A DNA stretch of 54,514 nt from an uncultured Bacilli bacterium (lineage in GTDB: Bacteria; Bacillota_I; Bacilli_A; RF39; UBA660): the NCBI GenBank assembly GCA_944331805.1, contig CALVIS010000002.1, positions 1 to 54,514 on the forward strand. Reading direction: 5' to 3'. This document shows, in pieces, positions 1 to 54,514 of the stretch (the stretch's first letter is position 1; each line of letters opens with the position of its first letter). The notes under the pieces are model-generated. The model made no database searches. It was not told the DNA's origin and saw nothing but the letters and a program-made list of their open reading frames with translations. A program made the translations under genes and the position numbers.

Positions 1-935
1 AGATAAGAACAAGCTTGAGCATAATAAGTTTCATGAGGATAAAGTCCTTCACTAGGATCTATTTCTAGACCAAGTCTTATATTATGATCATGTAAAAATT
101 TAGAAATCTCACTTGGATTAGGAAATAACTCTTTATTAAAAGTAAAACCAGTATGTAAATCTTTAGCATTTCCCACATTACGATAATGCCAATCTTTATC
201 TAATAAGAAGACTGCTAAAGGTACATTACGTCTTTCAAAATCAGTAATAATTTCTTTAAGGCTCTCTTCATTATAAGTAGTATTACGACTCCACCAATTA
301 CCTAAAGCATATCTAGGTATAAGTTCAGGATTTCCTGTAAGTTTAAAGTAATCTTTCATAGCAAGTTCAAAATCATCTTTATACATAAAAACATATATAT
401 CAATACTACCTTTTTCACGATTTTCAAGAGTACCATCAGGATTAAATAAAAGACTACTACTATCATCAATACTAGCGAAACCTTCAAGTGAATATAACCC
501 CCTTCTTAAAGCTTTAGGAGTATTAACATCTTCACTAATCATATTCCCACCAAGATTACGGACTTCAGGATGACCATAATACCAATCTCTATCATTTTCA
601 CGGCCACCCATGAATAAAGTAATTTTTAAATTCTTCATGGGATCTACCTTAGTACCAGTAAAAGGAGTCTCTTTTACATAAGTTAATTTAAAATATTTAG
701 TAGTAATCTCTAAAAACTTTGCATCTTGTTTAGTTTGAAACTCTGGAAAATTAAAATAACGATTTATAGCAAATTGACTAGGAACATCTACAAAAACACC
801 ACTAGGACTATATTCAAGTCTAACAAGTCTCTCACTTAAAACAGTAATACGATAATGTTTACCTTTATATATACATTTATCATCACTCTTAGCTTTACTA
901 ACATCTATTTCAAACTGTTTACCTAGTGGATACAT
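1..935 (-). CDS. Glycoside hydrolase family 31 (alpha-glucosidase/alpha-xylosidase-like), N-terminal part; 3' end lies beyond the window start
   Basis: Not in the ORF track because it runs off the edge. My translation from ATG 935-933 (SD AGGACGGG upstream) reads MYPLGKQFEIDVSKAKSDDKCIYKGKHYRITVLSERLVRLEYS...ELIPRYALGNWWSRNTTYNEESLKEIITDFERRNVPLAVFLLDKDWHYRN... The ALGxWxSR and PLdvfxLDxDW segments are GH31 hallmarks. Confidence 0.75.
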   Translation of the reverse strand, partial: MYPLGKQFEIDVSKAKSDDKCIYKGKHYRITVLSERLVRLEYSPSGVFVDVPSQFAINRYFNFPEFQTKQDAKFLEITTKYFKLTYVKETPFTGTKVDPMKNLKITLFMGGRENDRDWYYGHPEVRNLGGNMISEDVNTPKALRRGLYSLEGFASIDDSSSLLFNPDGTLENREKGSIDIYVFMYKDDFELAMKDYFKLTGNPELIPRYALGNWWSRNTTYNEESLKEIITDFERRNVPLAVFLLDKDWHYRNVGNAKDLHTGFTFNKELFPNPSEISKFLHDHNIRLGLEIDPSEGLYPHETYYAQACSY

Positions 936-982
936 AATATCACCCGTCCTTTTATTCTCTTTAATTTTAACATAATAAATTT

Positions 983-1021
983 AAAATTAAAAGAGTTATA
1001 AACACAAAATATCTATAACTC
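983..1021 (-). terminator. Intrinsic terminator after the 1032-2534 gene
   Basis: 8-bp stem gagttata/tataactc (993-1000 / 1014-1021), followed on the minus strand by ttttaatttt. Confidence 0.6.
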
Positions 1022-1031
1022 AAATTCAAGA

Positions 1032-2534
1032 CTAAACGGCTAATCTATATGGACTTTCACTACTTCCATCTCCACTAGTTATTTTAATATTGCTATTTAA
1101 GTAAAGAGTTGGTTGTACTCCAATGGTATTACTCACAGAAGAAAAACGCATAGTACCATTACCATCAATCATAAAAACATCTGTATATGTATATTGACGA
1201 TGAGTAAGAGTCATTCGATATCCCTTATATAACCAACTATTAGAACTTTCAGAAGAATTACAACTCACTACTGTATTATAACAAGTATCACTAACACCAT
1301 TGGCAAAAGTAAAAGAATAATCACCTATATAAATTAAACCAACCTCTCCTAACCATGATAAAGGTCTATTAGAAGTAACTTGATTACCTCGTTCTAAAAT
1401 ATAATCATCTTCTCCTGTGTTACTTGTAGTTCTACTATCTTTTCCCCCTAAATACCATACTACTTTACTAATCATACTTTTCGCTTCATCACTTAAACCG
1501 TTTTCACTAAAGTCACAACTAACTGTCCCATTATTTGAACCGCTATAACAAGTACCACTACCTCTATTATAGTATAAACTGCCTCCAACCTCTTCATTTT
1601 CATAACCTCCATTTAACAACTTCATAAGTCTTGCATCAGTCCAGTCATTTTTACCATTATTATTTTCTGCACCTGTACTTATATCTTTATTATCCCAAGA
1701 ATAGCCGCCAATGGACTCATCTCTTATAATCTTTATTCTATTTTCTGTCTTTCCTTTAGCATTAACTACTGGAAACACTCCTATTATTCTCCATACCTCA
1801 TCATTAAAGATAACATAATTATTAGGATTACTTCCAATATAACGATAATCAGTTAAAGCTTCTGTTTGATAAGTCTCACTATGATTAAACACATACATTT
1901 CCTTTTGTTCTTCTACACTACTATTATTATAATCATTATTACTAGGATCATTCGCTTTAGCAAGTAAAACATCTACTCCTTCAGGTTTATCTTGACTTAC
2001 TTCTACTCTTAACTTACCACTAAAGACTTGTCCCGAATAATTCCCATCTACCTCATCTGTTATCCATAGTTTTAAATTATACTTATTAGTCTCTCCGCCT
2101 TCTATTGTTCCAGCATCTAATATTCTATTAGGATTGCTTCCTATAGTTGTAAGTAAATAAGCACCATCGCTTTCTCCATTTTTAATTAAATTATACTTTA
2201 AGTACATATCATCAATTCTAGTATCAGTATCACTTATAGTATTATCATCTAAATAAATTGTATAATCTATGGCCTTATTACCATTATTTCTTAATTCAAA
2301 AGTAGAACCATCTAAAGATAATCCTTCACTATCGCTTATACCTATAGCATTATCTAAACTTATCCCTTCACTTGTCTCATCTAATACTAAATCTAATGTT
2401 CCTACTTTCACTATCTCTTCACTACCAAATAACTCTGTAGTAAAATAAGCATAAGTTAATGCTAGTAGTAAAATCAATACTATTAATATACTTATAATTA
2501 TTACCATTACTTTTTTATTTCTCTTATCTTTCAT
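1032..2534 (-). CDS. Secreted protein with TasA/camelysin-type (SipW-dependent-type) signal peptide; large C-terminal region of unknown function
   Basis: N-terminus is MKDKRNKK + TM + LALTYAYFTTE...VKVGTLDLVLDE. This matches the (G)TxAYFSD...AGTLDL pattern of SipW-cognate signal peptides. Strong SD GGGAGGAG. The remainder (YRYIGSNPNNYVIFNDEVWRIIGVF...) I cannot assign. Confidence 0.6.
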   Translation of the reverse strand: MKDKRNKKVMVIIISILIVLILLLALTYAYFTTELFGSEEIVKVGTLDLVLDETSEGISLDNAIGISDSEGLSLDGSTFELRNNGNKAIDYTIYLDDNTISDTDTRIDDMYLKYNLIKNGESDGAYLLTTIGSNPNRILDAGTIEGGETNKYNLKLWITDEVDGNYSGQVFSGKLRVEVSQDKPEGVDVLLAKANDPSNNDYNNSSVEEQKEMYVFNHSETYQTEALTDYRYIGSNPNNYVIFNDEVWRIIGVFPVVNAKGKTENRIKIIRDESIGGYSWDNKDISTGAENNNGKNDWTDARLMKLLNGGYENEEVGGSLYYNRGSGTCYSGSNNGTVSCDFSENGLSDEAKSMISKVVWYLGGKDSRTTSNTGEDDYILERGNQVTSNRPLSWLGEVGLIYIGDYSFTFANGVSDTCYNTVVSCNSSESSNSWLYKGYRMTLTHRQYTYTDVFMIDGNGTMRFSSVSNTIGVQPTLYLNSNIKITSGDGSSESPYRLAV

Positions 2535-2634
2535 TATTAATTACTCCTCCCATTAAATCACAAAAAAGAACAGAATATCTCTATCCTGCTCTTATGTCAT
2601 AATGAAAGAAAGTAACTAAATTACTATTAAACTG

Positions 2635-2643
2635 CCCCCCCCC
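2635..2643. repeat. Homopolymeric C9 tract (G9 on the coding strand), 101-109 nt upstream of the 1032-2534 start codon
   Basis: actgCCCCCCCCCaggt counted directly. It is the only G/C run of this length I saw in a very AT-rich window. Confidence 0.95.
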
Positions 2644-2739
2644 AGGTAACAAGCTGTAAACAAAGTTTCCTCATTTTTTTACCTTCTCTCTATTTTTTGT
2701 TATCTATATATTAACATAACTTTTTCTAATTAACAATCT

Positions 2740-3870
2740 TTAATCATCTAAAAACATTACATAATACTCATCATAAGTAATATTATTCTCTTTTATATAC
2801 TTAGCAATCTTTTTACCTACATATCTATAATGCCAAGCCTCACACTTATATCCCGTAATATCTTCTTTACTTCTAGGATATCTAAGTATAAATCCATACT
2901 TATAAGCATTATCCATCATCCAACTATATTCATCACTATTAACAAAAGTATTAACAGATTTACTAGCAATATCTAAACTCATTGCTGTTTGATGTTCAGA
3001 AAAACCAGGTTTTGCAACATAATTATCAACATAATTTTGTCCATAAAGCTCTAAATATGTATTAGTAATCTCTTCTTGATCTTTATAACTTCTATACCCA
3101 GAACTAACCATTAATTCCATTCCATCTTTACTGGCCGCTTCTGCCATATCATAGAAAGCTTTCGCTACATTTCTTTCTATTTGTATCTCTCCATCCGCTT
3201 TAACATACTCTTCATCAATAGTAACTAAATCATCTGGAACATACTCACTACTTAACTGTCTATGCTTATTAACAAGTACATAATCATCAAAATCATCTAT
3301 AACTAAAGGATCTACATAGTCTTCTTTATCAAAATCCATATTGACATATAAAACAGTAGTCTTGGCATCATCATTCTCTTTATCTTGATATTCTACATAT
3401 CTATCTAAATTCTCAAGCTTTGCAAAATCAACAGATAAAAACTCTTCTATATACTTAACTTTATCTCTTTTTGCAAACTCACTAACTGACTCATCATCAC
3501 CTTTAGAAATAATCAAATTAACTTCATTAACACTATAATCTTTATCTAATAATTTATTTATATTACTGATTAAATGTTTCTGATTTTCATAATCAATTTT
3601 AGCATAATTATCAAGATTATCTTCAATATAATCATCACTTTCAAAGGCTGCATTTAAAGTCTTATTCTCTCCTATATCCATAATATAAGAATACTTAAAC
3701 TTAAAGATAATACTCTTCGCTGCTTCTTCACTATATCCTAGATTCTTAAGTTCTCCTATTCTATTAAAATAAAATGCTAAAATAATGATTATAACTAAAA
3801 CTATCGCTCCAATTACTATTAAAGGCTTTCTAGCACTACTTTTTAATTTTAATTTTCTTTTCTTTGTCAT
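2740..3870 (-). CDS. D-alanyl-D-alanine / LD-carboxypeptidase, peptidase M15B (VanY/LdcB family), membrane anchored
   Basis: N-terminal TM segment. Motifs SGYRSYKDQEE, PGFSEHQT and EAWHYRYVG match the VanY zinc-ligand/catalytic motifs. Confidence 0.85.
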   Translation of the reverse strand: MTKKRKLKLKSSARKPLIVIGAIVLVIIIILAFYFNRIGELKNLGYSEEAAKSIIFKFKYSYIMDIGENKTLNAAFESDDYIEDNLDNYAKIDYENQKHLISNINKLLDKDYSVNEVNLIISKGDDESVSEFAKRDKVKYIEEFLSVDFAKLENLDRYVEYQDKENDDAKTTVLYVNMDFDKEDYVDPLVIDDFDDYVLVNKHRQLSSEYVPDDLVTIDEEYVKADGEIQIERNVAKAFYDMAEAASKDGMELMVSSGYRSYKDQEEITNTYLELYGQNYVDNYVAKPGFSEHQTAMSLDIASKSVNTFVNSDEYSWMMDNAYKYGFILRYPRSKEDITGYKCEAWHYRYVGKKIAKYIKENNITYDEYYVMFLDD

Positions 3871-3953
3871 TAAACCACACTACTTTCTAATAAAAGTATA
3901 ACATAGTTTTTAAATCTTTTAAACTATGATATAATAAGCTCTTGAAGGACGTG

Positions 3954-5093
3954 ATGTATTTGAAAACAGCAGTTGTCTTATCTGGTGGAGGTGCTAAAGG
4001 AAGTTACCAATTAGGTGTCTGGAAAGCCTTAAGAGAACTACATATTAAGTATGATATTGTAACAGGAACATCTATTGGTGCCTTAAATGGCATCTTCATG
4101 TGTGAAAATTCTTATTTTAAAGCAAAAAGAATATGGAAAAGAATAAATCTAGAGTATCTTTTTAATAAACTACCTAAATCCAATAAAGAAATAGATATTC
4201 TTAAACTATTTGGTAGTAATTTTATCAAAAATGGTGGTATGGATATTAAAAAGATAGAAACTATTCTAGAAGAGTCTGTTAATAAGAGAAAATTTTATAA
4301 TAGTAAAATTGATTTTGGACTAATCACCTATAACTTTACTACTAAAAAGCCTTTAATCTTAACTAAAGATACTATACCTGAAGATAAGTTAATTGACTAT
4401 CTCATGGCTTCCGCTACCTGTTTTCCTGCTTTTAAAATGAAAGAAATAGATGGAGATAAATATATAGATGGTGGCTATTATGATAACTTACCTATAGAAC
4501 TTGCCATTGAACTAGGAGCAGAATCTCTAATAATTGTTGATTTAAAAGCCCCAGGCTTTAAGAAAAAAGTTAATAAACAAATAGATAGTATTATAATAAA
4601 ACCTAGAAATAACATTTCTTTCTTCTTAAACTTTAATGAAGAAGCAGCTAAAATAAATGCCAAATTAGGTTACAATGACACTCTAAAAGCTTTTAAGAAG
4701 CTAGATGGTAATAAATTTACTTTTAGAAAGAATACTATTAATAAGTATTATATTAATAATAAAGATATTTTATTAGATACTACTGAGAAACAATTCTTAT
4801 CATCAATAGAACAACTAGGAAAAACATTTAAATTAGATGAAAGTAAAATTTACAGTTTTAAGAGCTTTATAAGAGAACTAAGTAAAAAAATAGAAATAGA
4901 AGAAGCATTAGATAAAAAGACTATAAGAAATATAAAATCTCTAACTAAAAAGATTAACTCTAAAACTTTAATATTATTTTTCTTAAGTCATTTAGAAAAT
5001 GGTAAGAATCCTAAAAAACTAAGTAAAGTTTTTTCTAAAGAATATAAATTAGCCAAGTACTTACAACTATTAGGAGTAGAATATGGAAAATAA
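3954..5093 (+). CDS. Patatin-like phospholipase
   Basis: VLSGGGAKGSYQLGVW (oxyanion G-rich loop), GTSIGALNG (GxSxG nucleophile), DGGYYDNLP (catalytic Asp). The ORF track starts at TTG 3942. I prefer ATG 3954, preceded by GAAGGA. Confidence 0.85.
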   Translation: MYLKTAVVLSGGGAKGSYQLGVWKALRELHIKYDIVTGTSIGALNGIFMCENSYFKAKRIWKRINLEYLFNKLPKSNKEIDILKLFGSNFIKNGGMDIKKIETILEESVNKRKFYNSKIDFGLITYNFTTKKPLILTKDTIPEDKLIDYLMASATCFPAFKMKEIDGDKYIDGGYYDNLPIELAIELGAESLIIVDLKAPGFKKKVNKQIDSIIIKPRNNISFFLNFNEEAAKINAKLGYNDTLKAFKKLDGNKFTFRKNTINKYYINNKDILLDTTEKQFLSSIEQLGKTFKLDESKIYSFKSFIRELSKKIEIEEALDKKTIRNIKSLTKKINSKTLILFFLSHLENGKNPKKLSKVFSKEYKLAKYLQLLGVEYGK

Positions 5094-6039
5094 ATTTAAA
5101 TATACAAGTGATAATAAAAGATATCACAGTCTAACTTATTATTATAAAGAAAAGTTTAATTCTAAAGTCTGTAAAGTAAGTTTAAATGCTAACTTTACTT
5201 GTCCTAACATTGATGGTAAAGTAGGCTTTGGTGGTTGTATTTACTGTTCTAAACTAGGTAGTGGGGAATATGCAGGAAATCCTAAGGAAGATTTAATAAC
5301 CCAATTTGAAAAAGGAAAAGAAATGATGCAAAGAAAATGGCCTAACGCCAAATTCATCGCTTACTTCCAAGCGAATACTAATACTTATGCTCCCTTAAAA
5401 AGATTAAAAGAATGCTTTGAACCATTTATAGAAAGAGATGATTGCATCGGCCTATCTATCGCTACTAGAAGTGATTCTATTACAGATGAATGCCTAGATT
5501 ACCTAGAAGATATTAGTAAAAGAACTTATCTAATTGTAGAATTAGGTCTGCAAACCATTCATGAAAAGACAAGTAAGCTTATTAATAGATGCTCTACTCT
5601 AGATAATTTTGATAATATGGTTAAAAGATTAAAGAAAAGAAATATCAATGTCGTTGTTCATATCATTAATGGTCTTCCCTATGAAACAGAAGATATGATG
5701 ATTGATACAGTTAAGCATCTAAACGCCTTAAATATTGATGGTATAAAGATACATATGCTAGGAGTATTAAAAGACACCCCTTTAGAAAAATATTATCAAA
5801 AAAATAAATTTCATATTCTAACCAAAGAAGAATATGTTAATATAGTAGTGAAGCAGCTAGAGTATCTTAATCCTAAAATTGTAATACATCGTTTAACTGA
5901 AGACCCCAAGCAAGAGGACATAATAGAACCTACTTGGCTTACTAAAAAGTTTACAATTTTAAACGAAATAGACAAAATAATGAGTACCAAAAATCTCTAC
6001 CAAGGAGATATGATAAAGGAGAAAATGAAAAATGAATAA
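5083..6039 (+). CDS. TIGR01212-family radical SAM protein (YhcC-like)
   Basis: KVSLNANFTCPNIDGKVGFGGCIYCS is characteristic of this family. Overlaps the patatin gene end by 11 nt. Confidence 0.8.
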   Translation: MENKFKYTSDNKRYHSLTYYYKEKFNSKVCKVSLNANFTCPNIDGKVGFGGCIYCSKLGSGEYAGNPKEDLITQFEKGKEMMQRKWPNAKFIAYFQANTNTYAPLKRLKECFEPFIERDDCIGLSIATRSDSITDECLDYLEDISKRTYLIVELGLQTIHEKTSKLINRCSTLDNFDNMVKRLKKRNINVVVHIINGLPYETEDMMIDTVKHLNALNIDGIKIHMLGVLKDTPLEKYYQKNKFHILTKEEYVNIVVKQLEYLNPKIVIHRLTEDPKQEDIIEPTWLTKKFTILNEIDKIMSTKNLYQGDMIKEKMKNE

Positions 6040-6880
6040 TAATTACAATTTATTAATGGCAACAAGAATAAACATGATTAGTCAAAATTTAAATGAAGAA
6101 TATATTAGAAAGTTTAATCTTAGTATTGACAATATTAAAAGAAAGAAAAAAAGAAAACTAAAACCTAAAGAATTAGATGAACTTAAATATATTATTAAAG
6201 ACTTACAAAATATTCCTAAAGATGAAAAATTTCAAGACTACATCTTAAGACATTTAAAAGTCTTTCTAATATATGGAAATGTAAAACTAATAGATAGAAA
6301 TAATATTGTCTTAGAATTAACAAATGATAAAGTAACTACACTATTATATATAGAAATCAATAAAGATTATGTTACTTCCACTCTAAAAGGAAAAGACTTT
6401 AAAGAAGAAGCTACTTGGAAAACATTAGGAAATGATTATTACACAAAATATAAAACAAAAAAAACAAATATATATGAAGATAAAGAAACAAGTTTATATA
6501 ATATAAATGTAGATGAAAAATTTCATGGTTTTCACGACAATAAAGAAATATTTACAAGACTTATCTCTAAACATGATAACTATATAAAAGATAAAAGTAC
6601 TGAAGAAGTTACTAGACAAAAATTTAAAGTAGATAACTACAAAGAAGCAACTTATTATTATAGAAAAGATGGCTATCTTATAAGAAAGTATAAAAAGAAA
6701 TATAAAGACTCAAAAACAGACGAAGTATTAGGCTATAGAAAATATCAAATTAGTGAAGATTACAATAAAAAAGATAAATATCTAAATCCAGTTGGTCATT
6801 ATAAACATTTTGATAGAAAATTATATAATCCATTTTTAAAAGAAAAATGCAAAGTTAAAACAATTTATGAACAAAGTTAG
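6032..6880 (+). CDS. Hypothetical Lys/Tyr-rich protein
   Basis: Long ORF with SD AAGGAG, overlapping the upstream stop. No motif recognised. Confidence 0.55.
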   Translation: MNNNYNLLMATRINMISQNLNEEYIRKFNLSIDNIKRKKKRKLKPKELDELKYIIKDLQNIPKDEKFQDYILRHLKVFLIYGNVKLIDRNNIVLELTNDKVTTLLYIEINKDYVTSTLKGKDFKEEATWKTLGNDYYTKYKTKKTNIYEDKETSLYNINVDEKFHGFHDNKEIFTRLISKHDNYIKDKSTEEVTRQKFKVDNYKEATYYYRKDGYLIRKYKKKYKDSKTDEVLGYRKYQISEDYNKKDKYLNPVGHYKHFDRKLYNPFLKEKCKVKTIYEQS

Positions 6881-6890
6881 GTGATAATAA

Positions 6891-7538
6891 ATGAATATAG
6901 ATATAAAAAAACATTTAAAAAAATTGATAGCAATAGGTTCCCTTTCTCTTGTACTAGTAACAACAGGATGCTCTAGTAAAGAAAATAATGCTGAACCAGA
7001 AAACATTGTTACAACAGAAACAGAAAATAACAATGAACAAAAAAATACAACAAATACTAATAATACACAAGAAACAGAAAATAATAATGAAACAATAGAT
7101 CCTTTTTCTAGTGAAAGAGAAGAAATTGATAGCATAATCTATACAGAAAACTTTGAACTATTAGATGAAGTATATGGTGATTATCTTATTGATGCCATTG
7201 ATTTTATTAGAGGAGAAAAAACATATCAAGATACTAAATTTTCAGATTTAAATAAAGAAACACAACAAAAAATTATAAATGACCTTATAGAAACTACAAA
7301 TAAAGTTGAAAGTATAAATCCTAATTGGCAAGAAGATGTAGAAAACATAAAAGGTAGTGCTGTAGAAGCATATTACAATGTATTAGAAAGCATTGAAAAC
7401 TTAATCGGAACAGAAAACTATAACAATATAGGAGATTTAATAAATAGTATAATAGATGGTGGAAAAGATATAGGAAGTAGCCTAGGGGATTCATTTAATA
7501 ATTGGCTAGATGGATATAAAAATAGCCATCAAAAGTGA
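6891..7538 (+). CDS. Lipoprotein, unknown function
   Basis: Signal peptide with lipobox LVTTGC. Low-complexity N/T/E-rich linker. SD AGGTGA. Confidence 0.65.
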   Translation: MNIDIKKHLKKLIAIGSLSLVLVTTGCSSKENNAEPENIVTTETENNNEQKNTTNTNNTQETENNNETIDPFSSEREEIDSIIYTENFELLDEVYGDYLIDAIDFIRGEKTYQDTKFSDLNKETQQKIINDLIETTNKVESINPNWQEDVENIKGSAVEAYYNVLESIENLIGTENYNNIGDLINSIIDGGKDIGSSLGDSFNNWLDGYKNSHQK

Positions 7539-7565
7539 TTATATGTAAAGTAATCACTTTTTTAC
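7532..7565 (+). terminator. Intrinsic terminator
   Basis: Stem aaagtgatta/taatcacttt followed by tttt; overlaps the stop codon. Confidence 0.7.
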
Positions 7566-7622
7566 TTGTAAATAGACAACTCTTAGATTATAATGTTTAT
7601 AAGAGTAAAGGATGATATATAT

Positions 7623-8336
7623 ATGGATAAACATGTTAGAATTATAACTGTCAGTTCTCTTGCTTTACTTGGAATTCTTTGTATTTCTTCTGGAGTAATG
7701 TATAATTCCTTACAAGCAAATAATGTAGAAGAAAAAATATTAGTAGTAGTTGAGCAAAAACAAGTAAGTAAAGAAACTGATGTTGACATAAAATTAAAAA
7801 ATTTAACTATTGAAGTTAACACTCCTTTAAGTGTCAAGATAATTGACTACTTAGATAGTGCTGTCTCAGATGAAGTACTAGCTAACTTAAAACTTGATAC
7901 AAGTGGTGTTAATGTTACTGAAGCTGGAACTTATAATTATACAGTTACTTATAAAAAGAAAGCTTATCAAGGTATTATTATTGTAAAAGAAAAAGAAGTA
8001 ACAAACAACACTTTACAAAGTATAACTTTAAAAACCATAAATATAAATGTAGGTACTGCTCTACCAACTGATGTTAGTAATTATGTAATAGAGCCCCTTA
8101 GCGATGATATAAAAGCAACTATGTTAATTGACCTTAGCAAAGTTAATGTTAATACAGCAGGTAGTTATCAGTACACAATTACCTATAATAATAGCATTTA
8201 TACCGGTACTATAGTAGTAACAGAAACACAACCTACATTATCAACAAATATAGGAGAAAATACTACTACAGAAGAACCAACACAAACACCAGAGTCTCCA
8301 ACTACAGAAGAACAAACTAATACTCAAGTTAATTAA
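7623..8336 (+). CDS. Membrane-anchored surface protein with two tandem Ig-like repeats
   Basis: TM anchor. Internal duplication LDTSGVNVTEAGTYNYTVTYKKKAYQGIIIVKE / DLSKVNVNTAGSYQYTITYNNSIYTGTIVVTE, the bacterial Ig-like/DUF5011-type AGTYxYT pattern. I prefer ATG 7623 (SD AAAGGA) over track start 7593. Confidence 0.6.
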   Translation: MDKHVRIITVSSLALLGILCISSGVMYNSLQANNVEEKILVVVEQKQVSKETDVDIKLKNLTIEVNTPLSVKIIDYLDSAVSDEVLANLKLDTSGVNVTEAGTYNYTVTYKKKAYQGIIIVKEKEVTNNTLQSITLKTININVGTALPTDVSNYVIEPLSDDIKATMLIDLSKVNVNTAGSYQYTITYNNSIYTGTIVVTETQPTLSTNIGENTTTEEPTQTPESPTTEEQTNTQVN

Positions 8337-8361
8337 AACTTCCACCAAGGGAAGTTTTTTT
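8335..8361. terminator. Bidirectional terminator between convergent genes
   Basis: aaaacttcc-accaag-ggaagtttt, flanked by A and T runs; overlaps both stop codons. Confidence 0.7.
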
Positions 8362-9304
8362 ATAACATATTTTTCTTTTTTAAGATTAAAGCAACTATAA
8401 GTGATAAGAGAAGTGATAACAAAAGTAGTAAAACAAAGGCATAAGGATTATCAGCAAACTTACCAAAAGTAACATTCATACCCATAAAAGATGCCACCAT
8501 TGTAGGTATAGAAAATACAATCGTAATACCAGCTAAGAACTTCATAATAGTATTAAGATTATTAGATATAATAGTAGCTACTGTATCTGTAGTACTAGAT
8601 AAAATTCCTCTATATAAATCAGCCATCTCTATTGCCTGATTATTTTCAATAATTGCATCTTCTAATAAGTCCTCATCTTCTTCATAAAGTTCAATTACAT
8701 TACCTTTTAATATCTTATCAAGGACAACTCCATTACTCTTTAAAGCTGTAATTATATAAGTCAAACTATTCTCAATAGAAAGTAAATTTAAAAGTTCTTG
8801 ATTCTTAGTAGCATTCAAAATATTAGATTCAGCTACTTCTATTTTATTATCTATTTCTCTTAACATCTTTAAATAAAGTAGTGCAAGTTTATATATCATC
8901 TGAATTATAAATCTACTTTTCTTATAAGTATAAAACTCTTTAACCTTACCTTTAGTAAACTCATCAATAATACTATATTTCTGTAAACAAACTGTAACAA
9001 TATAATCATTCCTAACAACTAAAATACCTATAGGAAGTGTTGTAATAGTTTTAATATTATTTTTAGTCTCATAAACAGGTACATCTAAAAGAAGCATCTT
9101 AACCCCATCTTCCTCATCAATACGAGGTTTCTCATCATCATCGATTATACTCATAATAAAATTCTTCTTAATACCAAGAGCATTAACCACTTCATCTATC
9201 TCTACTTCTGTAGGATTAACTAAATTAACCCAACTACCTACTTCATAGGTATCTATTCTACTAAATTCTCCACTAGTAACATCTGTATTATATATTTTCA
9301 ACAT
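8360..9304 (-). CDS. corA: CorA-family magnesium/cobalt transporter
   Basis: C-terminal two TM segments with FMGMNV (GMN signature). Likely start is ATG 9304, 8 nt after GGAG; the track start is 9313. Confidence 0.85.
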   Translation of the reverse strand: MLKIYNTDVTSGEFSRIDTYEVGSWVNLVNPTEVEIDEVVNALGIKKNFIMSIIDDDEKPRIDEEDGVKMLLLDVPVYETKNNIKTITTLPIGILVVRNDYIVTVCLQKYSIIDEFTKGKVKEFYTYKKSRFIIQMIYKLALLYLKMLREIDNKIEVAESNILNATKNQELLNLLSIENSLTYIITALKSNGVVLDKILKGNVIELYEEDEDLLEDAIIENNQAIEMADLYRGILSSTTDTVATIISNNLNTIMKFLAGITIVFSIPTMVASFMGMNVTFGKFADNPYAFVLLLLLSLLLSLIVALILKKKNML

Positions 9305-9327
9305 AATCATCACTCCTTTTTATATCA

Positions 9328-10533
9328 TTAACTTTTCAAAGTATCATTCTTATCTTTAATACTTTCTCTATCATTAGCATTCTTTATCAAAGAAAGATAA
9401 AACTCTTCCATATTAGTATCTTTATTCTGAAAAATCATCTCATCTACAAGTTCATTTTTACTCTTATAGACAATACATCCATCTTCTTCTTTAAATTCAT
9501 AATGTAACTGTGGATACTTATGAAACAAAGTTATTTTATCTTTTATAAAGTCAGCGAATAAATCATTAATATTAACAAGTTCTCCCTCAATTTCTCTTAA
9601 AGGATTATCTAATCTTGTTAAATCATTATTAATAACACCCGAAAGTTTTAATGCAGATTCTTCTCTTATTTCAAAGCCTAAACTTCTTAAATAATTAGTC
9701 CCAGCATAATAAGAAAAAACATTTGCCTCACACTCATGAAGATTCTTAATATAGTTTTTATCATTAAAATAGATATCCTGATTATATTCTCTAAGTAACA
9801 TCTCTTTTAAAGCTAAAACATCATAAATACTACTAACCATCCCTTTACTCTCTAAATATGTTCTATATGTATGCATCATCTCATGAGGTAAAACATAAAA
9901 TATTGAAATATCTCCTTTATCATAAAAATTATCCATTACTTCTCTATCTAGATAAACATAATAATAAAAAGCAGAACCCTCAACTTTATCGCCTAAATCA
10001 CGCACATAAAATCTACTGTCTTTACTTATCTTTCTAGTATCAGAAAGAACTAAATGATTAATTACTTTTTCTATTAATTCTTTACTAAGATTATTTTTTC
10101 TTAAAATTACATTTCTAAGTATTACATCTCTTAATACATTATCTACATCTAGAAAAATATCACTACTAAAAATACACTCTAAAAGCTTAACATCTAAATC
10201 ATTATACTCTACTTTAGTTTCTAATTCCTTAATAATATTTTTAGTGTCTTTAGTTAAATCAAACTGTTTTAAAGCATGATTAAAGATATCACTACTATTA
10301 ATAAGTTTATATAAGTACAAAGTAATCTCTTTATCTATATTATCTTTGTTTAAATTAGGAATAAGAGAAGAAATACTCTCATAACTTTTCTTTAAAGTTT
10401 CGTTAAAACTACCACAGTATTCACAAGTAAATGTTTGAAAGCTATAAGTACCACCACAACTTGAACAATTAATATTTTTACAAAAGATATTTATACTATT
10501 AATTATTCTCTCTTTGTAATTCTGATTTAACAT
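9328..10533 (-). CDS. Hypothetical protein with N-terminal zinc ribbon and HExxH metalloprotease-like motif
   Basis: CSSCGG...CEYCG near the N-terminus. HEMMH at 9871-9885, verified on DNA (cat gag atg atg cat). SD AAGGAG. Confidence 0.6.
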   Translation of the reverse strand: MLNQNYKERIINSINIFCKNINCSSCGGTYSFQTFTCEYCGSFNETLKKSYESISSLIPNLNKDNIDKEITLYLYKLINSSDIFNHALKQFDLTKDTKNIIKELETKVEYNDLDVKLLECIFSSDIFLDVDNVLRDVILRNVILRKNNLSKELIEKVINHLVLSDTRKISKDSRFYVRDLGDKVEGSAFYYYVYLDREVMDNFYDKGDISIFYVLPHEMMHTYRTYLESKGMVSSIYDVLALKEMLLREYNQDIYFNDKNYIKNLHECEANVFSYYAGTNYLRSLGFEIREESALKLSGVINNDLTRLDNPLREIEGELVNINDLFADFIKDKITLFHKYPQLHYEFKEEDGCIVYKSKNELVDEMIFQNKDTNMEEFYLSLIKNANDRESIKDKNDTLKS

Positions 10534-10654
10534 CTAATAACTCCTTATATTTTTTTATTTGATATAAAATTAATAATTTCTTCTCTTCATCTTTTTCTTT
10601 AACATATAATTGTTCTAATACTTTAATCTTATCTTCTACACTTATATTATTCAT
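10499..10654 (-). CDS. Possible small coiled-coil ORF (51 aa) translationally coupled to fhs
   Basis: Below the ORF-track cutoff. The ATG overlaps the fhs stop (TAATG). Reads MNNISVEDKIKVLEQLYVKEKDEEKKLLILYQIKKYKELLDVKSELQRENN. Overlaps the next gene start by 35 nt. No independent support. Confidence 0.3.
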   Translation of the reverse strand: MNNISVEDKIKVLEQLYVKEKDEEKKLLILYQIKKYKELLDVKSELQRENN

Positions 10655-12249
10655 TAAAATAACCCCTTTATCTCTCCATCTACTAAATCTATATTTTCAT
10701 AATTAGGCTTCTTAGGTAGTCCTGGCATTGTATAAATTTTACCAGAAAGTATGGTAATAAAACCTGCTCCTCTATTTATAATTAAATCTCTTACATGAAG
10801 TATATTATCTTTAGGATATCCTAACAGTTTAGGATCATCACTTATCGAATATTGTGTTTTCGCAACACAAATTGGAAGATGAGATAAGCCTAATTTATCT
10901 ATAAGTTTTAACTTTTCTTCTGCTACCTCACTATATTCTACACAATTAGAGTTATAAACAAGCTTATTAAGTTTATTTATTTTATCTTTAATACTATCAC
11001 TTTTATCAACTAAAGGTTTAAAGTTATTTTCCACATCACACGACTTAATAACTGCTTTAGCAAGATCAATCGCACCGTCTCCGCCATCACTATAAGCATC
11101 ACTTACTTCACAAATATAACCACGCTTTTTAACATAGTCTTTTATATAGTTAATATCTTCATTACTATCATCATTAAATTTATTAAGACAAACAACTATA
11201 GGTACATTATAATTCTTTAAATGATTAAGATGAGCATCTATATTACATATACCAGACTCTAATGAATCATTACCATTATACTTTAAAGCTCGAACTGTCA
11301 CCACTAAAACAATAGTAGAAGGAGTAATACCAGCGGTAGGACAAACTATATCAAAAAACTTCTCAGCTCCTAAATCACTACCAAAACCTGCTTCTGTAAT
11401 GACGTAATCAGAAAGACTCCTAGCAAGTTTAATAGAAGTAATACTACTACAACCATGGGCAATATTAGCGAAAGGTCCCCCATGAATAATAGCAGGTGTT
11501 CCTTCTAAAGTCTGTACTAAATTAGGTTTAAATGAATCTTTAAGTAAAACAGTAAGTGCACCTTCTAATTTTAAATCATGAACGTAAACAGGTTCATCCT
11601 GACTATTAAAACCTACTATTATCTTAGATAATCTATTTTTTAAATCATCTATATCAGTAGCAAGACAAAATAAAGCCATAACTTCACTCGCTGCTGTTAT
11701 ATTAAAGTGATCTAAATATTCACCACTTTTTAATTCTAACTTAACATCTCTTAGGCTCCTATCATTAACATCTAAACAACGATTAAAAGTTACTTTCTTT
11801 ATATCTAAACTATTACCTTGTTCAATATGATTATAAATCGCTGCACTAATCAAATTATTAGCAGAAGTTATCGCATGAAAGTCTCCTGTAAAATGCAAAT
11901 TAATATCTTCCATTGGTACAACTTGACTATAACCTCCTCCAGCCGCCCCTCCTTTAATACCAAAAACAGGACCTAAGGAAGGCTCTCTTAAAGCAAGACA
12001 AATAGACTTATTAAGCTTATTAAAAGCATCTGCAAGACCAATACTAGCAGTAGTCTTACCTTCTCCATAAGGAGTAGGATTAATTGCCGTTACCAAGATA
12101 ACTTTGCCACTTGTTTCTCCCTTATCTTTAACTATCTTAGCTTTATTCTTCCCATACATCTCTATATCATCTAAAGAAAGATTAAGCTTACTAGCAATTG
12201 TCTTAATATCTTCTAATTTAGTATTATGAGCAATCTCTAAATCAGTCAT
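10654..12249 (-). CDS. fhs: Formate--tetrahydrofolate ligase
   Basis: PTPYGEGKTT P-loop and full-length similarity to FTHFS. I prefer ATG 12249 (SD GAGAGGTGA) to the TTG track start at 12264. Confidence 0.92.
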   Translation of the reverse strand: MTDLEIAHNTKLEDIKTIASKLNLSLDDIEMYGKNKAKIVKDKGETSGKVILVTAINPTPYGEGKTTASIGLADAFNKLNKSICLALREPSLGPVFGIKGGAAGGGYSQVVPMEDINLHFTGDFHAITSANNLISAAIYNHIEQGNSLDIKKVTFNRCLDVNDRSLRDVKLELKSGEYLDHFNITAASEVMALFCLATDIDDLKNRLSKIIVGFNSQDEPVYVHDLKLEGALTVLLKDSFKPNLVQTLEGTPAIIHGGPFANIAHGCSSITSIKLARSLSDYVITEAGFGSDLGAEKFFDIVCPTAGITPSTIVLVVTVRALKYNGNDSLESGICNIDAHLNHLKNYNVPIVVCLNKFNDDSNEDINYIKDYVKKRGYICEVSDAYSDGGDGAIDLAKAVIKSCDVENNFKPLVDKSDSIKDKINKLNKLVYNSNCVEYSEVAEEKLKLIDKLGLSHLPICVAKTQYSISDDPKLLGYPKDNILHVRDLIINRGAGFITILSGKIYTMPGLPKKPNYENIDLVDGEIKGLF

Positions 12250-12291
12250 TATATCACCTCTCAAACTATCTCTATTATATGCTAATAAATA

Positions 12292-12316
12292 GAAAAAAAC
12301 TAGTCTTAAAAGACTA
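12292..12316 (-). terminator. Intrinsic terminator after 12314-13294
   Basis: tagtct-taaa-agacta hairpin followed by a T7 run on the minus strand. Confidence 0.5.
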
Positions 12317-13294
12317 ATTATTTTTATTAATAGAATACCTTTTTACCTTAACATCTTCTAACCCATTTCTAAAATCATATTTTTGTGATTTCAAATTATC
12401 TAAATATTGCTTAACTTCGTCTATATCCTGATTAAGTATATTATTAAACTCTTTTTCCTTATACTCATTTATACAATCAATCTTTTCTAACACTTTAGAC
12501 AAGGTATAACTAACATATGCCCTTTCTAAGTCTATGCATTTATCCTTATTAAAAGTATCATCATCTAAAATAAAACCATTATCTTCATTTCCTATAGTAC
12601 CTTTATTATATCTTAAAGGATAATCAAACAGCCAAACAGAATCTTTAATAACAGGAGTTAGAGCAATATCAAAACTAGCATCTTTGCTTTCAAAACTACA
12701 ATTATTTATTTTAAATAGAGAAACACCATTAAGTGATACTGTTTTTATATTACCATTAGAATCATTAAAATTAACTTTATCCCCCATATAGTTCAGTCTT
12801 CTTATATTAACATTTTTACTATACACCTCTAAGGAATCACTACTAATAACAACATCTCTCAAATTACATTTATCACCAGATATTTCTATCTTTTTAGCAT
12901 CTCTTACTTCCAAGTCACAAAAACCATGACCATAACGAAGATACTGAGAGTCTTCAATAACAACATGAGCACTCTCTTTTCCAAGCTTATCACAAAGATT
13001 AAGTACTATATCAACACCTTCATTACCATATATACTAAAACTTTCAATATTATCATCACTACTAGACACTATTACCTTAGAACAATTATTAACATCTAAA
13101 GCACCAGATAAGTAAAAATCTTTAAACCAAATATGAGAAACATTATCTCGTAATCTACCACTCTTAGAATATATTTTACGAATATTAAAAAGATAGTTTA
13201 ATAAATTAATAGAATATTCCCTATCATCACCATCTAATTTATATATAATTCTCTCTTTTTTTAAATCTTTAATTAGTTTGTTTATACTTTGCAT
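12314..13294 (-). CDS. Hypothetical protein
   Basis: 326-aa ORF with SD AAGGAG. No recognisable motif; the repetitive N/S/D-rich middle may be a beta-solenoid. Confidence 0.55.
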   Translation of the reverse strand: MQSINKLIKDLKKERIIYKLDGDDREYSINLLNYLFNIRKIYSKSGRLRDNVSHIWFKDFYLSGALDVNNCSKVIVSSSDDNIESFSIYGNEGVDIVLNLCDKLGKESAHVVIEDSQYLRYGHGFCDLEVRDAKKIEISGDKCNLRDVVISSDSLEVYSKNVNIRRLNYMGDKVNFNDSNGNIKTVSLNGVSLFKINNCSFESKDASFDIALTPVIKDSVWLFDYPLRYNKGTIGNEDNGFILDDDTFNKDKCIDLERAYVSYTLSKVLEKIDCINEYKEKEFNNILNQDIDEVKQYLDNLKSQKYDFRNGLEDVKVKRYSINKNN

Positions 13295-13333
13295 ATTGCA
13301 TCTCCTTTTCTCTATATTATAAGGAAAAAAATT

Positions 13334-13999
13334 CTATAACTCAAGTTCTTTTCTAACTATATTATAAACCTCTCTACTTATATCATCAATACTACGTAAC
13401 ACCCCATCTTTACTACACTCTATTATTTTAAAGTTATACTTATCTGCCACATATAAACTATTATCATAGACTTTATCTAAAAAGGCATTATCTTTCTCAT
13501 TAATATCTCCTTCTACTCCTTCAGTATCTCTATTTTTTCTAAGAGTACTAGCAAAGTTCTTATCTAGTTTTAAAAAGATAACTAAATCAGGTTTCTTAAG
13601 ACCGAGTCTATTATATTCATAGTCTGTTATATAGTTTAAGAACTCATCTCTTTTTTCTCGTTCAAATAGCGACCCTTGATAGATTAAATTAGATGTTGTA
13701 TATCTATCTAACAAGACTATCTTACCACTATTTAAAGCATCTTTTAATTCCATATGATAAGCATAAAATCTATCTAATGCATAAAAACTACTAATTGCAT
13801 AAGGACCAATACCTTCTCTTTTACCTAAATTACCTTTTAAGTATTCTTCTACTAAACTAGCTCCCACACTTCCATAACTAGGAAAATGATGATAGACTAC
13901 CTCCTTACCTGAATCAACTAATTTTTTATATAACTCTTTAACTTGAGTAGTCTTTCCAACACCATCACTAACACCTTCAATCACAATTAATTTACCCAT
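13334..13999 (-). CDS. tmk: Thymidylate (dTMP) kinase family protein
   Basis: IVIEGVSDGVGKTTQ P-loop; LLDRYTTSNLIYQG matches the DRYxxSxxAYQ motif. Confidence 0.75.
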   Translation of the reverse strand: MGKLIVIEGVSDGVGKTTQVKELYKKLVDSGKEVVYHHFPSYGSVGASLVEEYLKGNLGKREGIGPYAISSFYALDRFYAYHMELKDALNSGKIVLLDRYTTSNLIYQGSLFEREKRDEFLNYITDYEYNRLGLKKPDLVIFLKLDKNFASTLRKNRDTEGVEGDINEKDNAFLDKVYDNSLYVADKYNFKIIECSKDGVLRSIDDISREVYNIVRKELEL

Positions 14000-14046
14000 A
14001 TCTTAACCTCCAATTCTATTATAAATGAAAAAAAATAAAATTTATA

Positions 14047-14148
14047 TGAATTTTGTAAATTCAAGCGATTTTTAACTCGAATTTTGAAAATTCACTAAGG
14101 GAATTTTCAAAATTGACCCCCAAAATTACCCCAAATTTACAAAATTCA
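14047..14148. promoter_or_regulatory. Four copies of a 15-bp palindromic AT-rich motif (GAATTTTSWAAATTC-like) upstream of the adhesin-sortase operon
   Basis: Copies are gaattttgtaaattc 14048-14062, gaattttgaaaattc 14079-14093, gaattttcaaaattg 14101-14115 and aaatttacaaaattc 14133-14147. Copies 1 and 4 are a 15-nt perfect inverted repeat (14047-14061 / 14134-14148). Start-to-start spacings are 31, 22 and 32 bp. Confidence 0.6.
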
Positions 14149-14152
14149 CTAT

Positions 14153-14181
14153 TTGCATCTTTTTTTAGTCCATGCTAGAGT
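14153..14181 (+). promoter_or_regulatory. Candidate sigma-A promoter of the adhesin-sortase operon
   Basis: TTGCAT-17 nt-TAGAGT, 30 nt upstream of ATG 14212. Confidence 0.4.
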
Positions 14182-14211
14182 AAGCCTCGTTAAGAAAAAA
14201 GGAGGAAATTT

Positions 14212-15705
14212 ATGAAAAAAATATTATTATTCTTAACTCTAAGTTTTATTTATTTAATAAGTTCAACAACTATTGTAAATGCAAGTACTGATTCATTCTA
14301 TGAAGCAGAATATATTGATAATATTTATATGGTACGCTACGATAAAAGCACAGGTACAAAATATTATCAAAAAGCAAGAGTATATCGAAGAACAAGTGAT
14401 GGAAAACTTGCTTACTGTTTACAACCTTTCACTAAATTTAATCCTAGTAATAATTCTTATGAAACTGTATCATCTCTACCAGACATTAATAATGAAACAT
14501 TAGAAAGATTAAGAGATATTATAGGATTTGGTTATGGATATAGTGGACATTCAAACGATTTTAAATGGTATGCTGTTACCCAATTAATGATTTGGCAAAC
14601 AGTTGAACCTAATAATGAGTTTTATTTCACTGATACCTTAAATGGTAATAAAATAACAGCTTATGATGACGAAATTAATATTATTAATAGTGCTATAAAT
14701 AATAGTTATAGCATGCCAAGTTTCAATAACCAAACATTTTATGGAATAGTAGGAAAGCCTTTGACTTTTGAAGATACTAATGATATTGTAAAATTTTTTG
14801 CAAGACCAAATAATGATGTTGATATAAATAACAACCTAGTTACAGTTACTAAAAAGTCAAAAGGATGTTATGAAGAAACATTTACAAGATATTATAATTA
14901 TAGTAGTTCTATACTATTTTACTATAATCCAAATAGTCAACATCTAGCAACTATAGGAAATCCTAATAATAGAGAAGCTAAAGTAAGATATTGTTTTAAT
15001 GAATTAAAATTAAATATTAAAAAGGTTGATAAAGATACAGGAACAACAGAAAGTAAAGGAGAAGCTTCTCTAAAAGATACAGTATTTACTCTTTATAATG
15101 AAAATATGGAAAAAATTACTGACATATCTTTAGATGAAAATATGGAAACAACTTTATCAAGTAATGATTTTGATTTAGATTATGGTACTTATTATCTAAA
15201 AGAAACTAAAACAGGAACAGGTTATCTACCTAATGATGAAGTATATGAAATAAAATTTACAGGTGATAATCCTACTATAGAATTAACTATTGAAAATAAA
15301 GTTATAGAAAAAGAAGTAGTTATCAAAAAACTATATGGTGATGGTAAGCTTATGCAAACAGAGTCTAATATTACTTTTGAAATCTATGATAAAGATAACA
15401 ATCTAGTTAGAAGCATTACTACAGATCAAAATGGTCTTGCTAAAATTACTCTACCTTATGGTCATTATAAAATAGTACAAACTAATACTACAGAAGGATA
15501 CACCAAGATTAAACCTTTTGAAATTTTTATAAATGATATAGAGAAAGATTATTATTACACAATAAATGACTATAAAGAAAAGGAAGAAATACCAAAAGAA
15601 ACAATATCAATAGAAGTACCAAACACAAGTACTGAAGATAACAACTACCACTTATTAAGTTTAATATTACCTACATACTTAATTGTTAAGAAAAAGTTTA
15701 GTTAG
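14212..15705 (+). CDS. Cell-surface thioester-domain (TQXA-type) adhesin with CnaB/SpaA-like stalk domains and C-terminal sorting signal
   Basis: Signal peptide. AYC(69)LQP (tgt 14416-14418) plus AVTQ(124)LMIWQ (caa 14581-14583) match the Cys-Gln thioester pair pattern. KVDKDTGT...FTLYNE...YYLKETKTGTGY is the CnaB/prealbumin-like pattern. The C-terminus is VPNTS (15616-15630) + LLSLILPTYLIV + KKKFS. Confidence 0.75.
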   Translation: MKKILLFLTLSFIYLISSTTIVNASTDSFYEAEYIDNIYMVRYDKSTGTKYYQKARVYRRTSDGKLAYCLQPFTKFNPSNNSYETVSSLPDINNETLERLRDIIGFGYGYSGHSNDFKWYAVTQLMIWQTVEPNNEFYFTDTLNGNKITAYDDEINIINSAINNSYSMPSFNNQTFYGIVGKPLTFEDTNDIVKFFARPNNDVDINNNLVTVTKKSKGCYEETFTRYYNYSSSILFYYNPNSQHLATIGNPNNREAKVRYCFNELKLNIKKVDKDTGTTESKGEASLKDTVFTLYNENMEKITDISLDENMETTLSSNDFDLDYGTYYLKETKTGTGYLPNDEVYEIKFTGDNPTIELTIENKVIEKEVVIKKLYGDGKLMQTESNITFEIYDKDNNLVRSITTDQNGLAKITLPYGHYKIVQTNTTEGYTKIKPFEIFINDIEKDYYYTINDYKEKEEIPKETISIEVPNTSTEDNNYHLLSLILPTYLIVKKKFS

Positions 15706-16225
15706 TATCTTACTACTAACAATATATTTAGGTAGTTGTCTATTAATATATGATAATGAGAAAGATATTAAAAGTATTAGTACTACAAATCTAGAAAGGA
15801 ATACTAACACTAGTTATATTAGTACAGTAAGTAAAGAAGAAAATAATGAAATAATTGGTACTTTAACAATAGATAAATTAAATTTATCTAAGGATATTTA
15901 TGATATTAACAGTTCTCATAATAATGTTGATGAGAATGTTACTATTTTAAACGATGATATAAATCTAATAGTCTTAGCAGCCCATTCTGGGCCAGGATAC
16001 ATTGCTTTCTTCGATGATTTAGATAAACTAGAATTAAATGATATTGTTAATTTAACCTATAACAACAAGAATCTAGTCTACAAAGTAATTAACATAGAAG
16101 AACAAGTTAAAGATGGAACTATAGAAATAAATAAAACTAACAAACAAAGATTAATACTAACTACTTGTAGTAAGAAAGATAAAGGAAAGCAGTTAGTAGT
16201 AATAACAGAAAAAATAGATGCCTAA
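15683..16225 (+). CDS. Sortase (dedicated transpeptidase)
   Basis: N-terminal TM; LAAHSG (catalytic His region) and ILTTCS (TLxTC Cys motif). There is no in-frame ATG near the 5' end, so the apparent start is TTG at 15683, inside the last 23 nt of the adhesin gene. Confidence 0.8.
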   Translation: MLRKSLVSILLLTIYLGSCLLIYDNEKDIKSISTTNLERNTNTSYISTVSKEENNEIIGTLTIDKLNLSKDIYDINSSHNNVDENVTILNDDINLIVLAAHSGPGYIAFFDDLDKLELNDIVNLTYNNKNLVYKVINIEEQVKDGTIEINKTNKQRLILTTCSKKDKGKQLVVITEKIDA

Positions 16226-16229
16226 GCAC

Positions 16230-18329
16230 CTATTTTTCTATTATTAAATGATTATCTTTAACATCAAAAGTAACAGTCTCCCCATATTTAATAGTACCTT
16301 TAACAAGTTCATGAGCAAGTAAGCTCTCAATAGTCTTACTAACTTCACGTTTTAAAGGTCTAGCACCATAATTAACATCATAACCAGCATCAACTAAATA
16401 GTCTTTTGCCTTATCAGTTAATTTAATATGAATATCATTCATAGATAGACGTTTCTCTATATCAGAGATAATCTTATCAAGTATTTGATAGATAACATCT
16501 TTAGTAAGAGGCTTAAAGACTATAATCTCATCTACACGGTTAATAAATTCAGGTCTAAAGTGACTTCTTACTTCATCCATTACTTTACTAGTATCACCAT
16601 CTAATATGTATTCACTACCGAGGTTAGATGTCATAATGATAATAGTATTTTTAAAGTCAACAGTTCTACCATTAGAATCAGTTATTCTACCATCATCTAG
16701 TATTTGTAGTAAAAGGTTTAAAACCTCTGGATGAGCTTTCTCTATCTCATCAAATAAAACTATACTATATGGATTACGTCTAACTGCCTCAGTAAGTTGT
16801 CCCCCTTCTTCATAACCAACATAACCTGGAGGAGAACCAATTAAACGACTAACACTAAACTTCTCCATATATTCACTCATATCAATACGAACCATATGTC
16901 TTTCATCATCAAAAAGTTCATAAGCAAGAGTACGTGCTACTTCTGTTTTACCAACACCAGTAGGTCCTAAGAAGATGAATGAACCAATAGGTCTATTAGG
17001 GTCTTTAATACCACTACGAGATTTAATTATCGCTTCACTTACTAAATGTAAGGCTTCATCTTGACCCATTACTCTTTTCTTCATACTATTCTCAAGATTA
17101 AGAAGTTTCTCTTTCTCGCTACTAACTAACTTACTTAAAGGAATATTAGTCATCTTAGAAATAACACTAGCGATATCTTCTTCAGTAACATTATCACTAA
17201 GTAATTTCATTTCATCTTTATTTTTTAACTCTTCAAGTTCTTTCTCTAACTTAGGAATAGTACCATGTTGAAGTTTAGCAGCTTTCTCTAAGTCATACTT
17301 ATTTTCAGCTTGTTCTAACTCAAAGCGAGCCTTCTCAATTTCTCTTTTCTTATCATTAATCTTATCATTAAGACTTTTCTCTTCTTCCCAAGCCTCTTTA
17401 TATTCCTTCTCTTTAGCTTTTAATTCACCAAGTTCTTTATCTATTTCATCTTTACGTTTCATAGATAACTGATCTTTCTCTTTCTTAATCGCTTGTCTTT
17501 CAATCTCAAGTCTCATAATCTTACGAGTTAAAGAATCAAGTGCATTAGGAACAGAGTCCATTTGTACACGAATAGTAGCACATGCTTCATCTACTAAATC
17601 TATCGCTTTATCTGGTAAATATCTATCAGTAATATAACGATTAGATAGAGTTGCAGCGGCAACTAGTGCTTTATCATGAATAGTAACTCCATGATGTATT
17701 TCAAACTTTTCTTTAAGGCCACGAAGTATTGTTATAGTATCTTCTACGCTAGGTTCTTTAACAATAATCTTTTGAAAACGACGTTCCAAAGCCCCATCTT
17801 TCTCAATATACTTACGATATTCATTTAAAGTAGTAGCACCAATAACATGAATCTCTCCACGAGCAAGCATTGGTTTTAAGATATTAGAAGTATCCATCGC
17901 TCCTTCAGTATTACCAGTACCTACTATCATATGAATCTCATCGATAAACATAATAATAGAGCCTTCACTCTTCTTAATTTCATTTAAGACTTTCTTAAGT
18001 CTCTCTTCAAACTCACCACGGTATTTAGCACCTGCAACTAAACTTGCCATATCAAGTTCCCAAATAGTTTTATTTTTAAGACTAGCAGGAACATCTCCAC
18101 GTTCTATACGAAGAGCAAGTCCTTCAACAATAGCAGTTTTACCAACACCAGGTTCACCAATTAAAACAGGGTTATTCTTAGTACGACGAGATAAAACACG
18201 AGTAATACTACGAATCTCTTCATCACGACCAATAACAGGGTCAATCTTACCTGCTTTAACCGCTTCATTTATATTACGACCATATTTTTCTAATACATTC
18301 TCATTTTCTTCATTTGGATTTTGATACAT
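16230..18329 (-). CDS. clpB: ClpB-type AAA+ disaggregase lacking the N-terminal Clp_N domain
   Basis: Two Walker A motifs ([18 protein letters not shown]), a long coiled-coil M-domain between the NBDs, and [10 protein letters not shown] near residue 30. Only 699 aa. Confidence 0.9.
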
Positions 18330-18359
18330 AATAAAACATCTCCTTTCTTACACACACAT

Positions 18360-18388
18360 ATTATATAACAAAAATTAGCACTTGTCAA
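18360..18388 (-). promoter_or_regulatory. Sigma-A promoter of clpB
   Basis: On the minus strand, TTGACA (18388-18383)-17 nt-TATAAT (18365-18360). The -35 lies inside the CIRCE spacer. Confidence 0.7.
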
Positions 18389-18401
18389 GTTAGAGTGCTA
18401 A
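18375..18401. promoter_or_regulatory. CIRCE element (HrcA operator)
   Basis: TTAGCACTT-GTCAAGTTA-GAGTGCTAA versus the consensus TTAGCACTC-N9-GAGTGCTAA (one mismatch). Confidence 0.9.
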
Positions 18402-18443
18402 CATATTTTAAAAATAAAAATCCAATAGTTAACTAGTGAATTT

Positions 18444-19727
18444 TTATTCGCTTACCACACTAATAGCAGTCTGTAACATTGTATCATTATCATATGTAAG
18501 AGTCTCTCCATCTTGTAATACAGTCTCAACTCTATCTGTAGGAACAACTCCCTTATCATTAACCCAATTACCATCAGGGGTTAACCATTTTTGTACTGTA
18601 TATTTAATAGTATCTCCACTATTTAAATCACTTGCAGACTGTACTGTTCCTTTACCATAAGAGTTAATTCCCACTATATGAGAACCATAACTTTCTTTAA
18701 AAGCACTAGCAAGTATTTCTGATGCACTTGCACTCTCATCATTAATAATCACACTAACAGGATAATCTCTATCTATAGATTTCTTAGTACCATAAACTTT
18801 CTCTGTCTTATTCTTAGTTTGTAATTGATATAACACTTGTTTCTTATTTAAAAATAAAGATAATATATTCTTAACTTCAGATAAATAACCTCCAGGATTA
18901 TCTCTAACATCTATAACTAATCCTTCTATATTATTCTTCTCTAACTTCTTTAAAGTCTTATTAAACTGCTTATAAGAATTACTATTAAATATCTCTATCT
19001 TAATATAACCAATCTTCTTACCATTATTTTCATATATTTCACTATTCACTACAGGAGTCTCTATAGTACCTTTATGAAGTTCAAAACTAAGTTCTTGTCC
19101 ATCTCTTGTAACAGTCAACTCAGAACTTTTACCACTATCACTACCTGATATCATATTAACTACTTCTGTTAAACTCTTACCATTAATATCAGTATCATTT
19201 ACTTTAGTAACAATATCTCCAACTTTTACTCCTGCTTTACTAGCAGGACTATCTTCAAAGACATTTCCTACACTAACAACTCCATCTTTAAGCATTACTT
19301 CTATACCAATCCCCTCATAAGTACCACTTAGCTCTTCATTAAAGTCATCACTAGCATCTCCACTAAAATATGTTGCATAAGGATCATCTAAGTAATTAAT
19401 CATCCCTTGTATTCCAGCATCTATAAGTTCTTCTTTATCAACATCTTCATAATAGTTATTAACGATATTATCATAAGTAGAAACTAATTCGTCTAACTCA
19501 TCGCCACTAGAAGATGAATCACTAAACACTACAAAATTAACTATATTACCTAAAAGAAAACCAAACATAATAGCAATTATCATGATAATAATAACTTCAG
19601 AGAAATTAAAACCACTTCTTCTTTCTACAATTATTTCTCTAACATTACTATTGTCATCTATCTCTTCTTTAGTAGTAATATCTTCTACATTATTTTCTTT
19701 ATCATTATTCTTTTTCTTTTTAAACAT
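18444..19727 (-). CDS. S41 family C-terminal processing peptidase (PDZ domain)
   Basis: TM anchor; PDZ segment (GDIVTKVND...GKS); DVRDNPGGYL and NDESASASEILA catalytic motifs. ATG 19727 follows GGGGTGA; the track start is GTG 19736. Confidence 0.85.
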   Translation of the reverse strand: MFKKKKNNDKENNVEDITTKEEIDDNSNVREIIVERRSGFNFSEVIIIMIIAIMFGFLLGNIVNFVVFSDSSSSGDELDELVSTYDNIVNNYYEDVDKEELIDAGIQGMINYLDDPYATYFSGDASDDFNEELSGTYEGIGIEVMLKDGVVSVGNVFEDSPASKAGVKVGDIVTKVNDTDINGKSLTEVVNMISGSDSGKSSELTVTRDGQELSFELHKGTIETPVVNSEIYENNGKKIGYIKIEIFNSNSYKQFNKTLKKLEKNNIEGLVIDVRDNPGGYLSEVKNILSLFLNKKQVLYQLQTKNKTEKVYGTKKSIDRDYPVSVIINDESASASEILASAFKESYGSHIVGINSYGKGTVQSASDLNSGDTIKYTVQKWLTPDGNWVNDKGVVPTDRVETVLQDGETLTYDNDTMLQTAISVVSE

Positions 19728-19809
19728 TAGTATCACCCCACTGCTTTAATTTTATCACAAAAAAAAGAATATCTAAAGATAAGATATTCAAAAGATAAAT
19801 AATTTTACA

Positions 19810-20304
19810 CTAACTATTTAAAAAGCTTGTAATTTTATTAGTATCAGTAATAATCTCTGTAACTTCACCATCTTCAAACTTAAGTAAAGTATTCGCTTTA
19901 ACTCTTAAACTACTAGCATCATCTGTAACAATATCTCCATCAGTAACATATTTCTTATTCATACCATTAGATAGATCAACACTATATAGTTTAGTATCAC
20001 TATTATTTAACTGATAAGAACTTATTAAAGAACTAATAGTAGAATACTGATCACTAGAATCATAATATATTACATAATACTCTCCATCACCTTGATTAAA
20101 AGATTCACCTGCTAATATCTCATCATATTGAATAGCATTCTCTGTAACTTTTTCTTCTTCAGTATCTTTACTAAGTATTAACGTAGTTAAAAAATACATT
20201 CCCACTAATAAAAGCGCTGCAACTACTATTATTGTAATAGTTTTCTTAACCTCACTAGGTAATCCCTTTTTACTATTTAAATAATCTCTTTTCATATACA
20301 TCAT
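19810..20304 (-). CDS. Hypothetical membrane-anchored protein
   Basis: Single N-terminal TM and a soluble domain of about 110 aa. No motif recognised. Confidence 0.55.
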   Translation of the reverse strand: MMYMKRDYLNSKKGLPSEVKKTITIIVVAALLLVGMYFLTTLILSKDTEEEKVTENAIQYDEILAGESFNQGDGEYYVIYYDSSDQYSTISSLISSYQLNNSDTKLYSVDLSNGMNKKYVTDGDIVTDDASSLRVKANTLLKFEDGEVTEIITDTNKITSFLNS

Positions 20305-20364
20305 TACCTTTCGTTACATCTCTAATAATACCATAAACAAAAGAAAAAATAAACACTTTCGTGC

Positions 20365-21363
20365 TTATTTCATTGTCGGTAAAACGTTTATAGAATTAGC
20401 AACTTCTAAGAGTTCATCTTGATTCATTACATCACTCACTAAATAATAATTAATACCACCACTTGTAAAATTAATAGAATTATCAGAAAGTACTCCAAAA
20501 CTATCCATAAACATAACAGGTTCACCCATCGTTGGTATAACCGTAAATTCATCCATTGCCTTAACAGTCTCTTCTACAAGTAAAAATGGTTTTTCCCCAG
20601 AAAAAGTAAGTATAACTCTCTCTCCACCAGAGATATCAACTTTCTCTTCATTAGCAAGTTTAGTACCTTCAGGAAGTACTAAAGGATAAACAACATCATC
20701 TATCGCACTAGTCTCTACAGCCTCTTCTTCTGTACTAACTGTACTCATTATCGTATCTATTTCAAAGTAATTTTTTTTAAAACTAGGACTAAAATCAATA
20801 TCTTTTACTTTTAAGGTCATATTAGGAACATCATCACTATCTAAAACAATTGCTTCTTTAAGTTTTAAATCTTTATCAAATGTAACTTTTTGACTAACTA
20901 AACTTCTATTATTAGGATAATTAACATTACTTGTAAACACATAATCTTTATCATCTTTTTTAAAAGTTCTCTTATCATCATTTTCTAAATCACTTATTAT
21001 AGATTGTAATAAATAAACTTGTGAATTATTATAAGGCCAATCACTTTGAAACTTAAAACTTTTATTTAAACTAGGTGTTAATACAAAAACTCCATCATCG
21101 TTCTTTAAAATTATTTGTTCATGGTTATTAGAAGTATTAGTAAGTGTTATCTTATAATAATCATCTTTCTTATAAGCAGTTTCTACTTCATAATTATAAA
21201 TATCATCATTATTTAAAACTTCCAGTGTTCCTGTCATTACATAACCTTTACCATCATTAACTTTTTTATCTAAATCTGCTAAAACATCACTTTCACTATT
21301 TTTCCCACATCCAGTAACTAAAAAACAAGCGATAAATAATAAGAATAAGCTTAATTTTTTCAA
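20365..21363 (-). CDS. LolA-like lipoprotein (YdcC/DUF4367-like)
   Basis: Lipobox LVTGC. YKITLTN...EQIILKNDDGVFVLTPSLNKSFKFQSDWPYNNSQVYLLQSI resembles the YdcC/LolA-fold family. TTG start with SD GAGGTG. Confidence 0.6.
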   Translation of the reverse strand: MKKLSLFLLFIACFLVTGCGKNSESDVLADLDKKVNDGKGYVMTGTLEVLNNDDIYNYEVETAYKKDDYYKITLTNTSNNHEQIILKNDDGVFVLTPSLNKSFKFQSDWPYNNSQVYLLQSIISDLENDDKRTFKKDDKDYVFTSNVNYPNNRSLVSQKVTFDKDLKLKEAIVLDSDDVPNMTLKVKDIDFSPSFKKNYFEIDTIMSTVSTEEEAVETSAIDDVVYPLVLPEGTKLANEEKVDISGGERVILTFSGEKPFLLVEETVKAMDEFTVIPTMGEPVMFMDSFGVLSDNSINFTSGGINYYLVSDVMNQDELLEVANSINVLPTMK

Positions 21364-21483
21364 AATTTTTCACCTCTTCACTTTCTCTAATTAATTATAT
21401 TAAAGAAAATAAATTAATATTCATGAATAAAAAATGTAAATTAGTCCATTATATGAATGTAATAAATAAAAAGAGGAGGAATT

Positions 21484-21690
21484 ATGGAAACATTAAAAAA
21501 AATATGCTTAGTTCTTATTATAATAGGAGCGATAAACTGGGCATTAGTAGGTTTATTTGAACTAGATTTAGTTGCAACTCTATTCGGAGGTAGTGATGAA
21601 CTACTAGCAAGATTAGTTTATATTATAATAGGAATTGCAGGTCTAATTGATATAAGTATTTTATTTGATCGTTTAGACCATCATGATTAA
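21484..21690 (+). CDS. DUF378 family small membrane protein
   Basis: IIGAINWALVGLFELDLVATLFGG is the typical DUF378 signature. Confidence 0.75.
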   Translation: METLKKICLVLIIIGAINWALVGLFELDLVATLFGGSDELLARLVYIIIGIAGLIDISILFDRLDHHD

Positions 21691-21722
21691 AAAAGAGATT
21701 CAAGTAAATGAGTCTCTTTTTT
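21691..21722. terminator. Bidirectional terminator
   Basis: aaaagagatt-caagtaaatg-agtctctttt. Confidence 0.65.
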
Positions 21723-23082
21723 AACTATTTGCAGTAATTCTAACTTTAACTTTCTTAGTCTTAGGTGCATAGTTAAGTTTAACATCGTCTCCCCTAACTT
21801 TAACTTCTACTTCATGTTCTCCAACACCTAAGCCATCTAAATCAACATAAGCATATATAGTAGATGAATCTATACTATCAATAATAGATTTACTACCAGT
21901 AACAACTACTGTAACTCTACTATCTTCTTCCGACAAAGCTTGTACTCTATATTTAGATGTATCCAAGTTCTCAGTAGCAATTGAAACATTATTAATTTCT
22001 CTAGTTGTAGAATCATCAAGTGTTACATTAACAGTAATAGTTTTCTCACTTATCTCTGTAACCCCATTAGGACGTTTCAAAGTAACAGTATATTCTTTAT
22101 CATCAGAAAGTCCTGTAACATCTACTTCTACTTCTAATGAATCTAATTTATCTAAAGCTTCTTCACTACCATAAACAGTAACACTATCTATATTAGTACT
22201 AAGTGATTTAATCGCTTTACCAAAAGCAAGCTCTCCCTTAGGAACTATCTCAATAGGTAATTTTTTAGATGGACTAGATACAGTTACTTTAGCAGTCACT
22301 GTCTTAGGAACTATTTCTACATCTACTGTCTTACCATTAGCATCATATGCAACTAAAGGAACATCTTCAAGAGTAATTTCTCCAGCTTCTTGTGTAGGGA
22401 AATTATCAACATCAACTAATGCTCTAACAGTTGCAACTTCATCAAGCTTATATTCAGCACCTTTAACTATTACTTCACTTCTATCAAGTTCTACATTATC
22501 TATATTTAATTTAGTATCTAAATTATCTTGATGTAATACATCATAAGTAAGTGATTTAGTAGCACTAACTTTATCATATATAGTAACTGTAACTGTAGAT
22601 GGATCAAGTCTATAATCTATTGATTTTAATTGTTGTGTATATTTAAGTGTTACTTTATGTTGCCCTGGCTTTAAACCAGTTAAATCAACAGTAACTCCTC
22701 CACTAGGAGATTGTTTTGCTAAAAAGATATGTCTTTTCTGACCAACTAATGTTATATCAACACTATCAGGTAATCCTTCAACAACATAAGCTTCTTCATT
22801 ATAAGTAGCTGTAACAGGTTGATCATATAAAATCTCTGCATATTGATCAATCATTGTATTACCTTCACTATCTACAATAAAGAAAACCGCTAAAGCCAAG
22901 ACTAAACTTATTACAATTAAGGTTTGTTTCTTTCCAATAAGTCGTTCTAAACCTTTACTATTACTCTTAGAAAAATCTATAATTTTAAGAATTAACTTAG
23001 TAATAGGAGTAATTAACCACTTATCAAAGAATGCACCTATATGACGAAAAAACTTTCCAATACCTCTAATTATCTTCTTCAT
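21721..23082 (-). CDS. cdaR: YbbR-domain protein CdaR (regulator of diadenylate cyclase)
   Basis: N-terminal TM plus repeated beta-rich YbbR-like modules. Overlaps and follows cdaA. Confidence 0.8.
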   Translation of the reverse strand: MKKIIRGIGKFFRHIGAFFDKWLITPITKLILKIIDFSKSNSKGLERLIGKKQTLIVISLVLALAVFFIVDSEGNTMIDQYAEILYDQPVTATYNEEAYVVEGLPDSVDITLVGQKRHIFLAKQSPSGGVTVDLTGLKPGQHKVTLKYTQQLKSIDYRLDPSTVTVTIYDKVSATKSLTYDVLHQDNLDTKLNIDNVELDRSEVIVKGAEYKLDEVATVRALVDVDNFPTQEAGEITLEDVPLVAYDANGKTVDVEIVPKTVTAKVTVSSPSKKLPIEIVPKGELAFGKAIKSLSTNIDSVTVYGSEEALDKLDSLEVEVDVTGLSDDKEYTVTLKRPNGVTEISEKTITVNVTLDDSTTREINNVSIATENLDTSKYRVQALSEEDSRVTVVVTGSKSIIDSIDSSTIYAYVDLDGLGVGEHEVEVKVRGDDVKLNYAPKTKKVKVRITANS

Positions 23083-23899
23083 ATATCTCTTCCTCTTCTA
23101 TTTCATCTTCATCGTACTCATTACTAGTCTTAGGCTTTAATTCATTTATTAACATCATTCTAACATCATCTATTGATAAGTTATAGAAAAGCTCTCCTTT
23201 AATAGCAACAGATAAACGTCCAGTTTCTTCTGAAACAACTAAAGCAATAGCATCCGTCTCTTCAGCAATACCAAGTGCTGCTCTATGTCTTGTACCAAGT
23301 CTTTTATTGATTTTAGTACTACTACTAGTAGGAAATACTGCTCCAGCACAAGTTATCCTATCTCCTTGAATAATAACTCCTCCATCATGTAAAGGATTAC
23401 CCTCATAGAATATTGCTATTAACAAATCACTTGATAAATCAGCATAAAGTTTCTTAGCTTTATCTATATAATTACCTAAACTAATATCCCGCTCTAATAC
23501 GATTAAAGCACCAATTTTATTTTTTCTTAAATAATCCATCGCTTGGGTTAATTGATATACTAAATGTTCTCTTTCATCAACAGTAAGTACTTTATGACGA
23601 CCTAACAATTGATTACGACCTAACTGCTCCAAAATATTTCTAATTTCCGGTTGAAAGATTACAATTAAAGCAAGTGGTCCATACATAATGACATACTCTA
23701 AAAGTAAACCAACAGTTGTAAAGCCACATAAATCACTAACTATTTTTAAAATAATGATAATGATAACTCCCTTAAACAAAAGAGTAAGCTTAACACTATT
23801 TCTAATATTTTTTAAAATGATATAAAACATTAACCAAACAATCGATATATCGACAATTTTCCTCAAAATTGTCAAAACACTTGTAACAGTAATAACCAT
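23066..23899 (-). CDS. cdaA: Diadenylate cyclase CdaA
   Basis: Three N-terminal TMs; DAC domain motifs HDGGVII and GTRHRAALG. Confidence 0.9.
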   Translation of the reverse strand: MVITVTSVLTILRKIVDISIVWLMFYIILKNIRNSVKLTLLFKGVIIIIILKIVSDLCGFTTVGLLLEYVIMYGPLALIVIFQPEIRNILEQLGRNQLLGRHKVLTVDEREHLVYQLTQAMDYLRKNKIGALIVLERDISLGNYIDKAKKLYADLSSDLLIAIFYEGNPLHDGGVIIQGDRITCAGAVFPTSSSTKINKRLGTRHRAALGIAEETDAIALVVSEETGRLSVAIKGELFYNLSIDDVRMMLINELKPKTSNEYDEDEIEEEEIYEEDN

Positions 23900-23919
23900 A
23901 AAATCTCTCCTAACTGTCT

Positions 23920-24534
23920 CTAAACTGTATTATTATTTCCATCTTGATTAATAGTTGGTATAACTACTTGACTAACTTCACTAGATGGAGCATTTACATT
24001 ATCAGTACTAACTGTATTATTAGTAGTTTGTTCAATCTGTGGATTAACTACAGTAGGTGTAACTACATTATTATGTTGTGATACTTCTACTTGAGGAGCC
24101 TCTACTGTAGCAGTATTATTAGGATTAACACTTGTCGTAACCTCACTAACTGTCGGTGTTACAACACTACTATTAACAGTCTGAACTTCTGGTTCGCTTA
24201 CAACGTTATTTTGAACAGCGTCTGTATTATTAACACCACTAGTTGGAACTTCTTCTGCTACTGGAACACTACTAGCAGGCTCTGCAATAGGTGTAACAGG
24301 ACTACTCTCTACTTGTGTAGCATTACTTACATCACTAACCACAGTATCTTGAACAACTGCTGTATTATTAGTATCATCAACAGTAGCATATTTTTCTTTC
24401 TCTTTTTTATTCTTAATACCTTTCTCTGCTAAATAACCTATACAAGCAAAGATAAGAATAACAAGTACTACTACCCACACGATATAAAAAGGGCCATCCA
24501 ATGTATCCCTAAAAAATTCAATAACAATATCCAT
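23920..24534 (-). CDS. Membrane protein with V/T/N/S-rich low-complexity tail
   Basis: One TM (FYIVWVVVLVILIFACIGYL). I prefer ATG 24534 (SD GAAAGGCGG). Likely co-transcribed with cdaA. Confidence 0.55.
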   Translation of the reverse strand: MDIVIEFFRDTLDGPFYIVWVVVLVILIFACIGYLAEKGIKNKKEKEKYATVDDTNNTAVVQDTVVSDVSNATQVESSPVTPIAEPASSVPVAEEVPTSGVNNTDAVQNNVVSEPEVQTVNSSVVTPTVSEVTTSVNPNNTATVEAPQVEVSQHNNVVTPTVVNPQIEQTTNNTVSTDNVNAPSSEVSQVVIPTINQDGNNNTV

Positions 24535-24628
24535 AAGACACCGCCTTTCACACTTTATCCCTTTATTCTTCATTTATTATCATAACATGATGAACTCATC
24601 TTTTCAACTAAAGAAAAATAAAAAATTA

Positions 24629-25147
24629 TTATTTATGTAACTTCATGTATATATCATCAACATTTTCTCCATCTATAATTGCAACATTCTTAAAAGTCTT
24701 ATAAGGAACAAAGCCTAGTTTTTCATATAAATTTATCGCTCTATAATTATTAGAATATACTCCTAAATAAATTTCTTCTAACTTCAAATCATTAAATCCA
24801 TAATCTATAAATCTTTTAAGAGTTTCTAATCCATAATGTCTATTTTGAAACTCTTCATTTATAATGATACCAATTTCCGCATTACTTAAAGTTATATTAT
24901 CAAAATCTATATTTCCAATAAACTTACCACTCTTTTTATCAAACATCGACAAAATTATCAAAGTATCTGTTTCTAATGCTTCTTTTACACACATAAATCT
25001 ATTCTCATAAGTATAAGGCTTAGGGTCAGCAGTTATAAATTTCTTTATATTAGGATTATTAAACATCTTTAAATATTCATCTATTAAATCATATGAAATA
25101 TTAACATAATAAATATTATCTGATTCTAATACAATTTCTCTATTCAT
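24629..25147 (-). CDS. GNAT family N-acetyltransferase (RimJ/RimL-like)
   Basis: EFQNRHYGLETLKRFIDYGF (motif A, Q/RxxGxG/A-like) and NYRAINLYEKLGF. Start MNREIV follows GGAG. Confidence 0.75.
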   Translation of the reverse strand: MNREIVLESDNIYYVNISYDLIDEYLKMFNNPNIKKFITADPKPYTYENRFMCVKEALETDTLIILSMFDKKSGKFIGNIDFDNITLSNAEIGIIINEEFQNRHYGLETLKRFIDYGFNDLKLEEIYLGVYSNNYRAINLYEKLGFVPYKTFKNVAIIDGENVDDIYMKLHK

Positions 25148-25298
25148 AAACACTCCAAAAAATAACTTCTCAACCAATATAATTATACTACAAAGTCAAT
25201 TAAAAATCACACAGTAATAACTAAATTAGATTTTAAATAATTAATAATAGTATCTTTTAAATCAGTAATTTCCACATCTAGCCAATTATTTTTATAAA

Positions 25299-25338
25299 GT
25301 AAATGTCGGATTTAGTGTTGACTTTGTCCGACATTTAC
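25299..25338 (-). terminator. 12-bp hairpin downstream of tRNA-Thr
   Basis: gtaaatgtcgga-(16 nt)-tccgacatttac, then TTTAT on the minus strand. The large loop and weak U tract keep this tentative. Confidence 0.4.
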
Positions 25339-25432
25339 TCACCAATATTATATTTTCTTTGCTGCTAATTTTTAACTGCAATGTTTTATCCTACATTCAA
25401 AATATAAAATAACACTCCATTAAACAATAAAA

Positions 25433-25509
25433 TGGTGCCGACTAAAGGATTTGAACCTTTGACCTACTCATTACGAATGAGTTGCTCGTACCATCTGAGC
25501 TAAGTCGGC
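25433..25509 (-). tRNA. tRNA-Thr (anticodon CGU), CCA encoded
   Basis: The reverse complement folds by hand as GCCGACT-TA-GCTC-AGATGGTAC-GAGC-A-ACTCA-TTCGTAA-TGAGT-AGGTC-AAAGG-TTCAAAT-CCTTT-AGTCGGC-ACCA. Confidence 0.9.
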
Positions 25510-25557
25510 ATAAAAACTTTACTACTTTAGTATAGCAAAGTTTAAAGAAATAATCTA

Positions 25558-26814
25558 TTACAAATCCAAACTATCAGGATTTAATAAGAAATCCATAATT
25601 CCAATAACAGATATACCTTCTTCAGTAATCCAAGGTTTAATTATATCTTTAACAACAATAATCTTTTTAAAGTTATCTCCTATATTCATTAAAGATCTTT
25701 CCTCTTGAATAGTCTTTTCCCTAGTTTCCAAATTTAAAGAAGATTGTATATAATAACGTTTATTACCTAAATTACATACAAAATCAACTTCTAATTGTTT
25801 TCTCTCACTTTTACCATCCTTATTTTTAACATTCTGCTCTACAACTCCAACATCTACATTATATCCTCTAACTAATAATTCATTATAAATAATGTTTTCC
25901 ATCAAATGGCTTTCTTCTTGTTGTCTATAGTTAAGTCTTGCATTTCTTAAACCAACATCTGTAAAATAATACTTCTGAGGAGTCTGAATGTATTTTTTTC
26001 CTTTTATATCATATCTTAAAGATTTATTAACAATAAATGCATCTTCTATATTCTTTAAATATAGGTTTATAGTATTTAATGACAACTCTTTTTCCCCATT
26101 ACTTTTAAAAGCATTATAAATTTTCTGAGGATTAGTAAGAGATCCAACAGATGATGCTAACATATTTACTATAGAGTCAAGTATATCAACTCTTGAAATA
26201 TTATTTCTATCTACTATATCTTTAATATAAGTTTCCTTAAACAAATTTTTTAAATATTGTGACTTTTCTTCATCAGTTTTTTTAGAAAGTATAAGAGGTA
26301 ATCCTCCATAAGTAACATAATCTGCCCAAGCTTCATATTTATCTCCATCATAACAAGATAAATATTCACTAAAAGAAAGTGGAAATACACTAACTTGATC
26401 TCCTCTACCCCTAAACTCTGTTATTATGTCACTTGATAAAAATTTAGAATTACTACCAGTCACATAAACATCCATATTTCTCTCATATAAAAATCCATTT
26501 AAAACATATTCAAAACCATCTACAAGTTGTATTTCATCTAAAATGATATAATACATTTCTTTATCAATAACTTTACTTCTTATATATTTATCTAATACTT
26601 TAGCATCTAAATATTTTCTATTTTGTTCTTTATCAAGTTCTAATTTAATTATATGATCATCTTTTACACCAACAGATTTTAAATAATTGATAAATAATGG
26701 ATCTAATAAATATGACTTCCCACATCTTCTTATCCCTGTAACAACTTTAATAAGACCATTTTCTTTTCTACTAATTAATCTATTTAAATAAACATCTCTT
26801 TTTATCTGTTTCAT
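25558..26814 (-). CDS. AAA+ ATPase (AAA_14 + DUF4143 type)
   Basis: GIRRCGKSYLL P-loop, ILDEIQ Walker B, and a C-terminal DUF4143-like region. Promoter TTGCTA-18-TATAAT lies upstream. Confidence 0.75.
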   Translation of the reverse strand: MKQIKRDVYLNRLISRKENGLIKVVTGIRRCGKSYLLDPLFINYLKSVGVKDDHIIKLELDKEQNRKYLDAKVLDKYIRSKVIDKEMYYIILDEIQLVDGFEYVLNGFLYERNMDVYVTGSNSKFLSSDIITEFRGRGDQVSVFPLSFSEYLSCYDGDKYEAWADYVTYGGLPLILSKKTDEEKSQYLKNLFKETYIKDIVDRNNISRVDILDSIVNMLASSVGSLTNPQKIYNAFKSNGEKELSLNTINLYLKNIEDAFIVNKSLRYDIKGKKYIQTPQKYYFTDVGLRNARLNYRQQEESHLMENIIYNELLVRGYNVDVGVVEQNVKNKDGKSERKQLEVDFVCNLGNKRYYIQSSLNLETREKTIQEERSLMNIGDNFKKIIVVKDIIKPWITEEGISVIGIMDFLLNPDSLDL

Positions 26815-26882
26815 AAAAACCAGCTCCTTCTTTTATAATTTTATTATAACTCAAAAGAATAAAGCTTAGCAATAGTTTCGCT

Positions 26883-26924
26883 GAAGATTTTTGTGTATTT
26901 ACGCAAAAATCTTCACCGTTTTTT
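26883..26924. terminator. 11-bp perfect hairpin just after the ABC transporter gene
   Basis: gaagatttttg-(10 nt)-caaaaatcttc. The T6 run follows it on the PLUS strand only, although both neighbouring genes are minus-strand. Confidence 0.5.
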
Positions 26925-29253
26925 ATTCTGTCCTAAGTGCAATAACAGGGTCTTTCTTACTAGCCATTTTAGATGGAACAAATCCACTTAAAACTGTCAA
27001 AGTAACACTAATTACTAAAAGAATAATGGCATGAACAGGATTAAGACTAGCAACATTAGGAAGGTCTGATAAACTCTCTATTAATGAATTAATTGGGAAT
27101 GTCAAAAGATAAGCAATAACAAGTCCTAAGACACCACTACATACTCCAATAATAAATGTTTCAGCATTAAATACCCGAGTTATATCTTTACCTCTTGCCC
27201 CTAAAGCTCTTAAGATACCAATCTCTTTAGTTCTCTCAAGTACAGAAATATAAGTAATAATAGCAATCATAATACAAGATACCACAAGAGATATTGATGA
27301 AAATGCTATCAAGACATAAGTAACAGCATCCATAATACTACCAGATAAAGTACTAATCAAAGAAGCATAATCAGTATATAATACTTGGTCACTTTCATCT
27401 TTACCTTCATTATAGTCATCTAAATAATCTGTAATATAGTCCTTAATATCAAAATCTTTTGGATAAATATAAATAATTGAAGGAGTTACTTCTGCACCTA
27501 ACACCCCTAAAATATTATCTTTAGTAACAGTAGAAGTTGTATCATCAAAAGCTTGTCCTGTTAAAACATTATAACTGACTTCTTTTTGTCTATTAACAAT
27601 ATCACTATCTTTATTCTTATTAATAACCTCATCTACTAATGCAGAATTATAGTAAATTCCTGACTGAGTCAAAGAGTTCTTATCTTCTTTTCCCCTTATA
27701 ATAGCAGTAACTTTAACTGTAATCGCATCACTACTATTATACATATCTTCATAATCTTTACTAGGAACAAAATAATTATTAATTTCATTATAGTAAATAT
27801 CATTAGGAATTACTTTAAACTCTTTATTTAAGATATCATCAAAAGATATATTACTACTTGTATCAAATCCAAGTTGTTCTAAAGTACCACTATCTAACTC
27901 ATTACGAGAATTAACAGCGATAACAACACTAGGAGTATCTTTATCTATAGAACCTGCTAAAACATCATAATTATCTTCTAACATGCTCTTACCATTAACT
28001 TTATCAGCATATAAACTCCAACCCATAACACCTGTCATAGATGTAGTAGACATACTATAATTAGTACTAGTAGGAACTAATCCATAAGTACCATCCGCAT
28101 TTCTAGTAACAACATTTAAAGTAGTACCGTACTCATAACTAATAGCAGAAACATTATCTTTATCCATAGATTCTATATAATTAATATAATCATCATTAAT
28201 AGTATTAAAGTGCATCATAGTCTCTAAACTATTTTCTCTAGGATAAATAACGTTCTTATTAGTATACTCTTCATGTTTATCTCTATTACTAGTCATCTCC
28301 TGCATAACTTCTTCATTTATATTCATAGCCTGTGTACTAATCGTAATAGGCATCTGTGATAAACTATCCGCTTCATATTCATCTATTTTCTTCTGAAAAC
28401 CATTAGATAATGAAAGTATTAAAGCAATACCAATAATACCAATAGATGCTGCAAAAGATGTCAAGAATGTTCTACCTTTCTTAGTCTTAATGTTATTAAA
28501 AGAAAGTTTTAATGCTGCCCCATATCCAAGTACAGTCTTTTTAATAGTTACTTTATCTTTAGAATTCTCTTTATCTTTAACAGGCTTACTATCACTTAAA
28601 ATCTTTCCATCTTTAAGTTCAATAACTCTAGTTGCATAATCCTCTGCAAGCTCTGGATTATGAGTAACCATAATAACTAACTTATCTTTTGCAATTTCTT
28701 TTATTAAATCCATTATCTGAACACTAGTAACAGAGTCAAGTGCCCCAGTAGGTTCATCTGCAAGTATAATCTCAGGGTCATTAACAAGAGCCCTAGCAAT
28801 AGCAACCCTTTGCATCTGCCCCCCAGATAACTGATTAGGCTTTTTATGGGCATGGTCTTTAAGACCAACTTTATCTAAAGCTTCAAGTGCTTTAACCTTT
28901 CTATCTTTCTTCTTATAACCACTAAGTATTAAAGCCATCTCTACATTTTCTAAAACACTAATATGACTAATTAAGTTATATGACTGAAAGATAAAACCAA
29001 CACAATTATTACGATAATAGTCCCATTCCACACTTTTAAACTTCTTAGTACTTTTATTATTAATGATTAAGTCCCCACTATCATATCTATCAAGTCCTCC
29101 TAAAATGTTTAAAAGAGTAGTCTTACCACTACCACTACTTCCCAAAATAGCGACAAACTCACACTTTCTAAACTTTAAACTAACATCATTTAAAGCATGT
29201 TGAACAAAATCTCCTGTCTTATAACTTTTATTTATATTCTTTAACTCAAGCAT
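26923..29253 (-). CDS. MacB-type ABC transporter, fused ATPase + FtsX-like permease
   Basis: GSSGSGKTTLLN, LSGGQMQRVAIARAL, ILADEPTGALD; four TMs with a large extracytoplasmic loop. Confidence 0.88.
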   Translation of the reverse strand: MLELKNINKSYKTGDFVQHALNDVSLKFRKCEFVAILGSSGSGKTTLLNILGGLDRYDSGDLIINNKSTKKFKSVEWDYYRNNCVGFIFQSYNLISHISVLENVEMALILSGYKKKDRKVKALEALDKVGLKDHAHKKPNQLSGGQMQRVAIARALVNDPEIILADEPTGALDSVTSVQIMDLIKEIAKDKLVIMVTHNPELAEDYATRVIELKDGKILSDSKPVKDKENSKDKVTIKKTVLGYGAALKLSFNNIKTKKGRTFLTSFAASIGIIGIALILSLSNGFQKKIDEYEADSLSQMPITISTQAMNINEEVMQEMTSNRDKHEEYTNKNVIYPRENSLETMMHFNTINDDYINYIESMDKDNVSAISYEYGTTLNVVTRNADGTYGLVPTSTNYSMSTTSMTGVMGWSLYADKVNGKSMLEDNYDVLAGSIDKDTPSVVIAVNSRNELDSGTLEQLGFDTSSNISFDDILNKEFKVIPNDIYYNEINNYFVPSKDYEDMYNSSDAITVKVTAIIRGKEDKNSLTQSGIYYNSALVDEVINKNKDSDIVNRQKEVSYNVLTGQAFDDTTSTVTKDNILGVLGAEVTPSIIYIYPKDFDIKDYITDYLDDYNEGKDESDQVLYTDYASLISTLSGSIMDAVTYVLIAFSSISLVVSCIMIAIITYISVLERTKEIGILRALGARGKDITRVFNAETFIIGVCSGVLGLVIAYLLTFPINSLIESLSDLPNVASLNPVHAIILLVISVTLTVLSGFVPSKMASKKDPVIALRTE

Positions 29254-29359
29254 AAATTCCTCCTTAAATACTCTACATAACTATTATATACTATAAATTA
29301 ATATTTTTATTTATTTTTTTGAAAGATAATGTTAAAATTAAGGAAAGGGAGGGATTAAT

Positions 29360-29407
29360 ATGTTAAGAAAAATATCTAAAAACTTATTCCCTCTATGGCA
29401 ATACTAA
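29360..29407 (+). CDS. Candidate 15-codon leader peptide MLRKISKNLFPLWQY
   Basis: Strong SD AAGGAAAGGGAGGG 6 nt upstream of the ATG. Its last three sense codons and stop overlap the left arm and loop start of the terminator hairpin. Confidence 0.4.
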   Translation: MLRKISKNLFPLWQY

Positions 29408-29426
29408 GGTTTGTATTGCCTTTTTT
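29397..29426 (+). terminator. Intrinsic terminator/attenuator in the 5' leader of the RNase II-family paralog
   Basis: ggcaatac-taaggttt-gtattgcc followed by tttttt, ending 13 nt before ATG 29440. Confidence 0.6.
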
Positions 29427-29439
29427 AATGGAGGAGTAT

Positions 29440-31941
29440 ATGAAAACAATATTTGATTATCAAAGAGAAATAATTAGTGAATTAAAAGAAAATGAGTATT
29501 TAACTATTCATGAATTGAAAAAAAGAATAGAAATACCTTCATACCAAGAACGAAGTAACTTTCTAGAAGCCTTATATAACCTAGAGTTAAAAGAAGGCAT
29601 TTATAATATAAGGAAAGGGACATACACACTATTTCCTAAAGACTTATACAAAGTTGACTATGTAATTCCTATTTCCAAAGGATTATATTTAAAAAGATCT
29701 AAAGTAACAATAGATGAAACTCTTAATAAAGGAAAAATAATTTTGCCAGACGATATCGTTGTTGTAACCAATGAAGAAAATCCTAAAATAAAAAGAACAA
29801 TCGGAAGAAGTATGTATTTCTTTAAAAACTACTTATTGAAAGAATTAGAGCAAAAGAATTTAACATATAAACAAATTAAAACCCTTGCTATAACAAGAAA
29901 TCATCAAAAAATAACTGAACTAAAAGATTTACTACACAATCTTGAAAAAGAAGGTAAAATCTACTGTCAAGGCAAAACATTTGAAAAGTGGCCAAATAAC
30001 TTAGCTTTAACTAAATTAGAAACTGATAGTAATAATAAATTATATTTTGAGTTAGATAACAAAAGATACTACAAAGAGAAAGAAGAACTTAACAATGCTT
30101 TAGATGGAGATATTATCGCTGTATCAAGGAAAGGAAAACACATTGTAAAAATAATTGAAAGAACAAAAGAAGAATTAATATTAGAAGTAGTTGAAATTGA
30201 AGGAGTAAAACAATTAGAACCAATACTTTTACCAGGCAAGGGCAAAATTAAAGTTAGAATAAGCTCTAATGACATGAAACATCTTAAAATAGGTGATAGA
30301 ATAAAAGCTCGAATAAGTCTAGATGAGACAGATGGAGTCTATGAAGCAGATTATATAAGTACAATAGGAAATATCAAAGATAATGATATTGATATAATAT
30401 CCATCGCTACTAAACACGGCTTCAGTATTGAATTTAGTGAAGAAGCTTTAAGAGAAGCTAGAAACATTCCTCAAACTGTAAATATAAATGACTACAAAGA
30501 TAGATATGATTTTACTAAGAGATTTAAAACATTTACTATTGATTGTGATAATACAAAAGATATGGATGATGCAGTTAGTATAATGAAAAATGAAAAAGGC
30601 AATTATATTTTAGCAGTGCATATTGCCCACGTATCTCATTATGTTAAAAGAGGTAGTGCTCTTAATAAAGAAGCCTATGAAAGAGCCTTATCGGCATATC
30701 CTGCAAATTCAGTTATTCCAAACCTACCACCAGAATTATCAAATGGTATCTGTTCTTTAAATCCTAATGTTCCAAGACTAACAAGAACATGTATTATGGA
30801 AATATCTAAAACTGGAGAACTACTAAACTATAAATTTGTAAATTCTATAATTGAATCTAAAAAGAAAATGTCTTACAGCGAAGTTAATAAAGTATTAGAT
30901 GAAGGAATAGTAGATGATGAATACCTACCATTTTTAAATGATCTAACTACTTTTAAAGAACTATCAGATATTTTAACATTAAAAAGGAAAAGCGAAGGTA
31001 TGTTAACATTTATAGAACATGAAAATAATTTTATCGAAGATAAAGATGGCAATATTATTAGTATAGAAGAGAAAAATAATGGTACAGCAGGTAAAATGAT
31101 TGAAAATGCTATGATTTTATATAACTACTTTGAATCTTCATATTTAAACTTTATAATAGGTACATCTATTAATAGAGTCCATGACTCACCAGATCAAGAT
31201 AAATTAATGGATGCTTTTGATAAAATTCATAATCTTGGTTATAATTTACCAAAAATAGGTTCTATGACTACAGCACAATATATTCAAACAATATTAAATA
31301 TGTATCAAAATGAAAATGATTATCCTATTATTTCAGATATTATATTAAAAGCTTTACCAAGAGCCCATTACTCTATTTATCCAACAGGACACTTTGGTTT
31401 AGGATTAGATTTTTATACTCACTCTACTTCACCTATTAGAAGATATCCAGACCTTAAAGCTCAACAAATAATTGATTCATATGAACAAGGTAAATTATAT
31501 GAAATAGAAGATAATAACACTCTAGAAGCAATATGTGAGCACTGTTCTATGAAAGAACAAGAAGCCGAAGCTTTAGAACGAGAAGTAGAACTAATCAAAA
31601 TGTTAAAATATGTTGAAAGACATAAAGATAAAAATTATTATGGAATTATAACAGATATAGATAATGAAAGAGCATATCTAAAAACTATAACAAATATACC
31701 TGGCTATATAGAGTACCTTGACCTAGATGATATAAGATTTATAAAATCTAAACGATATTTAAAAGACGAAAATGATATGGTAGTATTAAAAATAGGAGAT
31801 ACAGTTAAAGTACAAACTCATAATACAAATCACAAAGAATTGTTAGTAAACTTTGACTTTATTAAAAATATTACTTTAGAACAACAAAATAAAAAAGGAG
31901 CTACTGCTCTTAGAAAAAGTTATATAAAAAGACTATATTAA
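29440..31941 (+). CDS. RNase II/R family 3'-5' exoribonuclease (second paralog)
   Basis: RNB motifs TIDCDNTKDMDDAVS, GICSLNP, HFGLGLDFYTHSTSPIRRYPDL; C-terminal S1-like region. Start ATG 29440 follows GGAGGAG; track start 29395 lies inside the attenuator. Confidence 0.85.
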   Translation: MKTIFDYQREIISELKENEYLTIHELKKRIEIPSYQERSNFLEALYNLELKEGIYNIRKGTYTLFPKDLYKVDYVIPISKGLYLKRSKVTIDETLNKGKIILPDDIVVVTNEENPKIKRTIGRSMYFFKNYLLKELEQKNLTYKQIKTLAITRNHQKITELKDLLHNLEKEGKIYCQGKTFEKWPNNLALTKLETDSNNKLYFELDNKRYYKEKEELNNALDGDIIAVSRKGKHIVKIIERTKEELILEVVEIEGVKQLEPILLPGKGKIKVRISSNDMKHLKIGDRIKARISLDETDGVYEADYISTIGNIKDNDIDIISIATKHGFSIEFSEEALREARNIPQTVNINDYKDRYDFTKRFKTFTIDCDNTKDMDDAVSIMKNEKGNYILAVHIAHVSHYVKRGSALNKEAYERALSAYPANSVIPNLPPELSNGICSLNPNVPRLTRTCIMEISKTGELLNYKFVNSIIESKKKMSYSEVNKVLDEGIVDDEYLPFLNDLTTFKELSDILTLKRKSEGMLTFIEHENNFIEDKDGNIISIEEKNNGTAGKMIENAMILYNYFESSYLNFIIGTSINRVHDSPDQDKLMDAFDKIHNLGYNLPKIGSMTTAQYIQTILNMYQNENDYPIISDIILKALPRAHYSIYPTGHFGLGLDFYTHSTSPIRRYPDLKAQQIIDSYEQGKLYEIEDNNTLEAICEHCSMKEQEAEALEREVELIKMLKYVERHKDKNYYGIITDIDNERAYLKTITNIPGYIEYLDLDDIRFIKSKRYLKDENDMVVLKIGDTVKVQTHNTNHKELLVNFDFIKNITLEQQNKKGATALRKSYIKRLY

Positions 31942-31972
31942 AAACAGTGAAATATCCACTGTTTTCTTTTTA
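31941..31972. terminator. Bidirectional terminator
   Basis: aaaacagtg-aaatatc-cactgtttt, then cttttt. Confidence 0.7.
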
Positions 31973-32287
31973 TCCATTCAAATCCATAAATTCTTGATTT
32001 AAAGTTTGATATTTATTAGATATTTTATTAGCATCACACCTCTCTAATACATACCAACCCTTACGAAACATAAGTTCATAAACTTCTCTTTGTAATGAAG
32101 AATAAGCCTCAAACATCTCTTTATATTCACTATATAATATTTCATTAGATGCTTCTGTTAAGCTAACAGCATAGTTTTTAACTAATTGTTTTAACGTGCT
32201 AAGTAATGAAGAAATATAGTCTTTATCATTTAGAGCCATTCCTTTAGGAGTCTCTACCTTAGGATTACAAATTTGATTATTATTCAT
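31970..32287 (-). CDS. CotF-family spore coat protein
   Basis: LNDKDYISSLLSTLKQLVKNYAVSLTEASNEILYSEYKEMF...LMFRKGWY matches the Coat_F domain pattern. Start MNNNQ follows GAAGGAGGT. Confidence 0.75.
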   Translation of the reverse strand: MNNNQICNPKVETPKGMALNDKDYISSLLSTLKQLVKNYAVSLTEASNEILYSEYKEMFEAYSSLQREVYELMFRKGWYVLERCDANKISNKYQTLNQEFMDLNG

Positions 32288-32507
32288 TGTTACCTCCTTC
32301 ATTTAAGATATTTAAGATTTTACTAATATTACCTTGAAATACATTGCTAGCCTTACTAAGCATATCTTTAATTTCACTATCACTTACACTATTAATAGCA
32401 TTACTAGTACTTTTATAAGCACCATAGTTCCAATTAAACATATCACTTAGATAATCTAAATCTTTACAGCTAATCATATTAGGTACTGCACTATAATTAT
32501 TTTCCAT
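32280..32507 (-). CDS. Small protein coupled to the cotF-like gene (putative spore coat partner)
   Basis: Its stop overlaps the CotF start (ATGAATAA). Start MENNYS follows GGGAGGAAAAG. Confidence 0.55.
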   Translation of the reverse strand: MENNYSAVPNMISCKDLDYLSDMFNWNYGAYKSTSNAINSVSDSEIKDMLSKASNVFQGNISKILNILNEGGNNE

Positions 32508-32568
32508 ATCTTTTCCTCCCAACATTAATATGAGTAAAAAACAAAAAAACTATACATAAAGTATAATT

Positions 32569-32862
32569 TTATTTAATAGTCTTTAATCTATGTTTAATAT
32601 CTAAAATTAAATCCATCGGAGCATTATCCATTTTATTTAAAACAAGTAAGGCATCTTGCAACTTAGTCTTAACAGATACATTATTCTTAATGTTCTCTAC
32701 TTCTTCATCTAAATTAAAGTTTTTACTAGGATTATCTTTCATATAATCTTTAATATAGTTCTTTATATCATTAAGAACATATTCTTTTAACTTATAAGAA
32801 TCCATCTCCATAACTCCAAAGTATCCACTAATCATATATCTATAAACATCTTCTATTGTCAT
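32569..32862 (-). CDS. Hypothetical protein
   Basis: 97 aa, SD AGAGGGA. No motif recognised. Confidence 0.5.
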   Translation of the reverse strand: MTIEDVYRYMISGYFGVMEMDSYKLKEYVLNDIKNYIKDYMKDNPSKNFNLDEEVENIKNNVSVKTKLQDALLVLNKMDNAPMDLILDIKHRLKTIK

Positions 32863-32871
32863 AACATCCCT

Positions 32872-33369
32872 CTAATCATTAACTTCAAGTTTATCTAATA
32901 GTTTATTAATAATGTTATCTATCTCTTCATCTTTACCTTTAAGACTAATTAAAAGTTTATTAGTATTAGATGACTGAGGTAACATATATCCTGCCTCTCT
33001 AAATAAATCTTCAACCATTACTTTATTAGAATGAATTAAAGTCCTATATAAACGTTTTTCATCATCATCACTAGATTTACTAATAAGATACTTTAAAGTC
33101 TTAATTTGTTCTATCTTACTATCAGCAAGTTTAAATAATTCACTGACAACTCTTTTATCTTTTACTTTCTGTTTAGGATAAACTCTAGGTAACATACTAA
33201 TTGCTTTTGATGGACAAGCTGCTGCACATGCACCACATCCAATACATTTATCAAAATCTATCTGCCCAGTCTCATTATCAGTCGCCCCAGTTGGACAGAC
33301 AAAAAGACATAAACAATCTTTAGTACATATTTTTAAGTCACGATAAGCATATCTTTCACTTTTCTCCAT
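32872..33369 (-). CDS. 4Fe-4S dicluster ferredoxin-domain protein
   Basis: CxxCxxCxxxCP-like clusters: CLCLFVCPTG and CIGCGACAAACP. Confidence 0.8.
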   Translation of the reverse strand: MEKSERYAYRDLKICTKDCLCLFVCPTGATDNETGQIDFDKCIGCGACAAACPSKAISMLPRVYPKQKVKDKRVVSELFKLADSKIEQIKTLKYLISKSSDDDEKRLYRTLIHSNKVMVEDLFREAGYMLPQSSNTNKLLISLKGKDEEIDNIINKLLDKLEVND

Positions 33370-33370
33370 A

Positions 33371-34009
33371 TTAGCACACCTCCAATATCTTAAGACTAGG
33401 AACCTTACAAACAGGACAAACCTTAGGAGGATTATCTCCTATATAAACAAAACCACAAATATCACAAACCCATATCTTTGTATTTTTAATATAATCTATT
33501 CCCTTTTCTTTATAAGTATCAATTACTACTTTCATAATATTAGTACTCTTACTAGCCCAGTTAATAACTCTTTTAGCACCTCTATCATCATATTTAGAAA
33601 ATACTTCCATTGCTTTACTAAAGCTATTAATATCATTATCTATCATATTAATAACATCATCTAAACTACCAGTTTTATCTTCTTCTAAACCTTCATAATG
33701 TTTAGATAATTCTCTAAATAAATCTTTCTCTTCTTCTAAATACTGTTTTTCACAACCACGAGCTAAGTTAGAACAAATTAAAGATATCTCATAGTTAGAT
33801 AATTCTCTTAAATCATCATCTACTTCTTCTATAACCTCAACTTTAGACTCTTCTTTTATTTCCTCTTTTTCTTCTTTAACTTCTTCAAATAAACTTTTAG
33901 GGGCACCACAGGCTGGACATTTCCAATCATCTGGTAAATCTTCAAACTTTACTTTTTCTTTCGCATCATCATAAATATAACCACAAATAGTACAACGATA
34001 TTTTTTCAT
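33371..34009 (-). CDS. Protein with N- and C-terminal rubredoxin-type Cys4 motifs
   Basis: [12 protein letters not shown]...[10 protein letters not shown] (canonical rubredoxin) and [10 protein letters not shown]...VCPVCKVP (rubrerythrin-type C-terminus). The middle helical region has no ExxH that I can see. Confidence 0.7.
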
Positions 34010-34119
34010 TCTAACCTCCATACATAAATCATATCAAACTAAGAAAAATAAATCTACAATAATTGACATTTTTATATTCTTCTATATAATAATAACTAAA
34101 TTAAAAGGAGGGATATCTA

Positions 34120-34806
34120 ATGGATAAACAAAAACGTTGTATAGACATATATGGCGAACCATTAAAAATAGGAGATGAAGTTATTCCTGTTCTTGAAGAA
34201 GCTTTAATCATAGGAATAAGTGGTACTATTTCTAAAATAGAATATAGTGAAAAATATAATAATCATTACATTACAATAACAGATAAACAAGGTAATGTTC
34301 TATTAGAAGGTGTTGATGCAAGATGCTATACTACTAAAGAAAGATTCAATGAAAGAGAAAATGAAGATTTTATATATAGTATTAATTTTTATAATAAAAG
34401 ACTCATGCTCCAAACATCTTTACCATTAAGTAATATAACAAGTGTAGATTATGAAATACCAGAGGATACAACTTTTGCCACCATCAACGCTAGACACACA
34501 TTTGAAAAAGATGCATATTCTATTGATGATGTTTATTCTCTAATTATTGATAACAAAGTCAAAGTATGTCATGATAAAGAGGATGATTATTATTACTTAA
34601 TGAATGAAGAAACTTATGACTATCATGATATAAGTAGTAATTATAGAATCTTTAAAAATGAAGAAGAATTTAAAGCTTTTATTAAAGAAATAATTAAATA
34701 TTTTAATAATACAGATTTAACTCACATTAACACAGAAGAAATATTTGATGAAAATGAAAAGGCTAAAGTCTTTGAAAAAAGCCTAATAAATAGATTAAGT
34801 AATTAA
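34120..34806 (+). CDS. Hypothetical protein
   Basis: 228 aa, strong SD AAAGGAGGG, own terminator. No motif recognised. Confidence 0.55.
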   Translation: MDKQKRCIDIYGEPLKIGDEVIPVLEEALIIGISGTISKIEYSEKYNNHYITITDKQGNVLLEGVDARCYTTKERFNERENEDFIYSINFYNKRLMLQTSLPLSNITSVDYEIPEDTTFATINARHTFEKDAYSIDDVYSLIIDNKVKVCHDKEDDYYYLMNEETYDYHDISSNYRIFKNEEEFKAFIKEIIKYFNNTDLTHINTEEIFDENEKAKVFEKSLINRLSN

Positions 34807-34810
34807 ATAT

Positions 34811-34848
34811 AGAGAACTTATTCATAAAAAATAAGTTCTCTCTTTTTC
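34811..34848 (+). terminator. Intrinsic terminator
   Basis: agagaacttatt-cataaaa-aataagttctct followed by ctttttc. Confidence 0.75.
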
Positions 34849-34849
34849 T

Positions 34850-35764
34850 CTAATTATACCTTTTACCATTAACTAATGGTTTTAAAACTCTAACCTTAAC
34901 ATTAGGAAGTTCAGTTTTAGGAATACAATCTATATTTATATTTTCGAAAAGACTAATTTTATCTAATAGTTCCTTATCTTTACTATTCTTTAATCTATTA
35001 AACAATTCTATTTCATTAAAACTATACAAGTCATCATAACTAATATAACCTCTATCAATAGATAATTTTGTTATAGTAGCAAGTAACTGCATCATATAAT
35101 TATCTTCGTTAGTATGACAATACAAATCTATACTTTTACTAACATCAATTATTTTAGAAACAACATCTCTATTAGTAAAACCAACCTCATCTTCATTATC
35201 TTCATTTTTAAATACTCTAACATCATTAATAATTTTTTTAATATCATCTTTATTGATATTTTTAGTCCAACCTATACCAGTTAAAATAACACCATCTAAC
35301 CTATCAGCACAACATTTAGGCCTATCATTATCAACAATACTAAATTTCTTAAAGTTGATAATCTCATCAACATCTATATTATCCTCTTTTAAACACTTAA
35401 GTAAATACTTATCACTTTTAATGATATCTTCCGTAAGTTCTTCTGTACTTTCTTGTTTTTCATAATCTTCATTCATATAATCTATAACATGTGAAAAACA
35501 AGGAGTTGCCACATCGTGAAATAAAGCTGCTACAGTCATAGTCCTATCTTTAGTTACTTTATAAGTTAGTAAAGAAGTTGTAAGTGAATGAGCAAATCTA
35601 CTAATATATTCACTAAAATCATAAACACTTTTAGAAGCAAAATCCATTCCACAAAAATAACCAACTCTCATTAATCTAACTAAAGATGGGCATTCAAAAT
35701 ACTTCCTAAGAAATAATGGCATATTCTTATAATCTAATTGTTCTAAATAAAACTGTAATAACAT
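34850..35764 (-). CDS. HD-domain phosphohydrolase-like protein
   Basis: RFAHS...AALFHDVATPCFSH (H...HD...H pattern). Confidence 0.6.
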   Translation of the reverse strand: MLLQFYLEQLDYKNMPLFLRKYFECPSLVRLMRVGYFCGMDFASKSVYDFSEYISRFAHSLTTSLLTYKVTKDRTMTVAALFHDVATPCFSHVIDYMNEDYEKQESTEELTEDIIKSDKYLLKCLKEDNIDVDEIINFKKFSIVDNDRPKCCADRLDGVILTGIGWTKNINKDDIKKIINDVRVFKNEDNEDEVGFTNRDVVSKIIDVSKSIDLYCHTNEDNYMMQLLATITKLSIDRGYISYDDLYSFNEIELFNRLKNSKDKELLDKISLFENINIDCIPKTELPNVKVRVLKPLVNGKRYN

Positions 35765-35776
35765 ATAGAACCCTCC

Positions 35777-36343
35777 CTAATAATATTTTCTCATTTTCTT
35801 TAATATAAGTCTACCCTTTTCTTTATCAGTAATATATTCTAAAAACTCTTTTCTACTTACTTCTTCAAAATCATTTACAAATCTTTTGTTCTCTAATCTA
35901 TTTCCAAGATATATTAAATATTGTCTTTTAATTTCTAACTCTTCTAATAATATTTCTTTCATAGACATAGTTGTATAAAACTCTCTTCCATTAGTATAAA
36001 CAAAAGAATCTCTTTCTTCATAAAAAGGACACCTTGCATCATAAATAACTCTATCATTTTGAATAATAAAAGAACCAACTATATTTTTATTAGGATCAGA
36101 TACTTTTAAACCACCACTACTTTTAAAATCATTACCTTTAATATCAGAACAACCAGCTAGTAACTTTCTATCTTTTAAATAAATAATACCCTTAGTACTT
36201 TTTAATTTTTCAAAAGTGTCAAAACTTACATATCTAAGATTAAAAGAATGTTCAGACTCTCTTAAATATTCTAAAACAGAGATATTTTCTGGAACATTTA
36301 TAGATTCATAATAAATTGTTTGGTTTTTAATAATTTCTTTCAT
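35777..36343 (-). CDS. Hypothetical protein (first gene of a pair with the HD protein)
   Basis: 188 aa, SD AAGGAGG, 12-nt gap to the HD gene. Confidence 0.55.
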   Translation of the reverse strand: MKEIIKNQTIYYESINVPENISVLEYLRESEHSFNLRYVSFDTFEKLKSTKGIIYLKDRKLLAGCSDIKGNDFKSSGGLKVSDPNKNIVGSFIIQNDRVIYDARCPFYEERDSFVYTNGREFYTTMSMKEILLEELEIKRQYLIYLGNRLENKRFVNDFEEVSRKEFLEYITDKEKGRLILKKMRKYY

Positions 36344-36437
36344 TAGAACCTCCTTGAAAACATTCTATCATAGTTGGTAATAAATTAAAAGAAAGAACAA
36401 GACTTAATACTTGTTCTAACTAATTTCAAGTGAATAA

Positions 36438-36584
36438 CTCCACATAGCTTCCGTCACTCACGCTTCCTTATTAATTAATTTAGGTTGTGATAGTCGTGAA
36501 GTTGCCAAAAGATTAGGAGATACTGTTGAAGTTATAGAAAGTACATATTATCATATGTTTCCAGGCAAGAAAAACATACTGTAG
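36438..36584 (+). pseudogene. 3'-terminal remnant of a tyrosine recombinase (phage integrase family) gene
   Basis: The frame translates LHIASVTHASLLINLGCDSREVAKRLGDTVEVIESTYYHMFPGKKNIL*. This matches the C-terminal box II (RHxHASLLIxxG...RLGH...T..Y.H with the catalytic Tyr). There is an in-frame stop immediately upstream (36435-36437) and no N-terminal part. Confidence 0.7.
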
Positions 36585-36630
36585 ATGTATTGAATAACTT
36601 TAAAAAAAGAGGTAAATAAGGGGTAAATAA

Positions 36631-36667
36631 AAAAAATAATATTAAAACCCTTACGAAACATAAGGGG
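36631..36667 (-). terminator. Terminator after the serine recombinase gene
   Basis: ccctta-cgaaaca-taaggg (36648-36666), then a T-rich run on the minus strand. Confidence 0.5.
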
Positions 36668-38194
36668 TTAATTACTAATTGGTGGAGCTGAAGTACCCAT
36701 AAGTGAACTTTCTATATCACTTACACGTGGTATCTTCTTCTCATAAGTTTTATTTTGTGTATTAAATATTATAGTTATACTGTCATCATACAAATAGACC
36801 TTATAGACTAGTGTATTAATTAACAACCTTCTGTACTTAATATCATCTATATTTCCTTTTCTCATTTGTGTTAAGAAAAATCTTACTTGTGGAACAGTCA
36901 ATTTAATAGATTGGCTTTCTTCTATAGCAATTTCATTTTTAATATTTGTTAATTCCACTTCAATTTTTTGTATCTCTTCAAATATAGATGTTTTAACTGT
37001 ATCTATATCACACATTTTAAGACTATTAAATAAATTGTTTTTCTGTTTCTCTAATTCTTTTAATTTTCTGTTAAGTCTTTTTAATTCTCCACTATCCATA
37101 TTTTCTTTGGCTAATTTTACAACGGTTTCAGCTATTTTATTTATATTATCATCAGTCAAAAGATTCCTAGCTTGTTCTACTACTAAATCTTCAATATAAT
37201 CTTTCTGAATAGGCTTTTTATCACAAAAACCAATTCTCGAATTATTACATTTATAATAAGTATGCAATTTCCCAGTTTTAGATGTACCACTATGGCCTGT
37301 CATCATTTCTTTACAATGACCACAAAATAATTTAGTAGTTAATAAATATTCTGTTTTTGCTCTTGCTCGTGCAGGAGCTTTTTTATTCTTTTTCATCATA
37401 TCTTGCACCTTGTTAAAAGTCTCATCATCAATAATCCTTGGTATGCCATCTTTTATCTCCATTTCTTTATAATTGTAAATGCCAACATATTTTTTATTTA
37501 ACAACATTTTTCTAAGACTATTTTTATTAAATTCTTTGCCTAATCCTGTTTTAATTCCCTTATCATTCAAATAATTAATAATATCAGCGACTCTTTTTCC
37601 TTTTGCATACATATCAAATATTTCTTTTACTATATGGACTGTCTCTTCATCTATTGCGAATTTCTTCTTTTTAACAATTTTACCATTTACATCAGTAAAA
37701 TTACTATCTACTTCTATAAGTTTTAATCCTAGAGGAACACTACCACCATTATAATAGCAATTTTCAGCATTTATTTTCATTCCTCTTTTTATCTTCTGAC
37801 CTAACTCAACAGAGAAATATTCTGCCATACCTTCAAGTACACTCTCCATTAATACACCACTTGCGTCATCAGAAATATTTTCTCTACTAGAAAAGACTCT
37901 AACACCATTTTTACTTAACTTCTTCTTATATATTGCACTATCATATCTATTACGAGCAAAACGGTCTAATTGATAAACTAAAATGCCCTCAAAAGTTTTT
38001 TTATTACTGTCCTCAATCATCTGCAAAAACTGTGGTCTATTATCATTCGTTCCAGTTGTAGCCCTATCTATATATTCATGAATAATATTATAATTATGGT
38101 CTTTTGCATATTTTCTACAATATTCTAACTGACCTTCAATGGACTGTTCATTTTGATTATGAGAACTATATCTAGCATATATTACTACATTCAT
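36668..38194 (-). CDS. Large serine recombinase
   Basis: VVIYARYSSHNQ (catalytic Ser), resolvase domain, recombinase domain, zinc ribbon CGHCKEMM...YYKCNN, and a C-terminal coiled coil. Confidence 0.9.
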   Translation of the reverse strand: MNVVIYARYSSHNQNEQSIEGQLEYCRKYAKDHNYNIIHEYIDRATTGTNDNRPQFLQMIEDSNKKTFEGILVYQLDRFARNRYDSAIYKKKLSKNGVRVFSSRENISDDASGVLMESVLEGMAEYFSVELGQKIKRGMKINAENCYYNGGSVPLGLKLIEVDSNFTDVNGKIVKKKKFAIDEETVHIVKEIFDMYAKGKRVADIINYLNDKGIKTGLGKEFNKNSLRKMLLNKKYVGIYNYKEMEIKDGIPRIIDDETFNKVQDMMKKNKKAPARARAKTEYLLTTKLFCGHCKEMMTGHSGTSKTGKLHTYYKCNNSRIGFCDKKPIQKDYIEDLVVEQARNLLTDDNINKIAETVVKLAKENMDSGELKRLNRKLKELEKQKNNLFNSLKMCDIDTVKTSIFEEIQKIEVELTNIKNEIAIEESQSIKLTVPQVRFFLTQMRKGNIDDIKYRRLLINTLVYKVYLYDDSITIIFNTQNKTYEKKIPRVSDIESSLMGTSAPPISN

Positions 38195-38913
38195 TCCTTT
38201 TTCCTCCTTATCTCTTCTTCTAATTTATATAATTGTTCTTCCATATTTAATATAAAAAGTTTATTAAATTGAGAGCTAGGTATTATTAAATCTTCTCCAC
38301 TTTGTTTATCTCTAATTATTTTTACATCATCTGTTGCTTTAAGTTCTAACTCTTTAGTAGATTCATTAACATAATAAAGATTGCTTGTTGTGTCGTATGT
38401 ATGCCACAAATAACTTCCTATATATTCAAAAACTTTAGATTCAGGCTCTTTAGATATAAGATAGTTAATTGTTTTGAGTATTTGCGAACTTGTAAATACA
38501 TTATCCTCTTCTTTTTCATTTTTTGCATTCTTTTTAAATTCATTTAATACTTCTATAGCATAATCATTTAAACCCGTTACTTTGTTAACTATTTTCCAAT
38601 CATCTTTGGTACTTTTAAAATTTGATAATCCTAATAAATAATCTGTAGAGACATTAAAATAATTTGCCATCTTAATTATTTTATCAGCATTAGGAATTTG
38701 TTCAGCCTTAACATACGCATTAACACTAGCTTTTCCCAGTTTTAAATCTCTACATAGGTCTGCCTCATTTAGATTTCTTTCGTCTAAACAAAGACATAAT
38801 CTTCGTGCAAACTCAACCATACTAACATTACCTTTAGCATTTTCTAAAGCTTTCTTCTCATCAAATAAATCAATCTTTCTTTCAGTTTTTTCATATTTTC
38901 TTAATTTCGTCAT
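38191..38913 (-). CDS. XRE-family HTH repressor (cI/Stl-like) with a long C-terminal domain lacking a peptidase signature
   Basis: EFARRLCLCLDERNLNEADLCRDLKLGKASVNAYVKAEQIPNADKIIKMANYFNVSTDYLLG. ATGA overlap with the recombinase gene. I see no S24 Ser/Lys motif. Confidence 0.75.
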   Translation of the reverse strand: MTKLRKYEKTERKIDLFDEKKALENAKGNVSMVEFARRLCLCLDERNLNEADLCRDLKLGKASVNAYVKAEQIPNADKIIKMANYFNVSTDYLLGLSNFKSTKDDWKIVNKVTGLNDYAIEVLNEFKKNAKNEKEEDNVFTSSQILKTINYLISKEPESKVFEYIGSYLWHTYDTTSNLYYVNESTKELELKATDDVKIIRDKQSGEDLIIPSSQFNKLFILNMEEQLYKLEEEIRRKKE

Positions 38914-38925
38914 TTTACACCTCAT

Positions 38926-39109
38926 TCCTTCCTACGAATTTTTTTATTGTTTTCTAGCCATTTTAACCAAGTAACGAATTATTTACAAAATAGCAAATTT
39001 TAATGTTATTATGGTGGTGTCGTTGTTGAAGAACGGCGAAAAATTTTCGTTCGTTAAAGCAAATATATCATTTGATGTTGTTGTTGTCAAGATATAAAAG
39101 GAGGAGTAT
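38926..39109. promoter_or_regulatory. Divergent control region between the repressor and the Cro-like gene
   Basis: Near-palindrome cgaaaaattttcg (39037-39049). ACGAATT recurs at 38934-38940 and 38974-38980, and inverted TTCGT copies lie at 39046-39055. Confidence 0.5.
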
Positions 39110-39298
39110 ATGAAAAAAGCAAATAACGATATCAGAGAAGCTATAAACAAAGCTAATCTGAAGTATTATCAAGTAGCTAAAGCTTATGGACTATCAGATA
39201 GTAATTTTACTAAATTACTTCGATTCGAATTAAGCAATGATAAAAAAGAAAAAATACTAAAAATTATTAAGCAACTAGAAAAGTCAAATCACATTTAG
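39110..39298 (+). CDS. Small Cro-like HTH protein
   Basis: 62 aa; LKYYQVAKAYGLSDSNFTKLLR HTH-like segment. Strong SD AAAGGAGGAG. Divergent from the repressor. Confidence 0.6.
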   Translation: MKKANNDIREAINKANLKYYQVAKAYGLSDSNFTKLLRFELSNDKKEKILKIIKQLEKSNHI

Positions 39299-39324
39299 AA
39301 ATTTAGAAGGGAGATGTTTCTAAT

Positions 39325-39468
39325 ATGCTTAGTGAAAAACAAATTAAACAAATAGCTAAAGAAATTGTAAATGATATTGATAAGTTTGTTAGAGAACATC
39401 AAACTCAATATGATTTATTTCTTAAGGAGGTAGAAAAGAAAAATCATGCTAACAAAAACAAAATATAA
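39325..39468 (+). CDS. Small ORF (47 aa), unknown function (possible excision/directionality or regulatory factor)
   Basis: Below the track cutoff. ATG 39325 follows AGAAGGGAG. Reads MLSEKQIKQIAKEIVNDIDKFVREHQTQYDLFLKEVEKKNHANKNKI. Confidence 0.35.
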   Translation: MLSEKQIKQIAKEIVNDIDKFVREHQTQYDLFLKEVEKKNHANKNKI

Positions 39469-39835
39469 AAATAAGAAAGTAATAGTAGATGGAATTTTAT
39501 TTGATAGTAAATTAGAAGCTGAAAGATATAAGCAACTAAAAGAGCTAGAGCAAAAGGGAGTAATAAAAAACTTGCAATTACAAAAGAATTTTGAATTAAT
39601 TCCAAAATTTAAAAAAAGAGGTAAAGTATATCGAAAAACGTCATATAGAGCTGATTTTACTTACACTATTGTAGCAACTGATGAAACTATAGTAGAAGAT
39701 ACTAAAGGTTTTAAAACAGACGTTTACTTATTAAAGAAAAAACTATTCGAATATAAATTCCCTAATTTAGAAATTAAAGAGGTGCAAAATGAAAAAAAGC
39801 AATCAAAAAAATACAGTTTTAGATATAGAAGATAA
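39446..39835 (+). CDS. DUF1064 phage protein (nuclease-fold)
   Basis: KYKNKKVIVDGILFDSKLEAERYKQLKELEQKGVIKNLQLQ...YRADFTY...EDTKG is the DUF1064 pattern. Confidence 0.7.
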   Translation: MLTKTKYKNKKVIVDGILFDSKLEAERYKQLKELEQKGVIKNLQLQKNFELIPKFKKRGKVYRKTSYRADFTYTIVATDETIVEDTKGFKTDVYLLKKKLFEYKFPNLEIKEVQNEKKQSKKYSFRYRR

Positions 39836-40091
39836 TTCATTTGAAATTATTCCTCAATTAGGTGGAATTATAGTTTACCCACATTTAGAAAGTCCCATTA
39901 CAATAAGTTACAATGCTTGGAAAAAAGTTTATGAATATATAACTGAACAAGAAGAGAATGAATATTTAATGTTTATTGATAAAGAAAAAAGGGAAGTAGA
40001 AGAGGAAGAAGAATCAAAACAATTTAGTAGCCCTCAAACTGTACACGTTACGTATGAGGCTGATGAAAAAACATTAGAAGAAGAGGAATGA
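39789..40091 (+). CDS. Hypothetical acidic protein
   Basis: 100 aa, SD AAAGAGGTG, E-rich C-terminus. Confidence 0.5.
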   Translation: MKKSNQKNTVLDIEDNSFEIIPQLGGIIVYPHLESPITISYNAWKKVYEYITEQEENEYLMFIDKEKREVEEEEESKQFSSPQTVHVTYEADEKTLEEEE

Positions 40092-40095
40092 TAAA

Positions 40096-41931
40096 ATGTT
40101 AAAATTTATAGAATTAAATGCAGATAAATCCCCAAAGACCAATTTTAGTATTACTTATTCTAATCTAGACAGGTTAGAAAATGCTGGACTCCTTTTAAAT
40201 AGGAATACTGTTATTGTGGATTTTGATAATGATAATTTTGAAGAACAAAGAATCATTAACTATTTTATCCAAAACTTTCCTACTCTTAGTGTAGAGACAG
40301 ATAGAGGGATTCATTTATATTATTCTATCCCCAAAAATATCAACATTAAAAAAAGAGCTGATTTAATAACAGTAGGAGGTTTTCAAGTTGATTATTTAAC
40401 AGGAGATAAAGCTTATGCTATTGTTAAAAGAAGAGGAGTTCAACGTAAAACTAACCAGCCTTTAACACTAGATAATTTACCAGAATTACCAGTTTTATTA
40501 TATCCACTTTTTAAGCAAAAAAATTTACTTAGTGGTATGGTAAAAGGAGACGGAAGAAATGAAGCACTATTTCATCATTTACGTTATGTTCTAGAAGAAT
40601 ATAAAACGGTAAAAATAGAGGGACTTGGAGATTTTATTAATAGTAATGTTTTTAAAGAACCCTTATCATTAAAGGAATTAAATAATATTATAAATAGTGT
40701 TCCTAACTATGTCGATTTAGAAAAAGCATATACAGGTAATCCAAAAGATATGATTGCTTTTGCAAAATTCATGGTTAAGATACTCGATATAAAATACTAT
40801 AATAATCTTCTATATTTTAAAGATGATTTAAAGTATAGTACAAACCAAATTAAATTAAAAAGATTAATGGCTCAATATCTAGAGCTTAAAACTACTCAAG
40901 ATAATGAAGCTATAAATCAAATGTATAAATATGCCAATTTTATTGAAAATGGCAGTGATAATTTTTATGTAAAAATAAGAAATGGGATTATTGTAGAAGA
41001 TAAAGTAATAAATCAAGATTGTGGCTTTACACCTTTTTATTTAGATATAGAGTATAATCCTATGGCTTATGATGAAAATGTAGATAAATTTTTAAATTTT
41101 ATATGTCTTGATGATAAGCAATTAAGGATAGTTATAGAAGAATTATTAGGTCATTGTCTTATGATTGATAGATTTCCCCATAAAATGTTTTTTCTTATAG
41201 GAAAAGGAGCTAATGGTAAATCAACCTTTGTAGAGATGATTACTAAATGGACTGGAGAACTATCTAGTCATATTGATATAGCCAATTTTGATGATAGTAC
41301 AAGTATCGCTTCTCTCATTGGAAAACTAGTAAATATTGCAGATGATGTTGACGCAATTTATTTTGAAAAGTCAAAAAATTTAAAGACAATGGCTAGTGGA
41401 AATACAATAGGTGCAAGACCTATTTATTCACAGCCCATTACATTTAAAAATTCTGCGACCTTAATTTTTACGGCCAACGAGCCTCCTACCTTCAAAGATA
41501 AATCTGATGGAATTATCAGAAGGCTAATGGTTATTCCTTTTAGGAATAAAGTAAAAAGAAAGATTTATAACCTTGAGGAATTATTAAGTACAGATAATGC
41601 CAAAAGTTATTTACTTAATTTAGCTCTAAAAGGATTAAAACGTCTATATGACAATGGACTAGAATTTAGTGAGTGTAAAGTTATAAGTGAATCAACTAAA
41701 GAGTACCAATTAGAGAATGATACTGTACTTTCATTTTTAAATGATTATGCTCACAGTATCGAAAATAAAGAAATTGCTTCAATATATTCTCAGTATATTT
41801 CTTACACCGAGAGTATGAAGCAAAAACCTCTAAGCAAAAATAAATTTACTCGTAGGCTTAAAGAAATAGGCTATACAACAAAAGTTAAGAACATAAATGG
41901 TTATAGTGTAAGAATCTATATAAAAGAATAA
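40096..41931 (+). CDS. Prim-Pol / P4-D5-type primase-helicase (replication initiator)
   Basis: N-terminal VIVDFDND...DRGIHLYY (Prim-Pol DxD and sGxH motifs). Central Walker A FFLIGKGANGKSTF and Walker B NIADDV (SF3 helicase). C-terminal winged-helix-like tail. Confidence 0.85.
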   Translation: MLKFIELNADKSPKTNFSITYSNLDRLENAGLLLNRNTVIVDFDNDNFEEQRIINYFIQNFPTLSVETDRGIHLYYSIPKNINIKKRADLITVGGFQVDYLTGDKAYAIVKRRGVQRKTNQPLTLDNLPELPVLLYPLFKQKNLLSGMVKGDGRNEALFHHLRYVLEEYKTVKIEGLGDFINSNVFKEPLSLKELNNIINSVPNYVDLEKAYTGNPKDMIAFAKFMVKILDIKYYNNLLYFKDDLKYSTNQIKLKRLMAQYLELKTTQDNEAINQMYKYANFIENGSDNFYVKIRNGIIVEDKVINQDCGFTPFYLDIEYNPMAYDENVDKFLNFICLDDKQLRIVIEELLGHCLMIDRFPHKMFFLIGKGANGKSTFVEMITKWTGELSSHIDIANFDDSTSIASLIGKLVNIADDVDAIYFEKSKNLKTMASGNTIGARPIYSQPITFKNSATLIFTANEPPTFKDKSDGIIRRLMVIPFRNKVKRKIYNLEELLSTDNAKSYLLNLALKGLKRLYDNGLEFSECKVISESTKEYQLENDTVLSFLNDYAHSIENKEIASIYSQYISYTESMKQKPLSKNKFTRRLKEIGYTTKVKNINGYSVRIYIKE

Positions 41932-42041
41932 ATTACCTTTTATTACAAAACATAAATTATTAAGTAATCAATTAAATCCATATAAACTCATATTAAAAAG
42001 ATAATAATTACAAAATTACTATATTTATTTAATTTAATAAT

Positions 42042-42106
42042 AAAAATAAATAAATATAAATAAATAAATAAATAAATATAAATAAATAAATAAATAAATA
42101 AATAAA
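42042..42106. repeat. (AAAT)n microsatellite, 14 units in blocks of 3, 5 and 6 separated by AT
   Basis: Parsed directly: aa(aaat)3 at (aaat)5 at (aaat)6 aaag. Lies in the gap downstream of the primase gene (stop at 41931). Confidence 0.9.
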
Positions 42107-42120
42107 GAGTATCTCTAAAA

Positions 42121-42141
42121 ATATGTAATATGTAATATGTA
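42121..42141. repeat. Three tandem ATATGTA heptamers
   Basis: atatgta atatgta atatgta, 16 nt before ATG 42158. Confidence 0.9.
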
Positions 42142-42157
42142 ATTTTGAGGAGGAAAA

Positions 42158-42484
42158 ATGGAAGAAGAATATATTAAAAGATTTATTTTATCTAACAACA
42201 GTCCAATAATTTTTGAAAGCTCATTTCAAAGCTATTATACACAGTATGTACTCTACGTAAAGAGCGAAGGAGTCAAGCCAGTAAGTAAAAATAGATTCAG
42301 TCGTTATTTAAGAAAATATGGTTTTGAAACAAAAGTTGTCCGTAATCAAAATAGTAGATTGTGCGAAAGAGTTATAACAATGCCTACAAATATATTATTA
42401 CTTTGGAATGCTATAAGTAATAGAAAGCTAAAGGAGGAAAATGATGAAACAAAAACACGCACTACAAATAACGTTTCTTTATGA
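42158..42484 (+). CDS. Small protein resembling the C-terminal domain of the adjacent primase
   Basis: FQSYYTQYVLYVKSEGVKPVSKNRFSRYLRKYGFETKVV compares with primase residues IYSQYISYTESMKQKPLSKNKFTRRLKEIGYTTKVK. Confidence 0.6.
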   Translation: MEEEYIKRFILSNNSPIIFESSFQSYYTQYVLYVKSEGVKPVSKNRFSRYLRKYGFETKVVRNQNSRLCERVITMPTNILLLWNAISNRKLKEENDETKTRTTNNVSL

Positions 42485-42653
42485 AACTGTAGAAGGAAAA
42501 TGGGGATTTAAAACTATTACCATAAACCTTGAAGAAAAATATAAAAATAGAAAAAAGTTTAGCACTCGCCAATTAAATCAGTTAATTAAAGAACAGCTAA
42601 ACCTAAAGACTGTATGTATTTCAAACATTACCCACATTTATAAGAACACGTAA
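42441..42653 (+). CDS. Hypothetical small protein
   Basis: 70 aa, SD AAGGAGG, overlaps the upstream gene. Confidence 0.45.
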   Translation: MMKQKHALQITFLYETVEGKWGFKTITINLEEKYKNRKKFSTRQLNQLIKEQLNLKTVCISNITHIYKNT

Positions 42654-42666
42654 CACGTAACAAAAT

Positions 42667-42698
42667 AGGAAGAGCTAATATTAGATTCTCTTCCTTTT
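42667..42698. terminator. Bidirectional terminator between convergent modules
   Basis: aggaagag-(13 nt)-ctcttcct. Confidence 0.55.
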
Positions 42699-42700
42699 AC

Positions 42701-43492
42701 TTATATTTGAGTTATAGTTATCTGTTTTGCTCCAAAAGGTATAAAAGAATTATAATCTTTTACTATAACATCATCTACTTTTATCTCATATAAACAAAAT
42801 TCCTCTACATAGTCATTATAAGACATTCCAGTATTAGCTAATTGATTGTTCATATCACTAGGTAATATAGCCCAAATATTATCACTCCAATTAATTATTT
42901 TATGGTTATCATCAATATAATCATTCAATGTACTAAAAACAGGGTCTAACGGCCTATATGAGATATTACTTGTATTATTATTAAAAACAAGTTGAGTTGA
43001 TTCATCTATTGGATATTCTTCTAAATTACCTAAATTATCTATTTCTATATATCTATATGTATTATCATCAGAATTAGAATTTATATCACTTACATAACTA
43101 CATTTAAAAGTATCCTCATTCTCAATAGAACATTCACTAAAAGCTTCTCCATCAAGAGATAAAGAAAAGCCATCTTCATTTTCTGTAAATTCATAGTGAT
43201 TAGTCATATCAACATCATTATAATATTGATTATTAGCTTTAGTTACTACATAGAAAGTATTATCATCTGTAAAACAATATAGTTCTTTACCATATAGTAT
43301 ATCTTCCGTTAATTCATCAGGATTTTGTCCAGTATAATAACAACGGTTTGATAGCCTTGTTATATCTCTAAAATCTTCTATTTCTTCACTATTTTCATCA
43401 GCTAAAATAGTAATAAAAGTAGAAAAGCCAAAAAATATAATAACAAGCAATATCCATATTTTTGTTTTATTTTTTATATTATCTTTTTTCAT
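42701..43492 (-). CDS. Cargo protein 4: N-terminally anchored extracytoplasmic protein, unknown family
   Basis: TM segment IWILLVIIFFGFSTFITILA, then an acidic/aromatic-rich domain of about 220 aa. SD AAGGAAG. Confidence 0.6.
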   Translation of the reverse strand: MKKDNIKNKTKIWILLVIIFFGFSTFITILADENSEEIEDFRDITRLSNRCYYTGQNPDELTEDILYGKELYCFTDDNTFYVVTKANNQYYNDVDMTNHYEFTENEDGFSLSLDGEAFSECSIENEDTFKCSYVSDINSNSDDNTYRYIEIDNLGNLEEYPIDESTQLVFNNNTSNISYRPLDPVFSTLNDYIDDNHKIINWSDNIWAILPSDMNNQLANTGMSYNDYVEEFCLYEIKVDDVIVKDYNSFIPFGAKQITITQI

Positions 43493-43524
43493 ATTAAACT
43501 TCCTTTTCTTATACTTTATATCTA

Positions 43525-44406
43525 CTAATATTCTAAAGATAAAAGTAATTGTTCAGATTCTTTTGCAATGCCCCAAAGATTTTCATATTCATATTGAACT
43601 GAGGTCTCAAATAGCAAACTAGTAACATTTCTCACATTTGTATTTCTTAAAAATCTTTCTTCACAATAATTATTACCAGAGCATGGACTATAATCATATA
43701 TTACCGTATATCCACTTTCTTCTCCTCCAGCATAGGCTGTACATAGTTTTATAGAACTACCATCATAAAACCTATACAATGTTCCAGAAGGGAAAGAAGA
43801 ATCTAACTGCATTTGATAATCATAGCCATTTTGTGTTAATAATTCTTGGAATTTTTCAGTAGGACTAAATCTTATCCTACCATAAGGGGATTTATCAACA
43901 CCTATAGCTTTATCAAAAAAATCATAATAACTATCTAATTTTTTTAAAGATATTTCTTGATTATATGTATCTACAGTATCTATTTTTGTGAGACTTGTTA
44001 TATCATTATATTCAAAACTAAATGTATCATTACAAAATTCATTATAATAATTATGAGTAAAAGAATCTCTTATTTGTTCACTACTAATATGATTTTCTTC
44101 AACATCAATTAACATTTTGCAATTTAAATCTTTTGTATATTCATTAGAGTAATCTAAGTCAACATATAATTTTGTTAATTTATTATCAGCTTCACTATAT
44201 GACAAATTAGCTATTTGAACATCAGTTATCTCAGTCTTACTACTAGAAAAAAGCGAATTGTAAGAATATAATGCCACATACTCCTCAACTATTGAATCTA
44301 TTTCTTTAACATATAAAGCACTGTCATTATTACTATCATCAGTACACCCAGTTAAACTTATCGCTCCAACACTTAGTAAGAAAAGAATTAAAAGCTTTCT
44401 TCTCAT
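43525..44406 (-). CDS. Cargo protein 3: lipoprotein, unknown family
   Basis: Signal peptide + lipobox SLTGC. SD GGGAGGAG. Confidence 0.65.
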   Translation of the reverse strand: MRRKLLILFLLSVGAISLTGCTDDSNNDSALYVKEIDSIVEEYVALYSYNSLFSSSKTEITDVQIANLSYSEADNKLTKLYVDLDYSNEYTKDLNCKMLIDVEENHISSEQIRDSFTHNYYNEFCNDTFSFEYNDITSLTKIDTVDTYNQEISLKKLDSYYDFFDKAIGVDKSPYGRIRFSPTEKFQELLTQNGYDYQMQLDSSFPSGTLYRFYDGSSIKLCTAYAGGEESGYTVIYDYSPCSGNNYCEERFLRNTNVRNVTSLLFETSVQYEYENLWGIAKESEQLLLSLEY

Positions 44407-44440
44407 ACCAAATTACTCCTCCCATCTTTTAATTTATCTT

Positions 44441-45130
44441 TTAAGAATGTTTATTTATCTTATTTTTCATTTCTATTAGTACATTATAAACATCTTGTCC
44501 AAATACCCCGACATATATTTCTTGTCCATCTGTTAATAAAACAGATACATTATATACAGTTATAGTTTTATCTTTTTCAGTCATAAGATTTTCTTTAACA
44601 AGTAATTCCTTAACTTCACTCAATTTATATGTTTTTTCTATTAATTTTTCATCTTTCTTTGTAAAACTAAAATAAATTAGCTCTTTATCTTTTATGATTA
44701 AATATGTAAAGTCTAAATAATAAAACTTTTTTAAATATATTCCTATATTTTCATTTAACATTTCATCTAATTCTTTTAATTTATTAGTTAAATCATATTT
44801 TTTAACAATCTCATTTCTCTTTTTATTACGATTAAATGAGATTAGTAAAATAATTCCCCAAATAATAAACCATATAATATATTGAGATGTTGGTAAACCC
44901 GGAAAACTCCAAGGTAATTCGGGATATATCATTACCAAAAAGTTATAAATTAACTCTATTAAACATACAAAACTACTTACAAAGCCAAATACCCACTTTA
45001 AAACAAACATCATAATAAAATCAACAATAAAGCTTATAATAGTATTTCTAAAATTAATTGTTAATAAATCTAATATAAGTCCTACAATAATAACCCAAAT
45101 AACCGTTACAATAACCGTTAATATATCCAT
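44441..45130 (-). CDS. Cargo protein 2: polytopic membrane protein with soluble C-terminal domain, unknown family
   Basis: About four hydrophobic helices in the first ~100 aa, then NRNKKRNE and a beta-rich domain of about 120 aa. SD GAGAGGAG. Confidence 0.6.
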   Translation of the reverse strand: MDILTVIVTVIWVIIVGLILDLLTINFRNTIISFIVDFIMMFVLKWVFGFVSSFVCLIELIYNFLVMIYPELPWSFPGLPTSQYIIWFIIWGIILLISFNRNKKRNEIVKKYDLTNKLKELDEMLNENIGIYLKKFYYLDFTYLIIKDKELIYFSFTKKDEKLIEKTYKLSEVKELLVKENLMTEKDKTITVYNVSVLLTDGQEIYVGVFGQDVYNVLIEMKNKINKHS

Positions 45131-45178
45131 ACAATACTCCTCTCTTCATATACTAACTATCCAATATTTATAAATTGT

Positions 45179-45535
45179 TTAGTCTCTCAATATGTCTAAT
45201 ACTACATCTTTATCACTATCTGCATATCTATAATAAGAATCCCCATCTGCTGACTCTAAGTAACCAAACCATATTGTTTCTGAATCATAATAATTGATTA
45301 GTTCATCATGAGTCGTTGTACATTCAACTAAAATAATACCATCATCTTCTTGAGAATTTGCTATACAGCTAAGTTCAGATTTTGTAGGAGTATCAAAAGC
45401 TTGTTCAGAAATATATTCTAAAGCAGCTTCTTCAGAATTCCATTTATCTACTTCTGCTATTTCATTTTCATTACCACAGCCTGTAACACCTATTAATATA
45501 CATACTAGAATAGAAAAGAAACATAGTTTTTTCAT
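45179..45535 (-). CDS. Cargo protein 1: small lipoprotein, unknown family
   Basis: MKKLCFFSILVCILIGVTGCGNE (lipobox). ATG 45535 follows AAAGGAG. I reject the track extension to 45592. Confidence 0.6.
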   Translation of the reverse strand: MKKLCFFSILVCILIGVTGCGNENEIAEVDKWNSEEAALEYISEQAFDTPTKSELSCIANSQEDDGIILVECTTTHDELINYYDSETIWFGYLESADGDSYYRYADSDKDVVLDILRD

Positions 45536-45592
45536 TTCCAAATTTCTCCTTTCTAAAAAATAAACCCTTGAAACTTTTATAATCCATACCAC

Positions 45593-45701
45593 ACTCCTAT
45601 CTCTCTTATATTAACTATTATATATTATTGCAATACATTTTGCAATGCATACTTTTTGTGCATTTTACAATACGATAAATATGTACAGGAGGTAATACAA
45701 A
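45593..45701. promoter_or_regulatory. Divergent control region with TGCA-centred palindromes
   Basis: Perfect palindrome tattgcaata (45626-45635), followed by ttgcaatgcat, gtgcatt and ttacaatac. Confidence 0.45.
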
Positions 45702-45890
45702 ATGTCTTTTCAAATTAAACCATACAAAAAAGAAACAGAAAACAAGACTATAAGGTTTCCTATTACACTAATCGCTAGAATAGAAAAAGCTATTAAGAAT
45801 AAAGATATTACTTTTTCTAGATTTGTTATTCAAGCTTGTGAGTATGCTCTAGATAATATGGAAACCGATAAAAAAGACAAATCCCACTAA
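45702..45890 (+). CDS. Ribbon-helix-helix (CopG/Arc-like) DNA-binding protein
   Basis: KTIRFPITLIARIEKAIKNKDITFSRFVIQACEYAL fits the beta-strand + two-helix RHH pattern. Confidence 0.6.
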   Translation: MSFQIKPYKKETENKTIRFPITLIARIEKAIKNKDITFSRFVIQACEYALDNMETDKKDKSH

Positions 45891-45906
45891 TTATAATTTA
45901 CATAAT

Positions 45907-45941
45907 AAAAACGATTAAGTATCTTGCCTAACCGTTTTTTT
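45907..45941 (+). terminator. Imperfect intrinsic terminator after the RHH gene
   Basis: aaaacgattaag...ctaaccgtttt followed by a T run. Confidence 0.45.
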
Positions 45942-46013
45942 CTTTGAAATATTTAATTTTATATTAACTACGAAACCTCCTACAAAGTATAAAAAGTTCG
46001 TTTTATTTTCTAA

Positions 46014-46394
46014 TGGTGGAGATGAGGAGATTCGAACTCCTGTCCAAAAATAAAGCTACATAAACTTCTACAAGTTTAGATGATTAAGAAACTTCGAACT
46101 ATTTTCTAGTAACCATCAACTAATAAAACAGTCCTAGTCTAAAAGATTCCATCATAGTCTAGACAAACTATAACTATATCCTGCTAAAATAAACCATCTT
46201 AACTTAACACAGGAAATTAAGAAAAGACAGTGCATTTACCTATACTAGGCGAAAGCTAACTCAGTGTTTTTATTAAATAAGTTAGCAAATGCTGTTTTAA
46301 TACTGTTTCCAGTTATATTTAATTTAGTTTGTAACGTAAACAACTCGACTTGCCATTTATGCTCTATTATTCCTGTCGAAACCAAAGCATCCCC
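46014..46394 (-). ncRNA. ssrA: tmRNA (SsrA)
   Basis: The reverse complement starts GGGGATGCTTTGGTTTCGACAGG and ends GGACAGGAGTTCGAATCTCCTCATCTCCACCA (tRNA-Ala-like acceptor/T-arm). The internal tag frame reads ...AFANLFNKNTELAFA, with stop TAG at 46245-46247. Confidence 0.9.
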
Positions 46395-46406
46395 AAATAC
46401 ACCTAT

Positions 46407-46435
46407 ATTATATCATAAAAGTATCAATGTATCAA
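46407..46435 (-). promoter_or_regulatory. Sigma-A promoter of ssrA
   Basis: Minus strand TTGATA-17 nt-TATAAT, 12 nt before the mature 5' GGGG. Confidence 0.6.
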
Positions 46436-46482
46436 CTACTTTTTTATACCAATAATTACCAATAAAAACTACAATTTTTAAG

Positions 46483-46511
46483 TTGCACATAAGAGCTTAA
46501 CATGATACTAT
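46483..46511 (+). promoter_or_regulatory. Candidate promoter of the small hydrophobic-peptide gene
   Basis: TTGCAC-17 nt-TACTAT. Confidence 0.5.
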
Positions 46512-46533
46512 TAAATTAGGAATATTTAGTTAT

Positions 46534-46727
46534 TTAGGTACTATCCCCCTAGCTTATATTTTATAATGTGAAAGGGGAGTTGATAATATGAGAAAAATAG
46601 AGAAATTCCTTTGTTATATCATATTTTCACTTGTTTTCATAATAATAGTTTTATTATTTATGTTAATAAAAATAGTACCTACTCCTTAGAGTGGTACTAA
46701 ACCAACAATAAACGGGATAGTACCTAA
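46534..46727. repeat. 14-nt perfect inverted repeat bracketing the small ORF
   Basis: ttaggtactatccc (46534-46547) and gggatagtacctaa (46714-46727), checked base by base. Confidence 0.9.
46588..46689 (+). CDS. 33-aa hydrophobic peptide (type I toxin-like)
   Basis: MRKIEKFLCYIIFSLVFIIIVLLFMLIKIVPTP. SD AAAGGGGAG lies 8 nt upstream. Below the ORF-track cutoff. Confidence 0.45.
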   Translation: MRKIEKFLCYIIFSLVFIIIVLLFMLIKIVPTP

Positions 46728-46823
46728 CAGCCAAAGCTAGATATTCCCTTTTTTAATTTATGCAAATTTCTTTTACATATTCATATTATCATAAAATTAT
46801 TATTAATTCAAGATACATGTCAC

Positions 46824-47261
46824 TTATTTGTATTTATTAAGTTTAGCAGCTTCTCTCTTCAAATCTCTTTCTTTAATGCTTTCTCTCTTATCATAGTTTT
46901 TCTTACCCTTACATAACCCAAGTTCTATTTTCGCTTTACCACGTACAAAATATAGTTTTAAAGGAATAAGAGTATATCCTTCTAATTTAAGTTTATTATC
47001 TAACTTTTTAATCTCACTTTTATGAAGTAATAACTTTCTACTTCTTGTCTCCTCATGATTAAAGATATTACCTTCTTTATAATGGTCTATAAACATATTA
47101 ACAAGATAAACTTCGCCACCTCTTATAATTGCATAACTATCTTTAATAGAAGCTTTACCGAGCCTTATAGATTTAATCTCTGTTCCTTTTAAAACAATTC
47201 CTGCTTCATATGTATCTTCTATAAAATAATCAAATTTAGCACGTCTATTAATAATCTCCAT
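46824..47261 (-). CDS. smpB: SsrA-binding protein SmpB
   Basis: NRRAKFDYFIEDTYEAGIVLKGTEIKSIR...HKSEIKKL. ATG 47261 follows GGAGTG. The GTG at 47270 would overlap the upstream stop. Confidence 0.92.
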   Translation of the reverse strand: MEIINRRAKFDYFIEDTYEAGIVLKGTEIKSIRLGKASIKDSYAIIRGGEVYLVNMFIDHYKEGNIFNHEETRSRKLLLHKSEIKKLDNKLKLEGYTLIPLKLYFVRGKAKIELGLCKGKKNYDKRESIKERDLKREAAKLNKYK

Positions 47262-47266
47262 TACAA

Positions 47267-48442
47267 TCACTCCAAACTAGGCATCTCTATATTACTATCA
47301 AGAGATAACACTATATTTTTATATGTCTCATAATAATCTCTATAACCAGGAAGTAATTCATCATTTAAACTAGTATAAGGATAAACAACAAAGTTTCTTT
47401 TCTTTCCATAAGTAGAATGTGTATATAAAAGTTCTGCTTTAGGATTTCTTAACTCTATCGTACTAACACCGTTTTCCACAGACTTGTGGATATCTATACT
47501 AGCCATTAATCCCGTAAGACGTTCTACTCCTTCTTGGTCAGATATAAAGTTACCTAATGAATATATTACCATAGTCTTTCCAATAAAGGCAATGGGCTCT
47601 ACTACATGAGGATGACTTCCAATAATAATATCAACACCAAGACTAGATAGGTAGTTAGCAATTTCCTGTTGTGATGCACTAACACTAGTAGAATATTCTG
47701 TTCCCCAGTGCATCGCTACTATTACAACATCTACCTTATCACGAACCTTATCAATATCCTCTTTCGCTTTCTCAGGACTATAGACATTATTTAGATATTC
47801 TTTACCACTAGGAGTCTCTAACCCATTAGTCCAAGTAGTATAAGAAAAGAAAGAATAAGTAATACCATTAATATCTTTAATAACCGGCTTATCTCTATCT
47901 TCAAAAGATAAATAACTACCAGCCGTATAAACATCATCTTTACTATTCCAATAGTTTAAAGAATTGATTACACCTTGTTCTCCTTTATCCATCGTATGAT
48001 TTGTTGCAAGACTAACTAAGTTAAAACCTGCATCAATAAAAGCATCACCTACTTCATAAGGAGAATTAAACCTTGGATAATTAGATAGGCCTAACTCTGT
48101 TCCACCCAAAATAGTTTCTTGATTGTAATATTTTAAATCATAATCTTTTATTAAAGGCTTAATCTCTTTTAACATCGGTTTAAAGTCATAGCCATCACCT
48201 GTATAAGCATCATTATAAACAGTACTATGAATTAAAGCATCTCCTACCATCACAAGTGAAGCATCCATCTCTTTGTTCTTACTAACTACTTCTTCTTCCT
48301 GTTTTTGTTCCTTTACATCATCTTTTTTAACATTATCATTAGTCAAGCGATAATAAAATCCTAAACTCGCTCCAAATAAAACACCAATAAAAAGAATAAT
48401 AACAAAACGACCTAATACTGTTAACTTTCTTCTCTTTCTCAT
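47267..48442 (-). CDS. CapA/PgsA-family metallophosphatase-like membrane-anchored protein
   Basis: TM anchor; MVGDALIHS, LATNHTMD, AMHWGTEYS and GSHPHVVEP motifs of the CapA family. ATG 48442 lies 1 nt after the rnr stop. Confidence 0.8.
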   Translation of the reverse strand: MRKRRKLTVLGRFVIILFIGVLFGASLGFYYRLTNDNVKKDDVKEQKQEEEVVSKNKEMDASLVMVGDALIHSTVYNDAYTGDGYDFKPMLKEIKPLIKDYDLKYYNQETILGGTELGLSNYPRFNSPYEVGDAFIDAGFNLVSLATNHTMDKGEQGVINSLNYWNSKDDVYTAGSYLSFEDRDKPVIKDINGITYSFFSYTTWTNGLETPSGKEYLNNVYSPEKAKEDIDKVRDKVDVVIVAMHWGTEYSTSVSASQQEIANYLSSLGVDIIIGSHPHVVEPIAFIGKTMVIYSLGNFISDQEGVERLTGLMASIDIHKSVENGVSTIELRNPKAELLYTHSTYGKKRNFVVYPYTSLNDELLPGYRDYYETYKNIVLSLDSNIEMPSLE

Positions 48443-48443
48443 C

Positions 48444-50534
48444 TTACAATTTCTTAACAATTTCAAAGTCAATAGTTTTCGCTTCTTTTGAAGCAGCTAC
48501 TACTTTAATTAAGACCCTTTCTCCAATAGTATATTTAATATGACTTTTCTCACCTACTAAAGTCATTCTCTCTTCATCAAAAGTAAAGTAATCATCCATA
48601 AGTCTAACAGGAACAAGTCCTTCTACTAAATTATCAAGCTCTACAAACATCCCAAAGCTCATAACTGATGATATCATTCCTTCAAATTCTTCCCCAATAT
48701 GACTTTCCATATATTCAGCCATCTTCATATCTTCAACTTCTCTTTCGCAGTCAACCGATGCTCTCTCCATTGCAGAAGAATGATCTGCTACAAACACCAA
48801 CTTCTCTTCATAATGATGAATAGTATGACTACTTAAATCATTATTAAATAAGTAAGTTCTTAAAAGTCTATGTACAGTAGTATCAGGATAACGTCTTATA
48901 GGAGAAGTAAAGTGTGTATAACATGAACTACCTAAACCAAAGTGTCCCACATTAGTAGGAGAATATATCGCTTTCTGCATACATCTAAGTAATAATGATG
49001 TAAGTATAGGTCCTTCTTTCTTATCATGAACAAACTTAAGTAGTTTTTGAACTGCCACACTCTTATTTCCTTTTAAGTCCCCTGTTACTTGATAACCTAA
49101 ATTACTAACAAAACTTAAAAAGTCTCTCATTTTATCTTCCTTAGGGCTTTCATGAATACGATAAATAAATGGTAAATCCATATTATATATATGAGATGCC
49201 ACACATTCATTAGCAGCGATCATAAAGTCTTCAATTAAGTTTTCACCAGTTCCTCTTTCTCTCTTTGTTATTTCATAAGGTACACAATTTTCATCTACAA
49301 GTATCTTCGCTTCATCAACATCAAAATCTAAGTACCCTCTTCTTACTTTCATTTTTCTAAGAATAGTAGCAAACTCACTCATAGTCTTCAAATCATCAAC
49401 AAACTCTTCATATCCTTCTGGCACAATATTTTTCTCTAAGATACTATTAACATTTTTATAAGTCATTTGTTTTCTAGATTTAATTACACTAGGGAAAATG
49501 TCATAATCAAGCATTTTACCTTCACTATCATATTTCATAACACAACTAATAGCAAGTCTATCAACATTAGGGTTTAATGAACAAATTCCATTAGATAACT
49601 CATGAGGTAACATTGGTATAACTCTATCAACAAGATAAACTGATGTTCCTCTATCCATCGCTTCTTTATCTAATGGACTTCCTTCTTTAACATAATATGA
49701 AACATCAGCGATATGAACACCAAGAGTATAAGTATCTCCACGCTTTTCAATAGATATCGCATCATCTATATCTTTAGTATCATCACCATCTATTGTAAAG
49801 ATAAATTCATTACGTAAATCACGTCTACCTTTTAAGTCCTCTTCTCTTACTTCCATAGGTAATGATTTAACTTCTTCTTCCACATCTTCTGGAAAACTAG
49901 TATTAATATCATATTTATATACAATTGATAAAATATCAACACCCGGATCATTCTTATGGCCTATTATTTTAACAACCTTACCCTCTGCTTTCTTATTACT
50001 AATTCTCTTAACAATCTCTACAACTACTTTATGTCCATCAACAGCATTAAGACTATTTTCTTTAGCAACTACAACCTCTAAATTAACTTTATCTTCATCT
50101 AAAGTAACATAACCAATATTATTTTTAAAGTTAATCTCGCCTACATAAGTATTACTTTCATGTTTTAAGACTTTAACAATTCTACCTTCTACTCTATCAA
50201 GACCTTTTTGACTAACTTGTTCAACAACTACTAAATCTCCATGTATTGCCCCATTTATATTTTCTTTAGGAATATAAATATCAACATCAGAGTTATCTAC
50301 ATCTACAAAGCCAAATCCTTTTTTATTGGAATGAAGAACACCTTTAAGTAAATGACTATCTTTAAATAACATATATTTATCTTTATTAGTATGATAAACC
50401 AAAGTCTCTACCTCAAGTTCTTTAAGTACTTTTAACAACTCTTCTAAATTACTAGTACCTAACTTCTCTTCTATTTCAAAAACAGTAAGACTCTTTCCCG
50501 CTTCTTCTAATATTTTTAATATATCTTCTCTCAT
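48444..50534 (-). CDS. rnr: Ribonuclease R
   Basis: N-terminal wHTH/CSD; FTIDGDDTKDIDDAIS, GICSLNP, HFTSPIRRYPD; S1 domain EGMISSVMSFGMFVEL. Conserved position next to smpB. ATG 50534 follows GAGGT. Confidence 0.92.
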   Translation of the reverse strand: MREDILKILEEAGKSLTVFEIEEKLGTSNLEELLKVLKELEVETLVYHTNKDKYMLFKDSHLLKGVLHSNKKGFGFVDVDNSDVDIYIPKENINGAIHGDLVVVEQVSQKGLDRVEGRIVKVLKHESNTYVGEINFKNNIGYVTLDEDKVNLEVVVAKENSLNAVDGHKVVVEIVKRISNKKAEGKVVKIIGHKNDPGVDILSIVYKYDINTSFPEDVEEEVKSLPMEVREEDLKGRRDLRNEFIFTIDGDDTKDIDDAISIEKRGDTYTLGVHIADVSYYVKEGSPLDKEAMDRGTSVYLVDRVIPMLPHELSNGICSLNPNVDRLAISCVMKYDSEGKMLDYDIFPSVIKSRKQMTYKNVNSILEKNIVPEGYEEFVDDLKTMSEFATILRKMKVRRGYLDFDVDEAKILVDENCVPYEITKRERGTGENLIEDFMIAANECVASHIYNMDLPFIYRIHESPKEDKMRDFLSFVSNLGYQVTGDLKGNKSVAVQKLLKFVHDKKEGPILTSLLLRCMQKAIYSPTNVGHFGLGSSCYTHFTSPIRRYPDTTVHRLLRTYLFNNDLSSHTIHHYEEKLVFVADHSSAMERASVDCEREVEDMKMAEYMESHIGEEFEGMISSVMSFGMFVELDNLVEGLVPVRLMDDYFTFDEERMTLVGEKSHIKYTIGERVLIKVVAASKEAKTIDFEIVKKL

Positions 50535-50614
50535 TCTATCGACCTCAATTCTTAATACCATTGTACTCTATATTTAGTATAATGTAAAAGAAAAAAGACA
50601 ATATTTCATGCCTT

Positions 50615-50830
50615 TTACATAAATGAATATACTAAACAAATTATAAAGAAAGCCGCTCCAAGTACCATAGTTATTCTTGTAATAACTAACTCACTACCTC
50701 TTTCTTTTCTATTTTTAAATAAATCAGTAGAGTTACCTGAAAGAATTTGAGCTGCACTTTCAGCTTTACCACTTTGTAATAGTACAATTATTATTAATAG
50801 TATTGATATAATTAATAGAGCTATTTGCAT
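50615..50830 (-). CDS. secG: Preprotein translocase subunit SecG
   Basis: 71 aa, two TMs, LLQSGKAES motif, and conserved synteny. Confidence 0.85.
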   Translation of the reverse strand: MQIALLIISILLIIIVLLQSGKAESAAQILSGNSTDLFKNRKERGSELVITRITMVLGAAFFIICLVYSFM

Positions 50831-50935
50831 AGTTTACACCTCCGTTTATACTAATAGTATTGCTTCAAAACATCATTAGTATAACATATTAATTAAATAA
50901 AAGCTAGTATTTATATAGTTAAGTCATCATTAATA

Positions 50936-51700
50936 TTATCTATGCAATATACTTTTACACATAGATTTAGAAAAATCACCTACTCTAGTATCATCTGAAG
51001 TTCCAATAGACTTTTCTAAACTTGAAATAAAGTTTCTTCCATTAGATACCTGTCTTACCCATTTAGATAATTGTCTTAAGTCTTCTTTACTTAAACTTTT
51101 ATCTTTAATCATTTCAAAATATAACAACTTTGCTATATAAAAATTAAACTTATTAATATTATTATCATAAATATTATAACCAGATTTATTCAAAATTTTA
51201 AACTTATCCATATCACACAAATGAACATAATCATAAGAATAAATATAACTACCTCTATTCAAGTCTTCAACTAGTATTTTATTTTTAGTAAAACTAGAGA
51301 AATCTTCATATAAATCATAGGCACATTCAATTAATTCTCCACAAGTAAAATCGCCACTATCTTTTCTAAGAGATAAATCTTTACTATTAGTAACATCAAA
51401 AATGTAATCCATTACAATACCACAAAAGACCCCATCTTCATCAAACATACACTCTAAAGGTTTAGCAGTTCTTTTTACATATAATTTATTCATAAAAGTA
51501 ATCGCTTTATCATATGTCATTAAAGATTTATCTTTACGCAAAGTAATATCATATTTTAAAAGTTTTAAAGCTAAATTATTAAATCTAAAAACAATACCAT
51601 CATGTCCAGATCCTATTTTTTCTAATTCAAAAATATTATCTATATGAGTATTACCATTATTAAAAATAACTGATTTTTTCATATTATCAAACTTTTTCAT
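50936..51700 (-). CDS. Protein-kinase-like (APH/ePK fold) protein with atypical catalytic loop
   Basis: EKIGSGHDGIVFRF (G-loop), LALKLLK (VAIK-like Lys), IVMDYI (hinge), VEDLNRGSYIY (catalytic-loop-like) and CDMDKF (DFG-like). ATG 51700 follows GGGGGTG. Confidence 0.5.
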   Translation of the reverse strand: MKKFDNMKKSVIFNNGNTHIDNIFELEKIGSGHDGIVFRFNNLALKLLKYDITLRKDKSLMTYDKAITFMNKLYVKRTAKPLECMFDEDGVFCGIVMDYIFDVTNSKDLSLRKDSGDFTCGELIECAYDLYEDFSSFTKNKILVEDLNRGSYIYSYDYVHLCDMDKFKILNKSGYNIYDNNINKFNFYIAKLLYFEMIKDKSLSKEDLRQLSKWVRQVSNGRNFISSLEKSIGTSDDTRVGDFSKSMCKSILHR

Positions 51701-51759
51701 AACCATCACCCCCAAAATTTATTATATTATACTACAAACTAGAAAAAAATCAAAAGAGC

Positions 51760-52989
51760 CTATTTACTAAGCTCTTCTTCTATTCTCATTAATTGATTAT
51801 ATTTACAAATTCTATCTGTTCTAGACATAGAACCAGTCTTAATTTGACCAAGGTCAAGTCCAACAGCAAGGTCGGCAATAGTAGTATCTTCAGTCTCACC
51901 ACTTCTATGAGAAATAATAGTTTTATAATTATGAGATTTAGCAAGTTCAATAGTCTCAAGTGTTTCTGTAATAGTACCAATTTGATTTACTTTTAATAGA
52001 ATTGCATTACCAGCTTTATTATCAATACCTTTTTGTAAACATTCTTTATTAGTAACAAATAAATCATCACCAACAAGTTGAATCTTGTCTCCAAGTAATG
52101 CTGTTACTTTACTAAATCCTTCCCAATCATTCTCATCTACTGGGTCTTCAATAGAAATAATAGGATAAGTATTAACTAAATCTTCATAGTATTTAATCAA
52201 CTCATCAGTACTAAGTACTTTACCTTCTCCTACAAGGTTATATTTACCATCAGAATAGAACTCTGATGCTGCAACATCAATTGCATAACAAACATCTTTT
52301 CCAGGTTCATATCCAGCACGTTTAACAGCTTCAGTAATCAACTCAAATCCTTCTTTATTAGTTTTAAGATTAGGAGCAAAACCACCTTCATCTCCAACAC
52401 TAGTAGCATATCCCTTCTCTTTTAAAACATTCTTAAGACTATGGAATACTTCAGCACCTACTCTAACTCTCTCATGAATAGTATCTCTTTGAGGTATAAT
52501 CATATACTCTTGAAAATCTAATGAGTTATCAGCATGAGCACCTCCATTTATAATATTCATCATAGGAACAGGTAAAGTCTTACCATCACCAACATACTCA
52601 TATAACTCTTTTCCACAAGCTTTTGCAGCAGCCTTTAAACAAGCCATAGAAACACCAAGTATTGCATTAGCACCTAATTTACTCTTAGTCTTAGTACCAT
52701 CTAACTCTAGCATTTTATAGTCTATTTCTTTTTGTTTAGTAACATCCATTCCAATTAGATTATCACGTAAAACAGTATTAACATTATTAACAGCATTTAA
52801 TACTCCTTTACCATTAAATCTACTCTTATCTCCATCTCTCATTTCTAAAGCTTCTCTTTCTCCTGTAGAAGCTCCACTAGGTACACAAGCCCTACCCATA
52901 ACACCATTATCTAGTATTACATCTACTTCAACAGTAGGGTTACCTCTTGAATCTAATATTTCTCTTCCTATAATATTTTTAATATTCAT
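51760..52989 (-). CDS. eno: Enolase
   Basis: [35 protein letters not shown]. Confidence 0.95.
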
Positions 52990-53025
52990 AAAATCATCCT
53001 CCTCTTGTCATCTATATTATAACAC

Positions 53026-53454
53026 TTATTTACTATTAACAGAATTATTTTTTCTTTTAATTAATCTTTTCCCTACACTTTCTCTATTTTCTAAAGCACT
53101 CGAATTATTAGAAATATACTCATCTAAATTAACACATCCATCATACATTCTTTTTTCTTCATTATAATAGAATATCTTAGGAGAAAATCCTCCTATTCCT
53201 TTAAAGAAACCATGTGGTAATGCTTCATCATAACCTAACTCTAAAGAAGTACTAACTAATTTATCAACTATATCAAAACTCTTATCAATAGTCGAATCCT
53301 TAGTATCTTTATACACAGGATAAAACTTAGCATTCTTAACTCCTAACAATGATGCCAAATGCAAATCTCTTTGAAGTTCAGCAACTACAGCAGTATTAGG
53401 ATTAAAAGGATATATCAAGCACATTTTTCTTTCACCTTCTAATTTTTCATTCAT
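53026..53454 (-). CDS. Hypothetical protein coupled to the Fic/Doc-like gene
   Basis: The start region overlaps or abuts the upstream stop (GTGA, or ATG 53454 after AAAGGGTGA). No motif recognised. Confidence 0.5.
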   Translation of the reverse strand: MNEKLEGERKMCLIYPFNPNTAVVAELQRDLHLASLLGVKNAKFYPVYKDTKDSTIDKSFDIVDKLVSTSLELGYDEALPHGFFKGIGGFSPKIFYYNEEKRMYDGCVNLDEYISNNSSALENRESVGKRLIKRKNNSVNSK

Positions 53455-53459
53455 TATTA

Positions 53460-54398
53460 TCACCCTTTCAAACTAACATAACATTTATCTTTTAAAAACT
53501 GCTTAATTTTATCAGTATCTTTTCCTTCGTAATACATAATTAACAGTTTCTTATAATCTTCCACCAAATCTCCAGGAATAGAGATAATACCTAATCCTCT
53601 TGATATCAAATGATGATTAGCAAAAATAACAGCAGTTCTCTTATTACCATCAATAAATATCTGCCTTTTCATAACATACAACAATAACTCTATTGCAAGA
53701 CTAACATCATCTAATTTACTATTTAAAATGTCTTTAAGCTCCTCTACTACCTGACTTTCTATAGGAATACTAGGTATCCAAGTCGTTCCACCTATCTTAG
53801 CAGGAGTACTCCTAACCTTACCTGCATTATAATAAAATCCTTCAAGAATTAACTTATTAACTTGTGATAAGAAAGAAAAGTTCTCTTCTGCCATAATAAC
53901 ATTCTCATCTAAAACAAATTCCCAAGCATGTTTTAAATTAATAACTTTTATAATATCAGTAGCAGTCATTCCATTTACTTGCCCATTGTTTAAAATATTA
54001 TTTACATTTTCATAAGCAGTAACAACACCTTCTAACATCGCTTGATTATAAATAGAATCTACCAAATTTCTCTTAGCAAAATCTATATTAAGTTTAACTT
54101 CATTACTAAGTTCACTCTCTTGATAATTTAACTCTTTTAATTTTTTCTCTAAAGTCTTTATTTCTTTCTTTAACTCTTTAGACTTTAAATTATTATTTAA
54201 AATCAAATTATATAAATCATCACTATATTCTCCCACATATTTAGATATATTCCTACCAAGCTCTCTATAGTGTACATAAATATATTTCTTTTCATCTTTT
54301 TCTCTAATTTCAATAGAACCAAAAATCATGTTATTAAGTTGTTCTTCTAAACTATGTTTATAATGTAAAGTGTCCATTATTTCAACATTATTATTCAT
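53460..54398 (-). CDS. Fic/Doc-family protein with degenerate active-site motif and N-terminal coiled coil
   Basis: GKVRSTPAKIGG plus QIFIDGNKRT (53634-53663, verified on DNA), where Doc has HxFxDGNKR and Fic has HPFxDGNGR. ATG 54398 follows AAAGGGA; the alternative start is 54422. Confidence 0.65.
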   Translation of the reverse strand: MNNNVEIMDTLHYKHSLEEQLNNMIFGSIEIREKDEKKYIYVHYRELGRNISKYVGEYSDDLYNLILNNNLKSKELKKEIKTLEKKLKELNYQESELSNEVKLNIDFAKRNLVDSIYNQAMLEGVVTAYENVNNILNNGQVNGMTATDIIKVINLKHAWEFVLDENVIMAEENFSFLSQVNKLILEGFYYNAGKVRSTPAKIGGTTWIPSIPIESQVVEELKDILNSKLDDVSLAIELLLYVMKRQIFIDGNKRTAVIFANHHLISRGLGIISIPGDLVEDYKKLLIMYYEGKDTDKIKQFLKDKCYVSLKG

Positions 54399-54432
54399 AA
54401 ATATCGTCCCTTTCTTAAACATATTTTACATC

Positions 54433-54494
54433 AAAAATAAAAAAGGAATGAAATTACATTTCATTCGTCAACCACTTCGTGGTTGTTTTCTTTT
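54433..54494. terminator. Two adjacent hairpins flanked by A/T runs (terminator of a gene beyond the right edge, insulating the Fic-like operon)
   Basis: gaatgaaat-tac-atttcattc (54446-54466), with a T-rich run after it on the minus strand. caaccac-ttc-gtggttg (54469-54485), followed by ttttctttt on the plus strand. Confidence 0.55.
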
Positions 54495-54514
54495 GTGCTA
54501 AAATATAATTATGG

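Follow-up and report, generated by a model that had tools for sequence, protein, structure and literature searches.

A PICI-like island with a large serine recombinase, probably phage-derived, inserted at the tmRNA gene of uncultured gut Bacilli

The window (the whole 54,514-nucleotide stretch of DNA analysed here) carries a discrete insertion of 9,334 bp at the CCA end of a tmRNA gene. On balance, we favour the interpretation that it is an island of the PICI-like 'type C' which derives from a phage, integrates and replicates by itself, combines an integrase with a repressor switch and with a primase-replicase and its putative origin, has no packaging module, and resides in uncultured low-GC gut Bacilli/'Tenericutes'. 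Its gene content makes phage satellite our best guess for its status, and we go no further because only three of the five PICI components are present, genes for terminase, capsid, lysis or relaxase functions were not recognised in it, and searches for a circular form or a virome copy found none. A preliminary description had proposed 'a satellite or minimal integrative replicon'. The discrete ~9.3-kb element with its large serine recombinase (LSR) and its int-repressor / cro...pri-ori layout agrees with that proposal, but the satellite part stays conjectural, also because no helper phage was identified. We know of no described satellite in this lineage of uncultured small-genome gut 'Tenericutes'/Bacilli.

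Results

Insertion site and ends of the element

Comparison with an empty site in the sister genome L001, whose flanks are 98% identical, revealed a precise insertion at window positions 36688-46021. The 8-bp core TGGTGGAG, which forms the CCA end of the tmRNA gene, is located at both ends (36680-36687 and 46014-46021) and is the only identity common to both junctions, as expected for an LSR. The empty site could be rebuilt exactly, and such a short att identity with precise conservative insertion is typical of this recombinase class. One junction, that of L123/L140, restricts the crossover further, to TGGTG. The left core copy, where the empty-site alignment ends or overlaps, adjoins the recombinase gene, and this junction recurs with five different host flanks. 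The right arm (45891-46021) ends in the second core copy, which is also the tmRNA 3' end. This arm is nearly invariant: over 128 nt, variants with 3-7% divergence in their genes show 0-2 differences.

The tmRNA gene itself (46014-46394, minus strand, identified by ARAGORN) is the integration target and stays intact. In L001 the same gene is followed directly by the sequence found at window position 36679 and downward, and both flanks of the insertion are host genes. The preliminary description had placed the element at 36631-46013 and suggested that genome comparison would define its att sites. A discrete unit of ~9.4 kb does lie beside the tmRNA gene and the L001 comparison supports its ends beyond chance, but its left boundary is the core at 36680-36687 rather than position 36631, and host DNA, namely the old ssrA terminator, occupies 36631-36679. 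The precision of the insertion relative to the empty site also means that the element does not represent one edge of a larger prophage, which the same description had named as a finding that would overturn its interpretation.

The recombinase and its host-supplied tail

The LSR gene (36668-38194, minus strand) encodes 508 residues in the window. The protein contains the Pfam Resolvase, Recombinase and Zn_ribbon_recom domains, matches the phrog_95 integrase family (E 6e-114) and has a directly readable catalytic-serine motif, YARYSSHNQ, at residues 6-14. It thus has the catalytic domain, recombinase domain, zinc ribbon and N-terminal catalytic serine that define an LSR. The start of its gene is in a 4-nt overlap (ATGA) with the repressor gene, in agreement with the translational coupling described before.

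The LSR reading frame spans the junction, and its last 0-17 codons and stop codon are therefore encoded by the host. In the window, the last three codons (ISN), the stop codon and a terminator hairpin (36648-36666) are in host DNA past the core, and the two preceding proline codons sit inside the core. The terminator is the old ssrA terminator. The recombinase cluster of 56 members has at least 10 different tails. Integrated copies are 505-522 residues long; the excised circle would encode 537 residues with a hydrophobic 32-residue tail. Searches with six allele bodies found no 537-residue form among 15 billion predicted proteins.

Regulatory genes

The XRE/CI-type repressor gene (38191-38925, minus strand) is a 244-codon ORF, called as 240 codons, with matches to HTH_3 (E 1e-7) and phrog_2967/8/4. 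HTH_3 was the only domain detected, and no S24 peptidase was found. Its PDB matches, ImmR and TP901-1 CI, are confined to the HTH region, as is the confidence of its AF2 model; the C-terminal domain lies outside. The protein was previously called Stl-like and without a visible S24 domain. The second half of this label is correct, but the first is not supported; temperate Firmicutes phages such as TP901-1 commonly have S24-less XRE repressors, too. A divergent regulatory region (38926-39109), probably the switch, separates the repressor gene from the Cro-like gene and contains a strong leftward promoter-like site by consensus match, TTGACA-17-TATATT at 39090-39062. The 62-residue Cro-like HTH protein (39110-39298, plus strand) matches phrog_17740 (E 1e-11) and, below threshold, HTH_26, and has an 80% identical homologue in the sister element L148.

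The next ORF (39325-39468, plus strand) encodes 47 residues. No other gene besides this one and the recombinase is present in all three elements of the recombinase clade (the window element, L088 with 41% and L148 with 58% identity), which makes it a candidate recombination directionality factor. It has no similarity to TP901-1 Xis.

Replication module

The early operon continues on the plus strand with a DUF1064 protein of the phage Holliday-junction-resolvase family (39446-39835; PF06356, E 2e-29; phrog_190, E 6.5e-39) and a 100-residue ORFan with an acidic tail (39789-40091), whose homologues among 5.8 billion proteins are all at least 85% identical and whose AF2 model (pLDDT 46) is unusable. 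The primase-helicase (40096-41931, plus strand) consists of an AEP-like N-terminus, a PriCT-like domain, a D5/P4-type SF3 helicase and a C-terminal winged helix (DUF5906, Pox_D5, TIGR01613; phrog_864, E 2e-118). The N-terminal matches to Prim-Pol (E 0.093) and PriCT_1 (E 0.01) are sub-threshold; the motifs DxD (42-44) and GIH (71-73) are directly readable. Its helicase part matches PDB 7ola, a 'DNA primase' (E 3e-19), which we take to be the SaPI5 primase-helicase. The primase is under purifying selection, and primases on IMG/VR contigs of 12-37 kb share 53-60% identity with it; one of these contigs (L082) contains terS, terL, portal and head genes. These matches suggest a phage ancestry for the replication module.

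Directly downstream of the primase gene is an AT-rich repeat tract (41932-42157), the putative origin. It contains (AAAT)~16 at 42044-42106 and 3.4 copies of AATATGT at 42120-42143, so that the 'iteron block' reported earlier is really a microsatellite followed by a short repeat (42036-42143). The tract length differs by 4-nt steps among otherwise identical copies. Two further plus-strand ORFs follow. The first (42158-42484, 108 residues) is paralogous to the winged-helix region at the primase C-terminus, with 50% identity over 36 residues (primase residues 562-597), a match to phrog_864 positions 572-649 and weak winged-helix matches. The second (42441-42653) encodes a 70-residue ORFan, for which 1.84 billion proteins yielded 2 representative clusters; two other alleles have 0 nonsynonymous and 2 and 5 synonymous differences from that of the window.

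Cargo operon

A convergent operon on the minus strand (42701-45592) contains four lipoprotein or membrane ORFans: a 263-residue protein with an N-terminal membrane anchor, a 293-residue lipoprotein (lipobox LTGC), a 229-residue multi-pass membrane protein and a 118/137-residue lipoprotein (lipobox VTGC), both lipoboxes being read directly. None matched Pfam, PHROG or PADLOC, and homologues of the 293-residue lipoprotein were found at 97% identity or above only. A rough dN/dS of 0.2-0.65 indicates purifying selection on the 293- and 229-residue protein genes; the 263-residue protein gene has too few differences. Upstream is a divergent promoter/operator-like region with TTGCAAT(A/G)CAT repeats (45593-45701), and similar repeats precede the homologue in L152. 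The region is followed by a gene for a 62-residue ribbon-helix-helix (RHH) protein of the YlcI/YnfO family (45702-45890, plus strand; NF041551, 31.1 bits against a cutoff of 30; phrog_949), whose exact sequence occurs in 456 sample blocks and which is probably the regulator of the cargo cassette. The preliminary gene list lacked this gene. The remainder of that list, running from the LSR and XRE genes through the divergent Cro-like gene, small ORFs, DUF1064, primase, AT-rich block and two ORFs to the convergent operon, is present in the order given.

Packaging and transfer functions

No ORF matched a structural, lysis, terminase, relaxase or defence gene in Pfam, PHROG, NCBIfam or PADLOC. Pfam, PHROG and NCBIfam gave no small terminase or packaging-redirection gene, with ORFans remaining that may hide such a function; Pfam and PHROG gave no capsid morphogenesis gene; and no packaging-interference gene was recognised. 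Tail, holin, portal and other virion genes were likewise not detected within 36688-46021. These profile searches and the size of 9,334 bp are in line with the earlier remark that capsid, portal, tail, terminase and lysin genes are lacking. For conjugation, no ORF matched a relaxase family and the element has no coupling protein, FtsK-like translocase or recognisable oriT, an oriT being unrecognisable by sequence alone. IMG/VR contains neither the element nor its attP junction nor its conserved right arm. Seven ORFs are ORFans that gave no readable function, and the AF2 models were too poor for searching.

Spread among hosts

The same element is present in at least 39 sample sets; 39 sample blocks contain an identical primase and keep the full gene set, with ORFs and both junctions intact. 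Copies at 99.8% identity or above occupy the same tmRNA position in at least four host species. Copies that are 99.8-99.95% identical lie beside tmRNA genes that are only 80, 69 and 68.5% identical and have different tag peptides. Since the host tmRNA genes differ by 20-31% and the copies are virtually identical, the element has recently been transferred between species, and the other objection foreseen in the preliminary description, a conserved non-mobile chromosomal block, falls away. L148 has the same core, site and gene order and the same compact left half, with repressor and primase swapped, consistent with phage-like modular mosaicism. Truncated relics of the family occur at the same site (L133, L137 and L140).

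Discussion

SatelliteFinder defines a PICI by five components and treats serine and tyrosine integrases as exchangeable. We count three of them in the element: an integrase at one end, a candidate for the regulation module (defined by homology to stl, alpA or merR) in the form of an XRE/CI-type repressor with a divergent Cro-like gene, and a primase-replicase with a putative adjacent origin, the AT-rich tract. The small terminase and the capsid morphogenesis gene were not found, and virion genes were not detected. Three of five components correspond to 'type C', with the authors' warning that three-component elements may be other mobile elements (PMC10085698). The preliminary description noted that the SaPI/PICI elements described so far mostly use tyrosine integrases, but a serine recombinase is not atypical of satellites: PLE and marine VEIME satellites use them (PMC9618062).

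We propose the following life cycle. The repressor, co-transcribed with the recombinase, would hold the rightward operon (cro, the 47-residue ORF, DUF1064, the 100-residue ORF and primase-helicase) off until repression is relieved by some signal, most likely a protein made by a phage that infects the cell or is induced in it. The recombinase, assisted by a small directionality factor (possibly the 47-residue protein), would excise a circle, which the primase-helicase would copy from the adjoining AT-rich tract. The DNA may then travel in helper-phage particles by mimicking the helper's pac/cos recognition; at 9.3 kb the element is roughly one fourth as long as the 35-37-kb contigs with the closest primases. 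For re-integration the tmRNA half-site, conserved across hosts, would suffice, which would explain a wide host range. The lipoprotein/membrane operon and its RHH regulator may be accessory cargo with a role at the cell surface, superinfection exclusion being one possibility.

The strongest competing explanation, which we consider unlikely but worth weighing, is an integrative self-replicating island that is independent of encapsidation. Its DNA would spread by natural transformation, vesicles or membrane fusion, perhaps after phage-triggered excision, replication and lysis, and its own recombinase would integrate it at tmRNA. The failure to find a packaging gene or a virome copy fits this explanation, and the conserved tmRNA half-site alone would be enough for integration. 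There is also a precedent in the StCI type C islands of Streptococcus thermophilus, which are phage-inducible, being induced by virulent phages, and were moved by natural competence (PMC13376191). However, near-identity over 9.3 kb across hosts with 68.5-80% tmRNA identity implies an efficient vector, and phage-type resolvase and replication genes suit a packaging-oriented life style. An integrative mobilizable element that borrows the conjugation machinery of a conjugative element in the same cell is improbable. Many Firmicutes ICEs and IMEs use serine recombinases, and a related cassette in L152 adjoins an FtsK-like and LSR module; however, the transfer genes and oriT listed above were not found here, and CI/Cro, DUF1064 and the D5/P4 primase are phage-type with their closest relatives in phages. 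Least probable, and largely refuted by the empty site and the recurrence across host species, is a defective remnant of a ~36-kb temperate phage that kept its early region, lost its late genes and no longer moves as a unit: primase relatives in complete phages, a 108-residue ORF resembling a leftover primase C-terminus and the truncated relics would suit it, but the intact gene set and junctions in 39 sample blocks, purifying selection on small ORFs and cargo, and the compact left half kept by L148 argue against it.

The PICI-like type C island that we favour is similar to the StCI islands, which share its size range (7-20 kb), terminal integrase, repressor with divergent early operon, primase/replicase, lack of virion or lysis genes and of a recognisable terS, far-end accessory genes and between-species spread at one conserved site. 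They differ in having a tyrosine integrase and 16-18-bp direct repeats instead of an LSR and an 8-bp core, RM/Abi cargo instead of an ORFan lipoprotein operon, and a different host from the uncultured 'Tenericutes'/Bacilli, known here from sequence alone. SaPIs and classical PICIs share the order int - repressor / cro-like ... pri-rep, directly followed by an AT-rich repeat origin, and a helicase of the 7ola type. They differ in having a terS, ppi, cpm and ccm module, which was searched for and not found in the window element, an integrase of the other class and known helper phages. The Vibrio cholerae PLE and module 3 of the marine VEIMEs integrate by LSRs (PMC9618062), and no sequence relationship to the window element was detected. 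PLE is ~18 kb long with its own replication initiator and many anti-ICP1 genes, and VEIMEs are defined by recovery from virions, whereas the window element is known from its genes. The TP901-1 lysogeny module is similar in its integrase, the best PDB match of the LSR catalytic domain, its S24-less CI-type repressor, its small divergent Cro/MOR-like gene and a small early-operon ORF at the excisionase position; it differs in the late genes, absent here, and in Xis.

If helper dependence is true, the element adds a packaging-gene-free satellite of Gram-positive type with a serine integrase; if not, it is another case, like StCI, of 'type C PICIs' using another route. The element has exactly defined ends and is evidently active as a mobile element in this uncultured gut lineage. 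Its natural serine integrase targets the conserved tmRNA 3' end, has demonstrably functioned in hosts whose tmRNA genes are quite dissimilar, and may serve as a broad-host integration tool.

The reading of the LSR gene through the att site raises a further idea, which we regard as doubtful: it might act as a switch built into the element, by which integration would control the stability or directionality of the recombinase, and, with the near-universal tmRNA 3' half-site, could allow a packaging-gene-free satellite to cross species. Integration-dependent immunity was reportedly described by Broussard et al. in 2013 in mycobacteriophages with attP inside the repressor gene. There too, crossover inside an ORF gives integrated and free forms different C-termini; here, however, the gene is a serine recombinase rather than a repressor, and the difference, predicted from ORFs, is limited to the last ~30 codons. 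As a separate observation, the tmRNA site is a hotspot in these genomes, with tandem arrays and relics of related islands.

Precise insertion at the 3′ end of the tmRNA gene

The neighbouring SmpB protein was used to scan species-representative genomes. It placed the host in an uncultured ‘Tenericutes’/Bacilli gut lineage and pointed to a sister genome, L001, whose SmpB is 99% identical. L001 aligns with window 27494-36691 at 98.4% identity, and the alignment picks up again at window 46003-50844 with a 24-bp overlap. Since the two alignments adjoin in L001, this genome represents the empty site, against which the insertion measures exactly 9,334 bp (window 36688-46021). The island is flanked by the core TGGTGGAG at 36680-36687 and 46014-46021, and the right core is the ...CTCCACCA 3′ end of the tmRNA gene (46014-46394, minus strand, located by ARAGORN). 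An 8-bp core is the expected product of a serine integrase. The attP, i.e. the junction of the excised circle, was reconstructed from the element ends and contains ...TTTTATTTTCTAATGGTGGAGCTGAAGTACCC.... Dyad symmetry of attP and of the empty site attB was uninformative as evidence (at most 10 of 24 positions). The island is inconspicuous by composition, with a GC content of 26.2% compared to 27.5% in the window.

The preliminary description had placed a discrete element beside the tmRNA gene; this holds, with the boundaries corrected to the insertion between the two cores. Both alternatives that it named were tested and ruled out: the edge of a larger prophage by the precise insertion relative to the empty site, and a conserved chromosomal block because the site is empty in the sister genome. 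Among the carrier hosts, the tmRNA-side half-site is kept and the other half is variable. A search of 80 related species genomes found no related islands downstream of ssrA.

A 2.6-kb variable block (window 34077-36679) separates the island from conserved host genes. It contains a 228-aa ORF (plus strand), a 304-aa HD-domain protein and a 188-aa ORF (both minus strand), as well as the remains of a tyrosine-integrase C-terminus, ...THASLLINLG...RLGDTVEVIESTYYHMFP, at about 36441-36587 on the plus strand. The block is present in L001 and L119 and absent from L036 and L003. It appears to be what is left of an earlier island that decayed at this tmRNA hotspot.

The right arm of the island (128 nt, window 45891-46013) shows 0-2 differences among variants whose genes are 3-7% apart. 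A serine-integrase site needs about 50 bp, and the conservation of the right arm exceeds that. The arm may have another function in cis, for instance as a terminator or packaging signal.

Gene content

All the genes that had been listed from inspection of the sequence were found to the left of the tmRNA gene and in the order claimed, although the list had left out one gene. The large serine recombinase (LSR; 508 aa, 36668-38194, minus strand) has Resolvase, Recombinase and Zn_ribbon_recom domains, and its start overlaps at an ATGA with the gene for an XRE-type repressor (38191-38925, minus strand). The N-terminal HTH is the sole recognisable part of the repressor, and it alone is confident in the AF2 model (pLDDT 64.6). 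A 62-aa Cro-like protein is encoded divergently from the repressor, followed by a 47-aa ORF, a DUF1064 protein (PHROG ‘Holliday junction resolvase’ family), an acidic 100-aa ORF (AF2 pLDDT 46) and a 611-aa primase-helicase. The latter matches DUF5906, Pox_D5, TIGR01613 and phrog_864, and PDB 7ola with an E value of 3e-19; at its N-terminus the Prim-Pol and PriCT_1 matches are sub-threshold, and DxD and GIH motifs were recognized by direct reading. An AT-rich repeat tract comes next; the supposed iteron block is made of an (AAAT)~16 microsatellite and 3.4 copies of AATATGT. After it come a 108-aa ORF, which is a paralogue of the C-terminal winged helix of the primase, and a 70-aa ORF. Read directly, the four convergent cargo ORFs (42701-45592, minus strand) encode two lipoproteins, whose lipoboxes are LTGC and VTGC, a protein anchored at its N-terminus and a multi-pass membrane protein. 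The gene left out (45702-45890, plus strand) encodes a 62-aa ribbon-helix-helix (RHH) protein of the YlcI/YnfO family.

The reported lack of capsid, portal, tail, terminase and lysin candidates was borne out by family searches of every ORF: capsid, portal, tail, terminase, lysis, relaxase and PADLOC defence families gave zero matches over all island ORFs. For the cargo ORFs and those flanking them, PADLOC returned weak HTH matches and otherwise nothing.

Searches of libraries of 5.8 and 1.84 billion sequences mark three of the products, the 293-aa lipoprotein and the 100-aa and 70-aa ORFs, as ORFans. Rough dN/dS is 0.2-0.65 for the 293-aa gene, ~0.3 for the 229-aa gene and 0.17 for the primase, and the 70-aa ORF shows 0 nonsynonymous vs 2 and 5 synonymous changes. 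These values indicate that the genes are real and constrained.

TTGCAAT(A/G)CAT repeats are present in the cargo promoter region, and the RHH gene is oriented divergently from that region. A 70% identical homologue in an unrelated element, on the IMG/VR contig L152, keeps the same divergent arrangement. The RHH protein is therefore more likely to be a predicted regulator of the cargo cassette than an excision factor, and a role as directionality factor is less likely given this pairing with a divergent accessory operon. In L152 (2400-3424 and 6664-12672), the homologue has similar TTGCAAT/TGCAT repeats upstream and is divergent from an operon of unknown proteins; next to it are an XRE, FtsK-like and LSR module and prophage endolysin and tail-fibre genes. 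The 47-aa ORF is a candidate directionality factor: it sits where xis does in TP901-1 and SaPIs, although it has no similarity to TP901-1 Xis.

A recombinase ORF completed by the host

The host DNA supplies the last codons of the recombinase (...SAPP|ISN*), its stop codon and a terminator hairpin (36648-36666), which in the empty site sits directly after the tmRNA gene. The 90%-identity cluster of the recombinase has 56 members. Among the 15 listed, which are 505-522 aa long, ...SLMGTSAPP is followed by at least 10 different tails, each set by a different host flank. When the island ends were joined in silico, the ORF extended to 537 aa and ended in ...APPLENKTNFLYFVGGFVVNIKLNISKKKTVRQDT. The 3′ end of the recombinase gene in the sister element L148, whose product is 81% identical, also contains the AGCTCCACCA core, indicating that the junction-crossing ORF is a trait of the clade. 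In L088, an element of the same recombinase clade, the 73% identical recombinase has a different C-terminal tail, ...DVNSSKIIWSKYIF, without the APP/CTCCACCA core (L088 3950-4094), which suggests another target site for its branch.

Transfer between species

The exact primase protein was found in 39 sample blocks. Ten contigs were inspected and, over the stretch that each one covers, have an unchanged gene set, save that the copy in contig L123 is without the 118-aa gene. The insertion has the same tmRNA position every time. Copies in three other hosts (L120, L121 and L122) are 99.8-99.95% identical to the window element, differing by 0-1 substitutions and in microsatellite length, and the neighbouring tmRNA genes share just 80%, 68.5% and 69% identity with that of the window, with different tag peptides and unrelated downstream flanks. 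Near-identical elements beside such divergent tmRNA genes indicate recent transfer between distinct species.

The (AAAT)n tract beside the primase gene (window 42044-42106) varies in length between otherwise identical copies (L119-L127), and 207, 215, 223, 227 or 243 nt separate the primase stop from the ORF that follows. The tract is thus a hypervariable microsatellite inside a putative origin.

Nature of the island

Small phage-related chromosomal islands are a known class, to which this element belongs. It is notable for a serine integrase aimed at the tmRNA CCA end, an integrase ORF completed by the host, nearly identical copies across species, a cargo of ORFan surface proteins and the existence of derivatives without the recombinase. 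The PICI core used by SatelliteFinder has five components: integrase, regulator, primase-replicase, capsid morphogenesis and terS (PMC10085698). The island has three of them, with its XRE-type repressor and divergent Cro-like gene counted as the regulator. Elements with three components were named ‘type C’ and, according to the authors, may be satellites or may be elements of another kind (PMC10085698); the closest described analogues of the island are type C islands such as those of S. thermophilus (StCIs). The integrase class alone is not novel, since other satellites, PLEs and VEIME module 3, use serine recombinases (PMC9618062).

We lean towards dependence on a helper phage, because the switch and replication genes are phage-type, transfer genes are wholly absent, spread between species is efficient and the island is about one quarter the size of the 35-37-kb contigs with the closest primases. 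These primases (53-60% identity) are found on IMG/VR contigs of 12-37 kb, one of which, L082, encodes terS, terL, portal and head proteins. At the DNA level, 50,697 phage records gave no megablast similarity and, in distant mode, only a 200-bp DUF1064 stretch. The phage-type genes and the lack of transfer genes support the earlier assignment to a satellite-type island, whereas the incomplete PICI complement and the searches for encapsidation or excision weigh against it. In IMG/VR, the attP junction 25-mer and the conserved right-arm 19-mer had 0 matches, and the cargo lipoprotein, recombinase and RHH protein had no close relative, the only RHH match being that in L152. An exact look-up of the 537-aa circle-form recombinase with six allele bodies also gave 0 matches. 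All these searches were negative, bulk metagenomes being a weak place to look.

A helper-independent route of spread would agree with these searches and with the StCIs, which virulent phages induce, yet whose movement was shown by natural competence (PMC13376191); set against the phage-type switch and replication genes, it is the less probable explanation, at perhaps a modest chance. Conjugative mobilisation could also carry the island between species, and with no relaxase match among its ORFs we regard it as very improbable. That the island is a dead remnant is very improbable beside near-identical copies in distinct species.

Relatives and derivatives

L148 has the recombinase, Cro, 47-aa ORF and DUF1064 gene in common with the window element, and L088 the recombinase and the 47-aa ORF, with repressor and helicase different again; the 47-aa ORF is the sole gene besides the recombinase common to all three. 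L148 (33-5951) lies at the same tmRNA-downstream locus in a related host. Identity is 80% for Cro and 64% for DUF1064 but only 31% for the repressor, and the 815-aa primase, of D5_N type, is unrelated: immunity and replication genes have been exchanged as modules. In the island L142, a 51% identical repressor is paired with a tyrosine integrase. This ~10-kb island (361-10124) also encodes an HTH_17 (Xis/AlpA-like) protein and a DUF5906 helicase, with a cargo of a ClpP-family protease, an MBL-fold protein matching the anti-Pycsar Apyc1 family, and SSB. The mosaicism across L148, L088 and L142 is phage-like.

The exact RHH protein is distributed far more widely than the element (456 blocks). Its contexts include variants without one or more cargo genes, and 5′-truncated relics. 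A further context is a recombinase-less mini-element of ~3.2 kb with the same core and right arm (L133 1126-4320; L140 1126-4330). Its genes are a 197-aa ORF, which has an HNH-like CHHIDED motif and no Pfam match, two of the cargo genes and the RHH gene. Like a CIME, it may be a derivative that is not autonomous and is mobilised in trans. At L123 8975-9029, the right end of a full element meets, at the core, the first ~50 nt of a mini-element-like left end, where the contig stops; this junction suggests a tandem array.

What the first reader, a model, noticed from the sequence alone, without database searches (positions are those of the whole stretch)
42701..45535. Four-gene envelope-protein cargo operon of unknown families: candidate novel exclusion/defence module
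Seen: four co-directional genes with 32-48 nt gaps, each with a strong SD.
- A 118-aa lipoprotein (lipobox VTGC).
- A 229-aa protein with about 4 TM helices plus a soluble C-terminal domain.
- A 293-aa lipoprotein (lipobox LTGC).
- A 263-aa N-terminally anchored exoprotein.

I recognise no family or catalytic motif in any of them.

They occupy the accessory slot of the satellite-like element, convergent to its replication module and under a divergent RHH regulator.

Established: prophages and satellites of Gram-positives carry membrane or lipoprotein superinfection-exclusion factors (e.g. Ltp, Sie2009) and anti-phage systems in this position.

Inference: this is a multi-component envelope-located system that blocks phage adsorption or DNA entry, or remodels the surface.
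Basis: inference. Interest (0 to 1): 0.72.

Follow-up and report, generated by a model that had tools for sequence, protein, structure and literature searches.

The report
Swappable envelope-protein genes on mobile island
Four real genes for cell-surface proteins of unknown families sit in the cargo slot of a small phage-derived mobile island in uncultured gut Bacilli, but sister islands carry them in many different subsets, so they are exchangeable single cassettes rather than one four-part machine, and their suspected anti-phage role is still unproven.

Summary
The four minus-strand genes are real: each has an SD, the gaps are 48/34/32 nt, the lipoboxes and TM segments are as described, and dN/dS is 0.25-0.55. 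They run from an RHH-flanked promoter to a terminator hairpin.

They are the tmRNA-proximal cargo of a 9.3-kb integrative element. It carries a large serine recombinase, a cI/Cro-like pair and a phage-type primase-helicase. Its att core, CTCCACCA, lies at the tmRNA 3' end. Copies 96-99% identical occur in several lineages of uncultured gut Bacilli.

None of the four matches Pfam, PHROGs, NCBIfam, PADLOC or PDB. An exhaustive HMMER scan of 1.84 billion representatives found:
- P3: no relative.
- P2 and P4: one distant relative each.
- P1: about 28 relatives.

P1's ~85-aa two-Cys domain folds confidently (pLDDT 93) with no PDB match. It recurs as regulator-adjacent cargo on other mobile elements.

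The "four-component system" is not supported. Beside the identical regulator, sister elements carry P1-P2-P3-P4, P2-P3-P4, P2-P3, P1-P4 or P4 alone. A more distant relative carries P2-P4.

This is a hotspot of individually exchangeable envelope-protein cassettes. Phage exclusion is the most plausible role, but it is inference only.

The parts
45179..45535 (-). P1: 118-aa lipoprotein (lipobox VTGC, Cys20). The mature part is an ~85-aa acidic domain with two conserved Cys (Cys57, Cys72).
   Evidence: The ORF and SD are. A family of ~28 representative clusters was found and aligned as A3. The AF2 model has pLDDT 92.8 and no PDB fold match. The gene is absent from variants D, E, F and C.
44441..45130 (-). 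P2: 229-aa membrane protein with ~4 TM helices. Its loop-TM4 segment (PELPWSFPGLPTSQYIIWFIIW) is nearly invariant. The C-terminal tail is basic and probably cytoplasmic.
   Evidence: Homologues are 59% identical in L025/L031 and 27% in P0108.
43525..44406 (-). P3: 293-aa acidic lipoprotein (lipobox LTGC, Cys21). It is a strict orphan.
   Evidence: Searches found only its own cluster, at >=94% identity. It is always found downstream of P2 and never without it.
42701..43492 (-). P4: 263-aa secreted or N-terminally anchored acidic protein with four invariant Cys. The model shows a beta-rich N-terminal domain and an alpha/beta C-terminal domain.
   Evidence: The AF2 model has pLDDT 74. Fold matches are only weak, to lipocalin-like and beta-grasp proteins. 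It is the sole cargo gene in L046.
45617..45671 (-). Operon promoter-like site (TTGCAA-17-TATAAT, 45645..45617), overlapped by repeated TTGCAAT(A/G)CAT / CATTTT(G/A)CAAT motifs that are candidate RHH operators.
   Evidence: ATTGCAA motifs are also present in the 66-72%-identical element L031.
45702..45890 (+). Divergent 62-aa RHH regulator (YlcI/YnfO family). It is 100% identical across cargo variants.
42667..42695 (-). Terminator-like hairpin plus U-run that closes the operon. It lies between the cargo operon and the convergent orf70.
   Evidence: -10.9 kcal/mol, z -2.1.
46014..46394 (-). tmRNA gene. Its 3'-terminal CTCCACCA (46021..46014) is one copy of the att core.
   Evidence: tmRNA is adjacent to the cargo end in nearly all related loci.
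36668..38194 (-). Large serine recombinase. The second att core copy, CTCCACCA, is at 36687..36680, so the last four codons and the stop codon lie in host DNA. The displaced native tmRNA terminator is at 36666..36648.
   Evidence: The recombinase C-terminus differs with each host flank (505-528 aa).
38191..42653 (.). Element backbone. It comprises a cI-like HTH gene (38925..38191, -), a Cro-like 62-aa gene (39110..39298), DUF1064 (39446..39835), a primase-helicase with DUF5906/D5 domains (40096..41931), orf108 (42158..42484) and orf70 (42441..42653).
   Evidence: The primase is 53-60% identical to primases of real phages in IMG/VR.

Best explanation
The region is the cargo hotspot of a 9.3-kb site-specific integrative element, roughly 36688..46013. 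The element is phage-derived and satellite-like, and it inserts at the 3' end of the tmRNA gene.

A conserved expression platform sits at the tmRNA-proximal end. It consists of the RHH regulator gene, a divergent promoter with repeated ATTGCAA-type operator motifs, and a downstream terminator. This platform drives a string of self-contained cassettes, each with its own SD, that encode envelope proteins.

In this copy there are four cassettes:
- P1, a lipoprotein.
- P2, a 4-TM protein.
- P3, a lipoprotein.
- P4, a secreted or anchored protein.

The cassettes are gained, lost and recombined individually. P2-P3 behave as a pair. P4 can stand alone. P1 is optional. They therefore act singly or pairwise at the cell surface, not as one four-part complex.

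Inferred, not shown: they are expressed from the integrated element. The most likely benefit is prophage-style superinfection exclusion or surface masking. Under this reading, each protein blocks adsorption or DNA entry of a different phage, which would explain the combinatorial turnover.
For: Shown:
- Gene reality and operon anatomy.
- Element boundaries: the CTCCACCA core is duplicated at the tmRNA 3' end and inside the recombinase 3' end, and the native tmRNA terminator is displaced to 36666..36648.
- Mobility: elements 96-99% identical lie next to tmRNAs with at least 5 different tag peptides and different flanks.
- Cargo combinations under a 100%-identical RHH: P1P2P3P4, P2P3P4, P2P3, P1P4' and P4' alone. 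P2''P4'' occurs in an element 66-72% identical. Breakpoints fall at gene boundaries.
- The primase is phage-type, with 53-60% identical copies in IMG/VR phages that have terminase and portal genes.
- The element itself has no structural gene recognised.

Supporting the surface or anti-phage inference:
- The proteins carry lipoboxes, a signal sequence or TM segments, conserved Cys pairs and acidic ectodomains.
- In 7 of 7 informative genome loci, P1-domain genes lie on mobile elements. In at least five of them the gene sits close downstream of a divergent HTH regulator gene. One such element (L019) is another tmRNA-integrated serine-recombinase element, with the gene in the same terminal slot.
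- The distant P4 homologue lies 2.3 kb from a Tiamat TmtA-like defence gene.
- Fast turnover at a fixed slot mirrors the defence hotspots of P2 phages and P4 satellites (PMC9122126).
- Surface lipoproteins of temperate phages are proven exclusion factors (Ltp, PMC3952083).
Against: - No sequence or fold similarity to any known exclusion or defence protein was found.
- No relatives were found in phage genomes or in IMG/VR.
- The host is uncultured and no phage of it is known, so there is no phenotype.
- The variable content is the same four orphan genes in different subsets. True defence hotspots show unrelated systems replacing one another.
- dN/dS of 0.25-0.55 shows constraint but no sign of an arms race, apart from the replaced N-terminus of P4.
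- Satellite status is itself unproven, because no packaging or capsid-redirection gene is recognised.
- The weak lipocalin-like fold of P4, and the fusion of a P1 domain to PASTA repeats in one homologue, would fit ligand or cell-wall binding unrelated to phages.
Confidence: 0.4

Rival explanations
1. The cassettes are lysogenic-conversion cargo unrelated to phages. They would be surface proteins that change how the host interacts with the gut, for example by binding ligands or nutrients, adhering, remodelling the cell wall or evading immunity. The element would carry them because they raise host fitness.
For: - The P4 N-terminal domain weakly resembles a Bacteroides lipocalin-family protein (E 0.098, prob 0.93).
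- The P1 domain occurs fused to PASTA repeats (P0118) and to Zn-ribbon-TM architectures. That pattern suits a general extracytoplasmic binding or sensing domain.
- There is no defence signature.
- All hosts are gut MAGs.
Against: - All informative P1-domain loci are on mobile elements and none is in a housekeeping context.
- The P2, P3 and P4 families are confined to this element lineage, apart from two distant loci that are HTH-flanked.
- Rapid presence/absence turnover among near-identical elements is more typical of conflict genes.
Confidence: 0.3
2. The four proteins assemble into one multi-component envelope machine that blocks phage adsorption or DNA entry.
For: - The genes form one tight operon with one promoter and one terminator.
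- The predicted locations are complementary: two lipoproteins, one polytopic membrane protein and one exoprotein.
Against: - Six different subsets exist in related elements, including P4 alone and P2-P3 alone.
- The closest P1 homologue and the distant P2 and P4 homologues have none of the other partners next to them.
Confidence: 0.05
3. The proteins serve the element's own life cycle rather than the host. Examples would be interfering with the helper phage's lysis or adsorption, preventing re-adsorption of particles to cells that already carry the element, or aiding transfer. P2 (4 TM plus a cytoplasmic domain) would act as a membrane effector of the Rex/Abi or holin/antiholin type.
For: - The backbone is satellite-like and has a phage-type primase.
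- P2 and/or P4 are present in every complete element seen.
- The TM3-loop-TM4 core of P2 is almost invariant down to 59% overall identity.
Against: - Complete elements exist with P2-P3 only (L049) and with P4 only (L046), so neither P2 nor P4 is essential to the element.
- The operon is transcribed away from the replication module and has its own regulator, as morons do.
- It shows no similarity to holins, RexB or Abi proteins.
Confidence: 0.12
4. The genes form a secreted toxin or bacteriocin system. P4 would be a Cys-stabilised exoprotein toxin. The membrane protein and the lipoproteins (P2, P1, P3) would provide immunity.
For: - P4 has a signal sequence and four invariant Cys.
- Immunity proteins of Gram-positive bacteriocins are often small polytopic membrane proteins or lipoproteins. 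This point rests on my own knowledge.
Against: - P4' occurs alone, with no candidate immunity gene, in L046.
- No bacteriocin, peptidase or export family matches.
- No toxin fold matches.
Confidence: 0.06

Closest known systems
Ltp-type superinfection-exclusion lipoproteins of temperate Streptococcus phages (TP-J34; PMC3952083)
   Same: They are surface-exposed lipoproteins encoded by an integrated phage-type element of a low-GC Gram-positive. They are accessory genes expressed apart from the lytic genes.
   Different: - P1 and P3 have no sequence match: the Pfam scan gave no hit.
- P1 has no fold match in the PDB.
- ltp lies in the lysogeny module next to int and the repressor (PMC3952083). 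Here the genes lie at the opposite end of the element, under an RHH regulator.
- The function of these genes is untested.
[quoted passage not shown]
   Same: The slot is fixed and flanked by conserved backbone genes. Gene content differs among otherwise near-identical elements. The carrier is a small integrative element related to phages.
   Different: - The content here is four orphan envelope proteins in different subsets, not interchangeable known cytoplasmic defence systems.
- There is no PADLOC hit.
- The host clade, the integrase type (large serine recombinase) and the integration site (tmRNA) all differ.
Phage-inducible chromosomal islands (PICIs) of Gram-positives with accessory genes at the island end (SatelliteFinder families, PMC10085698)
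   Same: Size is about 9-10 kb. The gene order is int, a cI/Cro-like pair, a primase-helicase, then accessory genes. The primase is homologous to phage primases.
   Different: - The integrase is a serine recombinase, not a tyrosine recombinase.
- No terS, ppi, cpm or capsid genes are recognised.
- Induction and packaging are unknown.
Membrane exclusion proteins such as lactococcal Sie2009, P22 SieA (PMC10883804) and T4 Imm
   Same: They are small prophage-encoded membrane proteins that act at the envelope without partner proteins. This fits the one-cassette-one-function reading for P2 or P4.
   Different: There is no homology. P2 is a 4-TM protein with a 129-aa cytoplasmic tail. Nothing here has been tested.

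Membership tests
Ltp-type exclusion lipoproteins | Sequence match to the Ltp family profile (a Pfam Ltp lipoprotein family exists, as far as I recall) | tested here: not met
   The Pfam-A scan of P1 and P3 returned no family at E <= 0.1. PHROG hits cover only the signal peptides, at E > 0.01.
Ltp-type exclusion lipoproteins | Lipoprotein signal peptide with a lipobox cysteine | tested here: met
   P1 has ..LIGVTGC (Cys20) and P3 has ..ISLTGC (Cys21), each after a hydrophobic N-terminus.
Ltp-type exclusion lipoproteins | Blocks phage DNA injection when expressed | not testable with these tools
   This needs phage challenge experiments. The host is uncultured.
Known anti-phage defence systems (PADLOC-DB v2) | At least one protein matching a defence-system model | tested here: not met
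   No hit was found for P1, P3, P4, the RHH, orf108 or orf70. P2 gave only CARF_TM at E 0.048 over TM segments.
Mobile-element variable (defence-type) hotspot | Fixed position bounded by conserved backbone genes | tested here: met
   The slot always lies between the RHH/tmRNA end and orf70/orf108.
Mobile-element variable (defence-type) hotspot | Different gene content in otherwise closely related elements | tested here: met
   Six cargo combinations were found. Five of them have a 100% identical RHH and a backbone 93-100% identical at the protein level.
Mobile-element variable (defence-type) hotspot | Content has anti-phage activity | not testable with these tools
   There is only guilt by association. 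The P4 homologue lies near a TmtA-like gene.
Phage satellite (PICI-like) | Integrase, a repressor/Cro-like pair and a primase/replication module in a ~10-kb island | tested here: met
Phage satellite (PICI-like) | Genes for hijacking helper packaging (terS, ppi, cpm or capsid genes) | tested here: inconclusive
   Neither orf108 nor orf70 gave a packaging-related Pfam or PHROG match. orf108 hit only DNA-primase PHROGs, in line with its similarity to the primase C-terminus, and orf70 hit nothing. orf47, orf100 and the Cro-like gene were not scanned against PHROGs.
Phage satellite (PICI-like) | Helper-dependent induction and transfer | not testable with these tools
   No P1, P3 or P4 relative was found in IMG/VR. 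Only primase homologues turned up there, in real phages.
tmRNA-targeting integrative island | Insertion at the ssrA 3' end with a duplicated core | tested here: met
   CTCCACCA is present at 46021..46014 and at 36687..36680. The native terminator is displaced. tmRNA is adjacent in 12 of 15 loci scanned.

The most novel reading that the evidence does not exclude
P1-P4 would be four previously undescribed protein families. Each would be an independent envelope-level phage-exclusion determinant. They would be shuffled as cassettes on a tmRNA-targeting satellite family that spreads among uncultured gut Bacilli. The P1 domain would be a confidently folded ~85-aa two-Cys fold with no PDB counterpart. 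It would also be a widespread, mobile-element-borne surface exclusion or receptor-masking domain.
Probability: 0.25. Interest if true: 0.7.

Novelty: new variant of a known kind. Interest (0 to 1): 0.45.

Why it matters
If the cassettes do exclude phages, they would add several new families to the very short list of Gram-positive envelope-level exclusion factors. That includes one domain with an apparently new fold.

They would also show that small satellite-like islands in uncultured gut Bacilli keep a hotspot of surface defences, not only cytoplasmic ones.

Even without a known function, the locus is a clean natural example of cassette-by-cassette turnover behind an invariant regulator and promoter. 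The subsets that occur in nature already indicate which proteins can work alone (P4) and which probably work together (P2 with P3).

Tried and rejected
- **Concatenated query, word-indexed search.** A P1+P2+P3+P4 query returned nothing, not even the self clusters. This was a wasted search. The same concatenation worked in the exhaustive HMMER scan, at a cost of a few bits of sensitivity.
- **Rosetta-stone idea.** I tested whether the P2 cytoplasmic tail equals the PH-like N-terminal domain that is fused to P1 domains elsewhere. hhalign gave probability 0.3%, so this is rejected at the sequence level.
- **Common origin of P1, P3 and P4.** hhalign gave probabilities of 0.1%. Rejected.
- **Phage origin of the cargo.** Four searches found nothing:
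  - megablast of the whole element against phages;
  - tblastn of P3 against phages;
  - IMG/VR scans with P3, the P1 family and the P4 family;
  - the BFVD fold search with P4.
- **PDB.** Sequence searches for P1-P4 found nothing meaningful.
- **tmRNA as part of the element.** I first suspected this because homology seemed to run into the tmRNA gene in L002-L004. It is rejected. The tmRNAs differ between hosts and the crossover is at the tmRNA 3' end.
- **Short direct repeats at cassette borders.** One example is the 21-nt repeat 45125-45145 / 45582-45602 that flanks P1. Its position is suggestive, but it does not stand out from the many chance repeats in this AT-rich DNA. I make no claim of a dedicated cassette-exchange mechanism.
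- **P3 structure.** No prediction was attempted. P3 has no diverse homologues, and the two structure jobs went to P1 and P4.
Full report
**Observation**

The four ORFs lie on the minus strand exactly where stated:
- P1: 45535..45179, 118 aa.
- P2: 45130..44441, 229 aa.
- P3: 44406..43525, 293 aa.
- P4: 43492..42701, 263 aa.

The gaps between them are 48, 34 and 32 nt. Each start codon is preceded by a purine-rich SD: AGGAG, GGAG, GGAGGAG and a weaker AAGGAAG.

The protein features match the description:
- P1 and P3 have canonical lipoboxes (VTGC and LTGC) after hydrophobic N-termini.
- P2 is hydrophobic over residues 1-100 (about four TM helices), followed by a basic 129-aa tail.
- P4 has a single N-terminal hydrophobic helix.
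- The mature parts of P1, P3 and P4 are strongly acidic.

A promoter-like site (TTGCAA-17-TATAAT, 45645..45617) lies in the 166-nt gap to the divergent 62-aa RHH gene. It is overlapped by repeated TTGCAAT(A/G)CAT motifs. The RHH matches the YlcI/YnfO family at E 1.8e-7. A hairpin of -10.9 kcal/mol followed by a U-run closes the operon, facing the convergent orf70.

The genes are under purifying selection, with dN/dS 0.25-0.55 in ten pairwise comparisons.

**What the genes sit in**

A tmRNA gene occupies 46394..46014, next to smpB. The 3'-terminal CTCCACCA of the tmRNA recurs at 36687..36680. That position is inside the last codons of a 508-aa large serine recombinase gene. It is followed by what must be the original tmRNA terminator, at 36666..36648.

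The element is therefore about 36688..46013, or 9.3 kb. Its gene order is:
- the recombinase;
- a cI-like HTH gene;
- a Cro-like gene;
- small ORFs;
- DUF1064;
- a DUF5906/D5 primase-helicase;
- orf108 and orf70;
- the cargo operon and the RHH gene, in the opposite orientation.

Copies 96-99.9% identical occur in many gut metagenome assemblies and MAGs labelled 'uncultured Bacilli bacterium'. They lie next to tmRNAs with at least five different tag peptides and with different flanking genes. The element has therefore moved recently between host lineages and always uses the same site.

The element as a whole does not match any phage record. Its primase, however, is 53-60% identical to primases of IMG/VR contigs that are real phages with terminase, portal and head genes. 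No structural or packaging gene is recognisable in the element. 'Satellite-like' is a fair label, but it is not proven.

The host encodes a thioester/SpaA-type adhesin, YbbR and a CtpB-like protease. That is consistent with a walled Gram-positive.

**Family searches**

None of the four proteins matches Pfam-A, PHROGs, PADLOC or NCBIfam. The only hits are sub-threshold ones on signal peptides or TM segments. PDB sequence searches were also empty.

The word-indexed search of 5.8 billion proteins found only copies of P3 at >=97% identity. An exhaustive HMMER scan of 1.84 billion 50%-identity representatives used the four sequences concatenated. It gave:
- P3: only its own cluster.
- P4: its own cluster plus one distant relative (P0103, 33% identity).
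- P2: its own cluster plus one distant relative (P0108, 27%).
- P1: about 28 clusters.

A profile search later added P4 relatives at 52% and 45% identity.

**The P1 domain**

The P1 family shares an ~85-aa extracytoplasmic domain with two conserved cysteines. Its motif is ELxC...IILVKCTTT...TIWYGY...ADG.

In most relatives the domain follows a single TM helix. It is then combined with a cytoplasmic N-terminal domain or a Zn-ribbon, and in one case is followed by PASTA repeats.

With this alignment AlphaFold2 gives a confident model (pLDDT 92.8, order H-E-E-H-E-E-H). Foldseek finds no significant PDB match (best E 0.63, TM <= 0.44).

In the species-representative genomes, every informative P1-domain locus is on a mobile element, and in at least five of them the gene lies close downstream of a divergently transcribed HTH gene:
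- L019 is another tmRNA-integrated element, with a serine recombinase at 42% identity. The P1-domain gene sits in the same terminal slot.
- L020, L023 and L024 carry primase homologues.
- L017 and L018 carry a PcfJ-like gene. There the P1-domain gene heads a cluster of further lipoproteins and membrane proteins.

**P4 structure**

With five sequences the model is moderate (pLDDT 74.3; C-terminal half 80-94). It shows a beta-rich N-terminal domain and an alpha/beta C-terminal domain.

The best PDB matches are weak. They are a Bacteroides lipocalin-family protein (E 0.098) and ubiquitin-like beta-grasp domains. Nothing matches in BFVD.

Four cysteines are invariant down to 30% identity. That fits an extracytoplasmic protein.

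**The decisive result: the four genes are not a unit**

Looking up the contigs that encode the variants and the RHH gave six cargo configurations in the same slot:

| Configuration | Loci |
|---|---|
| P1-P2-P3-P4 | window, L001-L004, L016, L042-L044, L051 |
| P2-P3-P4 | L045, L050 |
| P2-P3 | L037-L041, L047-L049 |
| P1-P4' | L032-L036 |
| P4' alone | L046 |
| P2''-P4'' (59% and 45-52% identity) | L025-L031 |

Further points on these variants:
- The first five configurations share a 100% identical RHH.
- The P2''-P4'' configuration belongs to an element that is 66-72% identical at the DNA level and has a 93%-identical RHH.
- L049 carries P2-P3 in an element that still has orf70, orf108 and the primase.
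- In P4', the N-terminal ~50 residues are replaced.
- Breakpoints fall at gene boundaries. For example, the P2-P3 variant lacks exactly 45570..45145 (P1) and 43487..42706 (P4).
- P3 is never seen without P2. P4 can be alone. P1 is optional.
- The closest P1 homologue (56%) and the distant P2 and P4 homologues are not accompanied by the other genes.
- The distant P4 homologue carries a premature TAA. It lies 2.3 kb from a Tiamat TmtA-like gene.

**Interpretation**

What is shown: a conserved regulator-promoter-terminator platform sits at the tmRNA-proximal end of a mobile, phage-derived island. It carries individually exchangeable cassettes for envelope proteins of new families.

What is inferred: the cassettes act singly (P4, P1) or as a pair (P2-P3) at the cell surface. 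Their most likely benefit is prophage-style exclusion of other phages.

The inference rests on four points:
- the position of the genes;
- their fast turnover, which parallels the P2/P4 hotspots (PMC9122126);
- the precedent of phage-encoded surface lipoproteins such as Ltp (PMC3952083);
- the recurrent mobile-element association of the P1 domain.

Nothing ties any of the four to a known exclusion or defence protein, and the host is uncultured. I put about 0.9 on the structural description and about 0.35-0.4 on the anti-phage role.

The main rival is surface cargo unrelated to phages (0.3). The literal four-component machine is largely refuted (0.05).

**Novelty and score**

The kind of feature, an accessory hotspot on a phage-related island, is known. 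The proteins, the P1 fold and the combinatorial use of the same few envelope cassettes are not. I therefore class it as a new variant of a known kind.

Interest is moderate (0.45). The finding is well defined and testable in principle, but no function has been shown and the host is hard to work with.

Noticed in passing
window 36668-36700 and 46000-46025: The serine recombinase ORF runs across the att core CTCCACCA into host DNA. Its last residues and stop codon therefore change with the integration context. Lengths of 505-528 aa are seen in different hosts. The excised circle would encode yet another C-terminus.
   Followed up: partly
window 42158-42484: orf108 resembles the C-terminal winged-helix part of the element's own primase. 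It is 34% identical to Pri residues 528-597 and hits PHROG 864 positions 572-649. It looks like a duplicated primase C-terminal domain expressed as a separate small protein.
   Followed up: partly
window 45582-45602 and 45125-45145: A 21-nt imperfect direct repeat (18 of 21) covers an SD plus ATGGAT. It flanks the P1 cassette close to where the P1-less variant is deleted. The upstream copy looks like a relic of the P2 translation start. This hints that P1 was inserted between the promoter and P2.
   Followed up: partly
L008 4781-5797: In one assembly the primase region of the element is replaced. In its place are a 338-aa protein with a Zn-ribbon and a transposase-like look (judged by eye, not scanned) and a 253-aa ORF. 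This suggests an IS insertion or decay of the element while the cargo operon is kept.
   Followed up: no
L037 2425-5168; L045 1376-2449; L047 1136-2209: Some P2-P3 or P2-P3-P4 variants are followed by a Fic-domain gene and small unknown ORFs instead of the replication and integration module. This could be a different island or a remnant occupying the same tmRNA site.
   Followed up: no
L019 10946-13120; also L020, L023 and L024: Related islands that carry a PH-like-TM-P1-domain protein also encode an SSB, an MBL-fold/RMMBL nuclease and a ClpP-family protease. This is an unusual cargo set for a small integrative element.
   Followed up: partly
L011 457-4981: The distant P4 homologue has a premature TAA. 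It sits next to an 837-aa gene and a 669-aa gene. The 669-aa product matches Tiamat TmtA models (E 5.6e-52), so this is a defence-island-like context.
   Followed up: partly
L052-L058 (IMG/VR): Real phages of 12-37 kb carry a primase 53-60% identical to the element's. They are candidates for the helper or parent phage lineage.
   Followed up: partly
window 14212-15705: The host encodes a 497-aa protein with a thioester domain and SpaA prealbumin-like repeats. This is a covalent-adhesin type typical of Gram-positive surfaces.
   Followed up: no
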